Shown: one piece after another, positions 1 to 64,000 of the stretch | How positions within the stretch are numbered: position 1 is the stretch's first letter | How the letters are laid out: each line of letters begins with the position of its first letter | Assembly (NCBI GenBank): GCA_045863195.1 | Contig: BTUI01000007.1 | Location: 50,327 to 114,326, forward strand | Origin: Chloroflexota bacterium | GTDB taxonomy: Bacteria > Chloroflexota > Dehalococcoidia > UBA2979 | Direction: 5' to 3' | DNA: 64,000 nucleotides | The notes under the pieces: model-generated | Seen by the model: the letters and a program-made list of their open reading frames with translations, nothing else | The model's database searches: none | Told to the model about the DNA's origin: nothing | Program-made: the position numbers and the translations under genes

Positions 1-3000
1 ACGTCCCCAACGCCGGCGGCGTCCGTGGTCGTTTGCAACGTGGCGACGAGGGTGTCGCGCGGCTCGGAGCGGTAGCGCCGCGCGCCGCTCTCCGTCTGCT
101 CCTTCACGGTGATCCACTCGCGCTCGTAGACCTCCACCGTGGCCGGACGGCGGCCCACCGGCTCGCCCTCCGTGCTCACGGTCACGAGGTCGAGCGTGAG
201 CGGCTCCCCCGTGCGGGCGACGTAGGCGCTCGCATCGAGGCCCACGTACACCTCGGCGGGGTGCACCACGACCGACGCGGCGGAAGCGATCGCCTGCCCG
301 GTCTGGTCGAGCACCGTGACACTCAGATCGAACTGCGCGGTGCCCTCGTTCGCGCGAAGCGAGGCCGGGACGCGGATGCGGGCGATGCCCTCCGCGTCCG
401 TCACGGTCTCGCTACTCCCGCGCATCGGGTCGTCCGCGAAGGAGGTCGCGAAGAAGTCGAAGTCGTTGAACGAGTAGCGCTCGTACTCCGGGAAGAGGAC
501 GGACGTGGGGTAGCCGATCGCGGCCCACGAGGTCTTCGCGCCAGACAGCGCGCCTCCGAAGAAGAAGGACGCCGCCGCCTCCGCCTCGATCGTTTCGCCG
601 TCCACGTAGTGGCCGCGTTCCGGGGTCACCTCCACGCGGAACTCCGGCCGCCGGAACTCGGCGACCTGGAAGCCGGCGCTGGCGATCCACGACCACTGCA
701 TCTGCGATTCGACGATCGCGATCGAGTAGTAGCCCGTCGGGGCCACCTCGGGCAGGTCGAACGACTCCGCGAGCGTGCCGAAGGCGCTGAGGTTCACCGG
801 CCGGGAGACGATCTCCTCGCCGTTCGCGTTGTACACGACCAGGCGCAGGTCCACGCTGCCGTCCGGCACGCTGTAGCGCGCGTCGTCGTCCTGGCGGACC
901 ACGGCCTTGAAGTGCACGGTCTCGCCGGACCGGTAGATCGGCCGGTCGGTAAACAGGTACCCCACGTAGTCACGGTCGAAGTACTCGAACGGCACGCCGA
1001 TCTGCCAGAGGTCCATCCCCTGCGACCAGTCCGTGCGCGCCACACCCGTGCGGCTGCCCACCGTCTCCACGGTGTAGACGCGCCACGTGTCCACCATGTC
1101 GCGCGGGCGCGGCACCGAGACCGCGGCGAAGCCCTCGGCGTCCGTCCGCACGGTGGTCGCCGCCAGGCCGGTCCCGGCGACGCTGAGTTCGAGGTTCGCG
1201 ACCGGCTGGCCGCTGTCGTAATCGAGCGCCCAGACCAGCAGTTCGTCGTTCGACAGCTTCGTGGTGATCGCCGTGTCGACCACGGTGAACGCCAGCGCCG
1301 CCCCCCACGGAATGCCCGGCGTCCGCACGAGGTAGGCGCCCGGCGCAAGCGGCCCGCGTTCGCCGAGCGTGGTCACGCCCTGTACGACCGTGTCGCGCGC
1401 GCCGCTCACCGCCTCCGTCCAGCGGCGGAGCGGCTCGCCCGCCGGCTTCCACGTCTCGTTGCCCGTGCCGTTCGGCAGGCTGCCGCTCTCGAGGATCCTG
1501 CGCGCGTCCGCATCGGTCAGCGCGTACAACTCGAAGTCCACGGAGGAGAGGTTCGTCGCATAGAAATAGAGCAACTGGTCCACGCCGGCCGCGTACGTGC
1601 CGGCCTGGTTCGGCGCGGCGTACGAGGCGTACGGCTCCAGCGCGCCCGTGGTGAACGTGATCGTGAACGGATCGAGCGGGAGTCCCTCGCGGTCCACGAC
1701 CCCGGCGACGGTGCGCACGGTGTACGCCGTGGAGGGTGCGAACGGCACGTTCACCTGCACGGAGCGGTCATCCCAGGAGTACAACTCCCACTGGTCGGAC
1801 CGCACGCCGCTGATGCTGAGCGCGGCCTCCAGCGAGGCGAGGTCGATCGGGTTGTTGAACTCCAGGGTCAGGCCGTACCGCGCGGCGCTCGTCTCACCGT
1901 TCGAGGGGGACGAGGCGAGCAGCCTCGGCGGGTCGGAGGTGTTGAAGCGCACCACGCGCTCCTTCTCCGACTCCCCACGCGAGGCGCCCCGCAGCCCGGC
2001 GGGCAGCACGATCTCGTAGCCCGTGCTGAGCGCCAGCGGCGTCGCCGGCTGCAGCGTGAGCGTGGTGGAGGTGCCATCCCACGTGGCGGCCACCTCGATG
2101 GCGTCGCCACCGACGACGCGGAACACCACGGCCGCCTCCACGGAGGCGCGGTCCATCGGCTGGTTGAAGGTCAACACGACCGGCGCGCTGCGCCCGAAGA
2201 AGAGCGCGCCGTCCGCCGGCATCGACCGCGCGAGGGCGGGCGAGACGGTGGTGAACGACCACTCGTAGTCCGCCTCCAGCACGCCGTCCGTGACGGCGGT
2301 CAGGCCCGCCGGGATGCGCACCCGGTAGGTGGTGCTCGGCTGCAGGTCGGTCGGGACGAAGCGGTAGAGCGAGGTGTTGAGCCACTCGCCCGTCCCCTGC
2401 AGCGGCGGGTCGAAGGTCACGACCGGGTCGCTGCGCTGCGCCTCGAGCGTCGTCAGTGGCGCGACGGAGCGCGAGAACTGCACGTACACCTGCGACTCGA
2501 CCGGCACCATCCGGTCGTCCGGCGCGGGGATCACCCCCTGCACCACGAGGCGGCCCTCCACGGTGAACGCGTGGACGATGTCCTCGGTCAGTCCGGCACG
2601 CCCGCCATCGATGCGCACGGTGTACTGGGCGCCGCGCGCGAAGCCGGGGAACGCCGGCTGGAAGATCAGCGTGCGCTCGTCCAGCCAGGCGTACTCGCCG
2701 TCCACCGCCGGCTCCAGCGCGATCAGCCGGTCCGCCTCGTCGGAGCGCGGGGGCTCCTGGAACGTCACCACCACGGGGCCCAGGCGCGGCGCCTCGCCGC
2801 CAGCCGGGGCGATGTCGACCGCCTGCCCAGCCACGGGGCCGCCCGGCCGCCCGAGGGTGACCGCGGCCACGACGAGCAAAGCCAGCGCGCCGGCCGCGCC
2901 GCCCAGCGTGAGCCACTTCGGTTGCGCAGCGAGGCGCTCCCGCCACGAGCCACGTCCGGGCGGCGGCTCCGGCGTCAGGGCGGGGGTCTGCGGGTCGTCG

Positions 3001-3008
3001 TTCGTCAT
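1..3008 (-). CDS. bacterial alpha-2-macroglobulin family protein, N-terminal ~1000 aa (3' end lies beyond window start)
   Basis: Absent from the ORF track because the frame stays open to the window edge. My translation from ATG 3008-3006: MTNDDPQTPALTPEPPPGRGSWRERLAAQPKWLTLGGAAGALALLVVAAVTLG (membrane anchor). Repeated beta-rich MG-like modules follow (..AQYTVRIDGG.., ..TTYRVRIPAGLTAV.., ..TGYEIVLPAGLRG.., ..TAYTVRTVAGVVDREGLPL..). No stop seen in the ~560 codons translated by hand. G/C-ending codons. The start ATG overlaps the pbpC stop (ATGA). A2M-PbpC gene pairing is well known. Confidence 0.8.
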   Translation of the reverse strand, partial: MTNDDPQTPALTPEPPPGRGSWRERLAAQPKWLTLGGAAGALALLVVAAVTLGRPGGPVAGQAVDIAPAGGEAPRLGPVVVTFQEPPRSDEADRLIALEPAVDGEYAWLDERTLIFQPAFPGFARGAQYTVRIDGGRAGLTEDIVHAFTVEGRLVVQGVIPAPDDRMVPVESQVYVQFSRSVAPLTTLEAQRSDPVVTFDPPLQGTGEWLNTSLYRFVPTDLQPSTTYRVRIPAGLTAVTDGVLEADYEWSFTTVSPALARSMPADGALFFGRSAPVVLTFNQPMDRASVEAAVVFRVVGGDAIEVAATWDGTSTTLTLQPATPLALSTGYEIVLPAGLRGASRGESEKERVVRFNTSDPPRLLASSPSNGETSAARYGLTLEFNNPIDLASLEAALSISGVRSDQWELYSWDDRSVQVNVPFAPSTAYTVRTVAGVVDREGLPLDPFTITFTTGALEPYASYAAPNQAGTYAAGVDQLLYFYATNLSSVDFELYALTDADARRILESGSLPNGTGNETWKPAGEPLRRWTEAVSGARDTVVQGVTTLGERGPLAPGAYLVRTPGIPWGAALAFTVVDTAITTKLSNDELLVWALDYDSGQPVANLELSVAGTGLAATTVRTDAEGFAAVSVPRPRDMVDTWRVYTVETVGSRTGVARTDWSQGMDLWQIGVPFEYFDRDYVGYLFTDRPIYRSGETVHFKAVVRQDDDARYSVPDGSVDLRLVVYNANGEEIVSRPVNLSAFGTLAESFDLPEVAPTGYYSIAIVESQMQWSWIASAGFQVAEFRRPEFRVEVTPERGHYVDGETIEAEAAASFFFGGALSGAKTSWAAIGYPTSVLFPEYERYSFNDFDFFATSFADDPMRGSSETVTDAEGIARIRVPASLRANEGTAQFDLSVTVLDQTGQAIASAASVVVHPAEVYVGLDASAYVARTGEPLTLDLVTVSTEGEPVGRRPATVEVYEREWITVKEQTESGARRYRSEPRDTLVATLQTTTDAAGVGD

Positions 3009-5326
3009 GGCGTCACCACCTCATACTCCGCCGTCGCAGACACTTCGCGACCATCCGCGAGGAACGCGACGACCCGGACCTCATGCGTGCCGGGGCTCAG
3101 ACGCCACAGCACGGACGGCGCCGCGGACGCGGCGCTGCCGGCATGGACGCCGTCAACATAGAACTCGATCCGCTCCGCAGAGGACGGCGCGGCTGCGCGG
3201 AGCAGCAGGTCACCTCGCACGTCGCCGGTCTGGTACAGCACCGTGCCGGGCGCGGGATGCACCACGCGCACCCCGCCGGCCTTGCCCGGGCCGTCCCACA
3301 GCCGCCACCCCGCATCCACCGCCCACGCGCGCGCCTCCAGCGGTGGCGCGATCGCGAGCGAGCCGTCCGAGGCACGCCGGTAATACGCCTCGACGCCCGT
3401 GGGGACGGTGCCCGCGACGAACCACTCGTCGGTCACCGCCGGGCAGTCCGGGCCGGGCAGCAGCCCCGTGGGGGCGCACACCGTGGCGCGCACCAGGCCG
3501 GGCGGCGGGAGGGGACGCGCGCGCGACGTACCTTCCGCCGCCGCGAGCAGGACATCGCGCCAGATCGGCGCAGCGCCGGTGACCCCGGACACGTTCCGCA
3601 TCGGCGTCTGGTCAGCATTCCCGACCCACACGCCGACCACCCGTTCGGCGGTGAAGCCGACCGCCCAGTTGTCGCGGAACTCGCTGCTCGTCCCCGTCTT
3701 CACCGAGGCGCCGAACGGCGTGTCCAGCACGCTGCCGCGCCCGAACCCGGGGATGCGCGCATCCGCATCGGCGAGCATGTCGCCCACGAGGTACGCGACC
3801 TCCGGCGAGGTGACACGAGAGGGCGCGGCCGGGGTGCGCTCGTATAGAACACGCCCGGTGTGGTCGCGCACGCGCGCCACCACCCAGGGCGCCTGTCGCT
3901 CGCCGCCGTTCGCGAACGCCCCGTACGCGGACGTCAGGTCGAGCAGCGTCACGCTGCCTCCACCGAGCGTCAGCGCGAGCCCGTACGCCTCCGCCGCGTC
4001 GAGCGAGGAAAGCCCCGCGCGACGCGCGAGCTCGAGCAGTGCGTCGACGCCGATCGCGTCGAGCGTCCGCACGGCCGGCACGTTCAGCGACGAGGCGAGC
4101 GCGACGCGCATGCTCACCGGGCCACGGAAGCGCAGGTCGTAGTTCACCGGCGTGTACGGCCCGCCGTTCGTCGAGAACGTGGAGGGCACATCGAGCAGCG
4201 GCGAGGCGGGCGCGTAGCCGCGCTCCAGCGCAGCCGCGTACAGCAGCGGCTTCAGCGCGGATCCCGGCTGCCGCGGCTCCAGCGCCATGTTGATCTGCCC
4301 GGCCGTCGCGGCGTAGTCGGCGCTCCCGACCATCGCCAGCAGCCGACCGTCGCGCGGGTCAAGCACCACCACGGCAGCCGACCCAGCGCGCTGCTGGCGG
4401 AGGTCATCGAGGCGCCTCGACACGCTCGCCTCAGCGGCACGCTGCACGCCGGCGTCGAGCGTGGTCTCGATCACAAGGCCGCCCGCCTCGACGGTCGAGG
4501 CCGGAAGCACGCGCCGCAGTTCGTCGTACACCACGGCCGCGAGGTGCGGCGCCAGCACCGGTGAGGCGGGCGCGACGCGCAGGTCGACCGCCCGCGCGGC
4601 GTCCGCCTCAGCGACCGCCGCGGCCCCGGTGGCCGCCAGCCGGTCCAGCACGTAGCGCTGCCGGTCGCGCGCCGCGGCTGCGCCCTCGGGTGTGTCGTAT
4701 GCGGCGGGCGACCGCGGCAGGCCGGCCAGGAACGCCGCCTGCGCAAGATCGAGGTCGCTCGCCGGCACGCCGAAGTAGGCACGCGCCGCCGCCTCCACCC
4801 CGTAGGCGCCGCGGCCGTAGTAAACCTCGTTCAGGTACGCCTCCAGCACCTCGTCCTTCGAGGTGCGCGCCTCCAAGCGCAGCGCGAGCAGCGCTTCGCG
4901 CGGCTTGCGGAGGACCAGCGGGAGGTCGTGGTCGCGCAGATACGTCGCGCGCACGAGTTGCTGGGTGATCGTGGAGGCGCCGGAGGGGGCGCTCCGGACG
5001 CGCACCGCCGCGCGGGCAATCGCCAGCGGGTCGATCCCCGGGTGCGAGCGGAAGCGCTGGTCCTCCGCCGCGATGGTGGCCGCGATCATCGCCGGGGCCA
5101 CCCGGTCGAGGGTGACCGGGATGCGTGTCCCGGCGGCGGTGTCGCGCTCGATCACGCCGCCGGTGGCATCCAGGATCACGGTGCCCGGCACGGTGCGGTA
5201 CACCTCGAGCGGTTCGAGGGGTGTCGCGAAGAGGAACACGAGCAGGGCCAGCAGTGCGCCGGACGGCACGGCCATCCACTCGGCGAAGCCTCGCGGCCGC
5301 CACCATGCCCGACCAGCCGACCGCAT
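3005..5326 (-). CDS. pbpC: penicillin-binding protein 1C (bifunctional glycosyltransferase/transpeptidase)
   Basis: GT51 motifs (AAEDQRFRSHPGIDP, TITQQLVR, RKPREALLALRLE, SKDEVLEAYLNEVYYG). Transpeptidase motifs (PGSALKP, SLN, KTGT). The C-terminal segment (..IEFYVDGVHAGS..WRLSPGTHEVRVVAF..) resembles the PbpC-specific C-terminal domain. Start set at Met39 (5326), just before the TM helix; the track start at 5440 is an alternative. Confidence 0.88.
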   Translation of the reverse strand: MRSAGRAWWRPRGFAEWMAVPSGALLALLVFLFATPLEPLEVYRTVPGTVILDATGGVIERDTAAGTRIPVTLDRVAPAMIAATIAAEDQRFRSHPGIDPLAIARAAVRVRSAPSGASTITQQLVRATYLRDHDLPLVLRKPREALLALRLEARTSKDEVLEAYLNEVYYGRGAYGVEAAARAYFGVPASDLDLAQAAFLAGLPRSPAAYDTPEGAAAARDRQRYVLDRLAATGAAAVAEADAARAVDLRVAPASPVLAPHLAAVVYDELRRVLPASTVEAGGLVIETTLDAGVQRAAEASVSRRLDDLRQQRAGSAAVVVLDPRDGRLLAMVGSADYAATAGQINMALEPRQPGSALKPLLYAAALERGYAPASPLLDVPSTFSTNGGPYTPVNYDLRFRGPVSMRVALASSLNVPAVRTLDAIGVDALLELARRAGLSSLDAAEAYGLALTLGGGSVTLLDLTSAYGAFANGGERQAPWVVARVRDHTGRVLYERTPAAPSRVTSPEVAYLVGDMLADADARIPGFGRGSVLDTPFGASVKTGTSSEFRDNWAVGFTAERVVGVWVGNADQTPMRNVSGVTGAAPIWRDVLLAAAEGTSRARPLPPPGLVRATVCAPTGLLPGPDCPAVTDEWFVAGTVPTGVEAYYRRASDGSLAIAPPLEARAWAVDAGWRLWDGPGKAGGVRVVHPAPGTVLYQTGDVRGDLLLRAAAPSSAERIEFYVDGVHAGSAASAAPSVLWRLSPGTHEVRVVAFLADGREVSATAEYEVVTP

Positions 5327-5541
5327 CCGCGTCACGACGTCGCCCGCCAGCACACCCAGGCGCGAGAGTTCGCGCCTGCCTCTCAGACGCCGGGGCCGGC
5401 CGCACGGTTCCCGGGAATCCCCCGAGCATACGCCGCGCACCGTGACCTACTCCGCAACTGTGCGCGCGTGCACGAAGTTTACAAACGTAATCGACCTCGC
5501 GAGGATGGCACTGAACCGCTCGGAGTGCGCGGGGGTGAGAG

Positions 5542-7521
5542 ATGGAGCACGTCCAGCCAGTCAATGTGCGCAACGCCGGCCTGTTCGGCCACGCGAAGTC
5601 CGGAAAGACCACGCTGGCCGAGGCGCTCCTGCACGCCGCCGGCCTCACGAGCCGCATCGGCCGCGTGGAGGACCGCAACACGGTCTCCGACTACACCCCG
5701 GAGGAGCAGGAGCACGGCTACTCCATCAGCACCTCCCTCCTCGCCTTCGACTGGCGGGGACACCGCCTCAACCTTCTCGACACCCCCGGCTTTCCAGACT
5801 TCGAGGGCGAAGCCGTCTCCGCCGCCGCCGCGGTCGAGACCGGCGTCATCCTCGTCGACGCGGTCGCCGGCATTGAGGGCGGCGTGGAGGCGGCGTGGGA
5901 GCACCTGGACGCCGCCGGCGTGCCGGCGCGGTTCTTCGCGATTTCGCGCCTCGACCGCGAACACGCCGACTTCGACCGCGCCGTGTCCGCGATCCGCGCG
6001 CGCTTCGGCGAGCACGCCGTCGCCATCGCCCTGCCCGCCCACGGTGCGGACGGCCTCGGCGGCACCGTCGACCTCGTCGGCGTGGAACACGCGCACGACG
6101 ACGACCGCATCCACGATGCGCGCGACGCCCTCATCGAGGCGGTCGCCGAGTCGGACGATGCGCTGCTGGAGCGGTACCTGGACGGCCAGGAGATCGATGG
6201 CGAGTCGCTGCGCGCCGCCCTGGTCACCGCCGTGCGCGCCGGCGCGGTGATGCCCGTCCTCCCGCTCTGCGCCACGGCCGGCATCGGCGTGCGCGAGCTG
6301 GCCGATGCCCTCGTGGATCTCGCGCCGCCCCCGCCGGTCGCCACGGCGGAGGGTCCCGCGGTGGCGCGCGTGTTCAAGACGACCGCTGACCAGTACGTGG
6401 GGCACCTCTCGTTCGTGAAGCTCCTCGCCGGCCGCATCACGCACGGCGACCACCTCACGAACCCCTTGCGCCATGCGGAGGAGCGTGCGCCGCACCTGTT
6501 CGTCCTGCGCGGCAAGGAACAGATCGAGGTGCCTTCCCTCGGCGCCGGCGAGATCGGCGCGATCCCGCGCCTCTCGCACACCGGCACCGGCGATCTCCTC
6601 CTCGGCGCCGGCGCGGCGATGCCGGAGATCGCGCCGATCCGCTTCCCGGAGCCGACCTACCGCAGCGCCCTGACGCCACGCAGCCGTGACGACGTGGACC
6701 GCATGTCGCAGGGCCTCGCCCGGCTGCTGGAGCAGGACCGCACGCTGCGCGTGGAACGGGACACCGACACCGCCGAGACCGTGCTCGTGTCCCTCGGCGA
6801 TGTCCACGCCGGTATCGCCGTCGCCCGCCTCGCACGTGAGTCCGGCGTCACCGTCGATGTCACGGAGCCGCGCGTCCCGTATCGCGAGACGGTGACGGCC
6901 ACGGTGCAGGCGGAGCACCGCCACAAGAAGCAGACGGGGGGCCGCGGCCAGTACGGGCACGTGGTGATCCGCGTGGAGCCGCTGCCGCGCGGCGCCGGCT
7001 TCGAGTTCGCCGAAGAGGTCGTGGGCGGCGCGGTCCCGCGCCAGTTCATCCCCGCCGTGCACCACGGCATCGAGGAAGCCCTCGCCGCCGGCCCCCTCGC
7101 GAAGGCCCGCATCGTCGACCTGAGGGTGGTCCTCACGGACGGGTCGAGCCACCCGGTCGACTCCTCGGAGATGGCGTTCAAGACCGCGGCGGCCATGGCG
7201 CTCCACGAAGCCGTCCTCGCCGCGCACCCGGTGCTGCTGGAGCCGGTGGTGCGCCTGCGCGTGGAGGTGCCGTCCGAGCGCGTGGGCGACCTGACGGGCG
7301 AGATCTCCGGGCGACGCGGACACGTTCTGGGCGTCGATCCGGCCGGGTCGGACACCATCGTCAGCGCGCTCGCACCGCTCGCGGAGGTGCAGCGACTCGC
7401 CCCGCAGGTGCGCGCGATCGGCCACGGCCGCGGGCGGCTGTCGATGGCGTTCGACCACTACGCGGAGGTGCCCGGGAACGTGCAGCAGCAGATCGTCTCG
7501 ACGCTCGCGGCTGCCCACTAG
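5542..7521 (+). CDS. elongation factor G family GTPase (EF-G paralogue)
   Basis: 659 aa. G1 GHAKSGKTT and G3 DTPG are present. EF-G-like domains II-V (..VFKTTADQYVGHLSFVKLLAG.., ..HRHKKQTGGRGQYGHV.., ..GSSHPVDSSEMAFKTAA.., ..LLEPVVRLRVEVP..). G4 reads SRLD where EF-G has NKxD. Confidence 0.85.
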   Translation: MEHVQPVNVRNAGLFGHAKSGKTTLAEALLHAAGLTSRIGRVEDRNTVSDYTPEEQEHGYSISTSLLAFDWRGHRLNLLDTPGFPDFEGEAVSAAAAVETGVILVDAVAGIEGGVEAAWEHLDAAGVPARFFAISRLDREHADFDRAVSAIRARFGEHAVAIALPAHGADGLGGTVDLVGVEHAHDDDRIHDARDALIEAVAESDDALLERYLDGQEIDGESLRAALVTAVRAGAVMPVLPLCATAGIGVRELADALVDLAPPPPVATAEGPAVARVFKTTADQYVGHLSFVKLLAGRITHGDHLTNPLRHAEERAPHLFVLRGKEQIEVPSLGAGEIGAIPRLSHTGTGDLLLGAGAAMPEIAPIRFPEPTYRSALTPRSRDDVDRMSQGLARLLEQDRTLRVERDTDTAETVLVSLGDVHAGIAVARLARESGVTVDVTEPRVPYRETVTATVQAEHRHKKQTGGRGQYGHVVIRVEPLPRGAGFEFAEEVVGGAVPRQFIPAVHHGIEEALAAGPLAKARIVDLRVVLTDGSSHPVDSSEMAFKTAAAMALHEAVLAAHPVLLEPVVRLRVEVPSERVGDLTGEISGRRGHVLGVDPAGSDTIVSALAPLAEVQRLAPQVRAIGHGRGRLSMAFDHYAEVPGNVQQQIVSTLAAAH

Positions 7522-7604
7522 CCGGCCGGCAGCCGGTTCAGAGCGTCGCGACGCCTGCCGATACTCCGATCAGGGCACGCTCCGCGCCCGACGGAGGACG
7601 ACGT

Positions 7605-8441
7605 ATGACGCTGCCGCTCCCGCCCGAGCTCCCCATGCTCCCGGCGCCCAGGGCGCGCGCGCTCGTGCTCCTGATGAATCCTGACGCCCCGATCGAGGGC
7701 TACGTCGCGATCGTGGAGGGCGACCCGGGGCTCACCGTGAGCGTGCTCCGCGCGGCCAACTCGGTCGCCTCGTGGCCGCTCCATCCGGTACGCAGCGCGC
7801 ATGAGGCCGTCGTCCGCCTCGGCACGACGCAGATCCGCCAGATCGTCACGGCTGCCGTGCTGCGCTCCGAGTTCGACCGCGTGGACGCGGCCGGCATCGA
7901 CGCCGACGAGATGTGGCGGCACCTCCTCGGCTGCGCCGTCCTCTGCGAGGCGGGGACGCCTGCCGGGAGCCGCCCGGAGTCCGCGTTCCTCGCGGGGTTG
8001 CTCCACAACATCGGCCGCCTGGCGATGGCGGTGCAGGCGCCGAGCCGGTACCGCCAGGTGGTGGACGCGGTCCAGGAGGGCGGCGGACCCGTCCCCGCGG
8101 AACGAGCGCTCTTTGGCATCGATCACGCCGTGTTCGGCGCGCGCATCTGCCAGAAGTGGCAACTCCCGCCGGAGGTCATCGCCTCGGTGGAGGCGCATCA
8201 CGGCGCGCCCGTCCCGGAGCCGTCCCCGCTCACACCGATCCTCCGGGAAGCGCGGAGCATCGTCGCAGGGCTCGGGATCGGCGACGGCATTCACCGCCCG
8301 GACGCGCGCGATCCGCAGGTGGAGGCACACCCGCTGCTCCTCGAAGTGGGCGGGCGCGAGGGGCTGATGGGCGAGATCCGCTGGTTCCGGGAGGCCACCA
8401 CCGCGCGCACGGGCCTGCCCGCGCGGCGACGGGCCGGGTGA
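7605..8441 (+). CDS. HDOD domain-containing signalling protein
   Basis: GGAGGA SD 6 nt upstream of the ATG. HDOD-type sequence (..PMLPAPRARALVLLMNPDAPIEGYVAIVEGDPGLTVSVLRAANS.., GLLHNIGRLAM, FGIDHAVFGARICQKWQLP). Confidence 0.8.
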   Translation: MTLPLPPELPMLPAPRARALVLLMNPDAPIEGYVAIVEGDPGLTVSVLRAANSVASWPLHPVRSAHEAVVRLGTTQIRQIVTAAVLRSEFDRVDAAGIDADEMWRHLLGCAVLCEAGTPAGSRPESAFLAGLLHNIGRLAMAVQAPSRYRQVVDAVQEGGGPVPAERALFGIDHAVFGARICQKWQLPPEVIASVEAHHGAPVPEPSPLTPILREARSIVAGLGIGDGIHRPDARDPQVEAHPLLLEVGGREGLMGEIRWFREATTARTGLPARRRAG

Positions 8442-8519
8442 CCGTCCCTTAATCGCGGTCTAACCGGACGCAACCACACTCTGATCAGACGCACAGACGG
8501 ACTGACAGAGGAGTGAGGC

Positions 8520-9224
8520 TTGGCGGACGTCCTCGTCGTCGAAGACGACACCACCATTCGAGATGTCGTGGCCTACCAGCTGTCGAGGGCCGGCCACCGC
8601 GTCACCAGCGCCGCGGACGGCGTCTCCGCGCTGGAGCGGTTCCGCGCATCCCGTCCCGACCTCGTGATCCTTGACCTCATGCTTCCGCGCCTGGCCGGGC
8701 TGGACGTGCTGCGCGTGATGCGGGGCGAGGCGGGGACGCCGGTCATCGTGATCAGCGCACGCGACACGGAAGCGGACAAGGTCACCGGGCTGAACCTCGG
8801 TGCGGACGACTACGTCACGAAGCCGTTCTCGGTGCGCGAACTGATGGCGCGCGTGGACGCCACGCTGCGGCGCATTGCGCCGGCCACGCCGGGAGCCGCC
8901 AGCGGCACCGCCGGCGGCGGAGCGATCGAAGTGGACATCGACCGGCACGAGGTCAGGCGACACGGCGACCTCGTCGCGCTCGCGCCAAAGGAGTTCGAGC
9001 TCCTCGCCTACCTGGTGCGCCACCCGAACCAGGTCTGCTCGCGCGACCAGATCCTGGAGGCGGTCTGGGGCTACTCCTACGAGGGCGAGACGCGGACGGT
9101 AGACGTCCACATCCACTGGCTACGGCAGAAGCTGGAGGATGACCCGGCGCGGCCCCGGCACCTGGTCACCGTGCGGCACTATGGCTACAAGTTCGTGCCC
9201 GACGGGACGCCCGCCGCGCGCTAG
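8520..9224 (+). CDS. OmpR/PhoB-family response regulator
   Basis: TTG start with GAGGAG SD 6 nt upstream. Receiver domain (VLVVEDD.., [10 protein letters not shown]). Winged-helix output domain ([53 protein letters not shown]). No histidine kinase gene is adjacent. Confidence 0.92.
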
Positions 9225-9547
9225 CCCCCGGCGCGGGTGCCGGACAGCGTGCCGCGGCCGAAGACGCCGAACCCGATTTCGCCCGTAATCGCGTCCCCGC
9301 GCACCTCTGCAGAGAAGGTCAGCGGCAGTTCGCCGCCGGGCGTCACCAGGGGTGCAGCCCACTGCAGGATCTCCGCGCCGTCGCGGGACTCCACCGTCCC
9401 ACCCTCGAACTCCTGGGAGGCCAGCGGGCCGACCCAGGTCCCCGCCAGGGCAGTGCCAGACGTCCTGAAAGTAAATGTGCCGTCGCGCGGCCCAATCGGT
9501 GTGCTCAACGTGACATTCCACGTACCATCGGCGAGCACTGGCGGCAC
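9221..9547 (-). CDS. hypothetical protein (108 aa, Gly/Thr-rich, probably beta-rich)
   Basis: GTG start with an AGGA-type SD. Protein-like composition (..[47 protein letters not shown]..). G/C-ending codons. Its stop overlaps the response-regulator stop (CTAG). No family recognised. Confidence 0.55.
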
Positions 9548-9597
9548 CCCTCTTCCTCGCCGCCATCATAGGCGTCGATTCGGACGGATGGACGGCC

Positions 9598-10068
9598 GTG
9601 ACCCAGGAACCGCTCAGTCAGCGTGACGAAGAGATCCGCAGCATCATGCGTCTCATGCTCCGCCGGGGTGAGCTCCGCATCGATGAGGCCCACCCGCTGT
9701 TGCAGGCCGGGCTCACCGTCCCCCAATTCAGGGTCCTCTTCGCCGCCGCTGCACGCGGCGGTGTTCGCGCCGGGGTGATCGCGGAACGCTCCCGCATGGC
9801 CCCGCCCAACGTCACCTCCGTCCTCGACCGGCTCGAGGAGCGTGGCTTGCTCCGCCGCATGCCCGACCCGGACGACGGCCGCGCGACCATCGTCGAACTG
9901 ACGCAGGACGGCCGCTCGCTCGTCCGCGAGATCGCCCTCGCCGGGCGCGACGAACTCGCGCGCGACCTCGCCGGCATGCCGGACGATGATCGCGCGGCGC
10001 TCCTGCGTGGCATGGCAGCGCTCATCCGCTCCATGGAATCGCGGCGGGGCGTCCCGCCTCGCGAGTAG
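9598..10068 (+). CDS. MarR family transcriptional regulator
   Basis: Winged-HTH typical of MarR (LTVPQFRVLFAAAARGGVRAGVIAERSRMAPPNVTSVLDRLEERGLLRRMPDPDDGR). GTG start. Confidence 0.85.
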   Translation: MTQEPLSQRDEEIRSIMRLMLRRGELRIDEAHPLLQAGLTVPQFRVLFAAAARGGVRAGVIAERSRMAPPNVTSVLDRLEERGLLRRMPDPDDGRATIVELTQDGRSLVREIALAGRDELARDLAGMPDDDRAALLRGMAALIRSMESRRGVPPRE

Positions 10069-10101
10069 TCGCCTGCATCGACACCCTCACGTAAGGTAGA
10101 A

Positions 10102-10130
10102 GGACGCTTCCGTCCGACGGACGGGCGTCC
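10102..10130 (+). other. strong GC hairpin between marR and the MFS gene
   Basis: GGACGC-TT-CCGTCC-GAC-GGACGG-GCGTCC: 6 + 6 bp stems with a TT bulge and 3-nt loop. No U-tract follows. AGGAGG SD and the GTG of the MFS gene lie ~15 nt downstream. Confidence 0.4.
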
Positions 10131-10148
10131 CCATACACAGGAGGCACC

Positions 10149-11531
10149 GTGGCCGCAGGCCGCTCGTCCGGCTCTGGCTCCTCTGGCGTCATCGGACGCA
10201 CCTTCGCGTCGCTACGCGTGCGGGACTACGCGTGGTTCTCCGCCGGGAACGCGGCCTTCTTCCTCGCCATGCAAATGAACTTCACGCTGCGTGGCTACCT
10301 GGCGTACGAACTGACCGGCGCTGCCTCCGCGCTCGGCATCCTCGCGCTGTCACTCGCGATGCCCATGCTGTTCGCCGGCCCGTTCGGTGGCGTGATCGCG
10401 GACCGCGTGAACAAGCGCACGCTGCTGATCGTCGTGCAGATCGGCGTCGCCGCGAACAACGGCACGATGGCGCTCCTGATCCTCACCGGGGTCGTGGAAT
10501 TCTGGCATCTCGCTGCCGCCGCGATGGTGATGGGGCTGTTCTTCGCGGTCATCACCCCGGCGCGTCAGGCCATGGTGCCGCAACTCGTGCCACAGCAGTT
10601 GATGATGAACGCAATCTCGCTCCAGATGAGCGGCCAGAACCTCACCCGGATCGTGGGCCCGGCGGTGGCCGGTCTGCTGATCGCACCAATGGGCGTGGGC
10701 AACGTCTATCTCGTCACCGTTGCCCTGTTCATCCTGTCCGTGATCACGATGTTCCCGCTGCCGAAGCACGGCATGGTCTCGATCCAGCACGGCCAGCGGC
10801 GCAACGTGGGCGAGGAACTGGTCAGCGGCCTCGCGTTCGTCTGGAAGACGCCGCTCTACCGCATCCTGCTGATCATGGCGCTGGTCATGCCGCTGTTCGC
10901 CTTCCCGGTGAACCAGATCCTGCCGGTGTTCGCGGAAGACGTGTTCGAGCGCGGCCCGACTGCCCTGGGCATCCTCATGTCCGTGTCGGGCGTGGGCGGC
11001 CTCGTCGGCGCGCTCTTCGCCGCCGGCATCTCCGACTACCCGCACAAGGGGTGGCTGCAGATCGTCGGCGCCATCGCCATGCTGCTCTGCTTCATCGCGT
11101 TCGCGGTGACGCCGTCGTTCTACCCGGCGCTCGTGTTCCTCGCGCTCGGCAACATCGGCTCGATGATCTTCCAGGTCACTAACAACGCCGTGATCCAGGC
11201 GCAGGTGCCGGACGAGTATCGCGGTCGCGTGATGGCGGTGCTGATGATGTCGTTCGGCACCATGCCCCTCGGCGTGCTGCCGCTGACCTTCGCCGCGGAC
11301 CGCTGGGGCGCCCCGCTCGCGGTCGTCGCTGCGCAGATCATCGGCCTCGCGGTCGTGCTGCTGACCGTGGTCTTCAGCCCCAGCGTCCGCAACCTGCGCA
11401 TCAGCAACCTGGACGAGGCGGAGCTGTCGCCCGCCCAGGCCGCGAAACTGGTCGCCGAGGGCAAGATCACGCGCGAGGAAGCCGCACGCCTCAGCGGCCG
11501 CGCCGGCGGCACGGCGCGCGCCCCGCACTAG
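10149..11531 (+). CDS. MFS transporter
   Basis: 460 aa with a multi-TM hydrophobic profile. MFS motif-A-like GGVIADRVNKRTLL. AGGAGG SD before the GTG start. Confidence 0.85.
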   Translation: MAAGRSSGSGSSGVIGRTFASLRVRDYAWFSAGNAAFFLAMQMNFTLRGYLAYELTGAASALGILALSLAMPMLFAGPFGGVIADRVNKRTLLIVVQIGVAANNGTMALLILTGVVEFWHLAAAAMVMGLFFAVITPARQAMVPQLVPQQLMMNAISLQMSGQNLTRIVGPAVAGLLIAPMGVGNVYLVTVALFILSVITMFPLPKHGMVSIQHGQRRNVGEELVSGLAFVWKTPLYRILLIMALVMPLFAFPVNQILPVFAEDVFERGPTALGILMSVSGVGGLVGALFAAGISDYPHKGWLQIVGAIAMLLCFIAFAVTPSFYPALVFLALGNIGSMIFQVTNNAVIQAQVPDEYRGRVMAVLMMSFGTMPLGVLPLTFAADRWGAPLAVVAAQIIGLAVVLLTVVFSPSVRNLRISNLDEAELSPAQAAKLVAEGKITREEAARLSGRAGGTARAPH

Positions 11532-12490
11532 CGGACGCGCGGACGCCCCGCCCTCGGGTCCAGCGCGTCGCGCAGGCCGTCGCCCACATACTGCGTGCAG
11601 AGAAACAGCACCCCGAGGATCGCGGTGGGGATCGCCAGCGCCGTCCACTGCACCATCACGAACTGGAAGTGGTCGTTCACCAGCACGCCGAGGCTCGCGC
11701 CCGGCGGGGTCACGCCCAGCCCGATGAACGACAGCGCCGCCTCCGCGAAGATCGCCCGCGGCGCCATGAACGTCGCCTCCACGATCACAGGCCCTGCCGC
11801 GTGCGGCAGCCAGTGGCGGAGCGCGATCCTCGACCGCGACGCGCCGAGGGAGACCGCGGCGAGCGAAAACTCCGTCTCCCGGACCGCCAGCAGCTGGCCG
11901 CGCACGAGCCGCGCCATCGTCGGCCAGCCGGTGAGGCCGATCGCGAGGAACAGCAGCCACACACCGGCATCGAGGCCGAGCAGGTGCTGCTGGCCGAGCA
12001 GCGTCTCGCCCATCGCCGCGCGCAGGAGGATGATCAGCAGCAGGTCTGGCAGCGCGTAGGCCATGTCCGTGCCGCGCATCAGCAGCGCGTCCAGCCACCC
12101 GGGGCCGCTCGCGGCGAGCGCGCCGACGGCGATTCCGATCGTCCCTGCGACGAGGATCGCGAACGCCGCCGCCAGCAACGAGACCCGCAGTCCGGACAGC
12201 GTGCGGCTGTAGATGTCTCGCGCCAGCTGGTCGGTGCCGAAGAGGTGTTCCCCGCTCGGCGGCAGGAACTTCCCCGTCTCCCGGGGCGCCATCGGGTCCA
12301 GCACGCCGCCGGACGGCGCGGCGAGGTACTGGCGCGTCGGGTCGTGCGTCATCAGCAGCGGAGCGAACAGCGCGGCCAGCACGAGCAGGCCGAGGATCGC
12401 CGCGCTGCCGGCCGCCATCCGGTTCGACCGGAACCGCGCCCAGGCGCGCACGCCCGCGCCATCCTCCGCGCGCGGAACGTCGGCGATCAT
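11528..12490 (-). CDS. ABC transporter permease (peptide/nickel type, DppC/OppC-like)
   Basis: Start reset to ATG 12490, which overlaps the stop of the upstream permease (ATGA). The track's 476-aa version carries an Arg/Gly-rich false N-terminal extension. N-terminus ..FRSNRMAAGSAAILGLLVLAALFAPLL.. and the BPD-transporter core (..SLGASRSRIALRHWLPHAAGPVIV..). Confidence 0.85.
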   Translation of the reverse strand: MIADVPRAEDGAGVRAWARFRSNRMAAGSAAILGLLVLAALFAPLLMTHDPTRQYLAAPSGGVLDPMAPRETGKFLPPSGEHLFGTDQLARDIYSRTLSGLRVSLLAAAFAILVAGTIGIAVGALAASGPGWLDALLMRGTDMAYALPDLLLIILLRAAMGETLLGQQHLLGLDAGVWLLFLAIGLTGWPTMARLVRGQLLAVRETEFSLAAVSLGASRSRIALRHWLPHAAGPVIVEATFMAPRAIFAEAALSFIGLGVTPPGASLGVLVNDHFQFVMVQWTALAIPTAILGVLFLCTQYVGDGLRDALDPRAGRPRVR

Positions 12491-13434
12491 CGGAGCGTCA
12501 CCCGCGGGTCGATCAGCGGATACAGCAGGTCGACGACCAGGTTGGCGGCCATGATCACCGCGCCGTAGAACAGCGTGGTGCCCATGATCACCCCGTAGTC
12601 GCGCGCCACCACCGAGGTGATGAACGCGGACCCGATGCCGGGCACCCCGAAGATCGCCTCGATGATGATCGAACCGGTCACCAGGCTCGCGAACACCGGC
12701 CCCAGCACCGTCACCACGGGCACGAGCGCGTTCCGCAGCGCGTGGCGCAGGTACACGCCGCGCCAGCCGAGGCCCTTCGCGCGCGCCGTGCGGATGTAGT
12801 CCTGCTCCAGCACCTCCAGCATCGCCGCGCGCGTGATCCTCGACACGATCGCCATGCCGGGAGCACCGAGCGCGATCGCGGGGAGAATGCCGGCACGCAG
12901 CGACCCGATCCCCGTGCCGAAGCGCGTGCCGGCGAGCACGTCCGTCCAACCGAGCCACACTGAGAAGATCAGGAGCAACACGAACGCCAGCACGAACGCC
13001 GGCACCGCCGCCAGCGCCGTCGCGAGCGCGAGCGCAGCCGCGTCCACGACGCCACCTCGACGCACCGCCGCCAGCACCCCGAGTGGGATGCCGGCCGCGA
13101 CGACGATCGCGAACGACATCAGCCCGAGGATGAGTGACGGGCGCATCTTCGCGGCCATGAGGTTCGTGACGGGCTGACCCTGCTGCGCGAACGAGATGCC
13201 GAGGTCGCCCTGCACCAGGTGGCCGAGGTAGCGGACGAACTGAAGCGGCAACGGGTCATCCAGCCCGTAGTACGCGCGCTGCGCCTCGATCACCGCAGGA
13301 GGGAGCGGGCGATCGACGGAGGCGGCATCGAAGGGCCCGCCGGGGACGCGGTGCATCAGCAGGAAGGTCACAGCCGCCAGCACCAGCAGCGTCGCCGCTG
13401 TCCACGTCAGCCGCCGGGCGAGGTAGCGCGCCAT
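12487..13434 (-). CDS. ABC transporter permease (DppB/OppB-like)
   Basis: N-terminus MARYLARRLTWTAATLLVLAAVTFLLM. Permease core ..DYIRTARAKGLGWRGVYLRHALRNALVPVVT.. Confidence 0.9.
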   Translation of the reverse strand: MARYLARRLTWTAATLLVLAAVTFLLMHRVPGGPFDAASVDRPLPPAVIEAQRAYYGLDDPLPLQFVRYLGHLVQGDLGISFAQQGQPVTNLMAAKMRPSLILGLMSFAIVVAAGIPLGVLAAVRRGGVVDAAALALATALAAVPAFVLAFVLLLIFSVWLGWTDVLAGTRFGTGIGSLRAGILPAIALGAPGMAIVSRITRAAMLEVLEQDYIRTARAKGLGWRGVYLRHALRNALVPVVTVLGPVFASLVTGSIIIEAIFGVPGIGSAFITSVVARDYGVIMGTTLFYGAVIMAANLVVDLLYPLIDPRVTLR

Positions 13435-13493
13435 GGGGAGAGCCTACCCCCGCCGGGCCGTGCGAGACGGCCCGGCGGGGGCGCCCAGTCTGA

Positions 13494-15266
13494 CTATTGC
13501 GCCCGCCCGGAGATGACCACCCGGTCGAAGAAGAGATCCCCGGGGATCTCGCCTTCCATCGAAGACGGCACCAGGCCCGTCACCCACGGCTTCACGAGCG
13601 CGTTGCGGCGGCCGTAGTAGAGCGGCGTGAACGGCGCGTCCGCAATCAGGATGCGCTGCGCGTCCAGGTACTGCTGGATCCGCCGGTCGTTGTCCAGTTC
13701 CTGCTCCGCCGCGTCCAGGAGCGCATCGAACTCCGGGTTGCTGTAGGCGCCGGAGTTGAACGCGCCACCCGCCTCGAAGAGCGGGAGCCAGTTCTGCGGG
13801 TCGGGGTAGTCCGCCCCCCAGCCGCTGATCACCACGGAGTAGTTCCCGGCGGTCCGGTCGGCCACGTAGGTCGCCGTGTCGCGCGTCACCACATTCACCG
13901 TGATGCCCAGGTTGCGCTGCCACTGTTCCTGCAGCCACTGGGTGGTCTGGTTCGCCGTCGTCGTGTCCACCGACAGGATCGTGACGGTCAGCCCGGCACC
14001 GCCGGGATAGCCCGCCTCCGCCAGCAGCCTCCGCGACGCCTCGAGGGCGTCACGGTAGGCGGCGCCGACCTCCGGGTCGTGGCCAGGCATCCCCGGCGGC
14101 ACCCAGCCGTACGCCGGCAGCACCGCGCCCTCGCGCACGATCTCGGCGTACTCCTGGCGGTCGAAGCCGCCCGCGAGCGCCTGTCGCACGTGCACGTCCG
14201 CCAGCATCGGGTCGTTGAGGTTGAAGAACAGCCCCACGGTGCTCAACTGCGCATATGCGATGAACTGCTCGCGCAGCGGGATGTCGTCGCGCACCTGCAC
14301 CAGTTCGGCCGCGCCGAGGGTCACGATGTCCAGTTCGGAGTTCTTGTAGGCGAGGAAGGTCACCGCGTTCTCGCTCACCATCGAGAACTGCACGGACTGC
14401 AGCGTGACCGGGGCGCCGTGCCAGTGCTCGTTCCGCACGAGTTCGACGCGCTCGCCGTGATCCCACGCGGCGAGGCGGAACGGGCCGTTCGAGACGTGGC
14501 TGCCCGCCTCCGTCCAGAGCGCACCGTTCGCGTCGATCAGGTCCTGCCGCACGGGGTAGAGCGGCCACATCGTGGCGAGCTGCAGGAAGACCGGCGTGCG
14601 TGTGGAGAGTTCGAACACGACCGTGCGGTCGTCCGGCGCCGTCACCCGCAGCGCCGGCCCCACGAGGGCCTCCAGCGCCAGCAGTTCCTCGCCGGTCACG
14701 CCCGCACGGCGCGCTGCCCGAACCGCCTGGTTTGCGTCGCCGTCCGGCCCGGGTGCCGCGATCACGCGGTAGAAGTCCGCGTAGTAGGAGGCCGCCCCCG
14801 GCTCGAAGATGCGCTTCGCCGCATCGACGAATGCCTGTGCCGCCAGCGGCGAGCCGTCTGACCACTTCAGCCCCTCGCGGAGCCGGAAGGTGTAGGTCAG
14901 GCCGTCCTCGGAGATGCCACCGTTGGCGACGGTCGGAACCTCCTGTGCCAGGTCGGGCAGCACCTGCAGGTCCGGGCCCACGCGGAGCAGGCCAGAGTAG
15001 ATGTTCTGAAGGATGGTGTTGGAGACGGAGTCCGTTGCGCGCTGCGGGTCGAGCGTGGGCGGCTCGCCCGGCAGGTTCACCCGCAGTGTCTGGTTCGCGT
15101 CCGGCACCGCTGCCGTGGCAGTGGCAGTGGCGGTCGCGTCAAGGCTCGCGGTGGCGGTCGGTGTCGGATCGTCGTCACCGCCCGGACTGCAGGCAGCGAG
15201 GATCAGCGACAGGAAGAACGGCGCGAGCACCAGCCGGCGCATCACACCGCGGATCGGCAGACTCAT
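13494..15266 (-). CDS. ABC transporter substrate-binding lipoprotein, family 5 (peptide/nickel)
   Basis: Lipobox LILAAC followed by a Thr/Ala/Asp linker. SBP_bac_5-like body (..IYSGLLRV.., ..LKWSDGSPL.., ..WGADYPDPQNWL..). Confidence 0.88.
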   Translation of the reverse strand: MSLPIRGVMRRLVLAPFFLSLILAACSPGGDDDPTPTATASLDATATATATAAVPDANQTLRVNLPGEPPTLDPQRATDSVSNTILQNIYSGLLRVGPDLQVLPDLAQEVPTVANGGISEDGLTYTFRLREGLKWSDGSPLAAQAFVDAAKRIFEPGAASYYADFYRVIAAPGPDGDANQAVRAARRAGVTGEELLALEALVGPALRVTAPDDRTVVFELSTRTPVFLQLATMWPLYPVRQDLIDANGALWTEAGSHVSNGPFRLAAWDHGERVELVRNEHWHGAPVTLQSVQFSMVSENAVTFLAYKNSELDIVTLGAAELVQVRDDIPLREQFIAYAQLSTVGLFFNLNDPMLADVHVRQALAGGFDRQEYAEIVREGAVLPAYGWVPPGMPGHDPEVGAAYRDALEASRRLLAEAGYPGGAGLTVTILSVDTTTANQTTQWLQEQWQRNLGITVNVVTRDTATYVADRTAGNYSVVISGWGADYPDPQNWLPLFEAGGAFNSGAYSNPEFDALLDAAEQELDNDRRIQQYLDAQRILIADAPFTPLYYGRRNALVKPWVTGLVPSSMEGEIPGDLFFDRVVISGRAQ

Positions 15267-15410
15267 TGCGGCACCGAGTTTCTGAAGTACCCAACCCCAC
15301 GACGGCGCGCCGCCCAGCGCAAGGCCTCATAGTAGTCACCGTCAGATTGCGGCGTACGAGTTCGGCGCAAGAATTTTCTTCGGATTTGCTGTGTTAGCGT
15401 CGGATGCATC

Positions 15411-16595
15411 GTGCGCTCCCGACCATTCGTCGTCCTCTTCATCGCCGTGTTCGTGGCCACCATGGGCATCTCCATGGTGAGCCCGCTGCTGCCTGTCTAC
15501 GCGGAGGAGTTGGGCGCATCCGGCGTGTGGATCGGCCTGACGTTCTCCTCGTTCGCGATCTCTCAGACCCTGGTCAGCCCGTTCGCCGGCCAGTGGTCGG
15601 ACCGGTACGGGCGCAAGCCGTTCATCATTGCGGGGCTCGGGTTCTACGTGGCCGCCTCCATCGGCTACCTCACGGCGGACACGTTCGTGCAGGTGATGGC
15701 GTTCCGGATGCTCTCCGGCTGCGGCACGAGCCTGATCTTCTCCGTCGCGCGCGCCTACATCGGCGACATGGTGCCCGAGGGGCACGAGGGGCGCTGGTTC
15801 GGCCTGTTCGCGACCGCGGACATCGTCGGCTTCGGGATCGGGCCACTCCTCGCCGGCGCGCTGCGCGAGGCGTTCGGGTTCGACGCCGTGTTCATCGGCA
15901 TGGGCGCGCTGATGTCCGGGTCCGCGCTCGTCGTGTGGCTCTTCCTGCCACCGCACCCGCCGGAGGACCGCGTGAGCCGCCTGGCGCGGCCCGACCTCCG
16001 GTTCGGCGTCGCGCTCCGCGACCGACTGGTCGTCGCGCTGGCGCTGCTGATGGGCCTGACCTCCCTCTCGTTCGGCGCCACGCTCTCCTTCCTCGGCCTG
16101 CGGCTGGACGCCCTCGGGATCGGGCCGCTGCTGATCGGCCTCGCGTTCTCCATCGAAAGCCTCGCGAGCGGGCTGTCGCAGCCGCTCTTCGGCCACCTGG
16201 TGGACCGAATGGACCGTCGCCGCCTCGTCGTGATCGGCCTCGGGATCAGCGGCGGCGCGCTGATCGTGCTCGGGCTGCCGCTGACGTACGGCACGGCGCT
16301 CGCGCTGCTGTTCGTGCTGGGCGTGGGACAGGCGCTGACGCAGGTCACCGCCTCCGCGATGCAGGTGGTGGCTGGCCGTCGCGTGGGCATGGGCACCGTG
16401 ATCGGCATCGGCTCCTCCGGCAACGGCGTCGGCATCGTCGTCGGGGCAGTGGCCGGCGGCGTGTTCGCGGACGCGCTTGGCCTCAGCGCACCGTTCTACG
16501 CCGGTGGCATCGCCCTCTGCCTCGCGATCGTCGTCGTGCTGCTGCTGCTCCGAGGCGTCCCCGTGACGGAAGCGGAACTCCGCGCGGGCGGCTGA
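15411..16595 (+). CDS. MFS transporter
   Basis: 394 aa, ~12 TM segments. Motif A GQWSDRYGRKP. GTG start. Confidence 0.85.
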   Translation: MRSRPFVVLFIAVFVATMGISMVSPLLPVYAEELGASGVWIGLTFSSFAISQTLVSPFAGQWSDRYGRKPFIIAGLGFYVAASIGYLTADTFVQVMAFRMLSGCGTSLIFSVARAYIGDMVPEGHEGRWFGLFATADIVGFGIGPLLAGALREAFGFDAVFIGMGALMSGSALVVWLFLPPHPPEDRVSRLARPDLRFGVALRDRLVVALALLMGLTSLSFGATLSFLGLRLDALGIGPLLIGLAFSIESLASGLSQPLFGHLVDRMDRRRLVVIGLGISGGALIVLGLPLTYGTALALLFVLGVGQALTQVTASAMQVVAGRRVGMGTVIGIGSSGNGVGIVVGAVAGGVFADALGLSAPFYAGGIALCLAIVVVLLLLRGVPVTEAELRAGG

Positions 16596-16629
16596 TCGCC
16601 CCCTCCCGCCGAGGCGTTACGATCCGCCC

Positions 16630-18165
16630 ATGACCGACACCTTCACGATCGCCCTCGAGCCGCTGCCCGGCCGCCCCGTCATCGCCCCCATCGGGACGGG
16701 CGCGCGGGTGCTGCTGGTCTCCACGTACGAACTCGGGCACCAGCCGCTCGGCCTCGCCTGGCCCGCCGCCGCGCTCCGCGCCGCCGGGCACGACGTCCGC
16801 ACGCTGGATGTCGCCGTGGAGCCTCTGGAGGCGGGCGCGTTCCGTGGCGTCGACCTCGTCGCTATCTCGATCCCGATGCACACGGCCGCCCGCCTGGGCA
16901 TGGAGGTCGCCCGCGCGGCACGGAAGATCAACCCGGCCGCCCGCATCGCGTTCTACGGGCTGTACGCCTCGCCGCTGTACGCGCACCTCACCGCCGAGGG
17001 CCTCGGCGACGTCGTCATCGGCGGCGAGTACGAGGACGGCCTGGTGGCGCTGGCTGGCCGGATCGCCGCGGGCGACACGTCCGTCGACGTGGCCGGCGCG
17101 GGCGCCACGCCTTCGCTCGCGCGCCGCCGGCATCCCGTGCCGGACCGCCGCGGGCTGCCCGCGCTCGACCGCTACGCCAGCGTCCGCCGCCGCGACGGGG
17201 AGCATCCCGCCGGCTACGTGGAGGCGACCCGTGGCTGCGCTCACCGCTGCACCCACTGCCCGATCACGCCCGTGTACGGCGGTGCGCTGCGCCTCGTCCC
17301 GGCCGAGACGGTGCTCGCCGACGCGGCCCAGCAGATCGAGGCCGGCGCGCGGCACATCACCTTCGGCGACCCGGACTTCCTCAACGCCGTCCCGCACTCG
17401 ATGGCGATCGTGGAGGAGTTCCACCGCCGCTGGCCGGAGATCACGTACGACGTCACGGTGAAGGTGGAGCACTTCCTGGAGCACCCGGAGGTGTTCCCGC
17501 GGCTGCGCGAGACCGGCTGCCTCTGGGTCACCTCCGCGTTCGAGTCCTGCAACGACCGCACGCTCGGCCTGCTCGAGAAGGGGCACACGCGCGCGGACAT
17601 GGAGGCGGCGCTCCGCATCGCGGACGGCGCGGGGCTTCCGGTGCGTCCCACCTGGGTGGCCTTCACCCCGTGGACCACGCTCGATGACCTTGTGGACATG
17701 GTCGAGTTCGTCGCGGAGCACGGCCTCCAGCGTCACGTCCAGCCGGTGCAGTACACGCTGCGTCTGCTGCTGCCGCCGGGCTCGCCGCTGAACGGCGTGC
17801 TGGAAGCGCAGGGGCTCCTCGGGCCGTTCGATGCGGAGCACCTCACCTACACCTGGGCAAACCCCGACCCCCGCGTGGATACGCTCCAGGCGGAACTCGC
17901 GGCGCTCGTGGAAGCCGCCGCGATCCCCGCGACCGGCGAGGAGTGCGACGAGGACGGTGTCTGCGCCGTCCCCGGCTCGATCGAGGACATCGTCGAGACG
18001 TTCGAGAAGGTGCGGACGGCCGTGTATGCCGCCGCCGAGCGCACGCGCCCGCCTCGGGGACTCGTCCCGCTGCGCTTCGTCCCGTCGCTCACGGAGGCCT
18101 GGTACTGCTGTGCGGAGCCGACCGAGCAGCAACTGCGGCTGACCGAGGTCGCGACCGGCATCTAG
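16630..18165 (+). CDS. B12-binding-domain radical SAM protein with C-terminal CCAEP tail
   Basis: N-terminal cobalamin-binding-like domain (VLLVSTYELGHQPLGLAWPAAALRAAGHDV..). Radical-SAM cluster motif CAHRCTHC (CxxxCxxC). C-terminal ..EAWYCCAEPTEQQL, encoded TGC TGT (Cys-Cys, no TGA). Confidence 0.85.
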   Translation: MTDTFTIALEPLPGRPVIAPIGTGARVLLVSTYELGHQPLGLAWPAAALRAAGHDVRTLDVAVEPLEAGAFRGVDLVAISIPMHTAARLGMEVARAARKINPAARIAFYGLYASPLYAHLTAEGLGDVVIGGEYEDGLVALAGRIAAGDTSVDVAGAGATPSLARRRHPVPDRRGLPALDRYASVRRRDGEHPAGYVEATRGCAHRCTHCPITPVYGGALRLVPAETVLADAAQQIEAGARHITFGDPDFLNAVPHSMAIVEEFHRRWPEITYDVTVKVEHFLEHPEVFPRLRETGCLWVTSAFESCNDRTLGLLEKGHTRADMEAALRIADGAGLPVRPTWVAFTPWTTLDDLVDMVEFVAEHGLQRHVQPVQYTLRLLLPPGSPLNGVLEAQGLLGPFDAEHLTYTWANPDPRVDTLQAELAALVEAAAIPATGEECDEDGVCAVPGSIEDIVETFEKVRTAVYAAAERTRPPRGLVPLRFVPSLTEAWYCCAEPTEQQLRLTEVATGI

Positions 18166-18350
18166 GCCGCCCCCTGGCCCGCTGGACCATCGTGGCCCCT
18201 CACCGGCGGCTCTCCGCACACCCTGACGTAATTAACCAAATCTTAGTCAACGCCTCTTGTATTGATGGTCGTTTCTGCGTCACAATCAGGTCACGACTGA
18301 TTCAGGACTGCGTCAGTCGGACGCAGGCACCTGTAGAGAGGGCGGGAACG

Positions 18351-18680
18351 ATGACCACGAGCACCCACCTGACCGGCAACCCGCGCACTGCGGCCTACCG
18401 CGCCGGCGGTCGGCGCTTCGCCGAAGCGGAGAAGCAGCCGAAGCGCACCGTGATCACGGGAGGCAAGCCGAACTGCGTGCACCACTGGGTGATCGACGCG
18501 CCCGTGCCGGGCGTGCGCGGGGCGAACGGCATCTGCAAGCGCTGCGAGGCCCGCCGCCACTTCGAGCACGCGGCGGACGGCTGGGAGCGCGAGTCGTGGA
18601 ACGCGGGCCCCGCGTCGCTGGCCGGCCGCCTGAGCCCCACCGTTGACCAGTCCGACTGGGCGCCGGCGGACGAGCGCTAG
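18351..18680 (+). CDS. hypothetical small protein with CxHH...CxxC zinc-ribbon-like motif (109 aa)
   Basis: ATG 18351 preceded by GAGAGGG. MTTSTHLTGNPRTAAYRAGGRRFAEAEKQPKRTVITGGKPNCVHHWVIDAPVPGVRGANGICKRCEARRHFEH... The track shows it fused to a false 136-codon N-terminal extension. Confidence 0.55.
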   Translation: MTTSTHLTGNPRTAAYRAGGRRFAEAEKQPKRTVITGGKPNCVHHWVIDAPVPGVRGANGICKRCEARRHFEHAADGWERESWNAGPASLAGRLSPTVDQSDWAPADER

Positions 18681-18774
18681 GGCCCACGCCCATCAGAACG
18701 TCCGGCGGCGCACCGCGGCCGCCGGCGCAGGCGAGGGGGCGGCCTGAGTGCCGCGGGGCCGCTCCCTTGCCGAA

Positions 18775-19317
18775 CTACCCGCCGGCCACCTCGGCGCGCT
18801 CGCGGCGCACCACCTCGATCGAGTCGAGTACGTACTGTTCCGCGACGCCGCGCGGCTCCCACCCGAGCGTGGTGACCTCCGCGCCTTCCAGGTCCTTGTA
18901 GATGCGGAAGAAGTGCTCCACCTCGCGCAGGAAGTGCGGCGAGACGTGGGGCAGCTCCTGCACCTCCGCGTAGCGGGGGTCGCGGGTCGCGACGCACAGG
19001 ACCTTCTCGTCGTCGCCCTTTTCGTCGCGCATCCGCAGCATGCCCACCGGGCGCACCTCGATCAGCGCGCCGGTGTGGGATTCGAAGTTGCCCCACACCA
19101 GCACGTCCACGGGGTCGCCGTCACCCGCGCGGGTGCTGGGGACGAAGCCGTAGTGGCCCGGGTAATGCACGGAGGAGTACAGGACGCGGTCGAGGCGGAA
19201 GAGGCCGAGCGCGGTGTCGTACTCGTACTTCGCCTGCCCGCCGCGCGGGATCTCGACGATCGCGTTCAGCCGCTTCGGCGGCGTGGCCCCGGGGGGAAGG
19301 TGATACAGGTCGGTCAA
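18775..19317 (-). CDS. ppa: inorganic pyrophosphatase (family I)
   Basis: Motifs ..NAIVEIPRGGQAKYEYD.., ..YPGHYGFVPST..GDGDPVDVLV... TTG start with GAGGAG SD 7 nt upstream. Confidence 0.93.
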   Translation of the reverse strand: MTDLYHLPPGATPPKRLNAIVEIPRGGQAKYEYDTALGLFRLDRVLYSSVHYPGHYGFVPSTRAGDGDPVDVLVWGNFESHTGALIEVRPVGMLRMRDEKGDDEKVLCVATRDPRYAEVQELPHVSPHFLREVEHFFRIYKDLEGAEVTTLGWEPRGVAEQYVLDSIEVVRRERAEVAGG

Positions 19318-19393
19318 CGGAAGGCTCCTCGTGGAGACGCGGCGCGCCCGGCGGGCGCGACCGATCCATGGTGCGCCGGGTGAGGGTTGCGTG

Positions 19394-20461
19394 CTACGCC
19401 GTGTGGTCCGCCGCGCTCGGCCGGAGCGACGCCCGGCGGCGCTGCACGTCCACCGCCGCCTTCACGGCCGCGGCCGCGAGGCGCGCCTCCGCGAAGGCGG
19501 AGGGGGTCCGGCCAAGCACCAGCGCGTCCGGGGGAGCATCGCCCCGCGCGCGGACCAGCGCCTGGATCTCCTGAACCGCCGCCACCAGCCGCCGGCTCGC
19601 CTCCAGCCCCACGGGACGCGCCTGCCGGTTGTAGCGGTCGAGCGCCTCCACGGCTGAGACCGCCGGGCTCACCTCCCGGAGGATCTCGATGCCTTCCTCA
19701 GCAAGCCGCTCGTGGAACATCGTCAGGTCGCGCCGGTAGCGAAGCGTCCACGCCTCCGCCTCCCCCAGCGCCGCGTCGAAGTCGCGCGGCGCGAGGAAGA
19801 ACCGCACGAGGTCCAGGCGTGGCCGCAGCACCTCGCGCGCCTCGACGAGCGAGCGGTGGGCGCCGGCATCCGGGGCGACCGCCGCGTCCAGGCAGCGCGT
19901 CACGATCTCGAGCGCACGACCGGCGCCGGCGTCACGCAGCCGCTCGGCCAGCACGTCGTGTGCGAAGGCGGCAGCGTCCGGCCAGTGGATCCGGAGGCGG
20001 CGGTCGAACCCGTCGCGCCCCTCCTCCGCAATGTCCCCGAGGAGCCCCGGGCGGTCGCGCAGGAACCCGACGAGCGATTCGCGGGAGTGTGGGCCGGCCT
20101 CGCAGGGTGGATGGGGCGGACACAGCGCCTGGAACCCGGCGGCGATGAACGCCTCCGGCGGATCGCCGGGCGTCCGGAAGTACGGGGAATGCGGCCAGGC
20201 ATGGGCGACCGCGGACGAGACCGCTGCGGCATCCATGGAGGTGTCGGCGATGGCGACCCACGCCGGGAGATGGGCGGGAGGCGCCTCGCCCGGCCGCACG
20301 AGGAGCAGGCGGACATCTGCGAGGATGACGTCCGGAGGGGCGGTCAGCCCCTCGCGCCACTCGGCGGAGGCGTGGATCTCGGCGGCGTAGTACGTGCCGA
20401 AGGGGTCGCGGAAGTACGCGACCCGGGGCGAGGTCGGGGGCCAGGAGAGTACCGGGGGCAC
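19394..20461 (-). CDS. hypothetical protein (~355 aa), no recognisable domain
   Basis: Start reset to GTG 20461 (GGAG 5 nt upstream), because the track version overlaps the preceding HDOD gene. Protein-like sequence (..AYFRDPFGTYYAAEIHASAEWREG.., ..FLRDRPGLLGDIAEEGRDGFDRRLRIHWPD.., ..AWTLRYRRDLTMFHERLAEEGIEILREV..). Confidence 0.6.
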   Translation of the reverse strand: MPPVLSWPPTSPRVAYFRDPFGTYYAAEIHASAEWREGLTAPPDVILADVRLLLVRPGEAPPAHLPAWVAIADTSMDAAAVSSAVAHAWPHSPYFRTPGDPPEAFIAAGFQALCPPHPPCEAGPHSRESLVGFLRDRPGLLGDIAEEGRDGFDRRLRIHWPDAAAFAHDVLAERLRDAGAGRALEIVTRCLDAAVAPDAGAHRSLVEAREVLRPRLDLVRFFLAPRDFDAALGEAEAWTLRYRRDLTMFHERLAEEGIEILREVSPAVSAVEALDRYNRQARPVGLEASRRLVAAVQEIQALVRARGDAPPDALVLGRTPSAFAEARLAAAAVKAAVDVQRRRASLRPSAADHTA

Positions 20462-20504
20462 TCGCGCTCCGATCCGACCGGTCGATACCGGCGAAGCCCC
20501 TGCG

Positions 20505-21365
20505 TCAGGAGCCCGCCGTGTGGATGAACACCGCCGCCCGCTGCGACAGGCCGTCCAGCCCACCACCCTGCTCGAGCAGCAAGGCCAGGGGCGAGACGGT
20601 CCATTCAACAGCGGGGGCGGCGAGGGCGGGCTCTTCCAGGCCATCCGTCAGGCCGTGGGCATGTGCGAAGTCGCGCGCCCGGATCACCAGCCCGGCCAGG
20701 CTGTCGCGACTCTCCAGCGCGTCCAGCGGCTGCTGGTGGGTGGCGACGGCCTGCGCCAGGCTCGACGGAAAGTTCCAGCGCCGGGCCAGCGCGCCGCCGA
20801 CCTCTGCGTCCGTGAAGCCGAGGAGGGCACGTTCCGCTTCCGGCAGCGTGATGCCCTCCTGCCGCGCCAGCACCACGCAGCGGCGGAGGTCATCCGGCCG
20901 CGCCTGATCCAGCGCCAGCCGGCCCACGTTGTGGAGGACACCGGCCGTGAACGCCTCGTCGGCGTGGCAGCGGCCGCTCTTCGCCAGCGTCTCCGCGAGC
21001 AGCCCCACGGTCAGCGAGAAGCGCCAGAACGCATCGTGCTGGATGACGCGCCCTCGCGGCATCGTCTCAAGGACGCACGCGGCGAGGGTCGCCGAGCGGA
21101 TGGCGCGGAAGCCCAGCAGCACCACGGCGTCGCGCACGGTGCTGATCCGGCGCGGGAACCCGTAGTACGCGGAGTTCGCGAGGTGGAGGACGGTGGCCGT
21201 GAGTGCGGGGTCGGAGGAGATCGCCTGGGCCAGCTCATGGGCGGAAAAGTGCTCGCTCTCAACGATCGCGAGCACCCGTGCGGCAACCGGCGGGAGTGGC
21301 CGTAGATCGGCGATCTCCCCGACCAGCACATCGAGCGGTGCGTCAATGACGCCTCGCTCCGACAT
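20505..21365 (-). CDS. HDOD domain-containing signalling protein
   Basis: HDOD signature (LPPVAARVLAIVESEHFSAHELAQAISSDPALTATVLHLANSAYYGFPRRISTVRDAVVLLG.., AGVLHNVGRLAL, LGFTDAEVGGALARRWNFP). Start set at ATG 21365; there is no obvious SD, and the TTG at 21458 is an alternative. Confidence 0.8.
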   Translation of the reverse strand: MSERGVIDAPLDVLVGEIADLRPLPPVAARVLAIVESEHFSAHELAQAISSDPALTATVLHLANSAYYGFPRRISTVRDAVVLLGFRAIRSATLAACVLETMPRGRVIQHDAFWRFSLTVGLLAETLAKSGRCHADEAFTAGVLHNVGRLALDQARPDDLRRCVVLARQEGITLPEAERALLGFTDAEVGGALARRWNFPSSLAQAVATHQQPLDALESRDSLAGLVIRARDFAHAHGLTDGLEEPALAAPAVEWTVSPLALLLEQGGGLDGLSQRAAVFIHTAGS

Positions 21366-21472
21366 GGGAGGAAATGACCAGGAAGCCGTACGGGAGGGGT
21401 CCGACGGCTCCCCGGTCGAACACGATCGACGTAAGGCGACGTCGAATCGTTGCTGCAAGTGAGGCTCCTGGG

Positions 21473-21574
21473 CTACCAGGGGAAGATGACTTCAGCGAGG
21501 GCCGACGTGCCGGTCGCGATGAACGCGGCGGCGACGAAGGCGGAGGCGACGGTGGTGGTGATGAAGCGGCGCAT
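21473..21574 (-). CDS. 33-aa signal-peptide-like pro-peptide (MRRFITTTVASAFVAAAFIATGTSALAEVIFPW)
   Basis: ATG 21574, TAG 21473. GGGAG SD 6 nt upstream. 31 of 33 codons end in G/C. Own promoter-like region and an upstream terminator. The track lists only an upstream-extended 66-aa form. Confidence 0.55.
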   Translation of the reverse strand: MRRFITTTVASAFVAAAFIATGTSALAEVIFPW

Positions 21575-21637
21575 GGCGTACTCCCGAGATCGTGTGCCGC
21601 GATGGGAATCGGCGGCCGGTCTGCACTTGACATGCGG

Positions 21638-21672
21638 ACAGTACGGAGCAGCCTCTGACCAACCTCTGACCA
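21638..21672 (-). promoter_or_regulatory. candidate activator-dependent promoter: 2 x TGGTCAGAGG direct repeats at 11-bp period, 8 nt upstream of TACTGT
   Basis: Minus strand reads TGGTCAGAGG-T-TGGTCAGAGG-CTGCTCCG-TACTGT. On the plus strand the repeats are cctctgacca at 21652-21661 and 21663-21672. It lies ~65-100 nt upstream of the mini-ORF ATG. Confidence 0.45.
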
Positions 21673-21677
21673 CGGGC

Positions 21678-21713
21678 TAAAGAAAGCCGTCAGAAGCCCG
21701 ACTTTTCTGACGG
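21678..21713 (-). terminator. rho-independent-type terminator after the STAND/SARP regulator gene
   Basis: 9-bp stem (plus strand ccgtcagaa 21687-21695 / ttctgacgg 21705-21713) with a 9-nt loop. On the minus strand it is followed by CTTTCTTT. It sits 50 nt after the regulator stop. Confidence 0.55.
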
Positions 21714-21762
21714 TTCTGTAGATTTAGCAAGATTTCGAGGGCGAGGGCCCGCAGGCGCGGGG

Positions 21763-24700
21763 TCAGTCGACCGGATCGTCCAGCGCTTCACCGGACAGCA
21801 CCCGGTTGTAGAGCGACCGGACGCGCGCCGAGGGCGTCCCGCCCACCTCGTCCCGCATGGCGTCGTGGAGACGCCGGTACGCCCGCGCGGCCAGGTCCAG
21901 GTTGCCCCGGTGGACGTGCCCCTGCATCACCCGGATGGCGGCGTCCTCGTTCAGGGGGTCCACGGCCAGGACGGACTCCGCCATCCGGATCGCCTCCGCC
22001 GCGTCGCCCCGCCGGAGGGCGGCGGAGGCGAGGGCCACCGTGTTGGAGAGGTACATGTCCTCGTATCTCTGACGGGCGGCCTCCACCCAGTCAGACTCGA
22101 ACCCGGAGGCGAACGACCCCGCGTACAGCTGGATGACCTTCGACACGCCGGAGGCCCACTCCTCGCTCCCGCGTGGGGCCGCCTCTGCCTGCTGCAGCCC
22201 CTTCTCGAACTCGGCGGCGTCGTACCAGATGTCGAAGTCCGGGTTCACCTGGTAGCCACCGCCCGACTGCACCACCACCTGCGGGTGGATCGCCTTTCGC
22301 AGCCGGTACAGCGTGGTGTGGAACTGGCTGTTCAGTTGCTTGGGGCTGACGTCCGGCCAGAGCTCGACGGCGATCTCCTCCTTGCGCAGCGGCCGTCCGC
22401 GGTGCAGGAGGTAGAAGAACAGTTCCTTGCTCCGCTCCGACCGCCACTCCATGTCCGCGATCAGCCGCCCGTCCACGCTCACCCGAGGCGCACCGAACGC
22501 CTCCGCCCGGATCCGGAATGCCGCCGGCAGTTCCGCATCGTGCTCGCCGGCCTCGGACGGGCGGACGCGGCTCGCCAGCGTGCGGAAATAGTCGCCGCCC
22601 ACGCGGCGCGCCGCGGCGTACTCGACGACTTCCAGGTTCTGGCGCGCCTCCGCGAGCAGGAACTGGTCGTAGCCCAGCGCCTCCGTCAGCGCGTACACGC
22701 GCTCTAGATGCTCCATCGCCGGCTGCCGGTGACGGGTGTGGAACAGCGACGAGCCGAGGAGGAGCAGGGCGAGCGCCTGTTCCCGACGCGCGCCGCCGTC
22801 CTCCGCCGCGGCCGCGGCCGCCTCCAGCACCGGGATGGCGTCCTGGTGGGCCTGCTCCGAGCACATCGTCGCGGCCGCGCCGATCCGGAAGCGCGTCTGC
22901 ATCAGCATCGCGCCGGTCTGCTCCGCAGACCGGAGGCCGTGGTCGAGCAGCGCCCGGGCGCGCGAGAACTCGCCGCGCTCCCGGTAGCACATCGCCAGTC
23001 CGTAGGTCGCCGCGAGGATGAGCGCGGGGTCGTCGATCTCCTGCGCCTCGTGGATCGCCACGGTGTAGAGGGTGATCGCGTTGTCGAGCCGCCCGAGGTC
23101 GCGCTCGACGTTGGCGAGGCCCTCCTTGCCGTACGCCTCGTACCGGTGGTGGCCGATGCGGCTGGCGCGCTCCACGACGCCCTCGAACGTGTCGCGGGCG
23201 GTCTCCAGTTCGCCCAGCATGTGCTGGACGTTGCCCATGTTGTTCATGGTGGCGATCTGCGCCTGCGGCTCCGCGAGCATGCGCCAGCGGCGCTGCGCGG
23301 AGGTGTACTCCGCCATTGCCACGGCCAGGTCCCCGGCCAGGTACAGGACGTTGCCCAGCATGTCCCGCGCCTCCGCGGTGCTGTGCTGGTTGCGCTGCTC
23401 CTCGAACCGGAGCGCCGCCTGCTCGATGCGCTCTCGCGCGGCCGGCAACTGCCCGTACCGGGCGAGGGCGACCCCCTCCTCGAAGTCGATCTCCGCGTAG
23501 ACGGGGTGGTCGTCGTCCAGGTGCTCCAGCGCCGCCTGGCGGGCGCGGCGGCAGCCCTCGACGGCCTCGGGGATGCGCCCCATCTCGCGGAACGCGACGC
23601 CGCGATACAGCAGCGTCCGGACGCGCTGCTCCGGCTCCAGCGGGTGCGTCTCGATCCGGTCCAGGCGCGTCAGACACTCCTGCCGGTGGCCGAACTTCGC
23701 CGCGAGGCGTGCGCGCACCAGTCCGAGGTCGATCTCCTGGTCGATGACCTCCTCCGGCAGCCGGTCGATCCACCCAGCCAGCGTGCGCCATTCGCCGCGC
23801 TGGTACAGGGTGTCGCGCGTGTCGTACAGCTCGCGCACGACCTCCGACCAGTCGCCGGCCTCGATCGACAGGTTCACCGCCTCCACCAGCATCCCGCGGC
23901 GGCTGCAGATCGCCGCCGCCTGACGCCGGAGGTCGGTCGCCCGCTGCCGCTGCTCCCGCTCCAGCCGGGCAAGGAGGTGCTCCCGGATCAGCGCGTGCAT
24001 CCGGTACCACTCGCCGTCACCGGCGTCGTCGCCGAGGCGCGTGAGGAAGCGGTTCGTCTGCGCCAGTTCGTGGAGCGCGGGCCCCGCCTGCTCGTTCCGC
24101 GTCAGCGACTGCGCGAACTCCAGGTCGAACGTGGGCAGGACGGAGCAGGCGGTCAGCACCTCCATCTGAAGCGGCGTCAGCCGTTCCAGCACCTCCTGGT
24201 CAATGAACTGGCCGAGGATGAACTCGAACTCGCCGTGCATCCCTCGGTCGGGGTCGTAATGGTCGACCATCACGGCCAGCGCCGCGGCCCAGCCGTCCGC
24301 CCGGCGGATCAACTCGGCCCGGTGGTCGGGCCCCACCTTCGACTGGTCGAGGAACCGCGCCGCCTCCTCCGCCGTGAAGATGAGGTCGCGCGCCCCCAGC
24401 GAGTAGGCGCGCCGCTGCGCCGTGAGCCGCGCGAGCGACCCGAGCGATGGCCACGTCCGCGACAGGATCATCAGCCGCATGTTCATCGGCACCGAGCGCA
24501 CGAGCGTGTCGACGACGGCGAGCGCCTCCGGCGAGTCGTCCAGGAAGTGCAGGTCGTCCAGGACAAGGACGAAGAGGTCGTCCACTTCCTGCTGGATGGC
24601 GGCCGACAGTTCGGAGACCAGTGCCCCGGCGCCAGCCGGCACGCCGCCGGCCTCCAACCGCTCCATGAATTCGGCAAGCGCCTCCGGGAACGCCTGCCGC

Positions 24701-25002
24701 ACGGCACCGGCCAGGTCCGCCACCAGCGCGAGCGGGTCCGCGTCCTGCGCATCGAGGGAAAGCCACGCCACCTTCAGCGCGGCGGCACTGGCCCAGTCCA
24801 CGGCCAGCGTGGACTTGCCGTAGCCAGCGGGCGCCGTCAGGAGCGTGACGTCGTACTCGAGCGCCTCATCGAGGAGCGCGTGGAGGCGGTCGCGTCGGAC
24901 GGTGTCCGCGCGGCGGCGCGGCGGCACCAGTTTGGGCAGGAACTGCCGTCGTGGTCGCCGCGGTGGGGGCAGGTCAGGGCGGCTGACCGCAGGCCACGTC
25001 AC
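21763..25002 (-). CDS. large STAND-type transcriptional regulator: P-loop NTPase + TPR/SUPR sensor + C-terminal SARP module (OmpR-type wHTH + BTAD)
   Basis: MalT-like N-terminus (..LPKLVPPRRRADTVRRDRLHALLDEA..LLTAPAGYGKSTLAV.. Walker A; LFVLVLDDLHFL Walker B). A long TPR-like region follows. C-terminus: ..RVSVDGRLIADMEWRSERSKELFFYLLHRGRPLRKEEIAVELWP..TTLYRLRKAI (wHTH), then ..YDAAEFEKGL..LYAGSFASGFESDWVEAARQRYEDMYL..AIRMAESVLAVDPLNEDAAIRVMQGHVHRGNLDLAARAYRRLHDAMRDEVGGTPS (BTAD). Start set at GTG 25002. The track's 1291-aa form runs antisense through the neighbouring gene. Confidence 0.85.
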   Translation of the reverse strand: MTWPAVSRPDLPPPRRPRRQFLPKLVPPRRRADTVRRDRLHALLDEALEYDVTLLTAPAGYGKSTLAVDWASAAALKVAWLSLDAQDADPLALVADLAGAVRQAFPEALAEFMERLEAGGVPAGAGALVSELSAAIQQEVDDLFVLVLDDLHFLDDSPEALAVVDTLVRSVPMNMRLMILSRTWPSLGSLARLTAQRRAYSLGARDLIFTAEEAARFLDQSKVGPDHRAELIRRADGWAAALAVMVDHYDPDRGMHGEFEFILGQFIDQEVLERLTPLQMEVLTACSVLPTFDLEFAQSLTRNEQAGPALHELAQTNRFLTRLGDDAGDGEWYRMHALIREHLLARLEREQRQRATDLRRQAAAICSRRGMLVEAVNLSIEAGDWSEVVRELYDTRDTLYQRGEWRTLAGWIDRLPEEVIDQEIDLGLVRARLAAKFGHRQECLTRLDRIETHPLEPEQRVRTLLYRGVAFREMGRIPEAVEGCRRARQAALEHLDDDHPVYAEIDFEEGVALARYGQLPAARERIEQAALRFEEQRNQHSTAEARDMLGNVLYLAGDLAVAMAEYTSAQRRWRMLAEPQAQIATMNNMGNVQHMLGELETARDTFEGVVERASRIGHHRYEAYGKEGLANVERDLGRLDNAITLYTVAIHEAQEIDDPALILAATYGLAMCYRERGEFSRARALLDHGLRSAEQTGAMLMQTRFRIGAAATMCSEQAHQDAIPVLEAAAAAAEDGGARREQALALLLLGSSLFHTRHRQPAMEHLERVYALTEALGYDQFLLAEARQNLEVVEYAAARRVGGDYFRTLASRVRPSEAGEHDAELPAAFRIRAEAFGAPRVSVDGRLIADMEWRSERSKELFFYLLHRGRPLRKEEIAVELWPDVSPKQLNSQFHTTLYRLRKAIHPQVVVQSGGGYQVNPDFDIWYDAAEFEKGLQQAEAAPRGSEEWASGVSKVIQLYAGSFASGFESDWVEAARQRYEDMYLSNTVALASAALRRGDAAEAIRMAESVLAVDPLNEDAAIRVMQGHVHRGNLDLAARAYRRLHDAMRDEVGGTPSARVRSLYNRVLSGEALDDPVD

Positions 25003-25096
25003 CCGGTGATGATAGACCTGCGCGAGGCGGCTGCGGTGGCACGCTCCCCTCGATACGCTGGAAGTCAGACTCCCGCCGAACCAGAAGGACGCACGC

Positions 25097-25735
25097 ATGG
25101 CCTTCGCCGTGGACGACGAACTCGCCTTTCTCCGCACGTACGAGTCGACCACGCTCACCAAGCCACAGGTCGTCGCGGACAACGTCCTCACCGGCATCTT
25201 CCTCGCGGACTCCCGGCACCGGGCAGCCCTCGCCGCGCTGCTCCTGCAGGAGGCGGTCGAGGCGGCGCGACGGCTGGCGGCGGTGTGGGACGCACTGGCG
25301 CACCGGTCGCGCTCGGTCGCGGAGGCGCTGGCCGGGCCGCTCCCCAACGCCACGGTGTGGGAGGCGCTCGCCGGCGCCGTCACCGGCCTCGAGGACCCGC
25401 GCGAGGTGCTGCGCCTGATCCAGGTGGACGAGAGCGCGCTGGAGAGCGCGGAGGAGATGCTGGAGTTCGCCGGGCTGGACTGGTTCAGCGCCGCGATCCG
25501 CACGTTCGAGGCGGGCCCGCCGGCCCTCACGCTGGAGCCGGGCGAGCCCGGAAGCCCCGGCGTGGTCGCGTTGCGGGGGGTGGGCACGGATGGCTCGCCG
25601 CGCGAGACGCGGGTGCGGCTGGAGGACGACCGCATCATCGCCCTGGGCGACGCGACCGGTGACTTCGTGACGTGGTCGCGGGACTTCCTCGGCGCCTACA
25701 TGGACGCTCGCGAGGCGGCGGCGCAGAGGCGATAG
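25097..25735 (+). CDS. hypothetical acidic protein (212 aa)
   Basis: AGAAGGA SD 7 nt upstream of the ATG. Protein-like, Glu/Leu/Ala-rich, without Arg bias (MAFAVDDELAFLRTYESTTLTKPQVVADNVLTGIFLADS...). Divergent from the regulator. No family recognised. Confidence 0.65.
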   Translation: MAFAVDDELAFLRTYESTTLTKPQVVADNVLTGIFLADSRHRAALAALLLQEAVEAARRLAAVWDALAHRSRSVAEALAGPLPNATVWEALAGAVTGLEDPREVLRLIQVDESALESAEEMLEFAGLDWFSAAIRTFEAGPPALTLEPGEPGSPGVVALRGVGTDGSPRETRVRLEDDRIIALGDATGDFVTWSRDFLGAYMDAREAAAQRR

Positions 25736-25835
25736 GCAGGCGCCTACCGGCGCAGAGGCGATAGGCAGGCGCCTACCGGCGCAGGGGCGATAGGCAGGCG
25801 CCTACCAGCGCAGGGCCGCTGTCGGCGCCTAGCGG
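25721..25835. repeat. 29-bp tandem repeat: 2 identical copies, 1 copy with 2 mismatches, 1 degenerate copy
   Basis: Unit gcgcagaggcgataggcaggcgcctaccg at 25721-25749 and 25750-25778 (identical) and 25779-25807 (2 mismatches); degenerate copy at 25808-25835. Each unit contains TAGGC-AGGC-GCCTA (5-bp stem). The first copy includes the stop of the 25097-25735 gene. The last overlaps the stop of the convergent methyltransferase gene. Confidence 0.9.
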
Positions 25836-26539
25836 CTGAGGGCCGCCATCAGGATGCCGGCCGCCACGCCGACGTTCAGCGAGGTCACGGCCGAGCCGCG
25901 CGGGGTGATGCGGCAGACCTCGTCGCAGGTCTCCAGCGTCAGGCGTCGCAGGCCGGACTCCTCGTTCCCCAGCACCAGTAGCCACGGCCGGTCGGTCTGG
26001 ACGGCGGTGACGTCTTTCTTCGCGTGCTCGGACGAGCCGATCACCCAGATGCCGGCATCCTTCGCCGCCTGCAGCGCGCGACGCAGGTTCGTCTCCACCG
26101 CGAACGGCACCGCCTCCATGCCCCCGCTCGCCACGTCGTACACGACGGCGGTGAGGCCGACCGAGCGGTCCGCCGTCAGTACCACGCCGCGCACGCCGAA
26201 GAACGCCGCGGCTCGGAAGATCGCGCCGGCGTTGTGCGGGTCCTGCACGCCGTCCAGCGCCAGCCAGAGCCCCCGGTCATGATCGCCGGCGAACAGCCGG
26301 TCGAGGGGCACCGGCTCGCGCTCTCGGACGATCGCCTCTGCGCCACTCCGCCCGCCCTCGCGCCCCGACCGCTGGTCGCGTTCCACCGGCACCACGGGCC
26401 GGTCGTGCCGGTTCGCCTCCGCCACCACGCGGTCCCACGCGCCCTGCGCACGGCCACCCGGCAGCCGCACCTCCGCGACGTCGCGAGGACGGGCGTCGAG
26501 GACGGCGAGGACGGCGTGCGGGTTGCGGAGCGCGAGCAT
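25829..26539 (-). CDS. TrmH/SpoU-family RNA 2'-O-methyltransferase (RlmB-like)
   Basis: SpoU motifs (..LALDGVQDPHNAGAIFRAAAFFG.., ..LLVLGNEESGLRR.., ..ITPRGSAVTSLNVGVAAGILM..). Start ambiguous: ATG 26539 chosen, 26593 possible. Confidence 0.85.
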   Translation of the reverse strand: MLALRNPHAVLAVLDARPRDVAEVRLPGGRAQGAWDRVVAEANRHDRPVVPVERDQRSGREGGRSGAEAIVREREPVPLDRLFAGDHDRGLWLALDGVQDPHNAGAIFRAAAFFGVRGVVLTADRSVGLTAVVYDVASGGMEAVPFAVETNLRRALQAAKDAGIWVIGSSEHAKKDVTAVQTDRPWLLVLGNEESGLRRLTLETCDEVCRITPRGSAVTSLNVGVAAGILMAALSR

Positions 26540-26608
26540 GAGGTGAACGGTAGCGCGCGCGTGTCGTACGATGTGCGGCGCACCATCGCTCACCCCTCGG
26601 AGGGGCCC

Positions 26609-26706
26609 CTTGCGTCAGTAGTCCGGGCCACGTGCGTGTCACGCCTGCACCCTGCGGTGCGGGCCCGCCCGGTGCGGCACCTCTGCCGCCTCTGACCTGA
26701 CGCAAG
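26609..26706 (+). other. candidate structured 5' leader of the ABC-F gene
   Basis: 10-bp long-range helix cttgcgtcag (26609-26618) / ctgacgcaag (26697-26706) encloses GC-rich local hairpins, e.g. gcacc-ctgc-ggtgc at 26646-26659. A further agcagc (26705-26710) / gctgct (26745-26750) pairing lies downstream. Confidence 0.3.
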
Positions 26707-26761
26707 CAGCACCACGCGCTGGCCACTCGGACTGCCCGACCCGGGCTGCTGCCTGCGTCCG

Positions 26762-28378
26762 ATGGGTTCCCGGATGTTACAGATCGACCAGGTCACCGCG
26801 CGCATCGGCGCGCGGGCCGTGCTCGAACTCGTCTCGCTATCGCTCGCCCGAGGCGAGGTGGCGGGCGTCGTGGGGCCGAACGGCAGCGGCAAGAGCACCC
26901 TCCTGCGCATCGCGGCAGGCCAGCGTGCGCCGGAGGACGGACGGGTGACGTCGCACGCCGGTGCGCGTTTCGCCTACCTCGCGCAGCGCGTGGAAGCGCC
27001 CGAGGGCGCGCCGATCGCCACCGTCTTCCCGGCACTCTACCCGGCCGCGGCGGACGCCCTCCTCGCGGAGGCGGGACGGGCGATTGCGACGGGGGCCGGC
27101 GCCGAGTTCGACGCGGCCGAGGCGCGGTACGCCGCGCTCCTCGAGCAGATCGAGCGCGCCTCGGCGACGGCGGAGATCGCCCGCGGGCTCGGACTGCGGT
27201 GGCCGGATGGCGCCACGGCGTGGGACGCCGTCTCCGGCGGCGAACTGGCGAAGGCCGCGCTGGCGGTCACGCTTGGCGCGGGCGCGGACGTGCTGCTGCT
27301 GGACGAGCCGACGAACCACCTGGACCTCCCCGCCACGCGCTGGCTGGAGACGTACCTGCGCGAGTTCGAAGGTGCGGTCCTGCTCGTCTCGCACGACCGC
27401 GTGCTGCTGGACGCGGTGGCGGACCGCCTGCTGGTCCTCCACCCCGACGGGCGGCCGGCCGAGGTGTTCACGGGCGGCTACTCCGCGTGGGTGACGGAGG
27501 AGCAGCGACGGCGCGAGACACAACAGGCGGCCTTCGAGCGCCAGGAGCGCGCCGACCGCCACCTGCGCGAGGCGATCTCAGCGATCGAGTCGCGCTCGCG
27601 CGACATCGAGAACAAGACCGTCCACTTCTATTTCAAGAAACGCGCGCTCAAGGTCGCCCGGCGGTCGACGACGCTCAAGGCTCGCCTGGAGCGGGAGGCG
27701 GCCGCCGTCGACCGGGTGACCCGCCCGCCCGACCGGCCGCACGGCATCCTCGCCGCGTTCGAGGCGGACGACCGGAGCGCTTCGCGCCTGGTCGCGGCGG
27801 ACGGGGTACGGCTGGTGGCCGGCGAGCGCGTGCTGATCGAGGGCGCGTCGTTCGTCGTCGAGCGCGGTGACCGGATCGCGCTCACCGGGGCGAACGGGAG
27901 CGGCAAATCCACGCTCCTGCGCGCGATCGCGGGGCTACAACCCCCGGCCGCCGGGCGCATCGCGCTCGCCGGGACGGCTCGGCTGGGCCTCCTCGCGCAG
28001 GGCGAGGATGCGGGGCTGGAGGACGGAGAGGCCACCGCAGTTGACCTCGTGCGCCGGCTCGTGGGGGTGTCCGAGCGGGAGGCGTACAACCTCCTCCACC
28101 GCCTCGTACTCGGCCACGAACAGGCGAGCACCCCGGTCGGACGGCTCTCCGGGGGCGAACGCCGGCGGCTCGCGGTGGGGCTGCTCACCTTCGCGGGGGC
28201 GAACCTGCTGCTCCTGGACGAGCCGACGAACCACCTCGATCTCGCCGCGCGCGAGGCGTTCGAGGAGACACTCGCGGGGTTCGGCGGCGCGGTGGTCGTC
28301 GCCACGCACGACCGGGCGCTGATCGACCGCCTCGGCGCGACCATGTGGACGATCGAGGGCGCCCGCCTGCGGACGTGA
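26762..28378 (+). CDS. ABC-F family ATPase (two NBDs, no transmembrane domain)
   Basis: Two Walker A motifs (GPNGSGKST, GANGSGKST). Two signature motifs (LSGGE-type: VSGGELAKAAL, LSGGERRRLAV). Two Walker B motifs (LLLDEPTNHLD x2). Charged inter-domain linker. Alternative start at ATG 26774. Confidence 0.9.
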   Translation: MGSRMLQIDQVTARIGARAVLELVSLSLARGEVAGVVGPNGSGKSTLLRIAAGQRAPEDGRVTSHAGARFAYLAQRVEAPEGAPIATVFPALYPAAADALLAEAGRAIATGAGAEFDAAEARYAALLEQIERASATAEIARGLGLRWPDGATAWDAVSGGELAKAALAVTLGAGADVLLLDEPTNHLDLPATRWLETYLREFEGAVLLVSHDRVLLDAVADRLLVLHPDGRPAEVFTGGYSAWVTEEQRRRETQQAAFERQERADRHLREAISAIESRSRDIENKTVHFYFKKRALKVARRSTTLKARLEREAAAVDRVTRPPDRPHGILAAFEADDRSASRLVAADGVRLVAGERVLIEGASFVVERGDRIALTGANGSGKSTLLRAIAGLQPPAAGRIALAGTARLGLLAQGEDAGLEDGEATAVDLVRRLVGVSEREAYNLLHRLVLGHEQASTPVGRLSGGERRRLAVGLLTFAGANLLLLDEPTNHLDLAAREAFEETLAGFGGAVVVATHDRALIDRLGATMWTIEGARLRT

Positions 28379-28393
28379 GGGCGGGCCGGCGTC

Positions 28394-28726
28394 CTAGTGC
28401 GGGAGGTACTTGTCTCCTCGCAGGACGCCGGCCTCCACCACCCACGCAATCACGGCGTAGTGCTCGAAGTACTCCGCCTCGATGTGCTGCAGGATGCGCG
28501 CCGCCACATCGAAACTGGCGAGCACCTCGACGCGGACGTTCCCGCCTTGCAGGTCGCCTGAGCGCGAACCACGTGACCCCTCCCCGTGCGCGGGGCTCAC
28601 GGTGTATCCCGTCGCGCCGAGGTCGAGTACGGCACGCGTAATGCGACGTTCGAGGATCGCCTCGGCGACGATGGTGACCAGCATCAGGTGCACCGCGGAA
28701 GCCGGCAGCGGGTGTTCCTCGGCCAT
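28394..28726 (-). CDS. sbtB: P-II-like signalling protein (SbtB-type partner of SbtA)
   Basis: 110 aa. ATG 28726 with GAGAGGAG SD embedded in the end of sbtA. Beta-alpha-beta layout with a T-loop-like AHGEGSRGSRSGDLQGGN. Located immediately downstream of the SbtA-family permease. Confidence 0.7.
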   Translation of the reverse strand: MAEEHPLPASAVHLMLVTIVAEAILERRITRAVLDLGATGYTVSPAHGEGSRGSRSGDLQGGNVRVEVLASFDVAARILQHIEAEYFEHYAVIAWVVEAGVLRGDKYLPH

Positions 28727-28737
28727 GTCGTCTCCTC

Positions 28738-29694
28738 TCACGCGAGGCGCGTGGCGATCTCGTAGTAGAGGGGGATCCCCACGGTCAGGTTGAACGGAAA
28801 GGTGACCGCCAGCGCGCCCGTCAGGTAGATGCTCGGGTTCGCCTCCGGGAGCGCGATGCGCACTGCGGCCGGTGCTGCGATGTACGAGGCGCTCGCCGCG
28901 AGCACGCCGAGGACCATCGCGCCGCCCGCGGAGAGCCCCGCCAGCCCGCCCAGCACCACGCCCGCCGTCCCGTTCACCACCGGGGCCAGCGTGGCGAAGA
29001 GGAGCAAGAACGGTCCGGCCGTGCGCAGGTCGGCGAACCGCCGCGCCGTCTGCACACCCATCTCCAGCAGGAAGAGCGTCAGCACGCCCTGGAACGGGTC
29101 CACGAAGAATGGCCGTACCGGCAACAGCCGCTCCGCACCAGCGACAAAGCCGATCAGGAGGCCCCCGGCCAGCAGGATGATGCTGCGCCCCACGAGCACC
29201 TCGTGCAGCGCTTCGCTGAGCCGTCCGTGTCCGCCGGACATCGCGATCCGCGCGATGACGAGCGCGATAACGATCGCCGGCACCTCCATGATCGCGACGA
29301 GCGTCGGCACGAACCCCTCATAGGGCTCACCGACGGTGTCGAGGAAGGTGATCGCGGCCGTGAAGGTGACCACGGAGGTCGAGCCGTAGTGGGCCGCGAG
29401 GGCGGCCGCATTCGGCGTGTCCATGCGGCCGAGCGTGCGGACGGCGGGGTACACCCAGAGCGGGATCAGGATGCCGATGAGGAGCGTCACGACCGCGGGG
29501 GCGGCGACGTCTGCCAGGTCGGCCTCGGACAGCGCGCCGCCACCCTTCAGGCCGATCGCGAGCAGGAGGTAGATCGAAATGGTCTGGTAGACCGGCTCTG
29601 GGAGCCGGAGATCGCTCTTCAGGAGCGAAGCGGCGATACCCAGGACGAACGCGAGGATGGCCGGGGTGGCCAGATTGGACGCGGCCGTTTCCAG
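28738..29694 (-). CDS. sbtA: sodium-dependent bicarbonate transporter family permease (SbtA/Sbt_1 family)
   Basis: The track gives only 250 aa from GTG 29490. The same frame stays open 68 codons further upstream. That extension encodes ..ETAASNLATPAILAFVLGIAASLLKSDLRLPEPVYQTISIYLLLAIGLKGGGALSE.., which matches the conserved SbtA N-terminus. No ATG/GTG/TTG is present there. CTG at 29694 sits 6 nt after a GAAGGGAG SD. Confidence 0.7.
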   Translation of the reverse strand: METAASNLATPAILAFVLGIAASLLKSDLRLPEPVYQTISIYLLLAIGLKGGGALSEADLADVAAPAVVTLLIGILIPLWVYPAVRTLGRMDTPNAAALAAHYGSTSVVTFTAAITFLDTVGEPYEGFVPTLVAIMEVPAIVIALVIARIAMSGGHGRLSEALHEVLVGRSIILLAGGLLIGFVAGAERLLPVRPFFVDPFQGVLTLFLLEMGVQTARRFADLRTAGPFLLLFATLAPVVNGTAGVVLGGLAGLSAGGAMVLGVLAASASYIAAPAAVRIALPEANPSIYLTGALAVTFPFNLTVGIPLYYEIATRLA

Positions 29695-29855
29695 GGAGCG
29701 CTCCCTTCAATCCTCCAACCGTCACGCGGGGGTCGATACAGGATATCGGCGTGCGCCAGTCATGGAGGAGTCGCTGGGCTTCACCTTCACGTCAGGGCAG
29801 GAGTAGAGTCGAATCAGTGGGCCGGGAGAGCCCGCCGGTGGTCGTTGGGGGTTCA

Positions 29856-30413
29856 ATGGGGTTCATGGGGGACGTGCCGGATCCGACGGTGAGCGTGGCC
29901 GGCGAGCTCGACACTATGGTCGAGGCGAATGAGAAGTGGCGTGCCGGCTTCGCGGTGGGCGCGCTCGGGGTGCGCCCCGTCAAGCACGCGGTCATCCTCA
30001 CCTGCATGGACTCCCGTTACCCGGCGGCCGCGATCATCGGCTACGAGTTGGGGGACGCCCACACGATCCGCAACGCCGGCGGCCGCGCCACGGACGACGC
30101 GATCCGCTCGCTGATCGTCTCCGCGCACGCCCTCGGCACGCGCGCCTGCATCGTCATCCACCACACGGACTGCGGCCTCCACCGCCAGACCAACGAGGCG
30201 CTCCGGAGCAAGGTGAAGGAAGTGACCGGCCAGAGCGCCGCACACATCGACTTCCTCCCCTTCGCTGACCTGGAGGAGAGCGTCCGCGACGACGTGGAGC
30301 AGATCCGCGCCTGCCGGTTCCTGCCGGAAGACTACGAGGTCATGGGCATGATCTATGACGTCCGGACCGGGACCATCATCCCGGTGGACGTGCCGGAGCA
30401 CGCCACCTCCTAG
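29856..30413 (+). CDS. beta-class carbonic anhydrase
   Basis: Zn-ligand and catalytic motifs: ..AVILTCMDSRY.., ..HTIRNAGGR.., ..IVIHHTDCGL... Start uncertain (ATG 29856 or 29865; the track's 29751 extension is Arg/Ser-rich). Confidence 0.88.
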   Translation: MGFMGDVPDPTVSVAGELDTMVEANEKWRAGFAVGALGVRPVKHAVILTCMDSRYPAAAIIGYELGDAHTIRNAGGRATDDAIRSLIVSAHALGTRACIVIHHTDCGLHRQTNEALRSKVKEVTGQSAAHIDFLPFADLEESVRDDVEQIRACRFLPEDYEVMGMIYDVRTGTIIPVDVPEHATS

Positions 30414-30431
30414 ACCTGGCACCGCTCGCCG

Positions 30432-31574
30432 CTAAGCCGGCAGCCGCTGCTCCCTGACCCCGCCCGACGCGAGCGCCGCCTCGATGCGCGCCACGTTGTA
30501 GCCGGCCTCGCGCAGCACCTCGCGCGTGTGCTGGCCGGCGAGGGGCGCCGGCCCGGTCGCGCTGCTGACGGTGTCCGAGAAGAAGAGCGCGGAGTCCACC
30601 GCGCGCACGCGGCCGTCCAGCGGGTCGTCCACCTCCACGATCATGCCGCGCTCCTGCAGGTGCGGGTGCGCTGCCGCCTCGTGCATCGTCAGGGCGAGCC
30701 CGTACGGCGCACCGGTGGAGGCCATCGCGGCCGTCACCACCTCGGCGTCCAGCGCCGCCACCCACGTCCCGACGAGCGCGCTCGCGGCGGCCGGCTTCGG
30801 CGGCATCGGCTCGCCGGGGTGGCCGAGGGCGGCGGCGATGCGCTCCCAGTTGTGCTCGCCGCCGATGTTGATGGTGACGTGGCGGCCGTCTCGCGTGCGG
30901 TGGACCGGGTGGCGGAACGGCTCCCACGCCTCCGGCGGAGCGCCGTTGAGGGCGGGCCCGGCGACCTCCGTGAGCATCTGGAACTGGCAGTCCATCAGCG
31001 CGGTGTCCACGCGCTGCCCTCGGCCGGTGCGCTCGCGGTCGAGCAGCGCCGCGAGGATGCCGGAGAACGCGGTCTGGCCGGTGACGAGGTCGGCGACGGT
31101 GACGCCGGGAGCGAACGGCTCCCGCGTGCCCACGGCCTGCTGCTGCACCCACAGCCACCCCGCCTCCGCGTGCGCGGTCGCGCCGTACGCACGCCTCGAT
31201 GAACCCTGGCCGAAGCCGGAGATCGAGGCGAAGACGAGGCGCGGGTTCGTGGCGATCGACGCCTCGAAGCCGATGCCGAGCGCGTCCATCACACCGGGGC
31301 GGAAGTTCTCCACCACCACGTCCGCGCGGGCGATCAGCGCTCGCGCCGCGGCGATCCCCTCCGGGTGCGCGAGGTCGAGCGTGATCGAGCGCTTGCCGAG
31401 GTTGTTCGCAACGCTCCCCTCCGTGCGCACGGGGCCGGTCGCGCCCTCCTTTGGTGGGTCGATGCAGATCACGTCCGCACCGAGGTCGGCGAGCATCCTC
31501 GTGCAGTAGGGGCCAGCAACCACGCGGGTGAAGTCCACCACCCGCACACCTTCCAGGATCCGCCGTCCGCCCAT
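30432..31574 (-). CDS. family III CoA-transferase (CaiB/BaiF family)
   Basis: ..LEGVRVVDFTRVVAGPYCTRMLADLGADVICID.. GGAGGAGG SD 6 nt upstream. Confidence 0.88.
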   Translation of the reverse strand: MGGRRILEGVRVVDFTRVVAGPYCTRMLADLGADVICIDPPKEGATGPVRTEGSVANNLGKRSITLDLAHPEGIAAARALIARADVVVENFRPGVMDALGIGFEASIATNPRLVFASISGFGQGSSRRAYGATAHAEAGWLWVQQQAVGTREPFAPGVTVADLVTGQTAFSGILAALLDRERTGRGQRVDTALMDCQFQMLTEVAGPALNGAPPEAWEPFRHPVHRTRDGRHVTINIGGEHNWERIAAALGHPGEPMPPKPAAASALVGTWVAALDAEVVTAAMASTGAPYGLALTMHEAAAHPHLQERGMIVEVDDPLDGRVRAVDSALFFSDTVSSATGPAPLAGQHTREVLREAGYNVARIEAALASGGVREQRLPA

Positions 31575-31673
31575 GCTGTCGCCTCCTCCGCCTGACTGCT
31601 GGAGGGGCCATTACAACACACGGGATGCCCTGCCCTGCTTGCGGGGCGGCGAGCCGGCTGCTGTCATGGCGTC

Positions 31674-32957
31674 ATGCCAGCCGTCAGCGCGGACGCCGCG
31701 CTCGCCCATGTCCGCGACGGGATGCGCGTCTACCTGCACGGCGGCGCCGCCACGCCGACCCCGCTGATCGAGGCGCTCGCCCGCCGCGCCGCCTCTCTCC
31801 GCGACGTGGAGACGGTGTCGCTGCACCTCGAAGGCCCCGCGCCGCACGTCGACCCGGCACTGGAGGGGCGCCTGCGCCACAACGCACTGTTCATCGGCGC
31901 GAACGTGCGCGAGGCGGTGAATGCAGGGCGGGCCGACTTCACGCCCGTCTTCCTCTCCGACATCCCGGCGCTGTTCACGGGGGGGCCGCTACCACTCGAC
32001 GTGGCGCTCATCCAGGTGTCGCCGCCGGACGCGGGCGGGTTCTGCTCGCTTGGCGTGTCGGTGGACGTCGCGCGGCCGGCGGCGGAAGCGGCCGGATACG
32101 TGATCGCGGAGGTGAACCGGCAGATGCCGCGCACCCTCGGCGAGACGACGGTCCACCTCAACCAGATCGACGCCTACATCGAGACCGACCGGCCGCTGCA
32201 CGAGATCGCGCGCCCCGAACCCACCGAGGAGTCCCGACGCATCGGCCAGCAGGTCGCGACGCTGATCGACAACGGCGCGACGCTGCAACTCGGCATCGGC
32301 GCGGTCGCTGATGCGGTGCTGGGTGCGCTGCACGGCCACCGCGACCTGGGCATCCACACGGAGATGTTCGCAGACGGGGTCGTGGACCTCGTGGAGGCGG
32401 GCGTGGTGACGGGCGCACGGAAGACGCTGCACCCCGGCCTCATCGTCTCTTCGTTCGTGATGGGGACGCGACGCCTCTACGACTTCGTGGACGGCAACCC
32501 GCAGGTGGCAATGTTCGCGTCCTCGTACACAAACGATCCGATGGTGATCGCACGGCACGAGGAGATGGTCGCCGTGAACTCGGCGATCGAGGTGGACCTC
32601 ACCGGCCAGGTCTGCGCCGACTCCATCGGCCCGAGGTTCTGGAGCGGCATCGGCGGCCAGCTCGACTTCATCCGCGGGGCCGCGCGCGCCCCGCGCGGAC
32701 GGCCGATCATCGCGCTGCCCTCCACCGCGCGCGGCGGCACCCAGTCGCGCATCGTCGCCCGCCTCGCGGACGGTGCCGGCGTGGTCACGACGCGGGGCGA
32801 CGTCTACTTCGTGGTCACCGAGTACGGCATCGCCCACCTGCACGGGCGCCCGGTGCGGGAGCGCGCACAGGCGCTACTGGATATCGCGCATCCCGCGTTC
32901 CGCAAGCAGATCGCCCGCGAGGCGCTCGCGCTGTACGGCTTCCGCCTCCGGGTCTGA
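31674..32957 (+). CDS. acetyl-CoA hydrolase/transferase family protein (4-hydroxybutyrate CoA-transferase-like)
   Basis: 427 aa. ..VYLHGGAATPTPLIEAL.., ..LQLGIGAVADAVLGAL.., ..HTEMFADGVVDLVEAGVVTG.., ..VNSAIEVDLTGQVCADS.. Confidence 0.85.
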   Translation: MPAVSADAALAHVRDGMRVYLHGGAATPTPLIEALARRAASLRDVETVSLHLEGPAPHVDPALEGRLRHNALFIGANVREAVNAGRADFTPVFLSDIPALFTGGPLPLDVALIQVSPPDAGGFCSLGVSVDVARPAAEAAGYVIAEVNRQMPRTLGETTVHLNQIDAYIETDRPLHEIARPEPTEESRRIGQQVATLIDNGATLQLGIGAVADAVLGALHGHRDLGIHTEMFADGVVDLVEAGVVTGARKTLHPGLIVSSFVMGTRRLYDFVDGNPQVAMFASSYTNDPMVIARHEEMVAVNSAIEVDLTGQVCADSIGPRFWSGIGGQLDFIRGAARAPRGRPIIALPSTARGGTQSRIVARLADGAGVVTTRGDVYFVVTEYGIAHLHGRPVRERAQALLDIAHPAFRKQIAREALALYGFRLRV

Positions 32958-32993
32958 GGCGCGCCGGGACGCCTCACGCGCACCTCAGATGCA

Positions 32994-33019
32994 GACGGGA
33001 CGCCTCGCGGCGTCCCGTC
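32994..33019. terminator. 11-bp GC hairpin between convergent genes
   Basis: gacgggacgcc-tcgc-ggcgtcccgtc. No clear U-tract on either strand. Confidence 0.4.
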
Positions 33020-33044
33020 GTGTCCGTTACCAACGCGGCAAGGG

Positions 33045-33983
33045 CTACCGCTTCGTGATCTGGTCGACGGCCGTCATCTCCTCGGCGGTGAGCCGCCAGG
33101 AGGCCGCGGCCGCGTTCGCCGCGACCTGCTCCGGGCGCGTGGCGCCGGCGATCACGGAGCCCACGTAGTCCAGCGTCGCCAGCCACGAGAAGGCGAGTTC
33201 GAGGAGCGTGTGGCCGCGCTCCTTCGCGAATGCATCCAGCCGCTCGACGGTGTCGAAGTTCTGCTCCGTGAGCAGGCGGTCGGCCTGCGGTCCGGAGGAG
33301 AGGCGAGCGCCCTCCGGCGCCGCTTCGCCGCGCTTGTACTTGCCGGTCAGGAGGCCGCTGGCGAGCGGGAAGAACGGCAGGATACTCAGCCCGAACTGCT
33401 TCGAGGCGGTCACGACCTCGCCCTCGATGCGGCGGTCGAGCAGGCTGTACTGGTTCTGCGCGGAGATGAACGGCGTCAGGTGGTCCGTCTTCGCAATCCA
33501 CGCCGCGTTGGCGATCTGCCAGCCGGCGTAGTTGGAGCAGCCGATGTACCGCACCTTGCCGGAGCGCACGAGGTCATCGAGCGCGTGCATGGTCTCTTCC
33601 TGCGGCGTCTTCGGGTCCGGGAAGTGCATCTGGTAGAGGTCGATGTAGTCCGTGTCCAGGCGGCGCAGGGAGTCCTCCACCGCGGACATGATGTAGCGGC
33701 GGGAGCCACCGGCTCGCAGCGGGCCATCGCCCATGGGGCCGGCGAACTTCGTCGCGATGATCGCCTCGGAGCGGCGGCCCTTCAGCGCGGCGCCCAGGAA
33801 CTCCTCCGACTTGCCGCGGCCGCCGTAGATGTCGGCGGTGTCGAAGAGCGTGATGCCCTGGTCCAGGCAGGCGTGCACCACGTCCGCGGCGCGGGCGGCA
33901 TCCATGCGCATGCCAAAGTTGTTGGTGCCCAGGCCCACCACGGAGACCTGCAGGCCGGAGTTGCCCAGGTTGCGGTATTCCAT
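33045..33983 (-). CDS. aldo/keto reductase
   Basis: ..MEYRNLGNSGLQVSVVGLGTNNFG.., ..FDTADIYGGRGKSEEFLG.., ..GKVRYIGCSNYAGWQ.. Confidence 0.92.
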   Translation of the reverse strand: MEYRNLGNSGLQVSVVGLGTNNFGMRMDAARAADVVHACLDQGITLFDTADIYGGRGKSEEFLGAALKGRRSEAIIATKFAGPMGDGPLRAGGSRRYIMSAVEDSLRRLDTDYIDLYQMHFPDPKTPQEETMHALDDLVRSGKVRYIGCSNYAGWQIANAAWIAKTDHLTPFISAQNQYSLLDRRIEGEVVTASKQFGLSILPFFPLASGLLTGKYKRGEAAPEGARLSSGPQADRLLTEQNFDTVERLDAFAKERGHTLLELAFSWLATLDYVGSVIAGATRPEQVAANAAAASWRLTAEEMTAVDQITKR

Positions 33984-34009
33984 CGGATCCCCTCGTCGTG
34001 CTCGTGTGT

Positions 34010-34045
34010 GAGGCGGGCAGTATACCCCCGTGGGGTGTCCGCCTC
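34010..34045. promoter_or_regulatory. C-tract/G-tract palindrome (TATACCCCCGTGGGGTGT) inside a 7-bp outer stem; CsoR-type-box-like element or intercistronic hairpin
   Basis: gaggcgg-gcagTATACCCCCGTGGGGTGT-ccgcctc. Lies 38-55 nt upstream of the aldo/keto reductase ATG and 15 nt after the MFS stop. Confidence 0.3.
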
Positions 34046-34059
34046 GTTGCCCTCAGGGG

Positions 34060-35262
34060 CTACGAGGCAGGGGAGGCGGCCGCTGGCGCCTTGGCTGGCG
34101 CGGTACGGGTGCGCGCGATGAAGAACAGCGCGCCGAGGAGGATGAAGCAGCCCCCCGCGGCGAAGACGGTGCGGACTCCCGTCGCCTCCACGATCCGGCC
34201 GCCGCCGAGCGATCCGGCGAGGACGCCGATCGCATAGGCCATCGACTGCAGGCTCGCGACCGTCGCCATGCCGAGGGAGCGGCCGATCTCCACCTGCACC
34301 GCCTGCCCCGCCACGTTGAACAGCGCGCCACCGATGCCGACCCCGACGATGAACCCGCCGAGGATCACGAGGTACGCGGTGCTGAACGCAGCCGTGGAGT
34401 AGCCCAGCGCCACCATCGCCGCCCCGACCACCACCAGCATCCGGCGCGGGAGACGGTCGGCCACGTGCCCCAGCAGCGGCTGCAGCAGCCCCCCGGCGAA
34501 CTGCTGCCCCGCCAGCAACACACCCACCATCGTCGCGGTCACGGCCAGCGACTCCTCCAGGTAGACGGCGATGAAGGAGAAGGACGCGCCCATCGAGAAC
34601 GCGGAGGAGGCGCGCAGCGCGAAGAGCGCCTGCACGGTGGGGTGCCGCAGGATCGTGCCCCACGACGCGATGGGAGGCTGCACGCGAGGCGTGCCGTCGG
34701 CGGCGTGCGTCGCCACCGAGGACGGCAGCAGCAGCCACACGAGCGCCGACGACACCGAGAACAGCAGCGCCATGCTCAGGAACACGTCCTCGATCGCCGC
34801 GTGGTCACGGACGACGCCGGCCAACACGGGCCCCACGCCGAACCCGAAGAAGTCGAAGAGGCCGAAGACGCCCATGTAGCGCCCCTCGCGGCCGGTCGGC
34901 GCCAGGTCACCGACGTACGCCATTGCCATCGAGAAGATGAACGCGGAGCCCACACCGGAGAGCGCGCGGAAGGCGATGATGCCGGCGATGGAATCGGTGA
35001 GGTACCAGCCCACGGCGGCGGCAACGTAGGTGATGAGGCCACCCACCAGGAACGGCTTGCGGCCGAACCGGTCCGCCAGGCGTCCCGAGAATGGGCTGAT
35101 GAACACCTGCGTCAGCGCGAACGCCGAGAAGGTCAGGCCGATGGCGGTCCCGGTGGCGCCGAGCGACTTCGCGTAGACGGGCAGCACGGGCGTGACCATG
35201 CCCAGGCCCATCGTGGCGCAGAACATCGCAAAGCCCAGCGTCAGGAACGGCCGGGAGAGCAT
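34060..35262 (-). CDS. MFS transporter
   Basis: 400 aa, ~12 TM segments. Motif A GRLADRFGRKP. Confidence 0.85.
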   Translation of the reverse strand: MLSRPFLTLGFAMFCATMGLGMVTPVLPVYAKSLGATGTAIGLTFSAFALTQVFISPFSGRLADRFGRKPFLVGGLITYVAAAVGWYLTDSIAGIIAFRALSGVGSAFIFSMAMAYVGDLAPTGREGRYMGVFGLFDFFGFGVGPVLAGVVRDHAAIEDVFLSMALLFSVSSALVWLLLPSSVATHAADGTPRVQPPIASWGTILRHPTVQALFALRASSAFSMGASFSFIAVYLEESLAVTATMVGVLLAGQQFAGGLLQPLLGHVADRLPRRMLVVVGAAMVALGYSTAAFSTAYLVILGGFIVGVGIGGALFNVAGQAVQVEIGRSLGMATVASLQSMAYAIGVLAGSLGGGRIVEATGVRTVFAAGGCFILLGALFFIARTRTAPAKAPAAASPAS

Positions 35263-35348
35263 GGGGGCGATCCGATCGGTCGGATGAACGTGTGAGACGG
35301 GCCGCCCTCGCGGACGGCCCGTGCGTCGGTCTCGGCGGTGCGGGCGGT

Positions 35349-35906
35349 CTACCCGCGGCGGCGCTTCTCCTCGTGCGGGTTCGGGTCCCGCTCCGCGCGC
35401 TTGATGTCGTCGCGGTAGATCGCGTATTCGCGGGCGATCACGCTGCGCTTCGCGCGCTCCTGCTTCGGCGTGCCGCGGGTCTTCGTCATGCGACGGAAGG
35501 TCTGGGTGTCCTGGCGCTCGATCGTGTCGTTCGTCAGGTACATGCCCGCGCCTTCACCCTCCTTGCGCTTGAACTCCTGGCGAGCCTCGTACCGCTCGAT
35601 GTCCTCGATGGACGGAGCGGGCTTGTGGTCGTCGTCGTAGGAGAGCTCGGGGTGGCGCAGGCCGGCCTCCGACCCGGAGGTCAGCGGCCTGGAGACCTTC
35701 TTGTCCAGGTGCCAGTAGGTGCCGTCGTCCGGGAGGCGGCGCGGGGCGCCCTCGCGGAAGGTGAAGGCGGCCCACTCGCGGGACATGATGCGCTTCGCAT
35801 CGTCATCGCACTCGGGGCACGGCTGCGCCTTGTCCGCCTCGCGGGCGGGCCGGAGCAGTTCGAACACCCCGTTGCAGGGCTCGCAGTAGTACTCGTACAG
35901 CGGCAT
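35349..35906 (-). CDS. FmdB-family zinc-ribbon protein with long charged C-terminal tail
   Basis: MPLYEYYCEPCNGVFELLRPAREADKAQPCPECD (CxxC..CxxC). GGGGAGGGG SD. The track's 514-aa ORF is a false extension. Confidence 0.8.
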   Translation of the reverse strand: MPLYEYYCEPCNGVFELLRPAREADKAQPCPECDDDAKRIMSREWAAFTFREGAPRRLPDDGTYWHLDKKVSRPLTSGSEAGLRHPELSYDDDHKPAPSIEDIERYEARQEFKRKEGEGAGMYLTNDTIERQDTQTFRRMTKTRGTPKQERAKRSVIAREYAIYRDDIKRAERDPNPHEEKRRRG

Positions 35907-35944
35907 CGGATCCCCTCCCCACGGCCCGCACGCGGACCGCGCTC

Positions 35945-36499
35945 TCACGAGGATAACGTCTGTGGCCCACCCGCGGGATCTCCGCCCGGCGGCGAGGCGC
36001 CCACCAACGACCGGTAGACCGCCTCCGTCCGCTCGTCGAACGCGACGAAGATGACACGACGCGGCCACTCCGACTCCGCCAGGTGACGCTGGACCTCCAG
36101 CACTGCGACCGGTGCGGCGTGCTCCAGGGGGTATCCGTACAGGCCCGTGGAGATCGAGGGGAACGCGAGGCTCTCGATCTGCAGCCGGACGGCGTGCTCC
36201 AGGACGTGGCGGTAGCAGTCGCGCAGCGTCTCCTCCTCGCCTCGACGCCCGCCTGCCCACACCGGGCCGACGGTGTGGATCACCCAGCGCGCAGGGAGCC
36301 GATATCCGCTGGTGACCTTCGCCTGCCCTGGCTCGCACCCGCCCAGCAGCCGGCACTCCTTCAGCAGGTCGGGCCCGGCCGCGCGGTGGATCGCACCGTC
36401 CACCCCGCCACCGCCCAGCAGCGAGGGATTCGCCGCGTTCACGATGGCACCCACCGCCAGCGTGGTGATGTCCCCGCGGATGACCTCGACCGTGCCCAT
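35945..36499 (-). CDS. macro domain protein (O-acetyl-ADP-ribose deacetylase-like)
   Basis: ..IRGDITTLAVGAIVNAANPSLLGGGGVDGAIHRAAG.., ..VIHTVGPVW.., ..SLAFPSISTGLYGYP.. Confidence 0.88.
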   Translation of the reverse strand: MGTVEVIRGDITTLAVGAIVNAANPSLLGGGGVDGAIHRAAGPDLLKECRLLGGCEPGQAKVTSGYRLPARWVIHTVGPVWAGGRRGEEETLRDCYRHVLEHAVRLQIESLAFPSISTGLYGYPLEHAAPVAVLEVQRHLAESEWPRRVIFVAFDERTEAVYRSLVGASPPGGDPAGGPQTLSS

Positions 36500-36620
36500 G
36501 CGCGACTCGTCCTCCTCGTGCCCCAGCGGTTGGCGGGTGGGCAACAACGGCCTGATAGCGGATGATCGATGACAGCACCAGTGGGCGCGAGGGCGCGCCC
36601 GTGCGGGATTGGTGATTGCG

Positions 36621-36830
36621 ATGGCTTATTATGTCGTGGGCGGCGAGTACCGCGACACCACGTTTCGCGAACTCGTGAAGCCTGAGCCGGTGGACGGCCC
36701 CTACGAGCGGTACGAGGACGCCTTCATCGCGTGGCGGAACCATGCCCGCGCGACCATTGACCTCGCCACGACACGATTCCAGATCGTGGAGTCCGTGACG
36801 GCGCCCGCCGGGGTCACCCCGCGCGCGTAG
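36621..36830 (+). CDS. DUF4170-like small protein
   Basis: MAYYVVGGEYRDTTFRELV..GPYERYEDAFIAWRNHARATIDLATTRFQIV resembles the DUF4170 pattern, from memory. TTG 36609 is an alternative start. Confidence 0.6.
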   Translation: MAYYVVGGEYRDTTFRELVKPEPVDGPYERYEDAFIAWRNHARATIDLATTRFQIVESVTAPAGVTPRA

Positions 36831-36870
36831 AACGCGTACCGGGTAGGATGCGCCGGGGAGAGGGGGATCG

Positions 36871-37110
36871 ATGCGCAAACCACACGCTGGCAAGGTCGAC
36901 TACGAAACCGCCTTCAAGGGGTTCCACTACCCGATCTCGCGCGCGGCGATCCTCACCATGGGCCGCGACAAGGGTGGCGTGGACCGCGAGGTCGCCGTCA
37001 TCCTGAAGCAGCTCCCGGACCGCCGGTACGAGAACGTGGACCAGATCAAGGAAGCCGTCCGCGCGATCTACCGCGGCTACGGCGTCGAAGAAGCCGACCT
37101 CCCGGTCTAG
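36871..37110 (+). CDS. DUF2795-like small protein
   Basis: ..FKGFHYPISRAAILTMGRDKGGVDREVAVILKQLPDRRYENVDQIKEAV.. Strong GGGGAGAGGGGGA SD. Confidence 0.65.
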   Translation: MRKPHAGKVDYETAFKGFHYPISRAAILTMGRDKGGVDREVAVILKQLPDRRYENVDQIKEAVRAIYRGYGVEEADLPV

Positions 37111-37135
37111 GCCACGCGATCCGGATCACACGCCT

Positions 37136-37170
37136 GAGGGCCCGCTTGCGCGGGCCCTCGTTGTTGTTGG
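37136..37170 (+). terminator. rho-independent terminator
   Basis: gagggcccgc-ttgc-gcgggccctc (10-bp stem) followed by gttgttgttgg. Lies between convergent genes. Confidence 0.7.
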
Positions 37171-37194
37171 CGTAGCCGCCGGTCGTTGGCAGCG

Positions 37195-37806
37195 CTAGTT
37201 GATGGCGACCAGCTCCACCTCGAACGTCAGCGCTTCGCCGGCGAGCGGGTGGTTGGCGTCCACGGTCACGCCCTCCGCGCCCACGGCGGTGACCGTGGCG
37301 GGCGCGTCACCGAGGAAGACCTGCTGGCCGACCTCCAGGCCCGCCGGCGCCTGGGCCGCGGGGACGACGATGACCAGGTCCTCGCGGTGGACGCCGTAGG
37401 CGTTCTCAGCGGGGATGCGCACCGTCTTGGTCTCGCCGACCTGCATGCCGGTGATCGCCTCGTCAAAGCCCGCGATCACCTGGCCAGTGCCAAGCGTGAA
37501 CTGCAGCGGCTGCCCACCGCGCGAGGAGTCGAACTCCTCGCCCGAGTCCAGGGTGCCGCGGTAGTGCACCGAAACCGTGTCGCCTGCCTGGGCCATTCGA
37601 TCCTCCTGCGTCTCCCCGGTCGAGGTCGCCGTACCCGTCGCGGTCGACGTGGCTGTCTCGGCGGCCGGGGTGGTCGTCGCGGTCGCGGCGTCCGAGTCGT
37701 TCCCGCCGCAACCGGCGATCGTCGCCGCCAGTAGCATCGCGCCCACCAGGGCCGGACGGGAGCCGAAGCGTCGCAACCGCTGAAGCCTTCCGATTGTGTT
37801 CACCAT
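37195..37806 (-). CDS. FKBP-type peptidyl-prolyl isomerase, lipoprotein
   Basis: Lipobox ATIAGC. FKBP core (..GDTVSVHYRGTLDSGEEFDSS..LQFTLGTGQVIAGFDEAITGMQVGE..) with a SlyD-like insert and ..HPLAGEALTFEVELVAI. Start reset to ATG 37806. Confidence 0.88.
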   Translation of the reverse strand: MVNTIGRLQRLRRFGSRPALVGAMLLAATIAGCGGNDSDAATATTTPAAETATSTATGTATSTGETQEDRMAQAGDTVSVHYRGTLDSGEEFDSSRGGQPLQFTLGTGQVIAGFDEAITGMQVGETKTVRIPAENAYGVHREDLVIVVPAAQAPAGLEVGQQVFLGDAPATVTAVGAEGVTVDANHPLAGEALTFEVELVAIN

Positions 37807-37895
37807 CCCGGAAACGCTAGCACGCACCGCCGGTAGGGAGTGTGAAGCGGGTGTGAGCGGGTGACGCCACGCGGTACGCCCGATAGGCTCGGCGC

Positions 37896-38501
37896 GTGCC
37901 ATCGAAGAAAGACCCCGGCCGTCTGGTGTGGATCGACCTGGAGATGACCGGGCTCGAGCCCGATCGCCACGTCATCATCGAGATCGCCTCGCTCATCACG
38001 GACGGCGACCTGAACGTGCTGGCGGAGGGGCCCAACCTCGCCATCGCCCGGACCACGGAGGACCTGGCGAAGATGGACGCGTGGAACACCGCCACGCACC
38101 ACAAGTCCGGGCTCGTCGCCCGCATCCGGGCGTCCGAGGTGGACGTGGCGGAAGCAGAGCGCCAGACGCTCGCCTTCATCCGCCGCTGGGTCGCGAAGGG
38201 CGCGTCCCCCCTCGCCGGGAACTCCATCGCGCAGGACCGCCGCTTCCTGCGGCGTGAGATGCCGAAGTTGGACGCCTACCTGCACTACCGAAACGTGGAC
38301 GTCTCCACGGTGAAGGAACTCGCGCGGCGCTGGTACCCGGCGCTGACGCCGCCGGAGAAGAAGCAGGCCCACCGCGCGCTGGACGACATCCACGAGAGCG
38401 TCCAGGAACTGCGCTGGTACCGCGAGCGCGTCTTCCTGCCGCCGGACGCCGTGACGCCCCCGACCCCGCCCGCCGAGGCCGCCCCGCCCGCGGAGACGTA
38501 G
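37896..38501 (+). CDS. orn: oligoribonuclease
   Basis: ..[22 protein letters not shown].., ..[13 protein letters not shown].., ..[18 protein letters not shown].. (DEDDh exonuclease). Confidence 0.92.
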
Positions 38502-38555
38502 CCCCTCAAGCCGCTCGCGCGCTCAGCCGATAGTTACGTCGAGTGGAGGGGAGCG

Positions 38556-39059
38556 ATGCCGGAGCAGGGTGCCGCCCACGCCTGGCAGATCGGCCGCGGC
38601 CGGCACGCCGAACGCGATGCCGACGCCCGCGTGCTGGTGTCCACGTACATGAGCAGCCCGGTGATCACCATCGCCGCCGACACGCCGGTGGCCGGCGCCA
38701 TGGCGGCGATGAGCGAATACCGCGTCCACCATCTGCTCCTGCACGACCGCGACCGCATCGTGGCGATCGTCTCGGACCGCGACCTGCACCGCCACGCTGG
38801 CAGCCGGGCCGGGACGCAGCGGGCGACGCGCGCGGACGATGCCGCCCTGCGCCACCCCGTGTACCGCCTCGCCACCTACGGGCTGATCACCGTCTCCGCG
38901 CACGCCACGATCGAGGAGGCGGCGGCGCTGGTCCTGGAACGCGGCGTCTCCGCCCTCCCCGTCACAGACGGCGATGACGGGATCGTGGGGATGATCACCA
39001 CCCGCGACCTGTTGCGCGGCCTGCTGACCTGCGCGCTCCCGGGCTCCGCCGTCGCCTGA
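38556..39059 (+). CDS. CBS domain pair protein
   Basis: GGAGG SD. Two CBS motifs (..YMSSPVITIAADTPVAGAMAAMSEYRVHHLLL.., ..GLITVSAHATIEEAAALVLERGVSALPVTD..IVGMITTRDLL). Confidence 0.8.
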   Translation: MPEQGAAHAWQIGRGRHAERDADARVLVSTYMSSPVITIAADTPVAGAMAAMSEYRVHHLLLHDRDRIVAIVSDRDLHRHAGSRAGTQRATRADDAALRHPVYRLATYGLITVSAHATIEEAAALVLERGVSALPVTDGDDGIVGMITTRDLLRGLLTCALPGSAVA

Positions 39060-39155
39060 CCCGCGTTGACCACCCGCGCGCGCGAGGCGTACCGTCTGCA
39101 CCTCGCCGCGATGCACCCCGCAGATCGAGGGTGCCTGAGGAAGGGAGCCCGAGGC

Positions 39156-39245
39156 ATGACCGTCACCGTCGCCCGCCGGGGCTCTGTGCGCCCCTCGCGC
39201 TCCTTCATCCAGCGGCGTCGCACCGTGCAGGATTCCCGCGATTAG
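39156..39245 (+). CDS. candidate 29-aa basic mini-ORF (MTVTVARRGSVRPSRSFIQRRRTVQDSRD)
   Basis: Sits in the 239-nt gap upstream of rsgA. GGAAGGGAG SD 8 nt before the ATG. No homology recognised; weak support. Confidence 0.25.
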   Translation: MTVTVARRGSVRPSRSFIQRRRTVQDSRD

Positions 39246-39298
39246 CGATTCCCGGCACAGGCACGGTCGCGCCTCGACCCCACCGAGGTGGTCTCATC

Positions 39299-40423
39299 AT
39301 GTCTGTACCAATGACTGACGCCGTCCCGTTGACGGCGCTGGGCTGGGACGAACGCCTCCAGGAGCGATTCGACGCGCTCGCCGTCCCCGACCACACCGCC
39401 CTGCAACCGGGTCGCGTCGCGCGGGTCGACCGAGGCGCGCTCACCGTGCTCCTCGACGGATCGACCGCCCGCGCCGAACTCTCGCCGGCACTCCGCCGGC
39501 TCGCTGCAGCCGGAGCGCCCGAGGCGATCCCGGCCGCCGGTGACTGGGTCGCCGTGCGACTCCGCCCCGACCACGCCCTGGACGAGGTCGCGGCGCTGCT
39601 GCCGCGTGACGGCGCCTTCGTCCGACGGGCACCGGTCGCCCATGACCGGACCGACGGCGGAGAACCCGCTCAGGTGCTCGCCGCGAACGTCACGGTCGCG
39701 TTCCTCGTCGCCGCCGCCACGGACGTGCGTGCCGGGCGTCTGGAGCGCGCTGGCGTGGTCGCGTGGGAAGCCGGCGCGCGGCCGGTGGTGGTGCTCACGA
39801 AGGCTGACCTCGTCAGCGACCCGTCACCGGCAATCGCCGCTGCAGAGGCGGCCGTCCCGGGCGTCCCCATCCACCTCATCGACAGCCTGACCGGCGAGGG
39901 GATCGCGACGCTGGCGCCGTACCTCGTGGGGACGCCGACCGTCGTACTCCTCGGGGCATCCGGCGTCGGGAAGTCCACGCTCGCAAACGCGCTGCTCGGT
40001 GCTGAGGTAGTCGCAACGGGCGCGGTGCGCGAGGCGGACGGGCGCGGCCGCCACACAACCACCGCCCGTCACCTGCTCCCGCTCCCCGGCGGTGGTGCGC
40101 TCATCGACACCCCCGGCATCCGGGCGATCGCCACGTGGGGCGCATCGGACGGCATCGACCGCGTCTTCGAGGAGATCGAGGCGATCGCGGCGGAGTGCCG
40201 CTTCAGCGACTGCGGTCACCAGAGCGAACCCGGCTGCGCGGTGCACGAGGCATTGGCCTCCGGCGTGATCGACCCGGCCCGTCTCGAGCGGTTCCGCCGC
40301 GTCGAACGAGAGCGCGCGTACCAGGTGCGCAAGGAGAACCCGACGGCGGCCGCGACCGAGCGTGCGAAGTGGAAGCAGATCCAGCGCACGATGCGGAAGC
40401 GTGGCAGCGAGAAGCACGACTGA
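39299..40423 (+). CDS. rsgA: ribosome small-subunit-dependent GTPase A
   Basis: Circularly permuted GTPase: ..VVLTKADL.. (G4), ..LLGASGVGKSTLANALLG.. (G1), ..DTPGIR.. (G3). Zn motif CRFSDCGHQSEPGCAV. Start reset to ATG 39299 (GAGGTG SD). Confidence 0.9.
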   Translation: MSVPMTDAVPLTALGWDERLQERFDALAVPDHTALQPGRVARVDRGALTVLLDGSTARAELSPALRRLAAAGAPEAIPAAGDWVAVRLRPDHALDEVAALLPRDGAFVRRAPVAHDRTDGGEPAQVLAANVTVAFLVAAATDVRAGRLERAGVVAWEAGARPVVVLTKADLVSDPSPAIAAAEAAVPGVPIHLIDSLTGEGIATLAPYLVGTPTVVLLGASGVGKSTLANALLGAEVVATGAVREADGRGRHTTTARHLLPLPGGGALIDTPGIRAIATWGASDGIDRVFEEIEAIAAECRFSDCGHQSEPGCAVHEALASGVIDPARLERFRRVERERAYQVRKENPTAAATERAKWKQIQRTMRKRGSEKHD

Positions 40424-40478
40424 GCGTGCCTGCCGCCATCGAGGCCAGAGCGGTGCGCCCCGGCCTCGATGGGTGCGC

Positions 40479-41360
40479 TTAGCCGCGGTGGGCGGCGTCC
40501 CGGGTCTGCTTGAAGGCATCCCAGCCCTGCTCCCGCAGGGTGGCAAGGCGTTCCGCGGCGACCTTGTCGTTGCGGGTGTTCGCGGCGAGTTCGGCGAGCA
40601 CCGGGTCCTGGCGGTAGTCGAAGCCCTGCTGGAAGCCGCCGATCTCGTGGACGCGGTTCACCAGCATCTTGGTCAGGGCCAGCGCGGTCGGTGGGAGCGA
40701 GGCGATGCGCTTCGCGAACGCCTCGGTCTCCTCGTCCAGCCGGTCGGTGGGGACGATGCGGTTGACCAGGCCCAGGCGCTGCGCGTCCTCCGCGCCGAAC
40801 ACCTCGCCCGTCATCAGCAGTTCCTTCGCGCCCTTCGGCCCCGTCAGGTACGGGACGATGAGGATCGGCGGCGGGAACCCGTGGCGGATCTGGATCTCAC
40901 CGAACTTCGCGTCCTCCGCCGCAATCGTCAGGTCGCACATCCCGGCGATCTCACAGCCCTGACCCACGGCGTGGCCGCGGACCGAGGCGATCACCGGCTT
41001 CTGCATACGCCAGATGCGCATGACGTTGTCCACCATACTCGGCGCGGGGATGTGCTCCGGGCGCGGCGAGGACTGCAGGTCGCCGCCGGCGCAGAACGCC
41101 CGGCCGGCGCCACGGATCACCACCACGCGCGCGGCCTCGTCCGCCTCCGCCTGCTCCAGCGCCCGGCCGAACTCGCGAGTGAGCGACCAGTCCACGGCGT
41201 TCAGGACGAGCGGCCGGTTGAAGGTGATCCAGCCGATGCCGTCGCGTGACTCGTACAGGACATCGTTCTCGGACGGGGCGGGGACCTCGTACCCCTCGGG
41301 CGTGTAGCGCTTGCCCGCTTCGCGCTCCGACTCCGGCACCACCCGCGGCGTGTCAGTCAT
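40479..41360 (-). CDS. enoyl-CoA hydratase/isomerase (crotonase) family protein
   Basis: ..VVVIRGAGRAFCAGGDL.., ..KPVIASVRGHAVGQGCEIAGMCDL.. Confidence 0.88.
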   Translation of the reverse strand: MTDTPRVVPESEREAGKRYTPEGYEVPAPSENDVLYESRDGIGWITFNRPLVLNAVDWSLTREFGRALEQAEADEAARVVVIRGAGRAFCAGGDLQSSPRPEHIPAPSMVDNVMRIWRMQKPVIASVRGHAVGQGCEIAGMCDLTIAAEDAKFGEIQIRHGFPPPILIVPYLTGPKGAKELLMTGEVFGAEDAQRLGLVNRIVPTDRLDEETEAFAKRIASLPPTALALTKMLVNRVHEIGGFQQGFDYRQDPVLAELAANTRNDKVAAERLATLREQGWDAFKQTRDAAHRG

Positions 41361-41486
41361 GGCGTTCCCGTCCTCCCAGATCGAGACGCACCGAGGCGTC
41401 CCCACGGTGGAGACGCCTCGGCTCGATGTGCTGGGTGGATTCTACGTCCGGCAGCGGTACGGGCCCGCCGCCGGACGCCGCCGACG

Positions 41487-42005
41487 CTACTGGGCGGTGA
41501 AGGTCACCTGGCGGTCGCCGGCGATCACCGTGTAGGTCTCGCCCGACTGGAACGCGCTGCCGAGCGAGATGTTGTGCTCGGCAATGCCGTAGATCATCGT
41601 GCAGGCCACGTTCGGGTCAGACGGCATGCTGTTCCACACGACCAGCGTGATGGTGTTCCCGTCCCGCGTCACCTCGGTCCCCTCGTACACGGCGCAGCCG
41701 CTCGGGAGGCCGGCCGTCACGGTGACGGCGTACTGCGGCGGCGCTGATTCCATGATGCGCACGTCACTCAGGCCCTCGATGGGCGCGAGTTCCAGCCGGC
41801 GTCCGTCCGGCACCTGCGGTGCGGGCGCGGAGCCGTCCGGGTTCGGGGTCGCCGACGGCGATCCGCCACCGGGGGCCGGGGTGCTCGTCACGGGCGTGTC
41901 GCCGCCGCCGGGCGCCGGGGTGGGGTCGGCGTCGCCGGAACAGGCGACCAGGGCGAAGGCGGCAACGGCCGCTGCGGCGACCGTCAGGATGCGTCGAATC
42001 TGCAT
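41487..42005 (-). CDS. hypothetical lipoprotein (172 aa)
   Basis: ATG 42005 with GGAGGG SD. Signal peptide plus lipobox FALVAC. Pro/Gly/Thr linker, then a compact domain. The track's 372-aa version is a false extension. Confidence 0.7.
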   Translation of the reverse strand: MQIRRILTVAAAAVAAFALVACSGDADPTPAPGGGDTPVTSTPAPGGGSPSATPNPDGSAPAPQVPDGRRLELAPIEGLSDVRIMESAPPQYAVTVTAGLPSGCAVYEGTEVTRDGNTITLVVWNSMPSDPNVACTMIYGIAEHNISLGSAFQSGETYTVIAGDRQVTFTAQ

Positions 42006-42119
42006 GGTCAGTCCCTCCATCGCGCTCGCCGCCCGCGGCAGCGGGGTACATGCCTGTGACGCCCGAGGCCCCTCTCCGGTTCCCGGGCCGCTCACGGCGG
42101 GAGCGGATATGCTCCCAGC

Positions 42120-42317
42120 ATGGCCGACACCATCACGCTGTGGCTGTTTCTCGCGGGCCTGGCCTTGTTCGTGACCGGCGACCTGCTCTGGCTGCTGCGC
42201 AACACATTTAACCGCCCGATGCAGATGCGCGTCACCGGCGCGCTCATCGGCGCGGGGATCGTCCTCCTCACGATCGGCCTGGCGCTGTTCGCCGTCCGCG
42301 GCGGGGGCGGCGGCTGA
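42120..42317 (+). CDS. small membrane protein (65 aa, 2 predicted TM)
   Basis: MADTITLWLFLAGLALFVTGDLLWLL..VTGALIGAGIVLLTIGLALFAV. Its stop lies 1 nt before the DinB-family start. Confidence 0.55.
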   Translation: MADTITLWLFLAGLALFVTGDLLWLLRNTFNRPMQMRVTGALIGAGIVLLTIGLALFAVRGGGGG

Positions 42318-42318
42318 C

Positions 42319-42783
42319 GTGCGCACCGCCGAAGAACTGATCCAACAACTGGCGTTCGAGGTCTGGGCGGACCGCGCACAGATCGCCTCCATCGGCTCGG
42401 TGGAGCAGCCGTCCGAGCAACTGCTGCAGATCGCCTGGCACCTGCTCGTCGCTGCCGAGACGTGGCTGTCTCGGATCGATGGCACGGAGCCCGCCGCCCC
42501 GTTCGAGTGGGTGACCCCGGAGCGCGAGGCGCTCCCCCCGCTCCTGGACCAGGTCTGCGACCACTTCCTCCGCATCGCGATGGCGATGGACGATGCGCGC
42601 CTCAACGCACCGGTCGCGTACTCGAACTCGCGTGGCGAGCCGTACGAGAACCTCGTGGGGGACGTCCTGGAGCACGTCCTCCTGCACGGCGCGGAGCACC
42701 GCGGCCAGATCGCGCTGGAGGTCGGCCGTCAGGGCGGCGAGCCCGCCGAGACCGAGTACATCTTCTGGCTGCGCGGCGACTGA
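42319..42783 (+). CDS. DinB-family protein
   Basis: Four-helix DinB pattern with His triad candidates (..WHLLVAAETW.., ..VLEHVLLHGAEHRGQI..). Confidence 0.75.
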   Translation: MRTAEELIQQLAFEVWADRAQIASIGSVEQPSEQLLQIAWHLLVAAETWLSRIDGTEPAAPFEWVTPEREALPPLLDQVCDHFLRIAMAMDDARLNAPVAYSNSRGEPYENLVGDVLEHVLLHGAEHRGQIALEVGRQGGEPAETEYIFWLRGD

Positions 42784-42799
42784 TCCGCAGCGGCCACAG

Positions 42800-43408
42800 A
42801 TGACCGAACCGATCACCATACCCACCGCCCGAGGCGACGTGCTGGCGCTCTGGGATGCACCGGCCGGGCCACCTCGCGCGGCCGCGGTGCTGGTCGGCGG
42901 GGGCGATGGCGGCTTCGACGGCCCCGCGGAGGCGCTGTACCCGACGCTCGCCGAAGACCTCGTACCGCTCGGTCTCGGCGTGCTCCGGCTGGACTTCCGC
43001 ATCCACCGCTTCCCGAACGACGTGGACGAAGGCGTCCACGACGTGCTCGCGGGCCTGGACTGGCTGCAGGGTCAGGGGGTCGAGGCGGCCGGCCTCGTCG
43101 GGCACTCCTTCGGTGGGGCGGTCGTGATCGAGGCGGCCGCGCAGGCGCCGTCGGTCGGGGCGGTGGTGACGCTGGCGACGCAGACGGCGGGCGCGCAGCG
43201 GGTGGCGCTCGTCGCGCCCCGGCCGCTGCTGCTGATCCACGGCCTGGAGGACGTGCGCCTGTCGCCGCGCTGCTCCGAGTTGCTGTACGGCATGGCGGGC
43301 GAGCCGAAGTCGCTCGTCCTCATCCCGGGCGCCACGCATTCGCTGCGGCAGGCGCGCGAGGACGTCCGGACGCGCGTCCTGGACTTCCTCGCCGCCTCGT
43401 TGCGTTGA
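42800..43408 (+). CDS. alpha/beta hydrolase (dienelactone-hydrolase-like)
   Basis: Nucleophile elbow GHSFGG. ..LLLIHGLEDV.., ..PGATHSL... Start reset to ATG 42800. Confidence 0.8.
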   Translation: MTEPITIPTARGDVLALWDAPAGPPRAAAVLVGGGDGGFDGPAEALYPTLAEDLVPLGLGVLRLDFRIHRFPNDVDEGVHDVLAGLDWLQGQGVEAAGLVGHSFGGAVVIEAAAQAPSVGAVVTLATQTAGAQRVALVAPRPLLLIHGLEDVRLSPRCSELLYGMAGEPKSLVLIPGATHSLRQAREDVRTRVLDFLAASLR

Positions 43409-43424
43409 ACCGCGGTGGAGGGGC

Positions 43425-44174
43425 CTAGCCGCGCTGGAAGATCAACTGCAGTTCGATGATGCCGCGCTCCTCCACGGAGACGACGCTCAGCGCTCGCGGC
43501 GCCTCGATGTCGTAGTCAGCGAACTCGATCGGCAGCGAACCGACGACCACCACGAGGCCGCTCGCGAGCGTGCCCTGCAGCGGGAACGTGACGCGCTGCG
43601 TTACGCCGTGCAGCGTCAGGTCGCCCACGGCCACGGCGCTGATCTCGACGCCCTCGGCGGGCATCCCTTCGATCGCGATCGGCTCGGCGAGCACGAACGT
43701 GGCCTCCGGGAACGTGCCGTACTCGATCCCCTGGCGACGCAACTGGCCGTCACGACGCGAGTCGTCGCTCTTGAGCGCCGTCATATCCGCGACGACCTCC
43801 ACCGAGGTGATCGCGGAGCCGTCGAACGAGAGTGAGCCGCTGACGACGCTCGTGCGGCCGACCGCCTCGGTCGCGCCTACCGAGACCAGTTCTTCCTTCA
43901 CGCGGTAGCCGACGAAGGAGTCGCCCGCGACAAGGGTCCACGTGCCGGCGAGCGCGCCGTCGCCGCCGGCTGCCGGCGTCGCGTCAGAGGTGGCGGTCGC
44001 GGTCGCCTCGGTGGTCGCACCGGAGGCGGCGGGCGTCGCCGTCACGGAGGCGACGGCGTCCGCGAGGGACACCGGTGCCGGGTCATCGCCGCGCAGGAAG
44101 AAGTACCACCCGCCAAACAGGGCGGCGGCCACGACGGCCGCCACGCCCACCATCAAACCCAGCCGTGCGGTCAT
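43425..44174 (-). CDS. YceI-family protein with N-terminal membrane anchor
   Basis: ..GTWTLVAGDSFVGYRVKE.., ..MTALKSDDSRRDGQLRRQGIEYGTFPEATF.., ..LTLHGVTQRVTFPLQG.. Confidence 0.82.
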   Translation of the reverse strand: MTARLGLMVGVAAVVAAALFGGWYFFLRGDDPAPVSLADAVASVTATPAASGATTEATATATSDATPAAGGDGALAGTWTLVAGDSFVGYRVKEELVSVGATEAVGRTSVVSGSLSFDGSAITSVEVVADMTALKSDDSRRDGQLRRQGIEYGTFPEATFVLAEPIAIEGMPAEGVEISAVAVGDLTLHGVTQRVTFPLQGTLASGLVVVVGSLPIEFADYDIEAPRALSVVSVEERGIIELQLIFQRG

Positions 44175-44295
44175 GCGTGCCCTCCGAGGGGTATGGATGC
44201 GCGGAAACCCGAACGTACCCGCGACCCGCTATCGAAGTGTGAATGGCACGCAGCGTCGCCGGGGGGAGGTAAGGAGGGCGTAAGCCCCTCGACCG

Positions 44296-45093
44296 TCACG
44301 GCCGGCGAAGGCGCACCACCAGCACGGGCGGCAGCGCGTCCACCTCCGCCCAGCGTCCCCGCGCCACCGCGTCGAACGCCGGCTCCTCGAGCGCGTCGAG
44401 GACGAGGCCGGCCTCGAACGCCGGCGCGAGGAGCGACTGGAGCGGACGGTGGAAGTACGGCTGCGGCTCTGGCTGGCCGTGGATCGCCTGCCCGTAGGTG
44501 ACGGAGTCACGTCCGTAGCCGCTCACCTTCACAAAGCGACGCCGCTCCAGTCCGGTCGCCGCCTCGGAGACCTCCTCCACATGCACCGCGTGGGTGCCAT
44601 TGAAGGCCGGGTGCTGCACGGAGCAGACGAACGGCGCGCCCGGCCGCAGCAGCACCGCGAGCGCCCGGAACAGCGGCGCGATCTCCGCCATGTCCATCAG
44701 CACCATGTTGGCGCACGCCGCGTCGAACTCCCCCTCACCGAGGGCGCGCAACGCCTGCTCGTCGGTCGCGTCGACCTGTACGTAGGCGATGCGCGCCTCG
44801 GCCGCCGCGTCCCCGGTGGAGCGGGCACGCGCGCGCGCCAGCATCGTGCCGGATGCATCGATGCCAGTCACCTCGACGCCGCCGAGGGCGACTCGGCGGC
44901 AGGTCAGGCCGTTGCCACAACCCACGTCCAGCAGGCGCGAACCGGGAGCCAGCCCGAGGAGGCGCTCCGTCGCCGGCCACACGAGTTGGAGGTGCCAGTC
45001 GTTGCCTTCGCCCATGCGCTCGTCCCAGAAGGCGGCGTTCGCGTCCCACGCGCGCGTGGACTCGGCCTGGCCCGCACGGGGCTCCTCGGTCAT
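44296..45093 (-). CDS. class I SAM-dependent methyltransferase
   Basis: Motif I LLDVGCGNG. ..FDAACANMVLMD.. Confidence 0.85.
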   Translation of the reverse strand: MTEEPRAGQAESTRAWDANAAFWDERMGEGNDWHLQLVWPATERLLGLAPGSRLLDVGCGNGLTCRRVALGGVEVTGIDASGTMLARARARSTGDAAAEARIAYVQVDATDEQALRALGEGEFDAACANMVLMDMAEIAPLFRALAVLLRPGAPFVCSVQHPAFNGTHAVHVEEVSEAATGLERRRFVKVSGYGRDSVTYGQAIHGQPEPQPYFHRPLQSLLAPAFEAGLVLDALEEPAFDAVARGRWAEVDALPPVLVVRLRRP

Positions 45094-45154
45094 CGCGTGC
45101 CTCCTCCGACATCCGGGCGGCGGAGGCTAGGCGCGGAGCGCCCGGGAACGCAAG

Positions 45155-45180
45155 AGCGGCGGGCCGGATGGCCCGCCGCT
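45155..45180 (-). terminator. 11-bp GC hairpin after the acyl-CoA dehydrogenase gene
   Basis: agcggcgggcc-ggat-ggcccgccgct. On the minus strand it is followed by CTCTTGCGTT. Confidence 0.45.
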
Positions 45181-45205
45181 CGAGTGAGGTCGTCGTCGAC
45201 CGAGA

Positions 45206-46426
45206 CTAGCCGCGCGGCAGCCCGAGGCCGCGCGTAGCGATGACGTTGCGCTGGATCTCCGAGGTGCCGCCCGCGATCGTCGAGGAGACGGACGAGAGGT
45301 ACATCGTGCCCCAGCGGCCACCCATCGGGACGTACTGCGGGGCGTTGCCGCCGCGGACGCCGCCGTAGAGGCCCAGCGCCTTGGTCGCCGTGCGGGCAAT
45401 GCGCTGGTTGAACTCGGTGGAGAACACCTTCGTCATGGAGGCCTCGTGGTTGGGGATGAGCCCCCGGGCCTGCATGGAGATCACCCGCTGCGACAGCGTC
45501 TTCGCCACGGTCGCCTCGATGTAGCGGTCGGCGATCTCGAGACGCGGCGAGTCCACCTGGCCGAGGCGGCTCTGGCCGCTCTTCGAGTCGCGCTGCTCCT
45601 GCAGGTAGCCCTTCAGCGTGTCCAGCATCTTCATCTGGCCTACGGCCGAGCCGATCGAGGAGCGCTCGAAGTCGAGGTGCGTGGCGCCCACGTACCAGCC
45701 ACGGTTGATCTCGCCGACGGCGTTCCGGACGGGGACGCGGACGTCCTCGAAGAACGTCTCGTTGAAGCCGCGCGCGTCGCTCATCTGGACCAGCGGGCGG
45801 ACGGTGATGCCCGGCGTGCTCATGGGGAAGAGCAGGTAGGTGATGCCGCGGTGCTTAGGCGCCTCCGGGTCCGTGCGGACCAGCGCGAAGATCATGTTCG
45901 CGAGGTGCGCACCGGAGGTCCAGATCTTCTGGCCGTTGATGACGAAGTCGTCACCGTCACGCACGGCGCGGGTCTGGAGGCTGGCAAGGTCGGAGCCGGA
46001 GCCGGGCTCGGAGTAGCCCTGGCACCAGCGCGTCTCACCGCGCACCATCGGCGGCAGGAACTCCGCCTTCTGCTCCTCGGTGCCGTGCACCATGATCGTG
46101 GAGCCCACGTCCGGCACGCCCATGCGAGGGGCGCCGCGCTCCGCGATCGTCTCGTTGAGGATGAACTGCTCCATCGGGGAGAGCTCAGCGCCGCCGTACT
46201 TCTTCGGCCAGGCGGGGGCGATCCAGCCCTTGTCCACCAGCGCCGCGCGCCAGCGCTTGCGCGCGTCGCGACGGGCCTCGGAGCCGTCCTCGCCACCCGC
46301 CTCCTCGGCGGTGCGCGGGTCGGCGTTGTCGTTCACCGAGAGTTCGGCCGGGAAGTGCTGGGCGAAGAAGGCTTCGACCTCACGGCGGAAGACCGCCTGC
46401 TCCGGGCTGTCAGCGAAGTCCACCAT
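45206..46426 (-). CDS. acyl-CoA dehydrogenase
   Basis: ..RWCQGYSEPGSGSDLASLQTRAVRDGDDFVINGQKIWTSGAH.., ..GGTSEIQRNVIA... Start reset to ATG 46426 (GGGAGGGAA SD). The track's 632-aa form is a false extension. Confidence 0.9.
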   Translation of the reverse strand: MVDFADSPEQAVFRREVEAFFAQHFPAELSVNDNADPRTAEEAGGEDGSEARRDARKRWRAALVDKGWIAPAWPKKYGGAELSPMEQFILNETIAERGAPRMGVPDVGSTIMVHGTEEQKAEFLPPMVRGETRWCQGYSEPGSGSDLASLQTRAVRDGDDFVINGQKIWTSGAHLANMIFALVRTDPEAPKHRGITYLLFPMSTPGITVRPLVQMSDARGFNETFFEDVRVPVRNAVGEINRGWYVGATHLDFERSSIGSAVGQMKMLDTLKGYLQEQRDSKSGQSRLGQVDSPRLEIADRYIEATVAKTLSQRVISMQARGLIPNHEASMTKVFSTEFNQRIARTATKALGLYGGVRGGNAPQYVPMGGRWGTMYLSSVSSTIAGGTSEIQRNVIATRGLGLPRG

Positions 46427-46575
46427 CGAGTGCGATTCCCTCCCCGCGCGCTGCGCGGCACACCCGGGCGAGGCCCGGGCACCTGGCGGAATCGTAATCG
46501 AAGGGAAAACGACTTTCCAGTGAACGTCAGGGTGACGGTCTGGGGCGGCCTCGGGTGCCGCTGCCGGGCGCGGTG

Positions 46576-46758
46576 CTACCCGCGCTTCGGCCGGCGGCCG
46601 CGCTGCTCGCCCGGCACCAGTTCCTCGTGCAGCCCGGAGGACTGCCCGCCGGTGAAGGCGACGAACCCGCTCAGCGCGCCCCACGCCACAATGGCGATGC
46701 CCAGCGCGAACGGGATCGCGGCCGGGATCGTGATGGAGACTTCGAGGATGTTGTTCAC
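46576..46758 (-). CDS. small membrane protein (60 aa)
   Basis: GTG start with GGAGG 5 nt upstream. ..ITIPAAIPFALGIAIVAWGALSGFVAFTG.. Confidence 0.5.
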   Translation of the reverse strand: MNNILEVSITIPAAIPFALGIAIVAWGALSGFVAFTGGQSSGLHEELVPGEQRGRRPKRG

Positions 46759-46829
46759 CGGGGCCTCCGCAGGCTGCTGCCGTGGTTCCGCCGGTCAGTC
46801 TGTCCGCTACCGCCCCTGCTGGCAAGCGG

Positions 46830-47222
46830 TCATCGAGGCGGCAGGCCGGACGGCGCGGCCAGCGAGGCGTCCACCAGCCGCGAGGTGAACCGCACCACCG
46901 CGAAGTAGATGTAGGCGATGCGTGCGCACGCGCCGTCCCGGCGGCACTCACCACCGCTGAGGACGTGCGGCGCCGCGAGCAGGTCCGAGAAGAAGCCTCG
47001 GTCGCACCTCGCTCGGCCCTCCGCGTCGGGCATCCCCGCGAGCGGGGCGAGGCATTCGTCATGCCCGCGGCAGGCGTCGTTGAACCACCAGCCCAGCGGC
47101 ACATCCGGAGAGGCGGTGCAGTAGTCCACTTCCGGGGTGCGGAGCGCCTGCGCCCTCGCCGGCGGTGCCAGCGCCAGCCATCCGATCACGGTGGCGAGTC
47201 CTAAGATGGACAGACGGCGCAT
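46830..47222 (-). CDS. secreted prokaryotic-type phospholipase A2 homologue
   Basis: Signal peptide MRRLSILGLATVIGWLALAPPARA. ..DYCTASPDVPLGWWFNDACRGHDEC.. and ..RCDRGFFSDLL.. align, from memory, with the Streptomyces secreted PLA2 motifs DLCTQAPDNPFGFPFNTACARHDFGY / RIDSAFYEDM. Confidence 0.65.
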   Translation of the reverse strand: MRRLSILGLATVIGWLALAPPARAQALRTPEVDYCTASPDVPLGWWFNDACRGHDECLAPLAGMPDAEGRARCDRGFFSDLLAAPHVLSGGECRRDGACARIAYIYFAVVRFTSRLVDASLAAPSGLPPR

Positions 47223-47270
47223 GGAGCGGCCTCCCCGGCCCCCACCGCTCGCGGGGACAACGATCGAACC

Positions 47271-50200
47271 ATGACTGAGACGCCTCCATCCACCTCCGGC
47301 TCACCCCTGGACGCGTTCCACCCGGTCGTCCGGACGTGGTTCGAGCGGCGGTTCGGTGCGCCCACGGATGCGCAGGTGGAGGGCTGGCCGGCGATCCGGC
47401 GCGGCGGCAACACGCTCCTCGCGGCCCCCACGGGTTCCGGCAAGACGCTCGCCGCGTTCCTCGTGGGGATCGACGCGCTGGTGCGCGAAGCGGAGGCGGG
47501 GACGCTGGATGACCGCACGCGGATCGTGTACGTCTCGCCGCTGAAGGCGCTGGGCAACGACATCGAGCGCAACCTGGAGGTGCCGCTCGCCGGCATCCGC
47601 GCCGTCGCCGAGGAACTCGGCGTCGCGCTGGCGCCGATCACCACGGCAGTGCGTACGGGCGACACCACCGCGGCCGAGCGAGACGCGATCGCGCGGCGTC
47701 CCCCGCACATCCTCATCACCACACCCGAATCCCTCTACCTGATGGTGACGTCCGACCGCGGGCGGCGAGGGCTGGCGAACACGCGCACCGTGATCGTGGA
47801 CGAGATCCACGCGCTCGCACGCGACCGGCGCGGCACGCACCTCACGCTCACGCTCGCGCGCCTGGACCACCTCGTGCGCTCCGCCACCGGGCAGACGCCC
47901 GCGCGCGTGGGGCTCTCCGCCACGCAGCGGCCGATCGAGGCGGTCGCGGCGTTCCTCGCGCAGACCGGCGCGCCCTGCACCATCGTCGACCGCGGCCACC
48001 AGCGCGACCTGGAGCTGGCGATCGAGATCCCGCCCAGCGACCTGGAGGCGGTGATCCCGAAGGAGCAGATGGGCGAGCAGTACGACCGGCTCGCAGACCT
48101 GGTGCGCCAGCACCGGACGACGCTCATCTTCGTGAACACGCGCCGCATGTCGGAGCGGGTCGCACACGCCCTCGCGGAACGCCTCGGCGAGGACGCGGTC
48201 GCCTCGCACCACGGGTCAATCTCCAAGGAGCGGCGGCTGAGGGTGGAGCAGCGGCTGAAGTCCGGCAAACTCCGGGCGCTCGTCGCGACCGCCTCGCTCG
48301 AACTCGGCATCGACATCGGCAGCATCGACCTGGTCTGCCAGGTCGGGTCGCCGAGGAGCATCGCCACGTTCCTGCAGCGCGTCGGCCGCTCCGGGCACGC
48401 ACTGGGGCTGCGCCCGCACGGCCTGCTGTTCCCGACCACGCGCGACGAACTCGTCGAGTGCGCCGCGCTGGTCCGCGCGGTCCGCGCGGGCCGCCTCGAC
48501 CGGATCGTCATGCCGAAGCGGCCGCTCGACGTGCTCGCGCAGCAGATCGTCGCGGAGGTCGCCTGCGCCGAGGAGTGGGCGGAGGACGACCTGTACGCGC
48601 TGATGCGGCACGCCGCGCCGTACGCGCACCTCGACCGGCACGACTTCGACGAGATCGTGGAGATGCTTTCGGAGGGCATCGGCGAAGGCGCGGGCCGGGC
48701 GGCGCCGCTGCTGCACCGCGACCGCATCCACCACGTGCTCCGTCCGAGGCGTGCGGCGCGCCTCACCGCGCTGCAGAACGGCGGCACGATCCCGGAGACC
48801 GGCGACTACCGCGTGGTCTCGGAGCCGGACGGCGCGGTCGTCGGCACGGTGAACGAGGACTTCGCGATGGAGTCCAGCGGCGGTGACATCTTCCTGCTGG
48901 GGTCCACCTCCTGGCGCATCTCCCGCCTCGGCCAGTCCACCGTGTACGTGACGGACGCCGGTGGCGCGCCGCCCACGATCCCGTTCTGGCTCGGCGAGGC
49001 GCCGGGCCGCACCATCGAACTGTCGCAGGAGGTCGGCCGCCTGCGCCGCGAGGTCGCCGCCGGCCTCGACGGCGACCGCTCGGCGCTGCGCGCGTGGCTG
49101 GCGGAGGAGTGCGCGCTGCCGCCGCTCGGAGCGGACCAGATCATCGACTACCTCGCCGCGACGCGGGACGGCCTCGGGGTCGTGCCGAGCGACACGGACG
49201 TGGTGTTCGAGCGGTTCTTCGACGACACCGGCGGCATGCAACTGGTGGTGCACGCGCCGTTCGGGCAGCGCATCAACCGCGCCTGGGGGCTGGCGCTCCG
49301 CAAGCGGTTCTGCGTGGCGTTCGACTTCGAACTGCAGGCAGCCGCGAACGACGACTCGATCCTGCTCTCTGCCGGGCCGCAGCATTCCTGGCCGCTGGAG
49401 GAGGCGTACGAGTGGGTGAAGCCGGGGAACGTCGAAGAGGCGGTGCACTCCTCGGTGTTCTACATCCCGATGTTCCCGGCGCGCTGGCGGTGGAACACCA
49501 CGCGGGCGCTGGCGGTGCCCCGGATGCGCGGCGGCAAGCCGGTGCCACCGTTCCTCCAGCGGATGCGTGCCGATGACCTGATGGCGGCCGTGTTCCCGGA
49601 GCAGGTGGGCTGCCAGGAGAACATGCAGGAGCCGCTGACGCTCCCGGACCACCCGCTGATGCGCCAGACCATGCGCGACTGCCTCTTCGAGGCGATGGAC
49701 GTGGAGGGCCTGCGCGGCGTGCTGCAGCGGGTGGAGGCGGGCGCGATCCGCTACCACGCGCGCGACACCGTGGAACCCTCCCCGATGGCGCACGAGATCG
49801 TGAGCGGCCGTCCCTACACCTACCTGGACGACGCGCCGATCGAGGAGCGCCGCACGCGTGCGATCACGCTGCGGCGCGGCCTGCCCGAGCACGCTCGCGA
49901 CCTCGCCACGCTCGACCCAGAGGCGATCGCACAGGTGGCCGGCGAGGCATGGCCGCAGCCGCGCGATGCGGAGGAGGTGCATGACGCGCTCCTCGGCCTC
50001 GTCGTGGTGGACGAGGCGTGGGTGGAGGACTGGACCGTGGGGCTGGACGCGCTGGCGACGGCCCGCCGGGCCGCCTCGTTCGAGACGGCGGGGCGACGTC
50101 TCTGGTTCGCCGCCGAGCACCGCGAGGTGGTTGCGCTGATCTTCCCGGACGCCGCGATACCGTCACTCGACACCCCCGCGCACGCGCTCACCCGCCTCGA

Positions 50201-51545
50201 GCACCGCGAGGAAGCCCGCGCGCTCGCGCTGCGCGGCCACGCGGAGGCGTGCGGCGTGACGACGCCGGCCGACCTGGCGTCCCGCAGCGGCCTCGATGCC
50301 GGCGACGCGGAGCGCGGGCTGCGGATGCTGGAGGCGCAGGGCTTCGTGCTGCGCGGCCGCTTCACCCCTGGCGCGCCGGAGGACGAATGGTGCGACCGCC
50401 GTCTGCTGGCGCGCATCCACCGCTACACGCTCGACCGGCTGCGCCGGGAGATCGACCCGGCCTCCCGCCAGGATTTCATGCGCTTCCTGCTGCGCTGGCA
50501 GCACCTCGCGCCCGGTGCGCAGGTGGAGGGGCGCGGCGGGCTGCGACAGGTGATCGAACGCCTCGCCGGGTTCGAGGCGCCGGCGAGCGCGTGGGAAACG
50601 GAACTGCTGCGGCAGCGCATGGCCGTCTACCAGCCGTCATGGCTGGACGAACTCTGCCTCGCCGGGGAGGCCGCGTGGGCGCGCCTGACCCCGAAGCGGG
50701 TCGCCGGCGAGCCGGAGGTCGCGCGCCTCGCGGGCAGCGCCACCCGCGCGACCCCGATCACGATCGCGCCGAGGATGGCGGTGGGCTCGTTGCTCCTCGC
50801 CACGCGCGCCTACGGCCCGGGCGACCCGCCGCTCGGGGTGGCGGGCGCGGCCGGAGAGATCGCGGCGCTGCTCGCGCGGCGCGGGGCGCTCTTTTTCGAC
50901 GGGATCGTCGCGGAGACCCGCCGCCTGGTGACGGACGTGGAGCAGGGTCTGCGCGAACTGGTCGCGGCCGGGGTCGTTGCCTCCGACGGCTTCGAGGGGC
51001 TGCGCGAGCTCGCCGGCACGCGTCGCTCGGGCGGTCGTCGCGAGCGGTCACGCGGGGCGGGGAACTACCTCCGCGGCGGCCTCTTCGCCGGCGGTGGCCC
51101 GCCCGGCCGCTGGTCGCTCGTCCGCACGCCCGACCTCGAGGCGGCGGACGAGGACACGCTGGCCGAAGCGGTCGCGATGCGGCTGCTCCAGCGGTACGGC
51201 GTGGTGTTCCGCGACGTGGCGCTGCGCGAGCCGTTCACCATGCCGTGGCGGCTCGTGATGCGCGCCCTCCGGCGGATGGAAGCGCGTGGCACCGTCCGCG
51301 GCGGCCGCTTCGTCCTCGCCGTGGCCGGGGAGCAGTACGCGCTGCCGGAGGCGGTGACGCTGCTCCGCGCGGTGCGGAACGAGCCGCACACCGGCCAGCG
51401 CGTCACGGTCAGCGCGGTCGACCCGGTGAACCTCACCGGCGTGCTGCTGCCGGGCGACCGCGTGCCCGCGCAGCGAGGACGCACCGTGACGTTCGTGGAC
51501 GGGCTCCCCGAGCACGCCTCGCCGGAGGTCGCCGCGACGCGCTAG
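47271..51545 (+). CDS. lhr: Lhr-family ATP-dependent DNA helicase (long form)
   Basis: 1424 aa. ..FHPVVRTWFERRFGAPTDAQ..LLAAPTGSGKTLAAF (motif I), VDEIHAL (DExH), ..ASHHGSISKERR.., ..ATASLELGIDIG.., QRVGRSGH (motif VI). A long Lhr-type C-terminal extension follows. Confidence 0.92.
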   Translation: MTETPPSTSGSPLDAFHPVVRTWFERRFGAPTDAQVEGWPAIRRGGNTLLAAPTGSGKTLAAFLVGIDALVREAEAGTLDDRTRIVYVSPLKALGNDIERNLEVPLAGIRAVAEELGVALAPITTAVRTGDTTAAERDAIARRPPHILITTPESLYLMVTSDRGRRGLANTRTVIVDEIHALARDRRGTHLTLTLARLDHLVRSATGQTPARVGLSATQRPIEAVAAFLAQTGAPCTIVDRGHQRDLELAIEIPPSDLEAVIPKEQMGEQYDRLADLVRQHRTTLIFVNTRRMSERVAHALAERLGEDAVASHHGSISKERRLRVEQRLKSGKLRALVATASLELGIDIGSIDLVCQVGSPRSIATFLQRVGRSGHALGLRPHGLLFPTTRDELVECAALVRAVRAGRLDRIVMPKRPLDVLAQQIVAEVACAEEWAEDDLYALMRHAAPYAHLDRHDFDEIVEMLSEGIGEGAGRAAPLLHRDRIHHVLRPRRAARLTALQNGGTIPETGDYRVVSEPDGAVVGTVNEDFAMESSGGDIFLLGSTSWRISRLGQSTVYVTDAGGAPPTIPFWLGEAPGRTIELSQEVGRLRREVAAGLDGDRSALRAWLAEECALPPLGADQIIDYLAATRDGLGVVPSDTDVVFERFFDDTGGMQLVVHAPFGQRINRAWGLALRKRFCVAFDFELQAAANDDSILLSAGPQHSWPLEEAYEWVKPGNVEEAVHSSVFYIPMFPARWRWNTTRALAVPRMRGGKPVPPFLQRMRADDLMAAVFPEQVGCQENMQEPLTLPDHPLMRQTMRDCLFEAMDVEGLRGVLQRVEAGAIRYHARDTVEPSPMAHEIVSGRPYTYLDDAPIEERRTRAITLRRGLPEHARDLATLDPEAIAQVAGEAWPQPRDAEEVHDALLGLVVVDEAWVEDWTVGLDALATARRAASFETAGRRLWFAAEHREVVALIFPDAAIPSLDTPAHALTRLEHREEARALALRGHAEACGVTTPADLASRSGLDAGDAERGLRMLEAQGFVLRGRFTPGAPEDEWCDRRLLARIHRYTLDRLRREIDPASRQDFMRFLLRWQHLAPGAQVEGRGGLRQVIERLAGFEAPASAWETELLRQRMAVYQPSWLDELCLAGEAAWARLTPKRVAGEPEVARLAGSATRATPITIAPRMAVGSLLLATRAYGPGDPPLGVAGAAGEIAALLARRGALFFDGIVAETRRLVTDVEQGLRELVAAGVVASDGFEGLRELAGTRRSGGRRERSRGAGNYLRGGLFAGGGPPGRWSLVRTPDLEAADEDTLAEAVAMRLLQRYGVVFRDVALREPFTMPWRLVMRALRRMEARGTVRGGRFVLAVAGEQYALPEAVTLLRAVRNEPHTGQRVTVSAVDPVNLTGVLLPGDRVPAQRGRTVTFVDGLPEHASPEVAATR

Positions 51546-51572
51546 GCTCCCGTCCGCAGGGAAGGCGGCGGG

Positions 51573-52448
51573 ATGTCCGGACGCACACCAATCGAGCGGC
51601 ACGCGCAGGCGCGAGGGTACGACCTGGCGTACTGGGAGTGGCCCGGCGAGGGCACACCCGTCCTGCTGATCCACGGCATCGGGCTGCACGGACGCACTTG
51701 GGACCCGCTCGTCGATGCACTCCCGGACGGGACGCGCGTGATCGCACCCGACCTGCGCGGGCACGGCCGCTCCGAGATCCCCGCGCCGAAGGACGAGCAC
51801 CTGTGGTGGGGCGAACTGGGTGAGGACGTCGCCGCGCTCCTCGATGCGATCGACCTGCCGCCGGTGCTTGGCGTGGGCCACTCGATGGGCGGGCACTCGC
51901 TGATCTTCACCGCCGCGGCCGCGCCCTCGCGCTTCGCCTCGCTGCTGCTCTTCGACCCGACAGCCGGCGACCCGGAGCGCGCGAGGATCCCGGAGCCGCT
52001 GGAGAACGACGCTGCGGTCGCCCGCCGGCGCAACGACTGGGCCTCGCCGGACGAGATGTACGAGCGGTTCGCCGGGCGGCCGCCGTTTCAGACGTGGCAC
52101 CCGGCGGCGCTGCGGGCCTACTGCGACTACGGCCTGGTGCCGAACGGCGACCGCTTCGCCCTCGCCTGCCCGCCCGCGCTGGAGGCGACGATCTGGGGCG
52201 GCATGTCCCCCGGGCTGTATGACGCGATCGCGACGATCGAGGCCCCCGTCCACATCGTGCGGGCGGAGCCGCGCACATCCGACCAGCCGCCCGGCTTCAC
52301 GCCCTCGCAGACATGGCCGGGGCTGGTCGACTACTTCGCGCGCGGGAGCGACGAGCTCCTCGCCGGGCGCGGGCACTTCTTCGCCCTCGAGAGCCCGGAG
52401 GTCGCCGCCGCGTTCATCGTGCGGGCGCTGTCCCGCATCGCCGCCTGA
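51573..52448 (+). CDS. alpha/beta hydrolase
   Basis: ..VLLIHGIGLHGRTWD.., nucleophile elbow GHSMGG. Confidence 0.85.
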   Translation: MSGRTPIERHAQARGYDLAYWEWPGEGTPVLLIHGIGLHGRTWDPLVDALPDGTRVIAPDLRGHGRSEIPAPKDEHLWWGELGEDVAALLDAIDLPPVLGVGHSMGGHSLIFTAAAAPSRFASLLLFDPTAGDPERARIPEPLENDAAVARRRNDWASPDEMYERFAGRPPFQTWHPAALRAYCDYGLVPNGDRFALACPPALEATIWGGMSPGLYDAIATIEAPVHIVRAEPRTSDQPPGFTPSQTWPGLVDYFARGSDELLAGRGHFFALESPEVAAAFIVRALSRIAA

Positions 52449-52454
52449 CCGCGG

Positions 52455-52832
52455 CTACGGCGCGGGCGGCGTCTCGCGGGCGACGATCCCCACGATGTTG
52501 CCGGCAAGGTCGCGGAACATCGCGAACGTGACCATGCCGGGGATGGTCTCGACGTCCATCACCTTCTCGGCGCCATTCGCGACCGCCTTCGCGAGCGCAG
52601 CGGCGGGGTCCTCGACCTCGATGTAGATCGTGGTGCTGGCTCCAGCCGGGCTCGCCCCGACCGCGCCGCCGATGCCGTGGCCGGGCTCCACGTTCACCAT
52701 CGCGTAGTCCATCTCCGGCATGACGTCGTACGTCCAGCCGAAGGTGTCCGCGTAGAACTTCCGGTGCGCCGCCACGTCCTGGTCCGGCCCGCACATGATC
52801 TCGAAGTGGACGACTGGGTTGGGGGATGCCAT
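52455..52832 (-). CDS. VOC (glyoxalase/bleomycin-resistance) family protein
   Basis: ..VVHFEIMCGPDQDVAAHRKFYADTFGW.., ..FAMFRDLAGNIVGIV... AGGAGG SD. Confidence 0.82.
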   Translation of the reverse strand: MASPNPVVHFEIMCGPDQDVAAHRKFYADTFGWTYDVMPEMDYAMVNVEPGHGIGGAVGASPAGASTTIYIEVEDPAAALAKAVANGAEKVMDVETIPGMVTFAMFRDLAGNIVGIVARETPPAP

Positions 52833-52925
52833 CGCTGCCTCCTGCCTGTTCGAGGTGGGAGCCGGAGTCTACGCTTCGCACCACGAGATCATCCCGGTGC
52901 CGTGGCACCGCACGAGGAGTCACCG

Positions 52926-53729
52926 ATGGACCTACAACTCACCGGCAAGCGCGCGATCGTTACCGGCGGCAGCCGTGGCATCGGCAAGGCGATCGCCCGC
53001 GCCCTCGCGCGGGAGGGGGTGGACGTGGCCCTCGTCGCCCGCACGCGCGAGGCGCTGGAGGCGGCCGCCGAGGAACTCGCGCGGGAGACCGGGCGCAAGA
53101 TCGTCCCGATCGTCGCGGACACCTCGGACGACGAGTCGGTGCGCGGGATGGGCCGCCAGGCGGTCGCCGCGCTCGGCGGCGTGGACATCCTCGTGAACTG
53201 CGCGGCGCAGGCGGGTGGCCAGGGTCCGGTACCCGGCTTCGAGGCGATCACCGCGGACGGGCACATCTGGCCGGACATGAACGTGAAGGTGTTCGGCTAC
53301 CTGCGCACCGTGCAGGCCGTCGCGCCTCACATGAAGGCGCAGGGCTGGGGCCGCATCATCAACATCTCCGGCCTCGCCGCCCGCTCCGCGGGTTCCGCGA
53401 CCGGTTCGATGCGTAACGTGGCGGTCGCGGCGCTGACGAAGAACCTCGCGGACGAACTCGGCCCGCACGGCATCACCGTCACCGTCGTCCACCCCGGCCT
53501 CACCCGCACCGAGGCGACGGCGGGCGTCCTCGAACGGCGCGCGCAGGCGCAGGGGATCACGGTCGCGGAGGCGGAGGCGCGTATGGCGGAGGGCAACACC
53601 GTCCGCCGCATCATCGACGCGGACGACATCGCCTACATCGTCGCGATGCTCGCCTCGCCGCGGTCAATCGCGATCAACGGCGACGCGATCGCCGCCGGGG
53701 GCGGCGTCCCGCGCGCGATCTACTACTAG
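52926..53729 (+). CDS. SDR-family oxidoreductase
   Basis: TGGSRGIGKAIA (TGxxxGxG) and ..NCAA... GAGGAG SD. Start reset to ATG 52926. Confidence 0.88.
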   Translation: MDLQLTGKRAIVTGGSRGIGKAIARALAREGVDVALVARTREALEAAAEELARETGRKIVPIVADTSDDESVRGMGRQAVAALGGVDILVNCAAQAGGQGPVPGFEAITADGHIWPDMNVKVFGYLRTVQAVAPHMKAQGWGRIINISGLAARSAGSATGSMRNVAVAALTKNLADELGPHGITVTVVHPGLTRTEATAGVLERRAQAQGITVAEAEARMAEGNTVRRIIDADDIAYIVAMLASPRSIAINGDAIAAGGGVPRAIYY

Positions 53730-53762
53730 CGCGACGACTCGCGCCGCACATCGCGCCTCAGG

Positions 53763-54941
53763 CTACCCCCTCGGCAGTCCGAGGCCGCGCGTGGCGATGA
53801 TGTTGCGCTGGATCTCGCTGGTGCCAGCCGCGATCGTCCGCGACACCGTCGAGAGGTAGAGGATGCAGTACTCCCCGCCGAGCGCGGCGCGCGGCTGGCC
53901 CGGGCGCAGCGCGCCCGCGAGCCCGAGCATGTTGATGCCTCGACGCGCGTTCCGCTGCTGCAGTTCGGAGCCGGCCATCTTCGACATGGAGGACTCCATG
54001 TTCGGCACCAAGTGGCGGTCCTGCATCCACGTCACGCGGTAGCCAAGCAGCCGCGCGACCTCCATCTCAATGTGCGTGTCGACGAGCGCCAGCCGGTGCA
54101 TTGGCGTGTCGGCGATGCGCCGGCCCTCCCCGGCCGAGTCCGGCCGCGTGGCGTGCGTGAGCAGCCGCCGGAACGGCGCGACCGCCTCCGCCATGCGGTT
54201 GATGCCGCTCCGCTCGAAGTCGAGCGCGGTGGCGGCCACGTACCAGCCGCGGTTCTCGTCGCCGATCATGTTCTTTGCCGGCACCCGCACGTCCTCGAAG
54301 AACGTCTCGTTGAACCCGGCCTGGTCGTGCATCTGCACAATCGGGCGGAGCGAGATGCCGGGGGTGTCCATGCGCAGCATGAAGTAGGTGATGCCTCGGT
54401 GCTTCGGCGCCTCCGGGTCGGTGCGGGTGAGGACGTGGATCCACTGCGCGTGGTCCGCGCCGCTCGTCCAGATCTTCTGGCCGTTGATCACGAAGTCGTC
54501 GCCGTCTCGGGTGGCGCGCGTCTGGAGCGATGCGAGGTCTGACCCCGATCCCGGCTCGGAGAAGCCCTGGCACCACACCACCTCGCCCGCCGCGATCTTG
54601 GGCAGGTGCTCCCGCTTCTGCTCCTCCGTGCCGTGGATCATCAGCGTGGGCCCCACGCGGTCCGCGCCCTGCCCGCCCGTGGGCGCCGAGGCGAACGCGG
54701 ACTCCTCCGCGAAGATCAGCTGCTCCCAGTACGTGACGCCGCGGCCGCCGTACTCCTTCGGCCACGCCATCGTCAGCCAGCCGTGCTGCGCCAGCGCGCG
54801 CTGGTACCGCACCGAGGCGGCCCCGCCGCCCTCCTCGCCGCCGCCAATCGCGCCGTGGCCGGGCTGCACCCACTCGCGGTCAATGAACGCGCGCACCTCG
54901 TCTCGGAACGTCCGCTGCTCCGGCGTCCAGGTGAAGTCCAT
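53763..54941 (-). CDS. acyl-CoA dehydrogenase (paralogue of 45206-46426)
   Basis: ..VWCQGFSEPGSGSDLASLQTRATRDGDDFVINGQKIWTSGA.., ..GTSEIQRNIIATRGLGLPRG. Confidence 0.9.
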   Translation of the reverse strand: MDFTWTPEQRTFRDEVRAFIDREWVQPGHGAIGGGEEGGGAASVRYQRALAQHGWLTMAWPKEYGGRGVTYWEQLIFAEESAFASAPTGGQGADRVGPTLMIHGTEEQKREHLPKIAAGEVVWCQGFSEPGSGSDLASLQTRATRDGDDFVINGQKIWTSGADHAQWIHVLTRTDPEAPKHRGITYFMLRMDTPGISLRPIVQMHDQAGFNETFFEDVRVPAKNMIGDENRGWYVAATALDFERSGINRMAEAVAPFRRLLTHATRPDSAGEGRRIADTPMHRLALVDTHIEMEVARLLGYRVTWMQDRHLVPNMESSMSKMAGSELQQRNARRGINMLGLAGALRPGQPRAALGGEYCILYLSTVSRTIAAGTSEIQRNIIATRGLGLPRG

Positions 54942-55057
54942 GGTTCGGTCACTCCTTCGCCACGGCGCGCCGGCCGAGGCGGCGCGCGGTCGGGATCCGG
55001 CAGAATCTTACGACCCCGTGAATGATCCCGGAACCGCGCGCCGCCTCGACGCGATCG

Positions 55058-56353
55058 TCAGCCCTCGACGCCCGCGCCCTCCGCGGCGTCCGAGGCGCGC
55101 CGGCGCTCACGCGCGTACAGCGGCAGCGCGGGCGCCAGCACGAGCGCCGCGGCGCTGAGCGCGGCGCGGACAGAGGCGACCTGCGCGAGGAGGCCGAACG
55201 CCGGCCCGCCGGCAATCTGGCCGAGCGCGTTCGCCTGTCCCACCGTGGACAGCACCGTCGCCCGCGTCGCCGGGTCCAGCCCGCGGTTCACCCACGCGAT
55301 GAAGAACGGCTCCTCCGCGTTCCGCGCCCAGACCGTGAGCCAGTACGCGGCGAGCGCGACGCCGAACACCGGTGCGAGGCCGAACGCCAGCATCGACAGG
55401 ACGATCGCGGCGTTCAGCAGCAGGAGCGCGGTGGTCACGGCGCGTGCCCCGCGTGCCGCCCACGGCTCGATCGCGCGGATCACGGCGATGCCGCCGAGTT
55501 GCGAGACCACGAACAGGCCGGTGAACACCGCCACGTCGTCCAGCCCGCCTGGCACGCCGATCTCCTCGATCAGCAGGTAGCCCCAGAGCCGGTCGAACGA
55601 CTCGCTGGACATGCCCATGAGCGCCATGAGGACGAACGCCGCCACCAGCGCCGGCTTCCCGCGCGTCGCCTGGACGCCTCGCACGGCCTGGTCGCGCACC
55701 GAACCCCACGAGGATCGCTCGCCACGCGGCGCGGGGTGCCAGCCGTGCTCCGTCATCGCGAACAGCATGCCGAGGGCAAGCACCGCCATGCCGGCCGCGC
55801 CCACCACGAACGTCCACTGCGGCGCGACAAGCCCGATCGCACCACCAGCCAATGCGCCGAGGATCATGGCGGTGAGCCGCCAGCGCGCGCCGCGCGGGTA
55901 GAGCCTCGCGGCGGCCTCCTCGCCCACCTCGTCCGCCAGCCACGCCTCGCGCGCACCGGAGATGAAGGTGAAGCCGAGGCCCCATAGCGCCTGGCCGAGG
56001 GCGATCGACCAGAACTCCGGCACCGCCATCAGCGCGAACCCGAGGGCGATCACGAGGTAGCCGAGGATCACCGAGAGCCGGCGGCTGATCAGGTCCGCGA
56101 CCACGCCGGTCGGCACCTCGAACAGCAGCGCCGCCGCCTCCATGCCGGTGCCGATGATCATCAACTGGAGCGGGGAGAGCCCCACATCGCGCACGGCGTA
56201 GAGCGCGTACAGGACGACGACGAGCCCCTGCATCGCACCGCTGCCGGCGACGATCAGGAGGTAGAGCCGCCGCGCGTCCAGCGGGCGGCCCGGCAGCAAC
56301 GTCGGCTGCCGGTGGAACCATGACGGTTGAGACACGGGTACCCCTCGCAACAC
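55058..56353 (-). CDS. MFS transporter
   Basis: 431 aa with a multi-TM profile. ..GVVADLISRRLS.. motif-A-like. Confidence 0.8.
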   Translation of the reverse strand: MLRGVPVSQPSWFHRQPTLLPGRPLDARRLYLLIVAGSGAMQGLVVVLYALYAVRDVGLSPLQLMIIGTGMEAAALLFEVPTGVVADLISRRLSVILGYLVIALGFALMAVPEFWSIALGQALWGLGFTFISGAREAWLADEVGEEAAARLYPRGARWRLTAMILGALAGGAIGLVAPQWTFVVGAAGMAVLALGMLFAMTEHGWHPAPRGERSSWGSVRDQAVRGVQATRGKPALVAAFVLMALMGMSSESFDRLWGYLLIEEIGVPGGLDDVAVFTGLFVVSQLGGIAVIRAIEPWAARGARAVTTALLLLNAAIVLSMLAFGLAPVFGVALAAYWLTVWARNAEEPFFIAWVNRGLDPATRATVLSTVGQANALGQIAGGPAFGLLAQVASVRAALSAAALVLAPALPLYARERRRASDAAEGAGVEG

Positions 56354-56588
56354 CCCGGGCGCGCTCAGGCGCGCAGGTCAGGGCCGGACGGTGCCCCCGT
56401 CGCCGCGCGAGGTCAGCGGGTCGCTGCGACGCGTCGCTGCTCTGCGCGCCGGGTGGGGACGGTGTGGATGGCGGAGAGGTGTGCCGTCATGGTCCGTCCG
56501 TTCGTTCCGAGGCGACGCGGATGCGCCGCTGCGCGCACTCTGGCGGCAGCGACGCGGCGCGTCAAGCATTCCGTCGAGGCCGGCGACG

Positions 56589-58967
56589 TCAGTCGATGTT
56601 CGCGCGACGCAGGCGGAGGCTGTTCGCCATCACCGAGACGCTGGAGAGCGCCATCGCGCCGGCCGCGACGATCGGGTTGAGGAACCCGGCGTGCCCGAAG
56701 ATCGGCTGCAGCGCGCGCGGGACCTCGTGCATCCCGAGCATCTCGCGGAACACGATGTAGCCGAGACCGGCCGCGACCGGGATGAGGACGACGTTGTAGC
56801 CAAACGCCCACGCGAGGTTCTGCCACATCGTGCGCATCGTCGCGCGGGAGATGCCGATCGCGTGCGCGACGCCGAGCAGGTCAGCGCGCATCAACGTGAC
56901 GGGCGCCGTCTCCATCGCCACGTCCGTGCCGGTACCGATCGCAATGCCGACGTCCGCCGCGGCGAGCGCGGGTGCGTCGTTGATCCCGTCGCCGACCATC
57001 GCGACGACGCGGCCCTGCTGCTGGAGCGCCTGGACGATCGCCGCCTTGCCTTCCGGCTTCACGTTCGCCTCGACCTGGTCGATGCCCACCTGGCGCGCCA
57101 CGGCGCGTGCCGTGAGTTCGCCGTCACCGGTGAGCATCACTACCTGCACGCCAAGCGTGCGCAATCGCGCGACGCCGTCGGCCGCGCTCGCACGCACGCG
57201 GTCGGCGAGGGCAACCACGCCCGCCGCCTGGCCGTCCACCGCGACGAGGATCGCCGTCTCGCCCTTCGTCTGCGCCTGCTCCGCGAGGAACGGGAGGCGC
57301 AGGCCACCGCGCGTGGTGCCGTCCACCCCGCGCTGCTTCAGGAAGTCCGCGTTCCCGATCAGCACCTCGTGCGTCACCCCGTCGAGCGCGACGGTCGCGG
57401 CGACGCCGAGGCCGGGAAGCGCCTGGAACGTGAGCGGCCAGTCGAGCGCGAGCCCGCGCCGCTCCGCCTCGCGCGTGATCGCCTCGGCATACGGGTGCTC
57501 CGAGCCGCGCTCCGCGGAGGCGACGAGGCGGATCAGCGCCGCCTCGTCGACCGGCGCGCCGGGCACCAGGTCCACGGACGTCACCTCCGGCCGGCCTTCG
57601 GTGATCGTGCCGGTCTTGTCCAGCACCACGGTGTCCACCTGGCGCGCGCGCTGCAGCGCCTCCGCGTTGCGGATCAGGACGCCTCGCTGCGCGGCGCGCC
57701 CGAGGCCGACCATGATCGCGGTGGGCGTCGCCAGGCCGAGCGCGCAAGGGCAGGCGATGATCACCACGGTGACGGCGTTGAGGATCGCGAGCGTCAGCCG
57801 GGGCTCCGGGCCGAACGCCCACCACGCCCCCAGCACGCCGAGCGCGATCACGAGCACGACCGGCACGAAGACGGACGAGATGCGGTCCGCCAGCGCCTGC
57901 ACCGGCGCCTTCGAGGTCTGCGCCTCCTCCACGAGCGAGATGATGCGCGCGAGCGCCGAGTCGGAACCCACCGCCGTCGCCCGGACGCGCAGCAGACCGG
58001 TCGTGTTCATCGTCGCGCCGAAGACGGGCGTGCCGGGCGCCTTCTCCACCGGCACGGACTCGCCGGTGAGCATCGACTCGTCCACGGCCGAGTGGCCCTC
58101 GATCACCTCGCCATCGACCGGGATCTGCTCGCTCGGCCGCACGATCACCACGTCGCCCGCCTGCACGGCGCGCACCGGGATCTCGTACTCCACGCCGTCC
58201 TCCAGCACGCGCGCCAGTTGGGGACGCAGCGCGATCAGCGCACGCACCGCCTCGGACGTCCGCCCCTTGGCGCGCGCCTCCAGCCACCGCCCGAGGAGGA
58301 CGAGACCGATGATCGCGGCGGAGGTGTCGAAGTAGACCTCCGGCTCCAGCCCGTGCACCGCGGAGAAGACGCCCGGCGCGAACGTTGCGACGGTCGAGTA
58401 GAGGAAGGCGGCAGAGGTGCCGGTCGCGATCAGCGTGTTCATGTCGGTGGAGCCGTGGCGGCCCACCTTCCACGCGCCCTGGTAGAACTGCGCACCGGCC
58501 CACACCTGCACCGGCAGCGTGATCAGGAACTGCAGCGGGTTCGCCACGCGCAGCGGGACATCCTGCACCCACCCGATCTCGAGGCCCACCGTCATCCCGC
58601 CGTGGCGCAGGAGCATCCACGTCATGGTCAGCGCCGCGACGGCGAGCGCGAAGGTCATGCGCACGCGCAGCCGGGACTCCTCCGCGCGCCGTTCGCGCTC
58701 GAGCGAGTCGTACTGCGCGTCTTCGTCCTCGCCCGCGTCCGGCAGCACCAACTCGTAGCCCGCGCGGTCGACGGCGGCGCGGAGCGCCTGCACGTCCAGG
58801 CCGGCGGGGGCCTCCACCGTCGCCTGCTCGGTCGCGAGGTTCACGGCCGCCGAGGAGACGCCCTCGACGCCGCCGAGCGCTTTCTCGACGCGGCGCACGC
58901 AGGAGGCGCACGTCATGCCGCGCACGCCGAAGCGGAGCCGCTCGGATGTGATGGGTGCTGCGCTCAT
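56589..58967 (-). CDS. copA: copper-translocating P1B-type ATPase
   Basis: N-terminal HMA GMTCASC, TGES, CPC ([11 protein letters not shown]), [13 protein letters not shown]. Confidence 0.95.
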
Positions 58968-58975
58968 GGTGTGCC

Positions 58976-59242
58976 CTATCGGTTCTTCATCGCGTACAGC
59001 TCGACGAGTTCGTCGAACACCTCGTCGTGACGTCCCTCGGTGACGGCCTCCAGCACGCAGTGGTGCAGGTGGCCGTCCAGAATGCGCGACTCGGCCTTCT
59101 CCACGGCGCGCCGCACGGCGTACATCTGCTTCAGGACGTCCACGCAGTAGGTGTCCTCCTCCACCATGCGGCGGATGCCGTTCAGGTGGCCCTCGATGTA
59201 CGCGAGACGCTTGAGGACGTCCGCCTTGCTGTCGTGATCCAT
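58976..59242 (-). CDS. csoR: CsoR-family metal-sensing transcriptional repressor
   Basis: 88 aa. ..[54 protein letters not shown].. (C-H-C ligand pattern). GGGAGG SD. Start reset to ATG 59242. Confidence 0.88.
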
Positions 59243-59282
59243 GTCGCCTCCCGGCGCGAGCGCTGTGGCGGGCCGACGGTCG

Positions 59283-59849
59283 CTACTTCGCGACCGCCAT
59301 CGCGGCTTCCAGGGGCTGGCCCCACGGCATCTGCACGGTCTGCACGTTGACCACCTCGAAGCCGGGCGCCAGCGCGCGCAGCCGCTCGGCCGCGCCGGGG
59401 GCGACGAGGACCTTGTGGTTGCAGCAGGAGTGTGGCTCCTGCTCCGCCTTGGAGCGGTCGTAGTGGAAGACCTCGGTCGTGCTCCCGCAGGGGCAGGAGT
59501 AGACCACGTCCGCGCCGGCATCCGTGCGCTCCGCGCGGTAGGTCGGGACGAACGCCTGCGCCTGGGCGGCGGACGGGGCGACGTGCAGCATCCCGAGCGG
59601 GGTCATCGAGGGGTGCGCGGAGGCCGCCGGGGGAGCCGCAGCGGCGTCGCCCAGCGGGTAGCCCTCGCCGGCCAGCGCCTCCGCGACCTGGTCGAGGACG
59701 GCGCCGCGCTCGACGGTGACGACGAAGGACCGGGCATCCGGGTCGCCGGAGACGAAGTGCGCTCCCTGGATGCCGTCCACGGTCTTGCGGATCGTGGCGA
59801 TGCAGTGGTCGCAGGTGATGTCGGGGGCGAAGAGGGTCATCTGGGGCAT
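59283..59849 (-). CDS. HMA (CopZ-like) domain fused to an uncharacterised Cys/His-rich C-terminal domain
   Basis: ATG 59849 with GGAGG 7 nt upstream. N-terminus MPQMTLFAPDITCDHCIATIRKTV.. (HMA fold, CxxC). Ala/Pro linker. C-terminal ..VVYSCPCGSTTEVFHYDRSKAEQEPHSCCNHKVLV.. Confidence 0.75.
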   Translation of the reverse strand: MPQMTLFAPDITCDHCIATIRKTVDGIQGAHFVSGDPDARSFVVTVERGAVLDQVAEALAGEGYPLGDAAAAPPAASAHPSMTPLGMLHVAPSAAQAQAFVPTYRAERTDAGADVVYSCPCGSTTEVFHYDRSKAEQEPHSCCNHKVLVAPGAAERLRALAPGFEVVNVQTVQMPWGQPLEAAMAVAK

Positions 59850-59890
59850 CGGTGTACCTCCGCGAGCGGGACTGGACTGATGCCGGCATC

Positions 59891-59924
59891 GTACCACAAA
59901 CCCCTACCGGGGGGGTATGGGTAT
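59891..59924. promoter_or_regulatory. candidate CsoR operator in the divergent copZ-like/MFS intergenic region
   Basis: gtaccacaaACCCCTACCGGGGGGGTATgggtat: a C-tract/G-tract pseudo-palindrome. Core at 59900-59918, ~50 nt upstream of the copZ-like ATG. Confidence 0.45.
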
Positions 59925-59984
59925 CGCCGGGCTCCCCTATGCTCCCTGCATCCGGCCTCCCTGGGCCGGCCGACCTGAGAGCGA

Positions 59985-61292
59985 GTGCGGGTGCCTCGGC
60001 GTCTGCGCCTCCCGATCGGGACGAACCTGGGCCAGCGCTGGCGCTTCCGAGGGCGTCCGCTCGCCGATCACCCCCGCACGTCCTACCAGACCCGCGTCTT
60101 CGGCACGCCCGCCCAGCGCTGGTTCTTCCTGGACGGGCTCACGGCCAACGCCTCCGACACCGTGGTCGTCCAGTTCCTCTCCATCTACGCGATCGCGCTG
60201 GGCGCCACGAACACCGAGGTGGGGATGATCGCCATCGCCAACGGTCTCGCAGGGGCGATCGCGCTCTACCCCGGCGCGCGGATCGCGGAACGTGTCGTCT
60301 CCCGCAAGCGCGTCGTGCTCCTCGGCGCGGCCGGCGTGGGCCGGCTGGCGGTGCTGGCGATGGCGCTGACGCCGCTGCTCCTGCGGGAGCCGAGGCACGC
60401 GGTATACGGGCTGATCGCGCTGACGTTCCTGCGCTGGCTCGGCGGGAGCCTGAGCCACCCGTCCTGGGTCTCGCTCCTCGCGGACATCATCCCGCTCGAC
60501 CTTCGGCGGTTCTACGTCTCCCAGCGGATGCTCGGCATGACCGTCGTCGGCGCGTTCGCCGCGCCGGCCGCGGGCTTCGGCATCCGCGCGATCGGGGGCG
60601 TGGAGGGCTTCCAGTGGGTGTTCGCGGCCGCGTTCGCCTTCGGCATCGCGAGCACCTTCTGCTACAGCCGCATCCCGGAGCCGCCGCGCCCGCGCGCGGA
60701 GGACCGCCCGAAGGGGTCGCTGCGCGAGATGCTCGCCGACGGGCCGTTCACCCGGTACCTCGCGGCGACCTTCATGCTCCACACCACCACGATGATCGTG
60801 GGGCCGTTCTTCGCCGCCTACCTGGTGCGCGACCTCGGTGCGACCACCGCCGAGGTCGGCGTGCTGGCGACGGTCGACCTCGCCGCGGCGGTTACGGCGC
60901 AACTCGCGCTCGGGTTCGTGGTGGCCCGATACCCGACCGAGCACCTGGTGCGGATCGTCATGTTCACCTCGCCGTTCATCCCGTTCCTGTGGCTCTTTGC
61001 GACGGAGCCGTGGCACGCGGCGCTCCCGCACCTCGTCGGCGGCGCCTCCTGGGCGGTCTACAACGTGGTCTCCTTCAACCTGCTCATGGAGTACGCCCCC
61101 ACGCGCAACATCCCGAGGTACGCCGCGGTCCATCAGATGACCGTGCTGGTGGCGTCCTTCCTCGGCCCGACGATCGGCACGCTGATCGTCGCCGGGTGGG
61201 GGATCCGGGCGGCGATGGTCATCTCCTCGGCCGGCCGGTTCGTCGCGGCGGGGATGATGTTCCTGCCGGTGAGGAGACCGCCGGCGGCCTGA
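59985..61292 (+). CDS. MFS transporter
   Basis: 435 aa with a multi-TM profile. GTG start. Confidence 0.8.
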   Translation: MRVPRRLRLPIGTNLGQRWRFRGRPLADHPRTSYQTRVFGTPAQRWFFLDGLTANASDTVVVQFLSIYAIALGATNTEVGMIAIANGLAGAIALYPGARIAERVVSRKRVVLLGAAGVGRLAVLAMALTPLLLREPRHAVYGLIALTFLRWLGGSLSHPSWVSLLADIIPLDLRRFYVSQRMLGMTVVGAFAAPAAGFGIRAIGGVEGFQWVFAAAFAFGIASTFCYSRIPEPPRPRAEDRPKGSLREMLADGPFTRYLAATFMLHTTTMIVGPFFAAYLVRDLGATTAEVGVLATVDLAAAVTAQLALGFVVARYPTEHLVRIVMFTSPFIPFLWLFATEPWHAALPHLVGGASWAVYNVVSFNLLMEYAPTRNIPRYAAVHQMTVLVASFLGPTIGTLIVAGWGIRAAMVISSAGRFVAAGMMFLPVRRPPAA

Positions 61293-61378
61293 CGGCCCGG
61301 GGATGGACGCGGGTGGATAATGCCGGCCACCCGGCGTCGCACCGCCTGGGCGGCAGCCGCACCTGCAAGGGATGGGCG

Positions 61379-62635
61379 ATGGCCCCGCAACCGCCGAGCA
61401 CCACCGCCCCGCCGCCCGCGTCGCCGCCCCGTTCCACCCGAGGCAACACGTTCGCATCGCTGAAGCAGCGCGACTTCCGGCTCCTCTGGATCGGCACGGT
61501 CTCGGCGGGCTTCGGCCAGTGGGGACAGCAGATCGGGATGAACTGGCTGGTGTACGTGATCACCGGCTCAGCGCTGCAACTCGGCGCGGTGTCGTTCGCC
61601 AGCGGCATCCTGGCGCTGATCCTCGGGCCGTTCGCCGGGCTGCTCGCGGACCGCTACTCGCGCCGCGCGATCATCATCATCTCGAACGCCCTCGGCGGGG
61701 CGCAGGCGGCGGTCGTCGCGCTGCTCGTGATCACGGACACGATCGTGCTCTGGCACGTCTACGCGTTCGCCCTCTTCTCGTCGCTCACCATGGTCGTGAA
61801 CCAGCCGGCCCGCCAGGCGTACGTGAACGACGTCTCGACGAAGGAGACGCTGGGCAACGCGATCGCGATGAACTCGATCGCCATGAACGCATCGAGGCTC
61901 GTCGGCCCGCCGCTGACCGGCGTGATCGTGGCGTGGAACGTGGGCGCCGCCTTCGTCTTCGTCGCCGCCACGCGCCTCCTCGCGGCCGTCGCCGCGGCGG
62001 CGATGCGGCGGCGCATGCAGGAGGCGCTCCCGAAGCGCAACCCGCTCCGCGAGGTGGTCGATGGCTTCTCCTACCTCGGGCGCGACCGGCTGCTGCTCCT
62101 GCTGCTGATCGCGAACGGACTGCCTTCGCTCCTCGTGTACCCGTACATCAACTTCATGCCGATCTACGCGGAGGAGATCTTCGGACGCGGGGCAGAGGCG
62201 TACGGGCTGCTGGTCTCGATGCTCGCGGTGGGGTCGATCATCGGCCTGATCGGGCTTGCCTACTTCGGCGATGTCCGCCGGAAGGGCTCGGTGTTCCTCG
62301 CTGCGTTCATCATCTACCTGTGCCTGGTGCTCACGTTCTCTCGCGTCGATGTCTTCTACCCGGCGCTCGCGATCCTCGCGACGGCGGGGTTCTTTCACGG
62401 GCTGGCGACCACGCTGAACAACACGGTGTTCCAGTCCGCGCTGCGGCCGGACATGCGCGGCCGAGGGATGGCGGCGTTCCAGATGGGCGCGGGGCTCATG
62501 CCGCTGGGCGCCCTCTCGATGGGCTTCGCCGTAGAGCACCTGGGCGTCCAGAATGGTGCGGCGCTCTGCCAGTTCATCTGCCTCTGCGGCATCGCCGCGA
62601 TCGCGATCTTCGGAAAGTCGGTACACCGCGCATGA
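61379..62635 (+). CDS. MFS transporter
   Basis: Start reset to ATG 61379. ..FRLLWIGTVSAGFGQWGQQIGMNWLVY.., GLLADRYSRR motif A. The track fuses it to a 509-codon false extension. Confidence 0.85.
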   Translation: MAPQPPSTTAPPPASPPRSTRGNTFASLKQRDFRLLWIGTVSAGFGQWGQQIGMNWLVYVITGSALQLGAVSFASGILALILGPFAGLLADRYSRRAIIIISNALGGAQAAVVALLVITDTIVLWHVYAFALFSSLTMVVNQPARQAYVNDVSTKETLGNAIAMNSIAMNASRLVGPPLTGVIVAWNVGAAFVFVAATRLLAAVAAAAMRRRMQEALPKRNPLREVVDGFSYLGRDRLLLLLLIANGLPSLLVYPYINFMPIYAEEIFGRGAEAYGLLVSMLAVGSIIGLIGLAYFGDVRRKGSVFLAAFIIYLCLVLTFSRVDVFYPALAILATAGFFHGLATTLNNTVFQSALRPDMRGRGMAAFQMGAGLMPLGALSMGFAVEHLGVQNGAALCQFICLCGIAAIAIFGKSVHRA

Positions 62636-63285
62636 CGTTCGCCTCCTACACCTACCACCCCGGCACACCCGGCCCGCTCCCCACCGTGGTCGCGATCCAC
62701 GGACACGGCGCGAACGGCCAGGACCTCCTCGGCCTGGGCCCGCTGCTCGCGGGCGGGCGGCTGCTCGTCATCTGCCCGGAGGCGGAGTTCACCCTGCAGC
62801 CCGGCATGCCCTCCTACACCTGGTTCCGCCGCGACGACGCCGGACAGCGGACGCCCGAGGAGTTCGAGCGCGTCGCGCGGCTCCTTCACGTCTTCGTGGA
62901 CGAGGCGGTGACGAAGGCCGGCGGCGATCCGGCGCGCGTGGTGCTCCTGGGCTTCTCGCAGGGCGGGTCGCTCGCCTTCCGCCTCGGGCTCGCGGAGCCC
63001 GCGCGCTGGCGCGGCGTCGCGGCGCTCTCCACGTGGCTCCCGGACGAGGCGGTGACCGCCGCCGACCCGAGCGCCCTCGGCAGCCTGCCCCTCCTCGTGC
63101 AGCACGGGAGCACCGACCCGGCGATCGAGGTCGCCCGCGCGCGCTCCTCCCGCGACCGGCTGGAGGAGATCGGCGCGAAGCCCGACTACCGCGAATACAG
63201 CATGGGCCACCAGATCGGCCCGGAGAGCCTGACGGACCTCTCCCGCTGGCTGGAGCGCGTGTTCGCCCTCCCCGCCCTGGGGTGA
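62632..63285 (+). CDS. phospholipase/carboxylesterase-family alpha/beta hydrolase
   Basis: The ATG overlaps the MFS stop (ATGA). ..VVAIHGHGANGQDL.., nucleophile elbow GFSQGG, ..LLVQHGSTDP.., ..MGHQI.. Confidence 0.85.
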   Translation: MTFASYTYHPGTPGPLPTVVAIHGHGANGQDLLGLGPLLAGGRLLVICPEAEFTLQPGMPSYTWFRRDDAGQRTPEEFERVARLLHVFVDEAVTKAGGDPARVVLLGFSQGGSLAFRLGLAEPARWRGVAALSTWLPDEAVTAADPSALGSLPLLVQHGSTDPAIEVARARSSRDRLEEIGAKPDYREYSMGHQIGPESLTDLSRWLERVFALPALG

Positions 63286-63357
63286 CCGCGGGCGTCCTCG
63301 CCCCGGTGTCGTAGACTGCCCGCGGCGTCGAGCGACCACACCGAGCGGGAGGGCTCC

Positions 63358-64000
63358 ATGACGACGACCGTGCCGAACTACCTGGAAGAGATGAAGGCGT
63401 GCGCCGCGGCGATCGGGCTGCGGCCGCGCGAGTTCCTGCAGCCGAGCGACCACTGGGTCACCCTCAACGGGATCGACTTCCACTACGTGGACTGGGGCAA
63501 CTCGCACCTGCCGCCGCTGGTGCTGCTGCACGGCGGCAGCCTGACCGCGCACACCTGGGACATGGCCGCGCTCATCCTCCGCGACCGCTACCACGTGATC
63601 GCGCTGGACCAGCGCGGCCACGGCGACACCGGCCACACGCCGGAGGACCGCCTGTCCGAGGACAACGGCGACCTGATGCTCCAGGACACCGAGGCGTTCA
63701 TTGAGCACCTCGGCTACCCGAAGGTGATCCTCTGCGGCATGTCGATGGGCGGGATGAACTCCCTCCGCTACGCGGCACGCCACCCGGAGCGGCTGGACGC
63801 GCTGGTGATCGTGGACATCGCCCCCGTCACCATGCAGGAGGGCCTCATCGAGATGGAGGCGTTCCGTCGCGAGACGGAGACGATGCGCCGCTTCGAGGAT
63901 TTCCTGGAGCGCGCGGTGAAGTTCAACCCGCAACGCAAGCCGGCGCACCTGAAGTACTCGCTGCTCCACTCGCTCAAGCAGGTACCGGACGGCTGGACCT
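63358..64000 (+). CDS. alpha/beta hydrolase (3' end beyond window)
   Basis: Not in the track because it runs off the window. GGGAGGG SD. ..FHYVDWGNSHLPPLVLLHGGSLTAHTWD.., nucleophile elbow GMSMGG. Confidence 0.8.
   Translation, partial: MTTTVPNYLEEMKACAAAIGLRPREFLQPSDHWVTLNGIDFHYVDWGNSHLPPLVLLHGGSLTAHTWDMAALILRDRYHVIALDQRGHGDTGHTPEDRLSEDNGDLMLQDTEAFIEHLGYPKVILCGMSMGGMNSLRYAARHPERLDALVIVDIAPVTMQEGLIEMEAFRRETETMRRFEDFLERAVKFNPQRKPAHLKYSLLHSLKQVPDGWT

Follow-up and report, generated by a model that had tools for sequence, protein, structure and literature searches.

Comparison with related loci indicates that a regulator gene, a two-repeat box and a small peptide gene of 32–38 aa form a conserved core unit in the 64-kb window, the whole stretch of DNA analyzed here. 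The regulator almost certainly switches on the adjacent small peptide gene, and the cassette built around this pair may well be a self-activating peptide-signaling module, a reading to which we assign a probability of about one half. Every gene and site listed in the earlier note was found at the coordinates given there. The features on which the argument rests are as follows.

25097–25735, plus strand: acidic 212-aa protein (pI 4.55), divergent; syntenic, membership not supported
25002–21763, minus strand: regulator and candidate receptor, 1079 aa, with Pfam, NCBIfam and PDB relatives
21720–21735, minus strand: direct repeat AAATCT-N4-AAATCT, after the regulator stop codon and ahead of the terminator hairpin
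21678–21713, minus strand: terminator-like hairpin of the regulator gene, CCGUCAGAA...UUCUGACGG then CUUUCUUU, from a terminator-like match and fold energy
21652–21672, minus strand: SARP-type activator box of two 11-bp direct repeats, TGGTCAGAGGT TGGTCAGAGG, replacing the -35 element
21638–21643, minus strand: -10-like hexamer TACTGT, read from the sequence
21473–21574, minus strand: pro-peptide gene, 33 aa, encoding MRRFITTTVASAFVAAAFIATGTSALAEVIFPW
21376–21450, minus strand: structured RNA leader with hairpin 1 (7 bp), GC-rich hairpin 2 (12–14 bp) and a U/C-rich tract
20505–21365, minus strand: HDOD protein, 286 aa, cargo or output gene of the subclade (Pfam HDOD, E 2e-56)
19394–20461, minus strand: 355-aa protein (U355), Pfam/NCBIfam search without a match
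11528–15266: Opp-like cluster of one binding protein and two permeases

The regulator matches the Pfam families AAA_16, TPR_MalT, TPR_12 and BTAD. Residues 24–451 match NCBIfam MalT (E 8e-64), residues 861–1072 match NCBIfam AfsR, and the nearest solved structures are MalT (8bob, E 6.5e-30), the SARP domain of AfsR (8hvr, E 2.6e-9) and EmbR (2fez). The layout is a MalT-type STAND NTPase (residues ~24–450) with both Walker A (APAGYGKST) and Walker B (VLVLDD), a TPR sensor (~450–830) and a C-terminal SARP module (~830–1075) that consists of a winged helix and BTAD; a scan of the protein for hydrophobic segments found none. There is strong support for a soluble MalT-type STAND ATPase with a SARP domain, and not a LuxR-type helix-turn-helix, as its C-terminal DNA-binding module, and the STAND-TPR-SARP architecture proposed in the earlier note is borne out by the Pfam, NCBIfam and PDB matches. 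Homologues with at least 54% identity fall into ~45 clusters, which, where named, are Chloroflexi/Dehalococcoidia MAGs with a single exception labeled Phycisphaerales. The best-conserved stretch is the winged-helix block (residues 851–900), and the TPR region is no more variable than the remainder of the protein.

The segment between the regulator and the peptide gene carries several conserved sites. The AAATCT-N4-AAATCT repeat occurs once in the 64-kb window against 0.02 expected and is kept across loci, standing beside the box in locus L027 too and inverted in L029. The terminator-like hairpin (21713–21687, with its tail CUUUCUUU) has a fold energy of -13.1 kcal/mol (z -2.4), and in other loci a hairpin of varying sequence occupies the same position after the regulator. 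The box, TGGTCAGAGGT TGGTCAGAGG, is a single match in the window with a chance expectation of 0 and is kept in every locus, with the variants TGGTAAGAGG, TGGCGAGAGG and GGCGATAGC. According to the published SARP rule, repeats with an 11-bp period place a heptamer core 8 bp from the -10 element, with no -35 element (PMC10936776). In the window TACTGT lies 8 bp past TCAGAGG, the heptamer core of the downstream box repeat, and in other loci TAnnnT is conserved at equal spacing from the box, so that the box geometry, as read from these sequences, matches the rule. No sigma-70 -35/-10 consensus promoter was found between 19200 and 25800, in keeping with a promoter that depends on an activator. In a strict scan covering 185,579 genomes, the box turned up once per Dehalococcoidia genome, located at the peptide-gene promoter wherever the surroundings were read (nine of ten scan matches), L036 having no obvious small ORF. 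That the regulator's conserved target is this 22-bp two-repeat box just downstream of its own terminator is strongly supported; a terminator followed by a direct-repeat promoter had been proposed earlier, and the promoter proves to be conserved with SARP geometry.

There is also strong support for the box promoter driving the gene of a 33-aa product that consists of a positive N-terminus, a hydrophobic core, a conserved A-x-A site and exactly six residues after it. A Shine-Dalgarno sequence (GGGAG, 21585–21581), itself conserved, stands six nucleotides ahead of the ATG. Residues 1–27 resemble a signal peptide (MRR, hydrophobic core, A25-L-A27) and are followed by the hexapeptide EVIFPW (21493–21476) and the stop codon; neither strand of the 64-kb window has another ORF of this type. 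The ORF is 32–38 aa long in all related Dehalococcoidia-type loci, among which M1, R2, R3, A16, A25, A27 and W33 are invariant, with A16, A25 and A27 written with three to four synonymous codons. Codon changes number 1031 at the third position versus 510 at the second, and most of the conservation falls on the cleavage site and the hexapeptide at the C-terminus instead of the hydrophobic core. By these patterns of substitution the ORF, recognized at 21574–21473 in the earlier note as a pro-peptide gene, is a real coding gene under protein-level selection. In loci with the full cassette the peptide takes the forms EVI[FWY]PW, EMILPW, GV[VI]WPW, EVIWGW, GMIWGL and EMAWAE. Peptide and regulator diverge in parallel, as common ancestry alone would also produce. 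Searches of Pfam, NCBIfam and Rfam found no family for the peptides or the RNA leader.

The 107 nt that separate the HDOD gene from the peptide gene are not empty, as they contain a conserved two-hairpin RNA that lies 23 nt past the peptide stop codon. RNAalifold assigns 21 pairs to this leader, 8 of them with compensatory changes; its cells are paired at 95.6% versus ~45% in slid controls, none of 500 shuffles attains the observed value, and the fold energy is -45.3 kcal/mol (z -5.8). The leader, which has no match in Rfam, probably acts as a leaky terminator and is a candidate leaky terminator or attenuator. It is strongly supported that in the Dehalococcoidia subclade the peptide-gene transcript can run on into the HDOD and 355-aa genes. 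The HDOD assignment agrees with the earlier one, and the proteins are 50–95% identical among syntenic loci. U355, which had been described as lacking a recognizable domain, indeed has no Pfam or NCBIfam match; its AlphaFold2 model (pLDDT 90.8) has a small N-terminal β domain and a long helical bundle, with no fold match in the PDB (best E 0.4). Its motif C114-P-P-H-P-P-C120 is invariant, and its 24 homologues are, where named, all from Chloroflexi MAGs.

The full order of regulator, peptide gene, HDOD and U355 is kept in ~15 distinct loci, down to 34% U355 identity, which is the co-conservation that the earlier note had named as a check. Its four-gene cassette stands as a conserved order, but not as the core, since the regulator, box and peptide gene occur without HDOD or U355 and with differing neighbors in L027, L028, L029 and L032, at regulator identities of 43–56%. 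Their peptide tails are EVIWGS in L027 (regulator identity 56%), GGMWGT in L028 (55%), EVVWHG in L029 and ECEWTC in L032 (43%), and the peptide gene is the regulator's sole conserved neighbor in all four. HDOD and U355 are the cargo of one Dehalococcoidia subclade. Among distant Chloroflexota regulators (22–36% identity), 25 of 48 loci have a small ORF for a hydrophobic peptide on the regulator's strand, at most 700 nt downstream, and the same search in three control regions gave 0/48, 0/50 and 0/50; in several of the distant loci the peptide gene is a tandem duplicate. Ten distant loci tested have a DUF5317 gene downstream in every case and an HD-GYP gene in nine, so that the wider regulator family repeatedly has a partner of the HD superfamily, HDOD here and HD-GYP there. 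The peptides of Anaerolineae-type relatives close with ...AGAP and a further tail. With proline at +1 this is no signal peptidase I site, and processing must therefore differ in these relatives, a point against the signaling module.

Two neighbors had been drawn into the earlier picture. The 212-aa gene is acidic and divergent as described, and its product has no family match in Pfam or NCBIfam. It occurs in HDOD-type loci, but its absence from the four loci with the trio alone and its retention in L026 despite the deletion of the cassette there speak against core membership. The Opp/Dpp-type importer is represented in the window by the binding protein and two permeases, but no ATPase gene adjoins them and the cluster is tied to the cassette by general synteny alone.

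In the proposed mechanism, the pre-peptide would be exported via the Sec pathway and a cut by signal peptidase I would release EVIFPW, which would build up outside the cell and re-enter, for example through an Opp-type importer. It would then bind the TPR sensor and relieve autoinhibition, and the regulator would form oligomers with the help of ATP, in the manner of MalT. A pair of SARP domains, one next to the other on the box repeats, would recruit RNA polymerase, as AfsR does, so that the peptide gene would come under positive feedback and the HDOD/U355 output would be induced. We infer the export, cleavage, re-import and TPR binding of the peptide. MalT of E. coli, the model STAND activator, has an N-terminal NOD homologous to that of the regulator and the same order of NOD, winged-helix arm, helical-repeat sensor and C-terminal DNA-binding domain; in analogy to MalT, the regulator would be driven by ligand and ATP to oligomerize and to bind repeated boxes. 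The output domain of MalT is a LuxR-type helix-turn-helix instead of a SARP module, its ligand is maltotriose instead of the peptide proposed here, and the adjacent target of the regulator is a pro-peptide gene.

The most serious rival, which we regard as possible, is that the regulator uses its NOD and TPR domains to sense something else, such as a metabolite, phosphorylation or a partner protein, and that the hexapeptide is an output without feedback, acting as a signal for a different receptor or as an extracellular effector. AfsR of Streptomyces, which also has SARP, NOD and TPR domains, activates the adjacent small ORF afsS through a 22-bp box whose two 11-bp direct repeats overlap the position of the -35 and keep the canonical spacing to a weak -10 element (PMC10936776), and the promoter logic here is the same. 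AfsR thus offers a precedent for a neighboring small target gene that does not supply the ligand of its regulator. The TPR region here is not hypervariable, whereas many pherotype-diversifying receptors have a variable sensor, which counts against a receptor role. The two systems differ in domain order (SARP-NOD-TPR in AfsR, NOD-TPR-SARP here, like MalT with the output domain swapped) and in the phosphorylation control of AfsR, unlike the peptide control proposed here. AfsS, which we take to be cytoplasmic, is a 63-aa protein and not a hexapeptide precursor that begins like a signal peptide and ends in a tail of six residues. No histidine kinase or other potential receptor is conserved in the neighborhood, and the four loci with the trio alone keep the peptide gene as the regulator's only conserved neighbor; a receptor with an adjoining propeptide gene is the classic signature for detecting RRNPP systems (PMC10075063).

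It is unlikely that the 33-aa product stays uncleaved as a single-pass membrane anchor or modulator working with the downstream signaling proteins, HDOD and U355 here and DUF5317 and HD-GYP in distant relatives. The distant peptides do have one hydrophobic helix, with DUF5317 after each of the ten tested, and their ...AGAP motif is no signal peptidase I site, but the clade of the window conserves A-x-A and the hexapeptide as the hydrophobic core varies freely, the four trio loci have no downstream partner gene, and a membrane segment is predicted in neither HDOD nor U355. Still less probable is a functionless cis-acting leader peptide whose translation steers hairpin folding and HDOD attenuation. 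The covariation-supported RNA just past the stop codon would suit such a role, but the peptide gene is conserved in the four loci where no downstream gene exists, its amino-acid sequence is selected with the same length and C-terminal motif throughout, and L020 keeps the leader without the ORF. On this 2.8-kb contig the box and leader stand directly ahead of HDOD, which ties the box to HDOD, and the peptide gene is not seen, which counts against the signaling module itself. General synteny of functionally unlinked genes in a narrow lineage is very improbable. The flanks of HDOD-type loci are indeed conserved too (SpoU, inorganic pyrophosphatase, an MFS transporter and Opp-like genes), but this explanation is already contradicted by the recurrence of the trio in differing contexts, by L119, where the cassette is kept with different downstream flanks, by L026, where it is lost as a single unit, and by the family-wide link with its empty controls.

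For the self-activating module, the closest comparison is the RRNPPA group of the Firmicutes (Rap/Phr, NprR/NprX, PlcR/PapR, Rgg/SHP, ComR/ComS and AimR/AimP). Common to both are a cytoplasmic TPR receptor encoded beside a small, here presumably secreted, pro-peptide; a presumed active part that is a short C-terminal peptide of 5–8 residues; a receptor that is a transcription factor on the pro-peptide promoter, giving autoinduction; and lineage-specific peptide variants. Four of the five signature features of RRNPPA systems (PMC10075063) are present or plausible here. The receptor is much larger (1079 aa versus 250–500 aa), is not homologous to the HTH-TPR receptors but related to MalT and AfsR, and has a STAND ATPase domain together with a SARP module for DNA binding; a signal peptidase cut alone would give the hexapeptide, with no further exoprotease step needed; and the phylum is Chloroflexota instead of Firmicutes. 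As the earlier note had supposed, no described system of this composition was found in the literature, Pfam, NCBIfam or Rfam. The cassette looks like an undescribed peptide-based cell-to-cell signaling system outside the Firmicutes, and its pairing of regulator and peptide gene recurs across the phylum Chloroflexota. Given the HD-GYP protein at the equivalent position in distant relatives, its output is probably cyclic-dinucleotide signaling or a lifestyle switch.

The regulator, a 1079-aa protein, and the small gene downstream of it appear to form an undescribed regulator-propeptide module with a STAND/TPR/SARP receptor, and the cassette family to which they belong is apparently widespread in Chloroflexota and tied to HD-type signalling proteins. 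The elements listed in the earlier note, from the regulator with its terminator and repeat promoter to the 33-aa, HDOD, 355-aa and 212-aa ORFs, are all present in the window, which has a G+C content of 72% and whose nearest relatives are MAGs labelled Dehalococcoidia or Chloroflexi. The features are arranged as follows.

25097-25735, plus strand: acidic 212-aa ORF (pI 4.55), divergent from the regulator gene, with no family match
25002-21763, minus strand: regulator gene, with a terminator-like hairpin downstream of it
21672-21652, minus strand: direct repeat TGGTCAGAGGT TGGTCAGAGG (22-bp box), the single match in the window, with 0 expected by chance
21643-21638, minus strand: TACTGT hexamer, with a GGGAG Shine-Dalgarno sequence after it
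21574-21473, minus strand: 33-aa ORF MRRFITTTVASAFVAAAFIATGTSALAEVIFPW (pro-peptide gene)
21365-20505, minus strand: HDOD gene (PF08668, E 2e-56, profile positions 2-196 of 196)
20461-19394, minus strand: 355-aa gene

The regulator has the domain order NOD (24-450), TPR, SARP (830-1075). The NOD (match to residues 24-451) resembles MalT (NCBIfam, E 8e-64, below the equivalog cut-off) and PDB entry 8bob (E 6.5e-30), and carries both a Walker A (APAGYGKST) and a Walker B (VLVLDD) motif. The central TPR block matches TPR_12 (E 1e-20) and TPR_MalT (E 2e-15). The SARP module, delimited at residues 830-1075 by matches to the AfsR domain 8hvr (E 2.6e-9) and to EmbR (2fez), contains a BTAD domain (E 5e-18), the NCBIfam AfsR model covers residues 861-1072, and no segment of the protein is better conserved than the winged-helix block. 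No GerE (LuxR-type helix-turn-helix) match was found in the regulator with Pfam, its C-terminus being the SARP module; PF00196 is present in more distant homologues from the same homologue search. Since no hydrophobic segment was found in it, the regulator is predicted to be cytoplasmic.

In effect, the regulator is a MalT in which the LuxR-type DNA-binding domain has been swapped for a SARP domain. It shares with MalT the homologous N-terminal NOD and both Walker motifs, but has a SARP output in place of the C-terminal GerE helix-turn-helix. It shares with the SARP family and AfsR the OmpR-type winged helix, the BTAD domain and the repeat geometry of the target site, whereas in AfsR the SARP domain is N-terminal and the order is SARP-NOD-TPR. 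The signature of RRNPPA systems comprises a Sec-secreted pro-peptide of 10-100 aa and a TPR-containing receptor of 250-500 aa encoded by directly neighbouring genes (PMC10075063). The size of the pro-peptide, the TPR in the receptor and the adjacency of the genes agree with this signature, and to that extent the RNPP-like receptor beside a pro-peptide that the earlier note had proposed stands. The likeness ends with the receptor itself, which is 1079 aa long and lacks the HTH-TPR fold; its best relatives are MalT, AfsR and EmbR, with no RRNPPA protein among the PDB and NCBIfam hits. The module would work like the RRNPPA or AfsR/AfsS systems and is a member of neither family.

In targets of SARP proteins, direct repeats are spaced 11 or 22 bp and the 3' repeat lies 8 bp from the -10 element (PMC10936776). 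The box fits this rule, as two 11-bp units precede the TACTGT hexamer, which begins 8 bp after the TCAGAGG core, an arrangement conserved across loci. The box region is the best-conserved part of an otherwise divergent intergenic stretch, and no sigma-70-type -35/-10 pair was found anywhere in 19200-25800. A strict scan of one genome per species (185,579 species) gave a single occurrence of the box in each Dehalococcoidia genome that it hit (10 hits). Nine of these lie at a peptide-gene promoter, five of them already in earlier alignments; the tenth, on the short contig L036, has a -10-like hexamer and no obvious small ORF downstream. Outside the Dehalococcoidia there were only five hits, in other taxa, and they look like chance. 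Even where regulator identity is down to 26-49%, related GGCGAGA repeats stand before the small ORFs. The SARP geometry, the placement of the box in the genome scan and the conserved winged helix together make activation of the box promoter by the regulator well supported at the sequence level. A further paired site was sought at the regulator's own promoter and elsewhere in the window, and none was found with at most one mismatch.

The intergenic stretch holds other repeats. A conserved AAATCT-N4-AAATCT direct repeat lies at 21720-21735 (minus strand), between the regulator stop codon and the terminator hairpin, and recurs near the box of one related locus (L027) and, inverted, in another (L029); it could be the binding site of a second regulator or an antisense -10 element. 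In locus L119, the interval 9330-9590 between the regulator stop and the box holds a GC-rich element of ~130 nt (...cgtccgccgggagtgtgaggggcgcagctcctcacgacatcct...) in two direct copies. They resemble a small repeat or a MITE-like insertion and leave both box and peptide gene intact.

The 33-aa ORF follows the regulator gene on the same strand after a gap of 188 nt, and the two genes are direct neighbours in all loci that have a peptide gene. The ORF is 32-33 aa long in all of the ~15 loci with the full cassette order and 32-38 aa in related Dehalococcoidia-type loci. Inspection of the product shows an N-terminal MRR followed by a hydrophobic core of ~20 aa (Kyte-Doolittle maximum 1.81), and A25-x-A27 is invariant. 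The tails that follow in the cassette peptides are EVI[F/W/Y]PW, EMILPW, GV[V/I]WPW, EVIWGW, GMIWGL and EMAWAE. No Pfam or NCBIfam model matched the small peptides, and their database copies are unnamed or called 'hypothetical protein'. Among 14 distinct nucleotide versions, M1, R2, R3, A16, A25, A27 and W33 never vary, the invariant alanines use three to four synonymous codons, and third codon positions are about twice as variable as second positions. Because of these synonymous alanine codons, invariant residues and third-position variation, the small ORF is judged from its codon pattern to be translated and under selection. It is A-x-A and the next six residues that are constrained rather than the hydrophobic core, as would be expected for a secreted peptide precursor. 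The reading of the small ORF as a pure attenuation leader is contradicted by the data.

The 107 nt between the peptide gene and the HDOD gene are highly conserved and contain an open frame continuous with HDOD, and coding and RNA structure were therefore compared as explanations. The alignment of this leader folds into two hairpins of 21 pairs, with compensatory changes in eight. Leader cells are paired in 95.6% of cases, against 41-47% with the partners slid. Double-change cells number 28; shuffles gave 10.4, and none of 500 came up to the observed value. The leader of the window folds at -45.3 kcal/mol (z -5.8). The alternative, an N-terminal extension of HDOD from a TTG at 21458, has in its favour that the frame is open in most loci; it was rejected as the main explanation. 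Between the window and locus L002, third codon positions do not hold an excess of the differences. Several compensatory pairs change the amino acid on both sides but leave the base pairing intact, and in locus L020 a TGA ends the frame ahead of the HDOD start. No Rfam family reached the gathering threshold over the whole window, and in 21250-21850 there were chance-level hits only (E >= 1). The leader has a GC-rich stem of 12-14 bp with a U/C-rich tract after it, which points to a leaky terminator or attenuator; such an element would hold transcripts of the peptide gene above those of the cargo.

The conservation of the cassette was traced through the 355-aa protein, which has 24 homologues (41-90% identity) among 5.8 billion clustered proteins, all of the named sources being Chloroflexi or Dehalococcoidia MAGs. 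A single-sequence search of genome contigs for the protein found nothing; homologues were obtained from the protein database and by scanning metagenomes with an alignment. Their contigs, along with further scans by pattern and by profile, yielded ~15 distinct loci, all with the order regulator, small ORF, HDOD, 355-aa gene, which bears out the co-occurrence in kept order that the earlier note had put forward for comparative genomics. In these HDOD-type loci the flanks (SpoU, inorganic pyrophosphatase, MFS transporter and Opp-like genes) are conserved too, and the regulator was therefore sought in other genomic contexts. Regulators of 43-56% identity keep a trio of regulator, box and small ORF among other neighbours, with no HDOD or 355-aa gene. 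In those loci the two-repeat box lies at the same distance from a TAnnnT hexamer, and the small ORF after it encodes an N-terminus resembling a signal peptide; predicted cleavage sites, marked by a slash, are ...AAFA/EVIWGS (L027), ...SALA/GGMWGT (L028), ...PALA/EVVWHG (L029) and ...AALA/ECEWTC (L032). Pure lineage synteny, a cause of the gene order with which the conserved flanks would agree, is contradicted by the data.

Three variant loci bear on what belongs together. Locus L119 keeps the whole cassette while its downstream flanks differ. In L026 (3127-3942), regulator residues 17-97 are fused in frame to residues 177-344 of the 355-aa protein; the deletion took out, as one block, the greater part of the regulator together with the peptide gene, HDOD and half the 355-aa gene, and SpoU and the acidic protein are kept. 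In L020 (1-1841), the regulator is inverted and divergent from HDOD, which is directly preceded by a two-repeat box (TTGGCGAGAGG TTGGCGAGAGC) and by a leader similar to hairpin 2. No peptide gene was found on this 2.8-kb contig, which may represent a non-producer genotype or one in which the peptide gene has moved elsewhere. From the recurrence of the trio in other contexts and from these variants, we infer that the functional core is regulator, box and pro-peptide gene, with HDOD and the 355-aa gene as cargo of the same promoter in one subclade. The four-gene unit of the earlier note is thus upheld in its order and revised in its extent, since L027, L028, L029 and L032 have the trio without the two cargo genes. 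The trio-only locus L028 has another neighbour of HD/c-di-GMP type, an EAL-HDOD protein (4506-5696) ~1.3 kb upstream of the regulator.

The 355-aa protein itself has no family match in Pfam or NCBIfam. Its AlphaFold2 model (pLDDT 90.8) consists of a small beta domain and a long helical bundle, for which no fold match was found in the PDB (best E 0.4). An invariant C-P-P-H-P-P-C at residues 114-120 could bind metal. In locus L019 a homologue lies, without HDOD, beside a gene identified by eye as a putative nucleoside diphosphate kinase (ndk), with a partial N-terminal duplication just upstream of the homologue. Membership in the module is not supported for the acidic 212-aa gene, which the earlier note had listed with the cassette, as this gene is syntenic only in the HDOD subclade and is kept in the L026 deletion. 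The Opp-like cluster (11528-15266), taken there as the usual re-import route, has no ATPase, is tied by synteny within the subclade only and is absent near L027-L029, and was rejected as a dedicated importer. A RiPP link to the B12-binding radical SAM gene at 16630-18165 (plus strand) was also rejected: the protein matches NF040546, 'CUAEP/CCAEP-tail radical SAM (seleno)protein' (572.7 bits, cut-off 500), ends ...AWYCCAEPTEQQ..., is absent from several cassette loci and is unrelated to the cassette. An HDOD-like paralogue at 7653-8354 (plus strand) is 32% identical to the cassette HDOD over 242 aa.

A profile of the regulators found 579 relatives, of which ~50 are full-length NOD-TPR-SARP proteins of 22-49% identity from Anaerolineae, Chloroflexia, Ktedonobacteria and Dehalococcoidia. 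The scan of their surroundings, 700 nt to either side, asked for small ORFs that start at ATG and encode a basic N-terminus, a hydrophobic stretch 14 or more residues long and a short tail. Such an ORF lies downstream on the same strand in 25 of 48 loci; the count is 0 of 48 on the opposite strand downstream, and 0 of 50 upstream on the same strand and likewise on the opposite one. In several distant loci the peptide gene is duplicated in tandem, and among the distant peptides endings such as ...L(G/A)AGAP-x4-20 or ...AAQSP(F/L)(F/L/I) recur. Anaerolinea thermolimosa (L062) and Thermanaerothrix daxensis (L084) have regulator paralogues with no obvious small peptide ORF. In all ten distant loci tested, the next gene after the peptide encodes DUF5317 (E 1e-17 to 1e-36), and in nine of the ten an HD-GYP-type HD_5 protein, often with GAF, comes after it. 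With home-built profiles, DUF5317 or HD_5 was found downstream on the same strand in 27 loci and upstream on the opposite strand in one more. An HD-superfamily protein downstream of the regulator-peptide pair therefore appears to be an old association, of which the HDOD of the window would be the local form. The order regulator, peptide gene(s), DUF5317, HD_5 is seen in L043-L096 (e.g. L059 5836-7834, L061 5971-8198, L066 5874-7815). DUF5317 (PF17248, ~170-250 aa), seen by home-built profile in six more loci beyond the ten tested, may be a processing or export partner of the peptide; no mention of it was found in the literature.

The link between promoter and regulator and the genetic coupling of the module are supported by these comparisons, and the best-supported reading of the whole is an autoinduction loop. 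As the sequence features suggest, the pre-peptide would be exported and cut after A27, and EVIFPW would accumulate outside the cell. By analogy, the hexapeptide would then be re-imported and bind the TPR sensor, the STAND protein would oligomerise with ATP as MalT does, and two SARP domains, one on each repeat, would bring in RNA polymerase in the manner of AfsR. The chief alternative follows the AfsR-to-afsS logic and makes the small gene an output only; the SARP module and the box geometry are common to this logic and to the loop. An uncleaved membrane peptide working with the downstream proteins is a further possibility, more plausible for the AGAP-type relatives than for the clade of the window, where A25-x-A27 is invariant. 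The autoinduction loop can be extended to a peptide signalling system of the Chloroflexota's own, phylum-wide and arisen independently of Firmicute RRNPPA, with an ATP-dependent STAND/SARP receptor (a MalT/AfsR hybrid), a re-imported peptide encoded adjacently downstream, autoinduction, HD-GYP/HDOD proteins leading to cyclic-dinucleotide signalling and, in most lineages, DUF5317 as a membrane processing or export factor. To this combined reading we give a probability of roughly one in three.

A literature search on SARP/STAND/TPR peptide signalling in Chloroflexi found only Firmicute RRNPPA work and the AfsR structure paper. To our knowledge, quorum sensing by peptides that act on a cytoplasmic receptor is considered a trait of Firmicutes, and detection tools are limited to Firmicutes and to receptors of 250-500 aa. 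If true, the present reading would extend the principle to Chloroflexota and to a non-homologous, ATP-dependent receptor class, STAND/SARP with a secreted hexapeptide, and would tie peptide sensing to HD-GYP and HDOD proteins. The reading would also provide a candidate ligand class for the TPR sensor of large SARP and MalT-like regulators; even for AfsR we know of no such ligand. The peptide is, by analogy, a candidate ligand of the regulator, and the system is small enough for ready testing: one regulator, one 22-bp box and one synthetic hexapeptide. In wastewater reactors Chloroflexota contribute to the structure of flocs and granules, and they abound in sediments and the subsurface; it is in these settings that a density-sensing switch would matter.

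Follow-up and report, generated by a model that had tools for sequence, protein, structure and literature searches.

Within the 64-kb stretch of high-GC Dehalococcoidia/Chloroflexota DNA analyzed here (the window), a 33-codon gene on the minus strand (21473-21574, stop codon included) lies directly 3' of the gene for a large STAND-type transcriptional regulator, and is found in the same position in related loci. It is a genuine gene under coding constraint and not a chance reading frame. Its product, MRRFITTTVASAFVAAAFIATGTSALAEVIFPW, joins a signal-peptide-like N-terminal part to a tail of only six residues, and in our best reading, which we advance tentatively and from the sequence, the tail would be a hexapeptide signal, cleaved off and exported, whose action on the neighboring regulator completes a full autoinducing loop.

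Peptide-based cell-cell signaling with cytoplasmic receptors is regarded as a specialty of the Bacillota (PMC10075063), and targeted literature searches turned up no report of a peptide signal or of a comparable locus in Chloroflexota. The locus suggests, without proving, a peptide signaling loop, of which this phylum has no known example. It is possible, though we hold it in some doubt, that it represents the first genetically encoded peptide-pheromone cassette outside Bacillota, in which a hexapeptide released directly by signal peptidase from a 33-residue precursor would induce a MalT-type STAND ATPase with SARP output. What induces TPR-sensor STAND regulators such as AfsR is not known (PMC10936776). 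Were the loop true, Chloroflexota would join the groups with peptide quorum sensing, bacterial NLR-like transcription factors would gain a natural class of ligands, cell-cell signaling would be revealed in uncultured Dehalococcoidia, and genes of this type would prove to escape automated annotation. Should the peptide be no more than an output, it still forms, together with an HDOD protein and a CPPHPxC protein of new fold, an uncharacterized signaling module in a widespread uncultured group. The locus is in either case a compact and testable candidate, comprising a 33-codon gene, a defined hexapeptide, a 22-bp operator and a regulator that can be expressed heterologously.

The 33-codon gene and its relatives

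The reading frame opens with an ATG at 21574-21572 and closes with a TAG at 21475-21473, as taken from both the sequence itself and the list of open reading frames, and a GGGAG Shine-Dalgarno element (21581-21585, minus strand), identified by reading the sequence, stands 6 nt before the start codon. Nearly all of its codons end in G or C (31/33, the A/T-ending ones being GCT and GAA only), and its GC3 of 0.94 compares with 0.88 in the HDOD gene and 0.94 in the regulator gene. A preliminary description of the window had drawn attention to this unlisted 33-codon ORF by its coordinates, ribosome-binding site and codon usage, all of which matched exactly on re-reading. The ORF list carries a 66-residue version starting from a GTG at 21673; as this start borders the promoter repeat on its 5' side, upstream of the -10 box, we reject the N-terminal extension as an artefact of ORF prolongation. 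Layout is weak evidence in this setting, since about three signal-like mini-ORFs arise by layout alone in the 64-kb window, and it is conservation that makes the ORF credible.

Relatives were gathered by tblastn of the peptide against fetched loci combined with small-ORF inspection, and further loci came from a metagenome scan and from contigs encoding homologues of HDOD or of the 355-residue protein unk355. The peptide ORF was recovered as 15 distinct sequences from about 20 Dehalococcoidia/Chloroflexota contigs, in the same place each time. All 15 variants are 32-33 codons long, each has a GGAG-type Shine-Dalgarno element 6-9 nt ahead of its start codon, and that codon is ATG in every variant except one. 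Codon positions 1, 2 and 3 account for 16, 11 and 24 variable columns, respectively (position 3 > 1 > 2), pairwise dN/dS values range from 0 to 0.76, and the copies in loci L001 and L082 differ by five synonymous and no nonsynonymous changes. The preliminary description had left the case to tblastn and synteny, and to constancy of ORF length, A-x-A-type site and C-terminal tail; the ORF is indeed conserved beside regulator orthologues on the about 20 contigs, and the latter three features are kept in 15/15 variants.

A profile search with the doubled peptide returned two clusters only among 5.8 billion, both labeled 'hypothetical protein' and identical to loci already in the set, an exhaustive phmmer search of the peptide against 1.84 billion representatives gave no matches, and neither Pfam nor NCBIfam holds a family model for it. 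The metagenome scan, carried out with the regulator's C-terminus, yielded two loci only. At the RNA level, Rfam gave no match near any gathering score over 21200-21900, and the 5'UTR of the peptide gene gave no indication of structure (fold z = 0.11). A force-sensing arrest peptide of the SecM/MifM type was also considered and rejected on our own reasoning that a 33-mer would still be within the ribosome tunnel at termination.

The regulator, the repeat promoter and the downstream genes

The regulator gene (21763-25002, minus strand, GTG start) encodes 1079 residues, for which Pfam, phmmer against the PDB and NCBIfam delineate a MalT-like STAND NTPase (residues ~24-451), a TPR sensor (~455-800) and a C-terminal SARP module composed of a wHTH (~830-927) and a BTAD domain (928-1069). 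Pfam returned AAA_16, TPR_12 (1.1e-20), TPR_MalT (1.8e-15) and BTAD (5.2e-18). In the PDB the NTPase matched MalT (8bob, 6.5e-30, residues 24-414) and the C-terminus matched the SARP of AfsR (8hvr, 2.6e-9, residues 830-1072) and also EmbR (2fez); the other matches (E 1e-5 to 4e-4) were generic TPR proteins such as Pins/GPSM2 and designed TPRs, with no RRNPP receptor among the PDB phmmer matches. NCBIfam pointed to MalT and AfsR, where the MalT model NF003420 scored 8e-64 over residues 24-451, below its equivalog cut-off, and WHD_MalT was detected in regulator orthologues. Such orthologues, of about 1080 residues, are present in all related loci, and every copy of the peptide gene lies directly 3' of one. 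Their wHTH is the most conserved part, with a mean pairwise identity of 85% as compared to ~69% for the other regulator domains, and in this domain-wise comparison the TPR domain diverges no faster than the others and carries no pherotype-like signature.

The regulator stop codon is followed by a terminator-like hairpin (approximately 21681-21712, minus strand), CGTCAGAA...TTCTGACG then GCTTTCTTT, whose core at 21702-21689 was returned by a terminator scan and whose wider stem was read from the sequence. A generic σ70 scan found no promoter. In place of a -35 element, a tandem 11-nt direct repeat is found at 21651-21672 (minus strand), consisting of TGGTCAGAGGT (21672-21662) and TGGTCAGAGGC (21661-21651), and a -10-like hexamer TACTGT (21638-21643, minus strand) follows 7 nt after the 3' repeat. 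The repeat site occurs once in the 64-kb window, where 0.02 occurrences are expected, and a site of the same kind stands upstream of every peptide-gene copy, with a consensus over the loci of AcAATcTGGyvAGArGTTGGtvAgAG, N6-8, TAnnTTC. Across 18 unique sites, two tandem copies of TGGyvAGArGT are conserved and followed by TAnnnT at a fixed distance of 7-8 nt. The preliminary description had mentioned a terminator and a promoter-like element next to the ORF, and both a terminator-like hairpin and a conserved activator-type promoter (21672-21638) are present.

In SARP-dependent promoters the direct repeats are spaced by 11 or 22 bp and 8 bp separate the -10 box from the 3' repeat; on the 22-bp afs box AfsR binds as a side-by-side dimer, the -10 box of afsS being CACTGT (PMC10936776). 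The promoter of the peptide gene has the same SARP-activator design, with 11-nt repeats and a gap of about 8 bp before the -10 box. The regulator's SARP domain very probably binds the repeat as a dimer, and the peptide gene would be controlled directly by the regulator whose gene precedes it; we infer activation of this promoter from the SARP promoter rule together with the correspondence between the most conserved wHTH and the conserved repeats.

In the spacer that separates the peptide and HDOD genes, an RNA hairpin at 21376-21417 (minus strand, fold z-score -4.65, without a canonical U-tail) is accompanied by a smaller one at 21419-21454 (minus strand). The former is present in all colinear loci, with compensatory changes in 8 of 21 pairs, and the equivalent hairpin of the inverted loci carries a T7 tail. 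It probably serves as a leaky terminator or an attenuator and may be read, by analogy, as keeping the peptide transcript in excess over that of HDOD; leaky terminators follow precursor genes in bacteriocin operons. The spacer was also considered as a coding N-terminal extension of HDOD, a candidate that we reject as the frame does not stay open in L043 and the pattern of conservation is that of a covarying RNA hairpin.

The HDOD gene itself (20505-21365, minus strand) encodes 286 residues from the ATG at 21365 (Pfam HDOD, 2.2e-56), finds its best matches in Dehalococcoidia MAGs, and in the window lies downstream of the peptide gene, with which it may be co-transcribed. HDOD is a signaling or adaptor domain, with SadB as an example of the adaptor function (PMC12075610). 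It is always followed by the gene for unk355 (19394-20461, minus strand), a 355-residue protein with an invariant CPPHPxC motif that is clade-restricted, with only 24 homologues. No Pfam, NCBIfam or PDB sequence match was obtained for unk355, and its AF2 model (pLDDT 90.8) gave no fold match in the PDB by Foldseek.

Rearranged relatives separate the contributions of these neighbors. In L085, L088 and L089 the HDOD operon is inverted, so that the regulator is divergent from HDOD, and the same divergent arrangement is found on the truncated contig of L002, where the promoter and HDOD are present without the uORF. The 33-codon gene of L085, L088 and L089 nevertheless keeps its place directly 3' of the regulator, on the same strand and with its own repeat promoter. 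It is monocistronic there and followed by a canonical hairpin and T7 terminator, pointing away from HDOD, whereas a second repeat promoter precedes HDOD-unk355. The inverted loci thus identify the peptide gene as an autonomous transcription unit, linked to the regulator rather than to HDOD, and place it together with HDOD-unk355 in one regulon. Such linkage is what a receptor-propeptide pair would be expected to look like.

Genes for an Opp/Dpp-type peptide importer, assigned by Pfam as an SBP_bac_5 lipoprotein, an OppB-like and an OppC-like protein, are located at 11528-15266 (minus strand). In the window and in L016, L043, L094 and L095, orthologous SBP_bac_5-OppB-OppC clusters are found downstream at a distance of a few kb. 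In L085, L088 and L089 Opp permease genes adjoin the peptide gene, but are only 45-52% identical to those of the window and may be paralogues of them, and L083 has no Opp gene within 5 kb. The linkage of Opp genes to the peptide locus is suggestive, and in the colinear loci general conservation of synteny could explain it; the importer is a candidate re-import route whose membership of the system is tentative.

Peptide layout and the predicted signaling loop

In the window peptide, residues 1-27 are signal-peptide-like, with an n-region MRR, an h-region from F4 to A20 and a c-region from T21 to A27 that ends in A-L-A, and residues 28-33 form the hexapeptide EVIFPW. By inspection, the basic n-region, the hydrophobic h-region, small residues at -3 and -1 and a six-residue tail are common to 15/15 variants, in agreement with the layout first proposed for this product. 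The N-terminus is MRR in most variants and MTR, MNR or MDK in others, and the hydrophobic stretch spans 17-20 residues rich in Ala, Thr and Ser. Only A, G, S, T or V is found at -3 and only A or G at -1 in the 15 variants, the latter position being Ala in 14 of them. The c-region is polar and turn-prone; between -4 and -7, 9/15 variants have a Gly or Pro, and the remainder have Ser/Thr. Judged by eye, the Sec/SPI-type pattern of a basic n-region, a hydrophobic h-region and small neutral residues at -3/-1 is present in every variant. The n-region MRR is also matched by that of an exported lipoprotein of the same window, which starts MRRLVLAPFFLSLILAAC. The preliminary description had further seen a Tat-like RRF in the N-terminus, a reading that we drop as the twin arginine is not conserved (it is replaced by TR, NR or DK in L085, L088, L089 and L020) and the residues following it do not fit S/T-R-R-x-F-L-K.

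The hydrophobic stretch itself is marginal. The unweighted Hessa sum for the best 19-mer ranges from -0.4 to +2.7 kcal/mol and is negative in three variants, and KD19 lies between 1.6 and 2.1 across variants. This stretch is also the most variable part of the peptide, with an entropy of 1.64 as compared to 1.34 for the tail, and displays no conserved helical face. From composition and hydrophobicity, such an Ala/Thr-rich stretch would suit a stable anchor less well than it suits a cleavable signal of the Sec type in a monoderm bacterium. The tails, represented by EVIFPW, EVIYPW, EVIWPW, EMILPW, AMILPW, GVIWPW, GMIWGL, VFIWGM, EEIGGV, EEIDGV and EEIGGL, conform to the pattern x-x-I-x-[P/G]-hydrophobic, in which Ile+3 is invariant and Pro or Gly at +5 nearly so.

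In light of these features, we propose the following mechanism. The regulator, combining a MalT-type STAND ATPase, a TPR sensor and a SARP output, would bind the tandem 11-nt repeats as a side-by-side dimer and switch on both the peptide gene and HDOD-unk355, the latter being reached by read-through of the leaky hairpin in the window and from the second repeat promoter in the rearranged relatives. The 33-residue product would insert N-in/C-out by means of its signal-peptide-like N-terminus, whereupon signal peptidase I could cut after A-L-A27 and release EVIFPW outside the cell. The hexapeptide would then accumulate and be taken up, plausibly by the neighboring Opp-type importer, and its binding to the TPR sensor would relieve STAND auto-inhibition, resulting in positive feedback and quorum-sensing-like autoinduction. 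STAND regulators require an inducer at their sensor domain (PMC10936776); that the hexapeptide is exported, cleaved, taken up again and bound by the TPR domain is conceivable at each of these steps.

Several observations speak for this loop. Coding constraint and a common layout are seen in 15/15 variants, with the tail fixed at six residues, and the peptide gene stays 3' of the regulator when the HDOD operon is inverted. The repeat promoter is present in all loci and is paired with SARP homology to AfsR and EmbR and with the most conserved wHTH. The marginal Ala/Thr-rich stretch and the MRR shared with a bona fide exported lipoprotein are in keeping with export, and an Opp-type importer is found within a few kb in both gene arrangements. 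Against the loop, the KD19 of 1.6-2.1 is compatible with a transmembrane helix, the TPR domain shows no faster divergence, and the importer evidence is weakened by the divergent sequences of the Opp genes in the inverted loci (only 45-52% identical) and by L083, which has none within 5 kb. The tails, moreover, are as unlike as EVIFPW and EEIGGV, and we know of no precedent for a hexapeptide with such differing tails as a STAND ligand. Finally, AfsS, the closest analogue by layout, is an output and cofactor and not an exported signal (PMC10832544); the peptide, too, might be no more than an output.

Alternative readings and known systems

The main rival, possible if again doubtful, is that the product is an uncleaved single-pass membrane protein with N-in/C-out topology and a six-residue external tail, made as an output of the regulon without feedback on the regulator; it could, for example, modulate a transporter or sensor, or offer its free hydrophobic C-terminus to an extracytoplasmic PDZ-type protease. 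Many bacterial proteins of 30 residues are membrane regulators. The KD19 values reach the usual transmembrane threshold, the three negative Hessa sums are in keeping with insertion, and the peptide would be a target of its regulator just as AfsS is, with nothing to mark it as an input. A membrane anchor does not, however, account for small -3/-1 residues placed after a polar, turn-prone c-region and before a tail fixed at six residues in 15/15 variants, nor for a helix that is the most variable part of the protein, lacks a conserved face and in most variants has a positive insertion free energy, and it leaves the tight linkage to a cytoplasmic regulator unexplained.

AfsR-AfsS of Streptomyces offers what is, by analogy, the closest layout, and with it a third reading. 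In both systems a large STAND regulator with NOD, TPR and SARP parts has a small gene immediately 3' of it, and the promoter of that small gene carries two 11-bp direct repeats near a weak -10 box, through which it is activated by the regulator in the Streptomyces case (PMC10936776). AfsS binds AfsR and feeds back on the regulator (PMC10832544). By extension, the peptide, whether full-length, membrane-tethered or processed within the cell, might bind the regulator of the producing cell and enhance its DNA binding, a positive feedback confined to that cell and with no export involved. The shared layout of a small gene directly downstream, a SARP box and, for AfsS, a product that binds its regulator (PMC10832544, PMC10936776) speaks for such a cofactor, which we nonetheless consider unlikely: a hydrophobic 33-mer with a basic N-terminus would go to the membrane, the A-x-A site and the tail would serve no purpose, and there is no resemblance to AfsS, a soluble repeat protein of 63-87 residues, in a signal-like pre-peptide that contains no repeats. 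The two regulators differ as well, the domain order here being NOD-TPR-SARP with a MalT-like NOD, as opposed to SARP-NOD-TPR in AfsR, and the one belongs to Chloroflexota and the other to Actinomycetota.

Less probable still is a RiPP precursor whose C-terminal core would be modified before export, for instance by a nearby B12-dependent radical SAM enzyme or by unk355. A gene for a B12-binding radical SAM protein does lie 3 kb away and recurs near the locus in L001, L043, L081 and L085, unk355 has its invariant Cys/His motif, and the peptide gene is followed by a probably leaky hairpin of the kind that typically comes after a RiPP precursor gene. Against this, the gene for the radical SAM protein lies on the other strand, without a repeat promoter, and is absent near the locus in L016, L083, L094 and L095; unk355 has no recognizable enzyme fold, and the leaders of RiPPs do not as a rule look like signal peptides. 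A leader-peptide role, in which translation of the ORF as a uORF would control HDOD, an alternative raised in the preliminary description and consistent with the ORF's position 107 nt upstream of HDOD in the window with structured RNA in between, is effectively ruled out by the monocistronic and terminated peptide genes of L085, L088 and L089, which point away from an HDOD gene with its own promoter, by the promoter and HDOD without uORF in L002, and by an amino acid layout conserved in the manner of a protein and not of an attenuator.

The exported hexapeptide loop invites comparison with the RRNPP(A) systems (Rap-Phr, NprR-NprX, PlcR-PapR and AimR-AimP), to which the product had earlier been likened as a precursor of the Phr/PapR/NprX type. 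Here as there, a propeptide gene adjoins and lies downstream of a cytoplasmic TPR receptor, the N-terminus is Sec-signal-like, the putative active part comprises the C-terminal 5-8 residues, an Opp-type importer is nearby, and the receptor probably activates the propeptide gene in an autoinducing manner. Of the five features by which such systems are recognized (PMC10075063), a small propeptide of 10-100 residues, a TPR receptor and direct adjacency are all found. Secretion was judged by eye, the n-h-c layout and the -3/-1 rule holding in 15/15 variants with marginal hydrophobicity and no Pfam or NCBIfam match, and the receptor falls outside the remaining feature, being neither 250-500 residues long nor a homologue of Rap, Rgg, NprR, PlcR, PrgX or AimR. 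With 1079 residues and a STAND ATPase homologous to MalT and AfsR rather than to RRNPP receptors, the regulator takes the locus out of the RRNPP family, and that part of the earlier likeness does not stand. The phylum differs too, and cleavage by signal peptidase alone would yield the final peptide here, without a pro-region. By analogy, the locus may nonetheless work like an RRNPP cassette without being a member.

With STAND activators of the MalT/GutR type the regulator shares the NOD-arm-sensor-DNA-binding order, the homologous NTPase (8bob, 6.5e-30) and an inducer-dependent logic. Its output is, however, a SARP module (wHTH and BTAD) in place of a C-terminal LuxR-type HTH, and the known inducers of MalT and GutR are sugars or polyols and not peptides.

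The streptococcal Rgg-SHP and ComR-XIP systems differ from the present one in that SHPs have no A-x-A site, are cut by Eep and exported by PptAB, and act on Rgg-type HTH-TPR receptors. Their precursors nevertheless resemble the peptide described here, as they measure 17-35 residues with a basic N-terminus, and the mature pheromone consists of the hydrophobic or aromatic C-terminal 7-9 residues, often with an acidic first residue, and is re-imported by Opp (general background and PMC10075063).

Hairpins and rearranged loci

Two RNA hairpins are found at 21376-21454 on the minus strand, in the spacer separating the signal-peptide-like mini-ORF (the peptide gene) from the HDOD-domain gene, and the second of these is kept, with compensatory changes, across colinear loci, which share the gene order of the window. 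At inverted loci, where the HDOD operon is flipped relative to the MalT-like regulator gene, the equivalent position carries a canonical U-tailed terminator. In one inverted-type locus, L002 (2578-2640, plus strand), HDOD lies directly behind the tandem-repeat promoter without an intervening mini-ORF, on a contig that stops short of the regulator’s 3' end and hence of the usual peptide-gene position. The L089 regulator (1115-4345, minus strand) is interrupted and reads as two ORFs of 424 and 617 aa, owing to a frameshift or to faulty assembly, and both the adjacent peptide gene and the two repeat promoters are intact.

Proteins flanking the locus

HDOD is followed on its 3' side in every case by a gene for a 355-aa protein (19394-20461, minus strand), whose family comprises only 24 homologues, all from Dehalococcoidia/Chloroflexota, with an invariant C-P-P-H-P-x-C motif; its AF2 model is confident (pLDDT 90.8) and matched no PDB fold. 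Divergent to the regulator, a 212-aa ORF without a family match (25097-25735, plus strand) keeps its position in colinear L016, L017, L043, L083, L086, L094 and L095.

Transporters, radical SAM pair and a further mini-ORF

An Opp/Dpp-type cluster (SBP_bac_5 lipoprotein, OppB-like and OppC-like; 11528-15266, minus strand) has no adjoining ATPase genes and adjoins an MFS_3 transporter gene (10149-11531, plus strand). A 409-aa ORF without a Pfam match precedes a B12-binding radical SAM gene (15404-18165, plus strand), a pair that recurs near the locus in L001, L043, L081 and L085 and is missing near those of other relatives. The same layout scan that was used for signal-like mini-ORFs in the window also yielded a mini-ORF of transmembrane-like layout, MQMRVTGALIGAGIVLLTIGLALFAVRGGGGG (42219-42317, plus strand).

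Follow-up and report, generated by a model that had tools for sequence, protein, structure and literature searches.

The directly repeated 10-mers on the minus strand of the window (the whole 64,000-nucleotide stretch of DNA analysed here, in whose coordinates all positions are given) are probably the operator for the regulator whose gene lies directly upstream of them, and with a weak -10-like hexamer they would form an activator-dependent promoter for a downstream mini-ORF (Table 1). The initial annotation had read this block as a SARP-style activator site. That reading is supported by the geometry of the block, by its conservation in 17 of 17 orthologous loci, by the SARP fold of the regulator and by the linkage between gene and site, and from these we infer binding and activation by the regulator. 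What appears to be new is a SARP-type promoter outside actinobacteria, adjoined by a regulator with an inverted MalT-SARP arrangement. Moreover, a conserved mini-peptide, predicted to be secreted, would be the only detectable target of this regulator.

Table 1. Features of the regulator/mini-ORF region in window coordinates
Feature	Position	Strand	Remarks
Regulator gene, ~1079 aa	21763..25002	(-)	MalT-type P-loop NTPase + winged helix, TPRs, C-terminal SARP
SARP domain (OmpR-type winged helix + BTAD), last 262 aa	21766..22551	(-)	Recognition helix NSQFHTTLYRLRKA
Hairpin CCGTCAGAA-N9-TTCTGACGG, then CTTTCTTT	21687..21713	(-)	-14.1 kcal/mol, z = -3.2; probable regulator terminator
Distal direct repeat TGGTCAGAGG	21663..21672	(-)	Predicted -41 to -32; mean 1.59 bits/column
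Proximal direct repeat TGGTCAGAGG	21652..21661	(-)	Predicted -30 to -21; mean 1.85 bits/column
8-nt spacer CTGCTCCG	21644..21651	(-)	Fixed length, variable sequence; 0.63 bits/column
-10-like hexamer TACTGT	21638..21643	(-)	TAnnnT here in 16/17 loci; 1.23 bits/column
Ribosome-binding site GGGAG	21581..21585	(-)	6 nt 5' of ATG; conserved GGGAG/GGGGAG
Mini-ORF, 33 aa, MRRFITTTVASAFVAAAFIATGTSALAEVIFPW = MRRFITTTVASAFVAAAFIATGTSALA + EVIFPW	21473..21574	(-)	Predicted signal peptide + tail
Predicted Sec signal peptide	21494..21574	(-)	Within mini-ORF
Predicted mature hexapeptide EVIFPW	21476..21493	(-)	Tail after A-x-A
Two consecutive strong hairpins after mini-ORF	21376..21454	(-)	-49.5 kcal/mol, z = -5.2; probable terminator/attenuator before HDOD gene
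HDOD-domain gene	20505..21365	(-)	Downstream neighbour in most orthologous loci

Architecture of the proposed promoter

Direct reading of the minus strand confirmed that the two 10-mers are identical and that their starts lie 11 bp apart, as had been claimed (TGGTCAGAGG-T-TGGTCAGAGG at 21672-21652, with the T at 21662 as linker), and also that 8 nt separate the proximal repeat from a TAnnnT hexamer, with CTGCTCCG followed by TACTGT. The proposed lack of a good -35 was borne out as well: the hexamers located 16-18 nt upstream (AGGTTG, GAGGTT and AGAGGT) match TTGACA at 0-1 of six positions. A consensus promoter scan gave 0 sites. The start of transcription is predicted near 21631, about 7 nt after TACTGT, and therefore the repeats would span -41 to -21. 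In characterised SARP operators the direct repeats are 11 or 22 bp apart and the 3' repeat is 8 bp from the -10 (PMC10936776), while at afsS the AfsR box extends from -40 to -19, overlaps a poor -35 and precedes the weak -10 CACTGT (PMC10936776, PMC11301090). The match to SARP geometry that had been noted at the outset, in the 11-bp period, the 8 nt to the -10 and the missing -35, thus holds against the literature (PMC10936776, PMC11301090).

We propose the following mechanism for this promoter. By analogy with MalT and AfsR, the regulator would be switched on by a ligand or signal and would then undergo nucleotide-dependent oligomerisation. Two of its SARP domains would occupy the repeats next to each other, between about -41 and -21, fill the place of the missing -35 and bring RNA polymerase to the weak -10 TACTGT. 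Transcription would proceed from near 21631, the transcript would encode a signal peptide and a hexapeptide, and it would end at the strong hairpins at 21454-21376.

Could the adjacent regulator bind at these repeats and act as a repressor instead, either by covering the promoter or by stopping transcripts that run on from its own gene? Sites at -40 to -20 are typical repressor positions (PMC11301090), and in several clades the hairpin that follows the regulator gene is weak, which makes read-through conceivable. On the other hand, RNA polymerase has no usable -35 here, the BTAD activation domain of the regulator is intact, and a fixed distance of 8 nt to the -10 is a hallmark of SARP activation (PMC10936776). 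We therefore regard repression as unlikely.

Chance expectation and conservation

The expectation for such repeats in the window was estimated from first-order Markov simulations of 64-kb sequences. Perfect 10-mer pairs at period 11 occur on average 0.38 times per simulated 64 kb and at least once in 21% of the simulations, and the window itself contains a second one, at 5878, within a coding region. When up to 2 mismatches are allowed, the single 10-mer shows no enrichment in the window (42 found, 56 expected). The 21-mer formed by the pair is unique in the window at up to 3 mismatches (0.02 expected), with no further site at this tolerance. Candidates for additional repeats were rejected: the single near-match, at 26689, has a 9-bp partner that is out of phase, and the hairpin arm GTCAGAA, considered as a third repeat, is 41 bp distant, out of phase and unconserved. 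We also discarded the in-window statistics as proof of significance, in view of the 0.38 copies expected and the copy at 5878. Because the repeat alone is statistically ordinary in the window, the case for it rests on the comparison across genomes.

This comparison comprised 17 loci with readable downstream DNA in which the regulator is 43-97% identical: the window, L001-L012, L025, L030, L080 and L081. All close relatives of the upstream regulator come from Chloroflexota/Dehalococcoidia MAGs. The window has a G+C content of about 72% and comes from a high-GC member of the Chloroflexota, not from Streptomyces or another actinomycete. The layout of repeats, 8 nt, -10-like hexamer, leader, GGGAG and mini-ORF is common to all 17 loci. 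The 10+1+10 pair with its period of 11 is kept throughout, with the consensus TGGTnAGAGG-y-TGGTnAGAGG, and the spacer is always 8 nt long despite its variable sequence; the hexamer departs from TAnnnT only in L030, which has GACGAT instead. The initial annotation would have abandoned the site had the repeats been absent from orthologous loci or unconserved there; they are retained in 17 of 17 and, in addition, in the 26% homologue L097.

An unanchored MAFFT alignment from the stop codon of the regulator to the ATG of the mini-ORF contains only the repeat pair, the TA...T hexamer and the ribosome-binding site as gap-free conserved blocks. The flanks of the repeat block carry about 0.5 bits per column and the remaining intergenic sequence is scrambled. 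The leader before the ATG is 52-63 nt long and unconserved, and its length varies without being a multiple of three, so that coding does not account for the conservation. Within each repeat unit 10 of 11 positions are conserved, the only variation being at position 5 and in the linker base. This exceeds the 7-8 positions usual in SARP boxes, where a heptamer or 8-mer is combined with a less conserved spacer, and it counts against the operator reading, as does the GACGAT of L030.

A chance tandem duplication without function would fit the simulated frequency, the copy at 5878 and the fact that unrelated genomes also contain 11-bp arrays of this 10-mer. It is refuted because the pair, within scrambled flanks, persists in every one of the 17 loci, where protein identity falls as low as 43%, and also in a homologue of 26% identity; we give it practically no credence. 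It is also very improbable that the block works at the RNA level, in a 5' UTR or a read-through transcript, rather than as a DNA operator. The transcript of the regulator gene could extend through the region; however, the repeats are direct and non-complementary and thus cannot pair, an Rfam search of 20000-26000 gave no match, and the predicted 5' UTR of the mini-ORF folds no better than shuffled sequences (z = 0.47). Moreover, what is conserved is the phasing on the DNA helix and the constant spacing from the -10-like hexamer.

Linkage of the site to the regulator gene

The whole collection of 185,579 species genomes was scanned for the 21-mer and, separately, for a relaxed 30-nt pattern; both scans placed the site once in each regulator-bearing MAG, always beside the regulator. 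Matches outside Chloroflexota were unrelated tandem arrays or coding sequence. Neither scan returned a second site in any regulator-bearing MAG, and hence there is no regulon to support the motif.

Several more distant homologues follow the same promoter rule, and in L077, L074 and L186 they do so with different repeats. L097, a low-GC genome whose regulator is 26% identical, retains the pair as TGGTAAGAGG-T-TGGTAAAAAC with a period of 11, followed by N8, by TATTAT and by a 39-aa ORF resembling a signal peptide. L077 (25% identity) has three (C/T)GCGAACAA units with a period of 11, then 8 nt, TATTCT and a small ORF. The period is 12 in L074 (26% identity; TTTTGAAGCCTG twice) and L186 (27% identity; (A/G)TTCGTTGA units), again with 8 nt, TAnnnT and a small ORF; this departure from 11 bp speaks against the operator reading. 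In these four cases the small ORF is situated just downstream of the regulator gene, and the recognition helices of L077 and L074 differ from that of the window regulator. The module of repeats, 8 nt, -10 and small ORF is absent in five other distant homologues (L073, L082, L187, L188 and L189). Metagenomes were also scanned with the alignment of the regulator; the patterns used were those of the generic P-loop and mostly retrieved unrelated MalT-like genes, with only L080, L081, L082 and L097 as useful loci. If the regulator reads the repeats, the rule should recur with changed repeats, as it does here. A promoter rule that holds with differing repeats in homologues of about 25% identity would be a simple means of finding the direct targets of regulators in a large family that is still uncharacterised.

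Because the geometry of the site also fits response regulators of the OmpR/PhoB type, its assignment to the adjacent regulator is based on the strict linkage of gene and site and not on geometry. Members of the OmpR/PhoB family also recognise direct repeats phased at 11 bp and overlapping the -35, side-by-side binding by SARPs resembles that of GlnR and PhoP (PMC11301090), and PhoP competes with AfsR at afsS (PMC10972967). A genuine operator occupied by another winged-helix protein of this kind is nevertheless improbable here. The site is always directly downstream of the regulator, over an identity range of 26-97% and in differing contexts, the repeat sequence changes where the recognition helix of the regulator changes, and the neighbourhood contains no conserved response-regulator gene.

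Regulator and its SARP domain

The upstream gene had been claimed to end in a wHTH and BTAD module. This claim is substantiated by a Pfam BTAD match (2e-19) and by the last 262 aa, which align end to end with the SARP domain of AfsR (8hvr, E = 4e-10) and with EmbR. The NCBIfam AfsR model matches residues 861-1072, and Pfam Trans_reg_C, as a point against, stays below threshold (E = 0.029). An AlphaFold (AF2) model of the last 262 aa has a pLDDT of 95.1 and a pTM of 0.88, and in Foldseek its best PDB matches are EmbR and the AfsR of RNA polymerase initiation complexes (8k60 and 8hvr; TM 0.75-0.78 to AfsR).

The SARP domain is preceded by an NTPase/winged-helix part (residues ~24-451) and a TPR region (~457-800). 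The NCBIfam MalT equivalog model covers residues 24-451 with E = 8e-64, under its equivalog cut-off. Pfam assigns AAA_16, TPR_12 (4.9e-20) and TPR_MalT (4.1e-15) besides the C-terminal BTAD, and WHD_MalT (PF25873) is found in all homologues. GerE, the LuxR-type HTH, is absent from the regulator, where BTAD stands in its place, and is seen in more distant homologues only. The regulator is a MalT/LAL-type STAND ATPase in which a SARP domain replaces the LuxR HTH. The C-terminal location of this domain is the reverse of all described SARPs, in which the SARP domain is N-terminal and the extra domains are C-terminal (PMC10972967, PMC10936776). SARPs have been called 'exclusively' actinobacterial (PMC10972967), whereas the relatives here belong to Chloroflexota. 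The exact start of the regulator is uncertain: orthologues align from residue 13-22, the ORF is open to 25638, and the stretch up to that position is occupied by a divergent GC3-rich gene.

AfsR reads bases with T88 and R92 (PMC10936776), whose counterparts in the alignment are T and R of the regulator's helix FHTTLYRLRK; most positions of this helix are invariant or nearly so across the family. In every pairwise comparison the wHTH is the best-conserved domain of the regulator, with identities between the window and L001 of 98% against 78-87% elsewhere in the protein, and between the window and L030 of 59% against 40-43%. This conservation parallels the near-invariance of the repeats. We also tested whether the TPR region diverges faster, as a pherotype signal, and saw no clear effect except for L002 compared with L025.

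Mini-ORF, its product and the neighbouring genes

The mini-ORF starts 188 nt after the stop codon of the regulator gene, and the two genes are neighbours at all 17 loci as well as in L097. The pair persists where the neighbours change, as in L010/L011, L030 and L097. The product is 33 aa long in every orthologue of at least 55% identity, and 38 aa in L030. It begins with M-R-R, continues with about 20 hydrophobic or small residues and has A-x-A immediately before a six-residue tail; the A-x-A is present in the window and in every orthologue of at least 43% identity. We infer that the product is secreted. The tails fall into the classes E[VM]I[FYWL][PDG][WLM], GVIWPW and ECEWTC, the last in the 38-aa version of L030, and by clade they read EVIFPW, EVIYPW, EVIWPW, EMILPW, GVIWPW, EVIWDL and EVIWGM. 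Public collections contain the mini-ORF only as 'hypothetical protein', and a phmmer search of the 33-aa peptide, a short, low-complexity query, against 1.84 billion representatives gave 0 matches.

A terminator hairpin had been placed between the regulator gene and the site, and folding supports it; a terminator scan flags a shorter form of it. Its sequence is unconserved beyond the closest relatives, and in other clades another inverted repeat occupies this place. Tandem hairpins equivalent to those that follow the mini-ORF are also present in L002 and L005. The HDOD gene is absent downstream in L010/L011, L030 and L097. Since it is not found downstream in all loci, it may lie outside the regulator/mini-ORF unit. 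A downstream gene of unknown function is, like the HDOD gene, absent from some loci.

Other roles for the mini-ORF were considered. A leader-peptide attenuator made up of the mini-ORF and the two hairpins was rated unlikely, as the mini-ORF and its promoter persist without the HDOD gene and the pattern of signal peptide and A-x-A is conserved. A RiPP precursor was rejected as well: the nearby B12 radical-SAM gene, which belongs to the CCAEP-tail family, is convergent, 3 kb away and missing from several loci, and the conserved core contains no modifying enzyme.

Could the regulator and the mini-ORF constitute a self-contained cassette for peptide autoinduction, that is, for cell-cell signalling, in Chloroflexota? 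By analogy with known peptide systems this is possible, and we offer it as a tentative idea. The product of the mini-ORF would be exported and cut after A-x-A to release the hexapeptide EVIFPW or its clade variants; the hexapeptide would be re-imported and bind the TPR/sensor region of the STAND regulator, which would oligomerise and, through its SARP domains on the repeats, activate the promoter of the propeptide gene. A tiny target gene for a predicted signal peptide with a six-residue tail makes peptide signalling in uncultured Chloroflexota a testable idea, and a hexapeptide is easily synthesised. Under this reading L097, L074, L077 and L186, which retain the order of regulator, direct-repeat promoter and small ORF with a hydrophobic stretch and a tail, may point to a larger family of cassettes of this type. 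Genes for an OppA-like binding protein (13494-15266) and a permease (12487-13434) are situated 6-9 kb away, a possible hint at uptake of the hexapeptide.

Comparison with known systems

The closest counterpart is AfsR/afsS of Streptomyces coelicolor (8hvr, 8k60), as AfsR is the best match of the C-terminal domain both in sequence and in structure. Both regulators are large proteins that combine a SARP domain, a STAND ATPase and TPRs, and both promoters have two 11-bp repeats ending 8 nt from a weak -10 (CACTGT there, TACTGT here). AfsR activates an adjacent small gene (PMC10972967), and the predicted target here is again a small gene next to the regulator gene. The two systems differ in the C-terminal position of the SARP domain and in the ATPase, which is of the MalT/LAL type here and NB-ARC in AfsR, in the unrelated repeats (CGTT(T/C)ATCG in AfsR) and in the phylum. 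AfsS is cytoplasmic, whereas the product of the mini-ORF is a predicted signal peptide with a hexapeptide. With the SARP promoter grammar conserved in Chloroflexota, the mechanism would extend past actinobacteria.

The SARP-LAL regulators PimR, SanG and PolR also join a SARP domain to a LAL/MalT-like ATPase half, and PimR, too, has a single target promoter. The PimR heptamer (C/T)GGCAAG with its 4-bp spacer (PMC5930380) resembles TGGT(A/C)AG plus AGGy here, a likeness between operators that serves as a lead only. In PimR, however, the SARP domain is N-terminal and the operator has no -35 overlap, and here the 'spacer' bases AGAGG are conserved like the heptamer. MalT of E. coli and LAL regulators share the N-terminal 450 aa with WHD_MalT and TPR_MalT, and ligand activation together with oligomerisation driven by ATP is to be expected; their C-terminal LuxR/GerE HTH is replaced by SARP in our regulator, and the proposed operator consists of direct repeats at the -35 instead of MalT boxes. 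In the pho-box promoters of PhoB/OmpR, direct repeats with an 11-bp period likewise replace the -35 and are bound by a winged-helix tandem dimer, but the regulator described here has BTAD and neither a receiver domain nor a partner kinase.

With regard to the peptide, the nearest parallels are the RRNPP cassettes PlcR-PapR, NprR-NprX and AimR-AimP, in which the gene of a TPR-containing cytoplasmic regulator adjoins a small gene. Of the five elements of the RRNPP signature (PMC10075063), four are present or plausibly present here: a small propeptide (33 aa, within the range of 10-100 aa), a predicted Sec signal, a TPR-bearing candidate receptor and adjacency. The candidate receptor, at about 1079 aa, is larger than the 250-500 aa of the signature and of RRNPP receptors, to which it is non-homologous, and its STAND ATPase with SARP output takes the place of an XRE-type HTH. 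RRNPP propeptides have a Sec-type signal and a C-terminal peptide of 5-7 residues, to which the mini-ORF product is similar by prediction, and as in the autoinduction of PlcR-PapR the propeptide gene appears to owe its expression to the regulator. The RRNPP literature that we retrieved contains no mention of Chloroflexi, and our literature searches brought up no account of a peptide system of this sort in Chloroflexota. The regulator/mini-ORF cassette lies outside the Bacillota. If the signalling proposal is true, the cassette would be a functional analogue of PlcR-PapR and AimR-AimP, assembled from unrelated parts in a phylum without described peptide quorum sensing.

Candidate sites and repeats elsewhere

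Chance produces repeats of this kind: a second perfect 10-mer with an 11-bp period, GGCGGCGTGG-A-GGCGGCGTGG (5878-5898, plus strand), lies within the coding ORF 5539-7521 of the window and thus serves as a negative control. Unrelated genomes have 11-bp units similar to (T)GGTCAGAGG in tandem arrays of two to five; the arrays often lie where convergent genes end, and none is linked to the regulator gene. One such sequence, aaaaag-TGGTTAGARGGTGGTTAGAGG-ataccagg, is present in five near-identical copies in a single Angelobacter MAG and looks like a dispersed repeat element. In other Chloroflexota MAGs, full or half sites with the correct spacing to a TAnnnT hexamer occur with the regulator absent within 8 kb; at locus L029, TGGTGAGAGGCTGGTCAGAGG-N8-TACCAT lies upstream of a gene for a secreted protein. 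These sites could be members of the regulon or chance matches.

Sequence elements flanking the repeats and the mini-ORF

In nine of the 17 orthologous loci with a 43-97% identical regulator, a CRP/FNR-like palindrome, TGTGA-N6-TCACA (for example TTGTGACTGCGGTCACAATC), lies upstream of the distal repeat and stops 3 nt short of it, with its predicted centre near -52.5. The palindrome is missing from the equivalent position of the window (21673-21690); where other loci have it, the window's own clade has a longer GC hairpin and GTGATC. The palindrome could be bound by a second regulator, or it could weakly terminate transcription of the regulator gene. In the hairpin that follows the regulator gene, the 5' arm contains GTCAGAA (21705-21711, minus strand), which is similar to the repeat core GTCAGAG (21664-21670). 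The two are 41 bp apart and out of phase, GTCAGAA is found in the closest relatives only, and the likeness is probably coincidental.

The tandem hairpins downstream of the mini-ORF, which could serve for termination or attenuation, have structural equivalents in the orthologous loci L002 and L005. Conservation is seen in their loop ACCCCTC and their arm GGGGAG, and they have no match in Rfam. A Shine-Dalgarno sequence is absent (21363-21375, minus strand) from the conserved ATG of the HDOD gene (MSERG...), which is preceded by TTTCCTCCC, a sequence similar to the anti-Shine-Dalgarno sequence; the HDOD mRNA may be leaderless or have an unusual mode of translation.

Coordinates of features in the window and in comparison loci from other genomes (L numbers)
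Feature	Sequence	Coordinates	Strand	Remarks
Two consecutive strong hairpins	Window	21376-21454	-	Between mini-ORF stop and HDOD start; -49.5 kcal/mol, z = -5.2
B12-binding radical SAM protein	Window	16630-18165	+	NCBIfam equivalog 'CUAEP/CCAEP-tail radical SAM (seleno)protein', 572.7 bits (cut-off 500 bits)
OppA/DppA-like family-5 solute-binding protein	Window	13494-15266	-	Downstream of mini-ORF
ABC permease	Window	12487-13434	-	Downstream of mini-ORF
Divergent neighbour of regulator, 212 aa	Window	25097-25735	+	Conserved, syntenic
Gene after HDOD, about 361 aa	Window	19394-20479	-	Conserved, syntenic
Palindrome	L002-L007, L010, L012, L025	e.g. L004 5451-5470; L025 5860-5877
Tandem arrays	L014-L020, L023			Streptomyces, Quadrisphaera, Acidimicrobiia, Pseudonocardia
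Tandem arrays	L055, L059, L061, L064, L069			Candidatus Angelobacter
Site without regulator	L029	4911-4945	-
Site without regulator	L169	3557-3586	-
Site without regulator	L166/L171; L184
Small ORF	L186	5478-5681
Small ORF	L077	6651-7108
Small ORF	L074	4782-4925

Gene neighbourhood

The B12 radical SAM gene and the mini-ORF operon are convergently oriented; the gene is syntenic in several orthologous loci, and its product carries WYCCAEP 14 residues before the C-terminus. Downstream of the mini-ORF, at a distance of 6-9 kb, are the genes for the solute-binding protein and the permease, and an OppA/DppA-like binding-protein gene is also found near the locus in L002, L003 and L007; these proteins would bear on the mini-ORF only if the hexapeptide were re-imported. 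Searches of Pfam and NCBIfam gave no matches for the two conserved genes next to the regulator and HDOD genes.

The mini-ORF of L011 starts with ATC (about 9356-9358) instead of the ATG of its near-identical relative L010, a difference that decay of this copy, a sequencing error or the use of a non-canonical start could explain. Contig QZJT01000025.1 (L006/L040) is labelled 'Phycisphaerales bacterium', yet it holds a complete Chloroflexota-type syntenic locus (SpoU, regulator, mini-ORF and HDOD) and is probably mis-binned.

Small ORFs are also found downstream of the distant regulator homologues, where they encode a hydrophobic segment followed by a short tail. The C-terminus is GGGGGGCGGSC in L186 and NGADPWP in L077, where the next ORF belongs to the Frankia_peptide family and adjoins a PKS region; the small ORF of L074 is followed by genes for DUF5317 and PAS-GAF-HD proteins. 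Some of these small ORFs may encode RiPP-like precursors.
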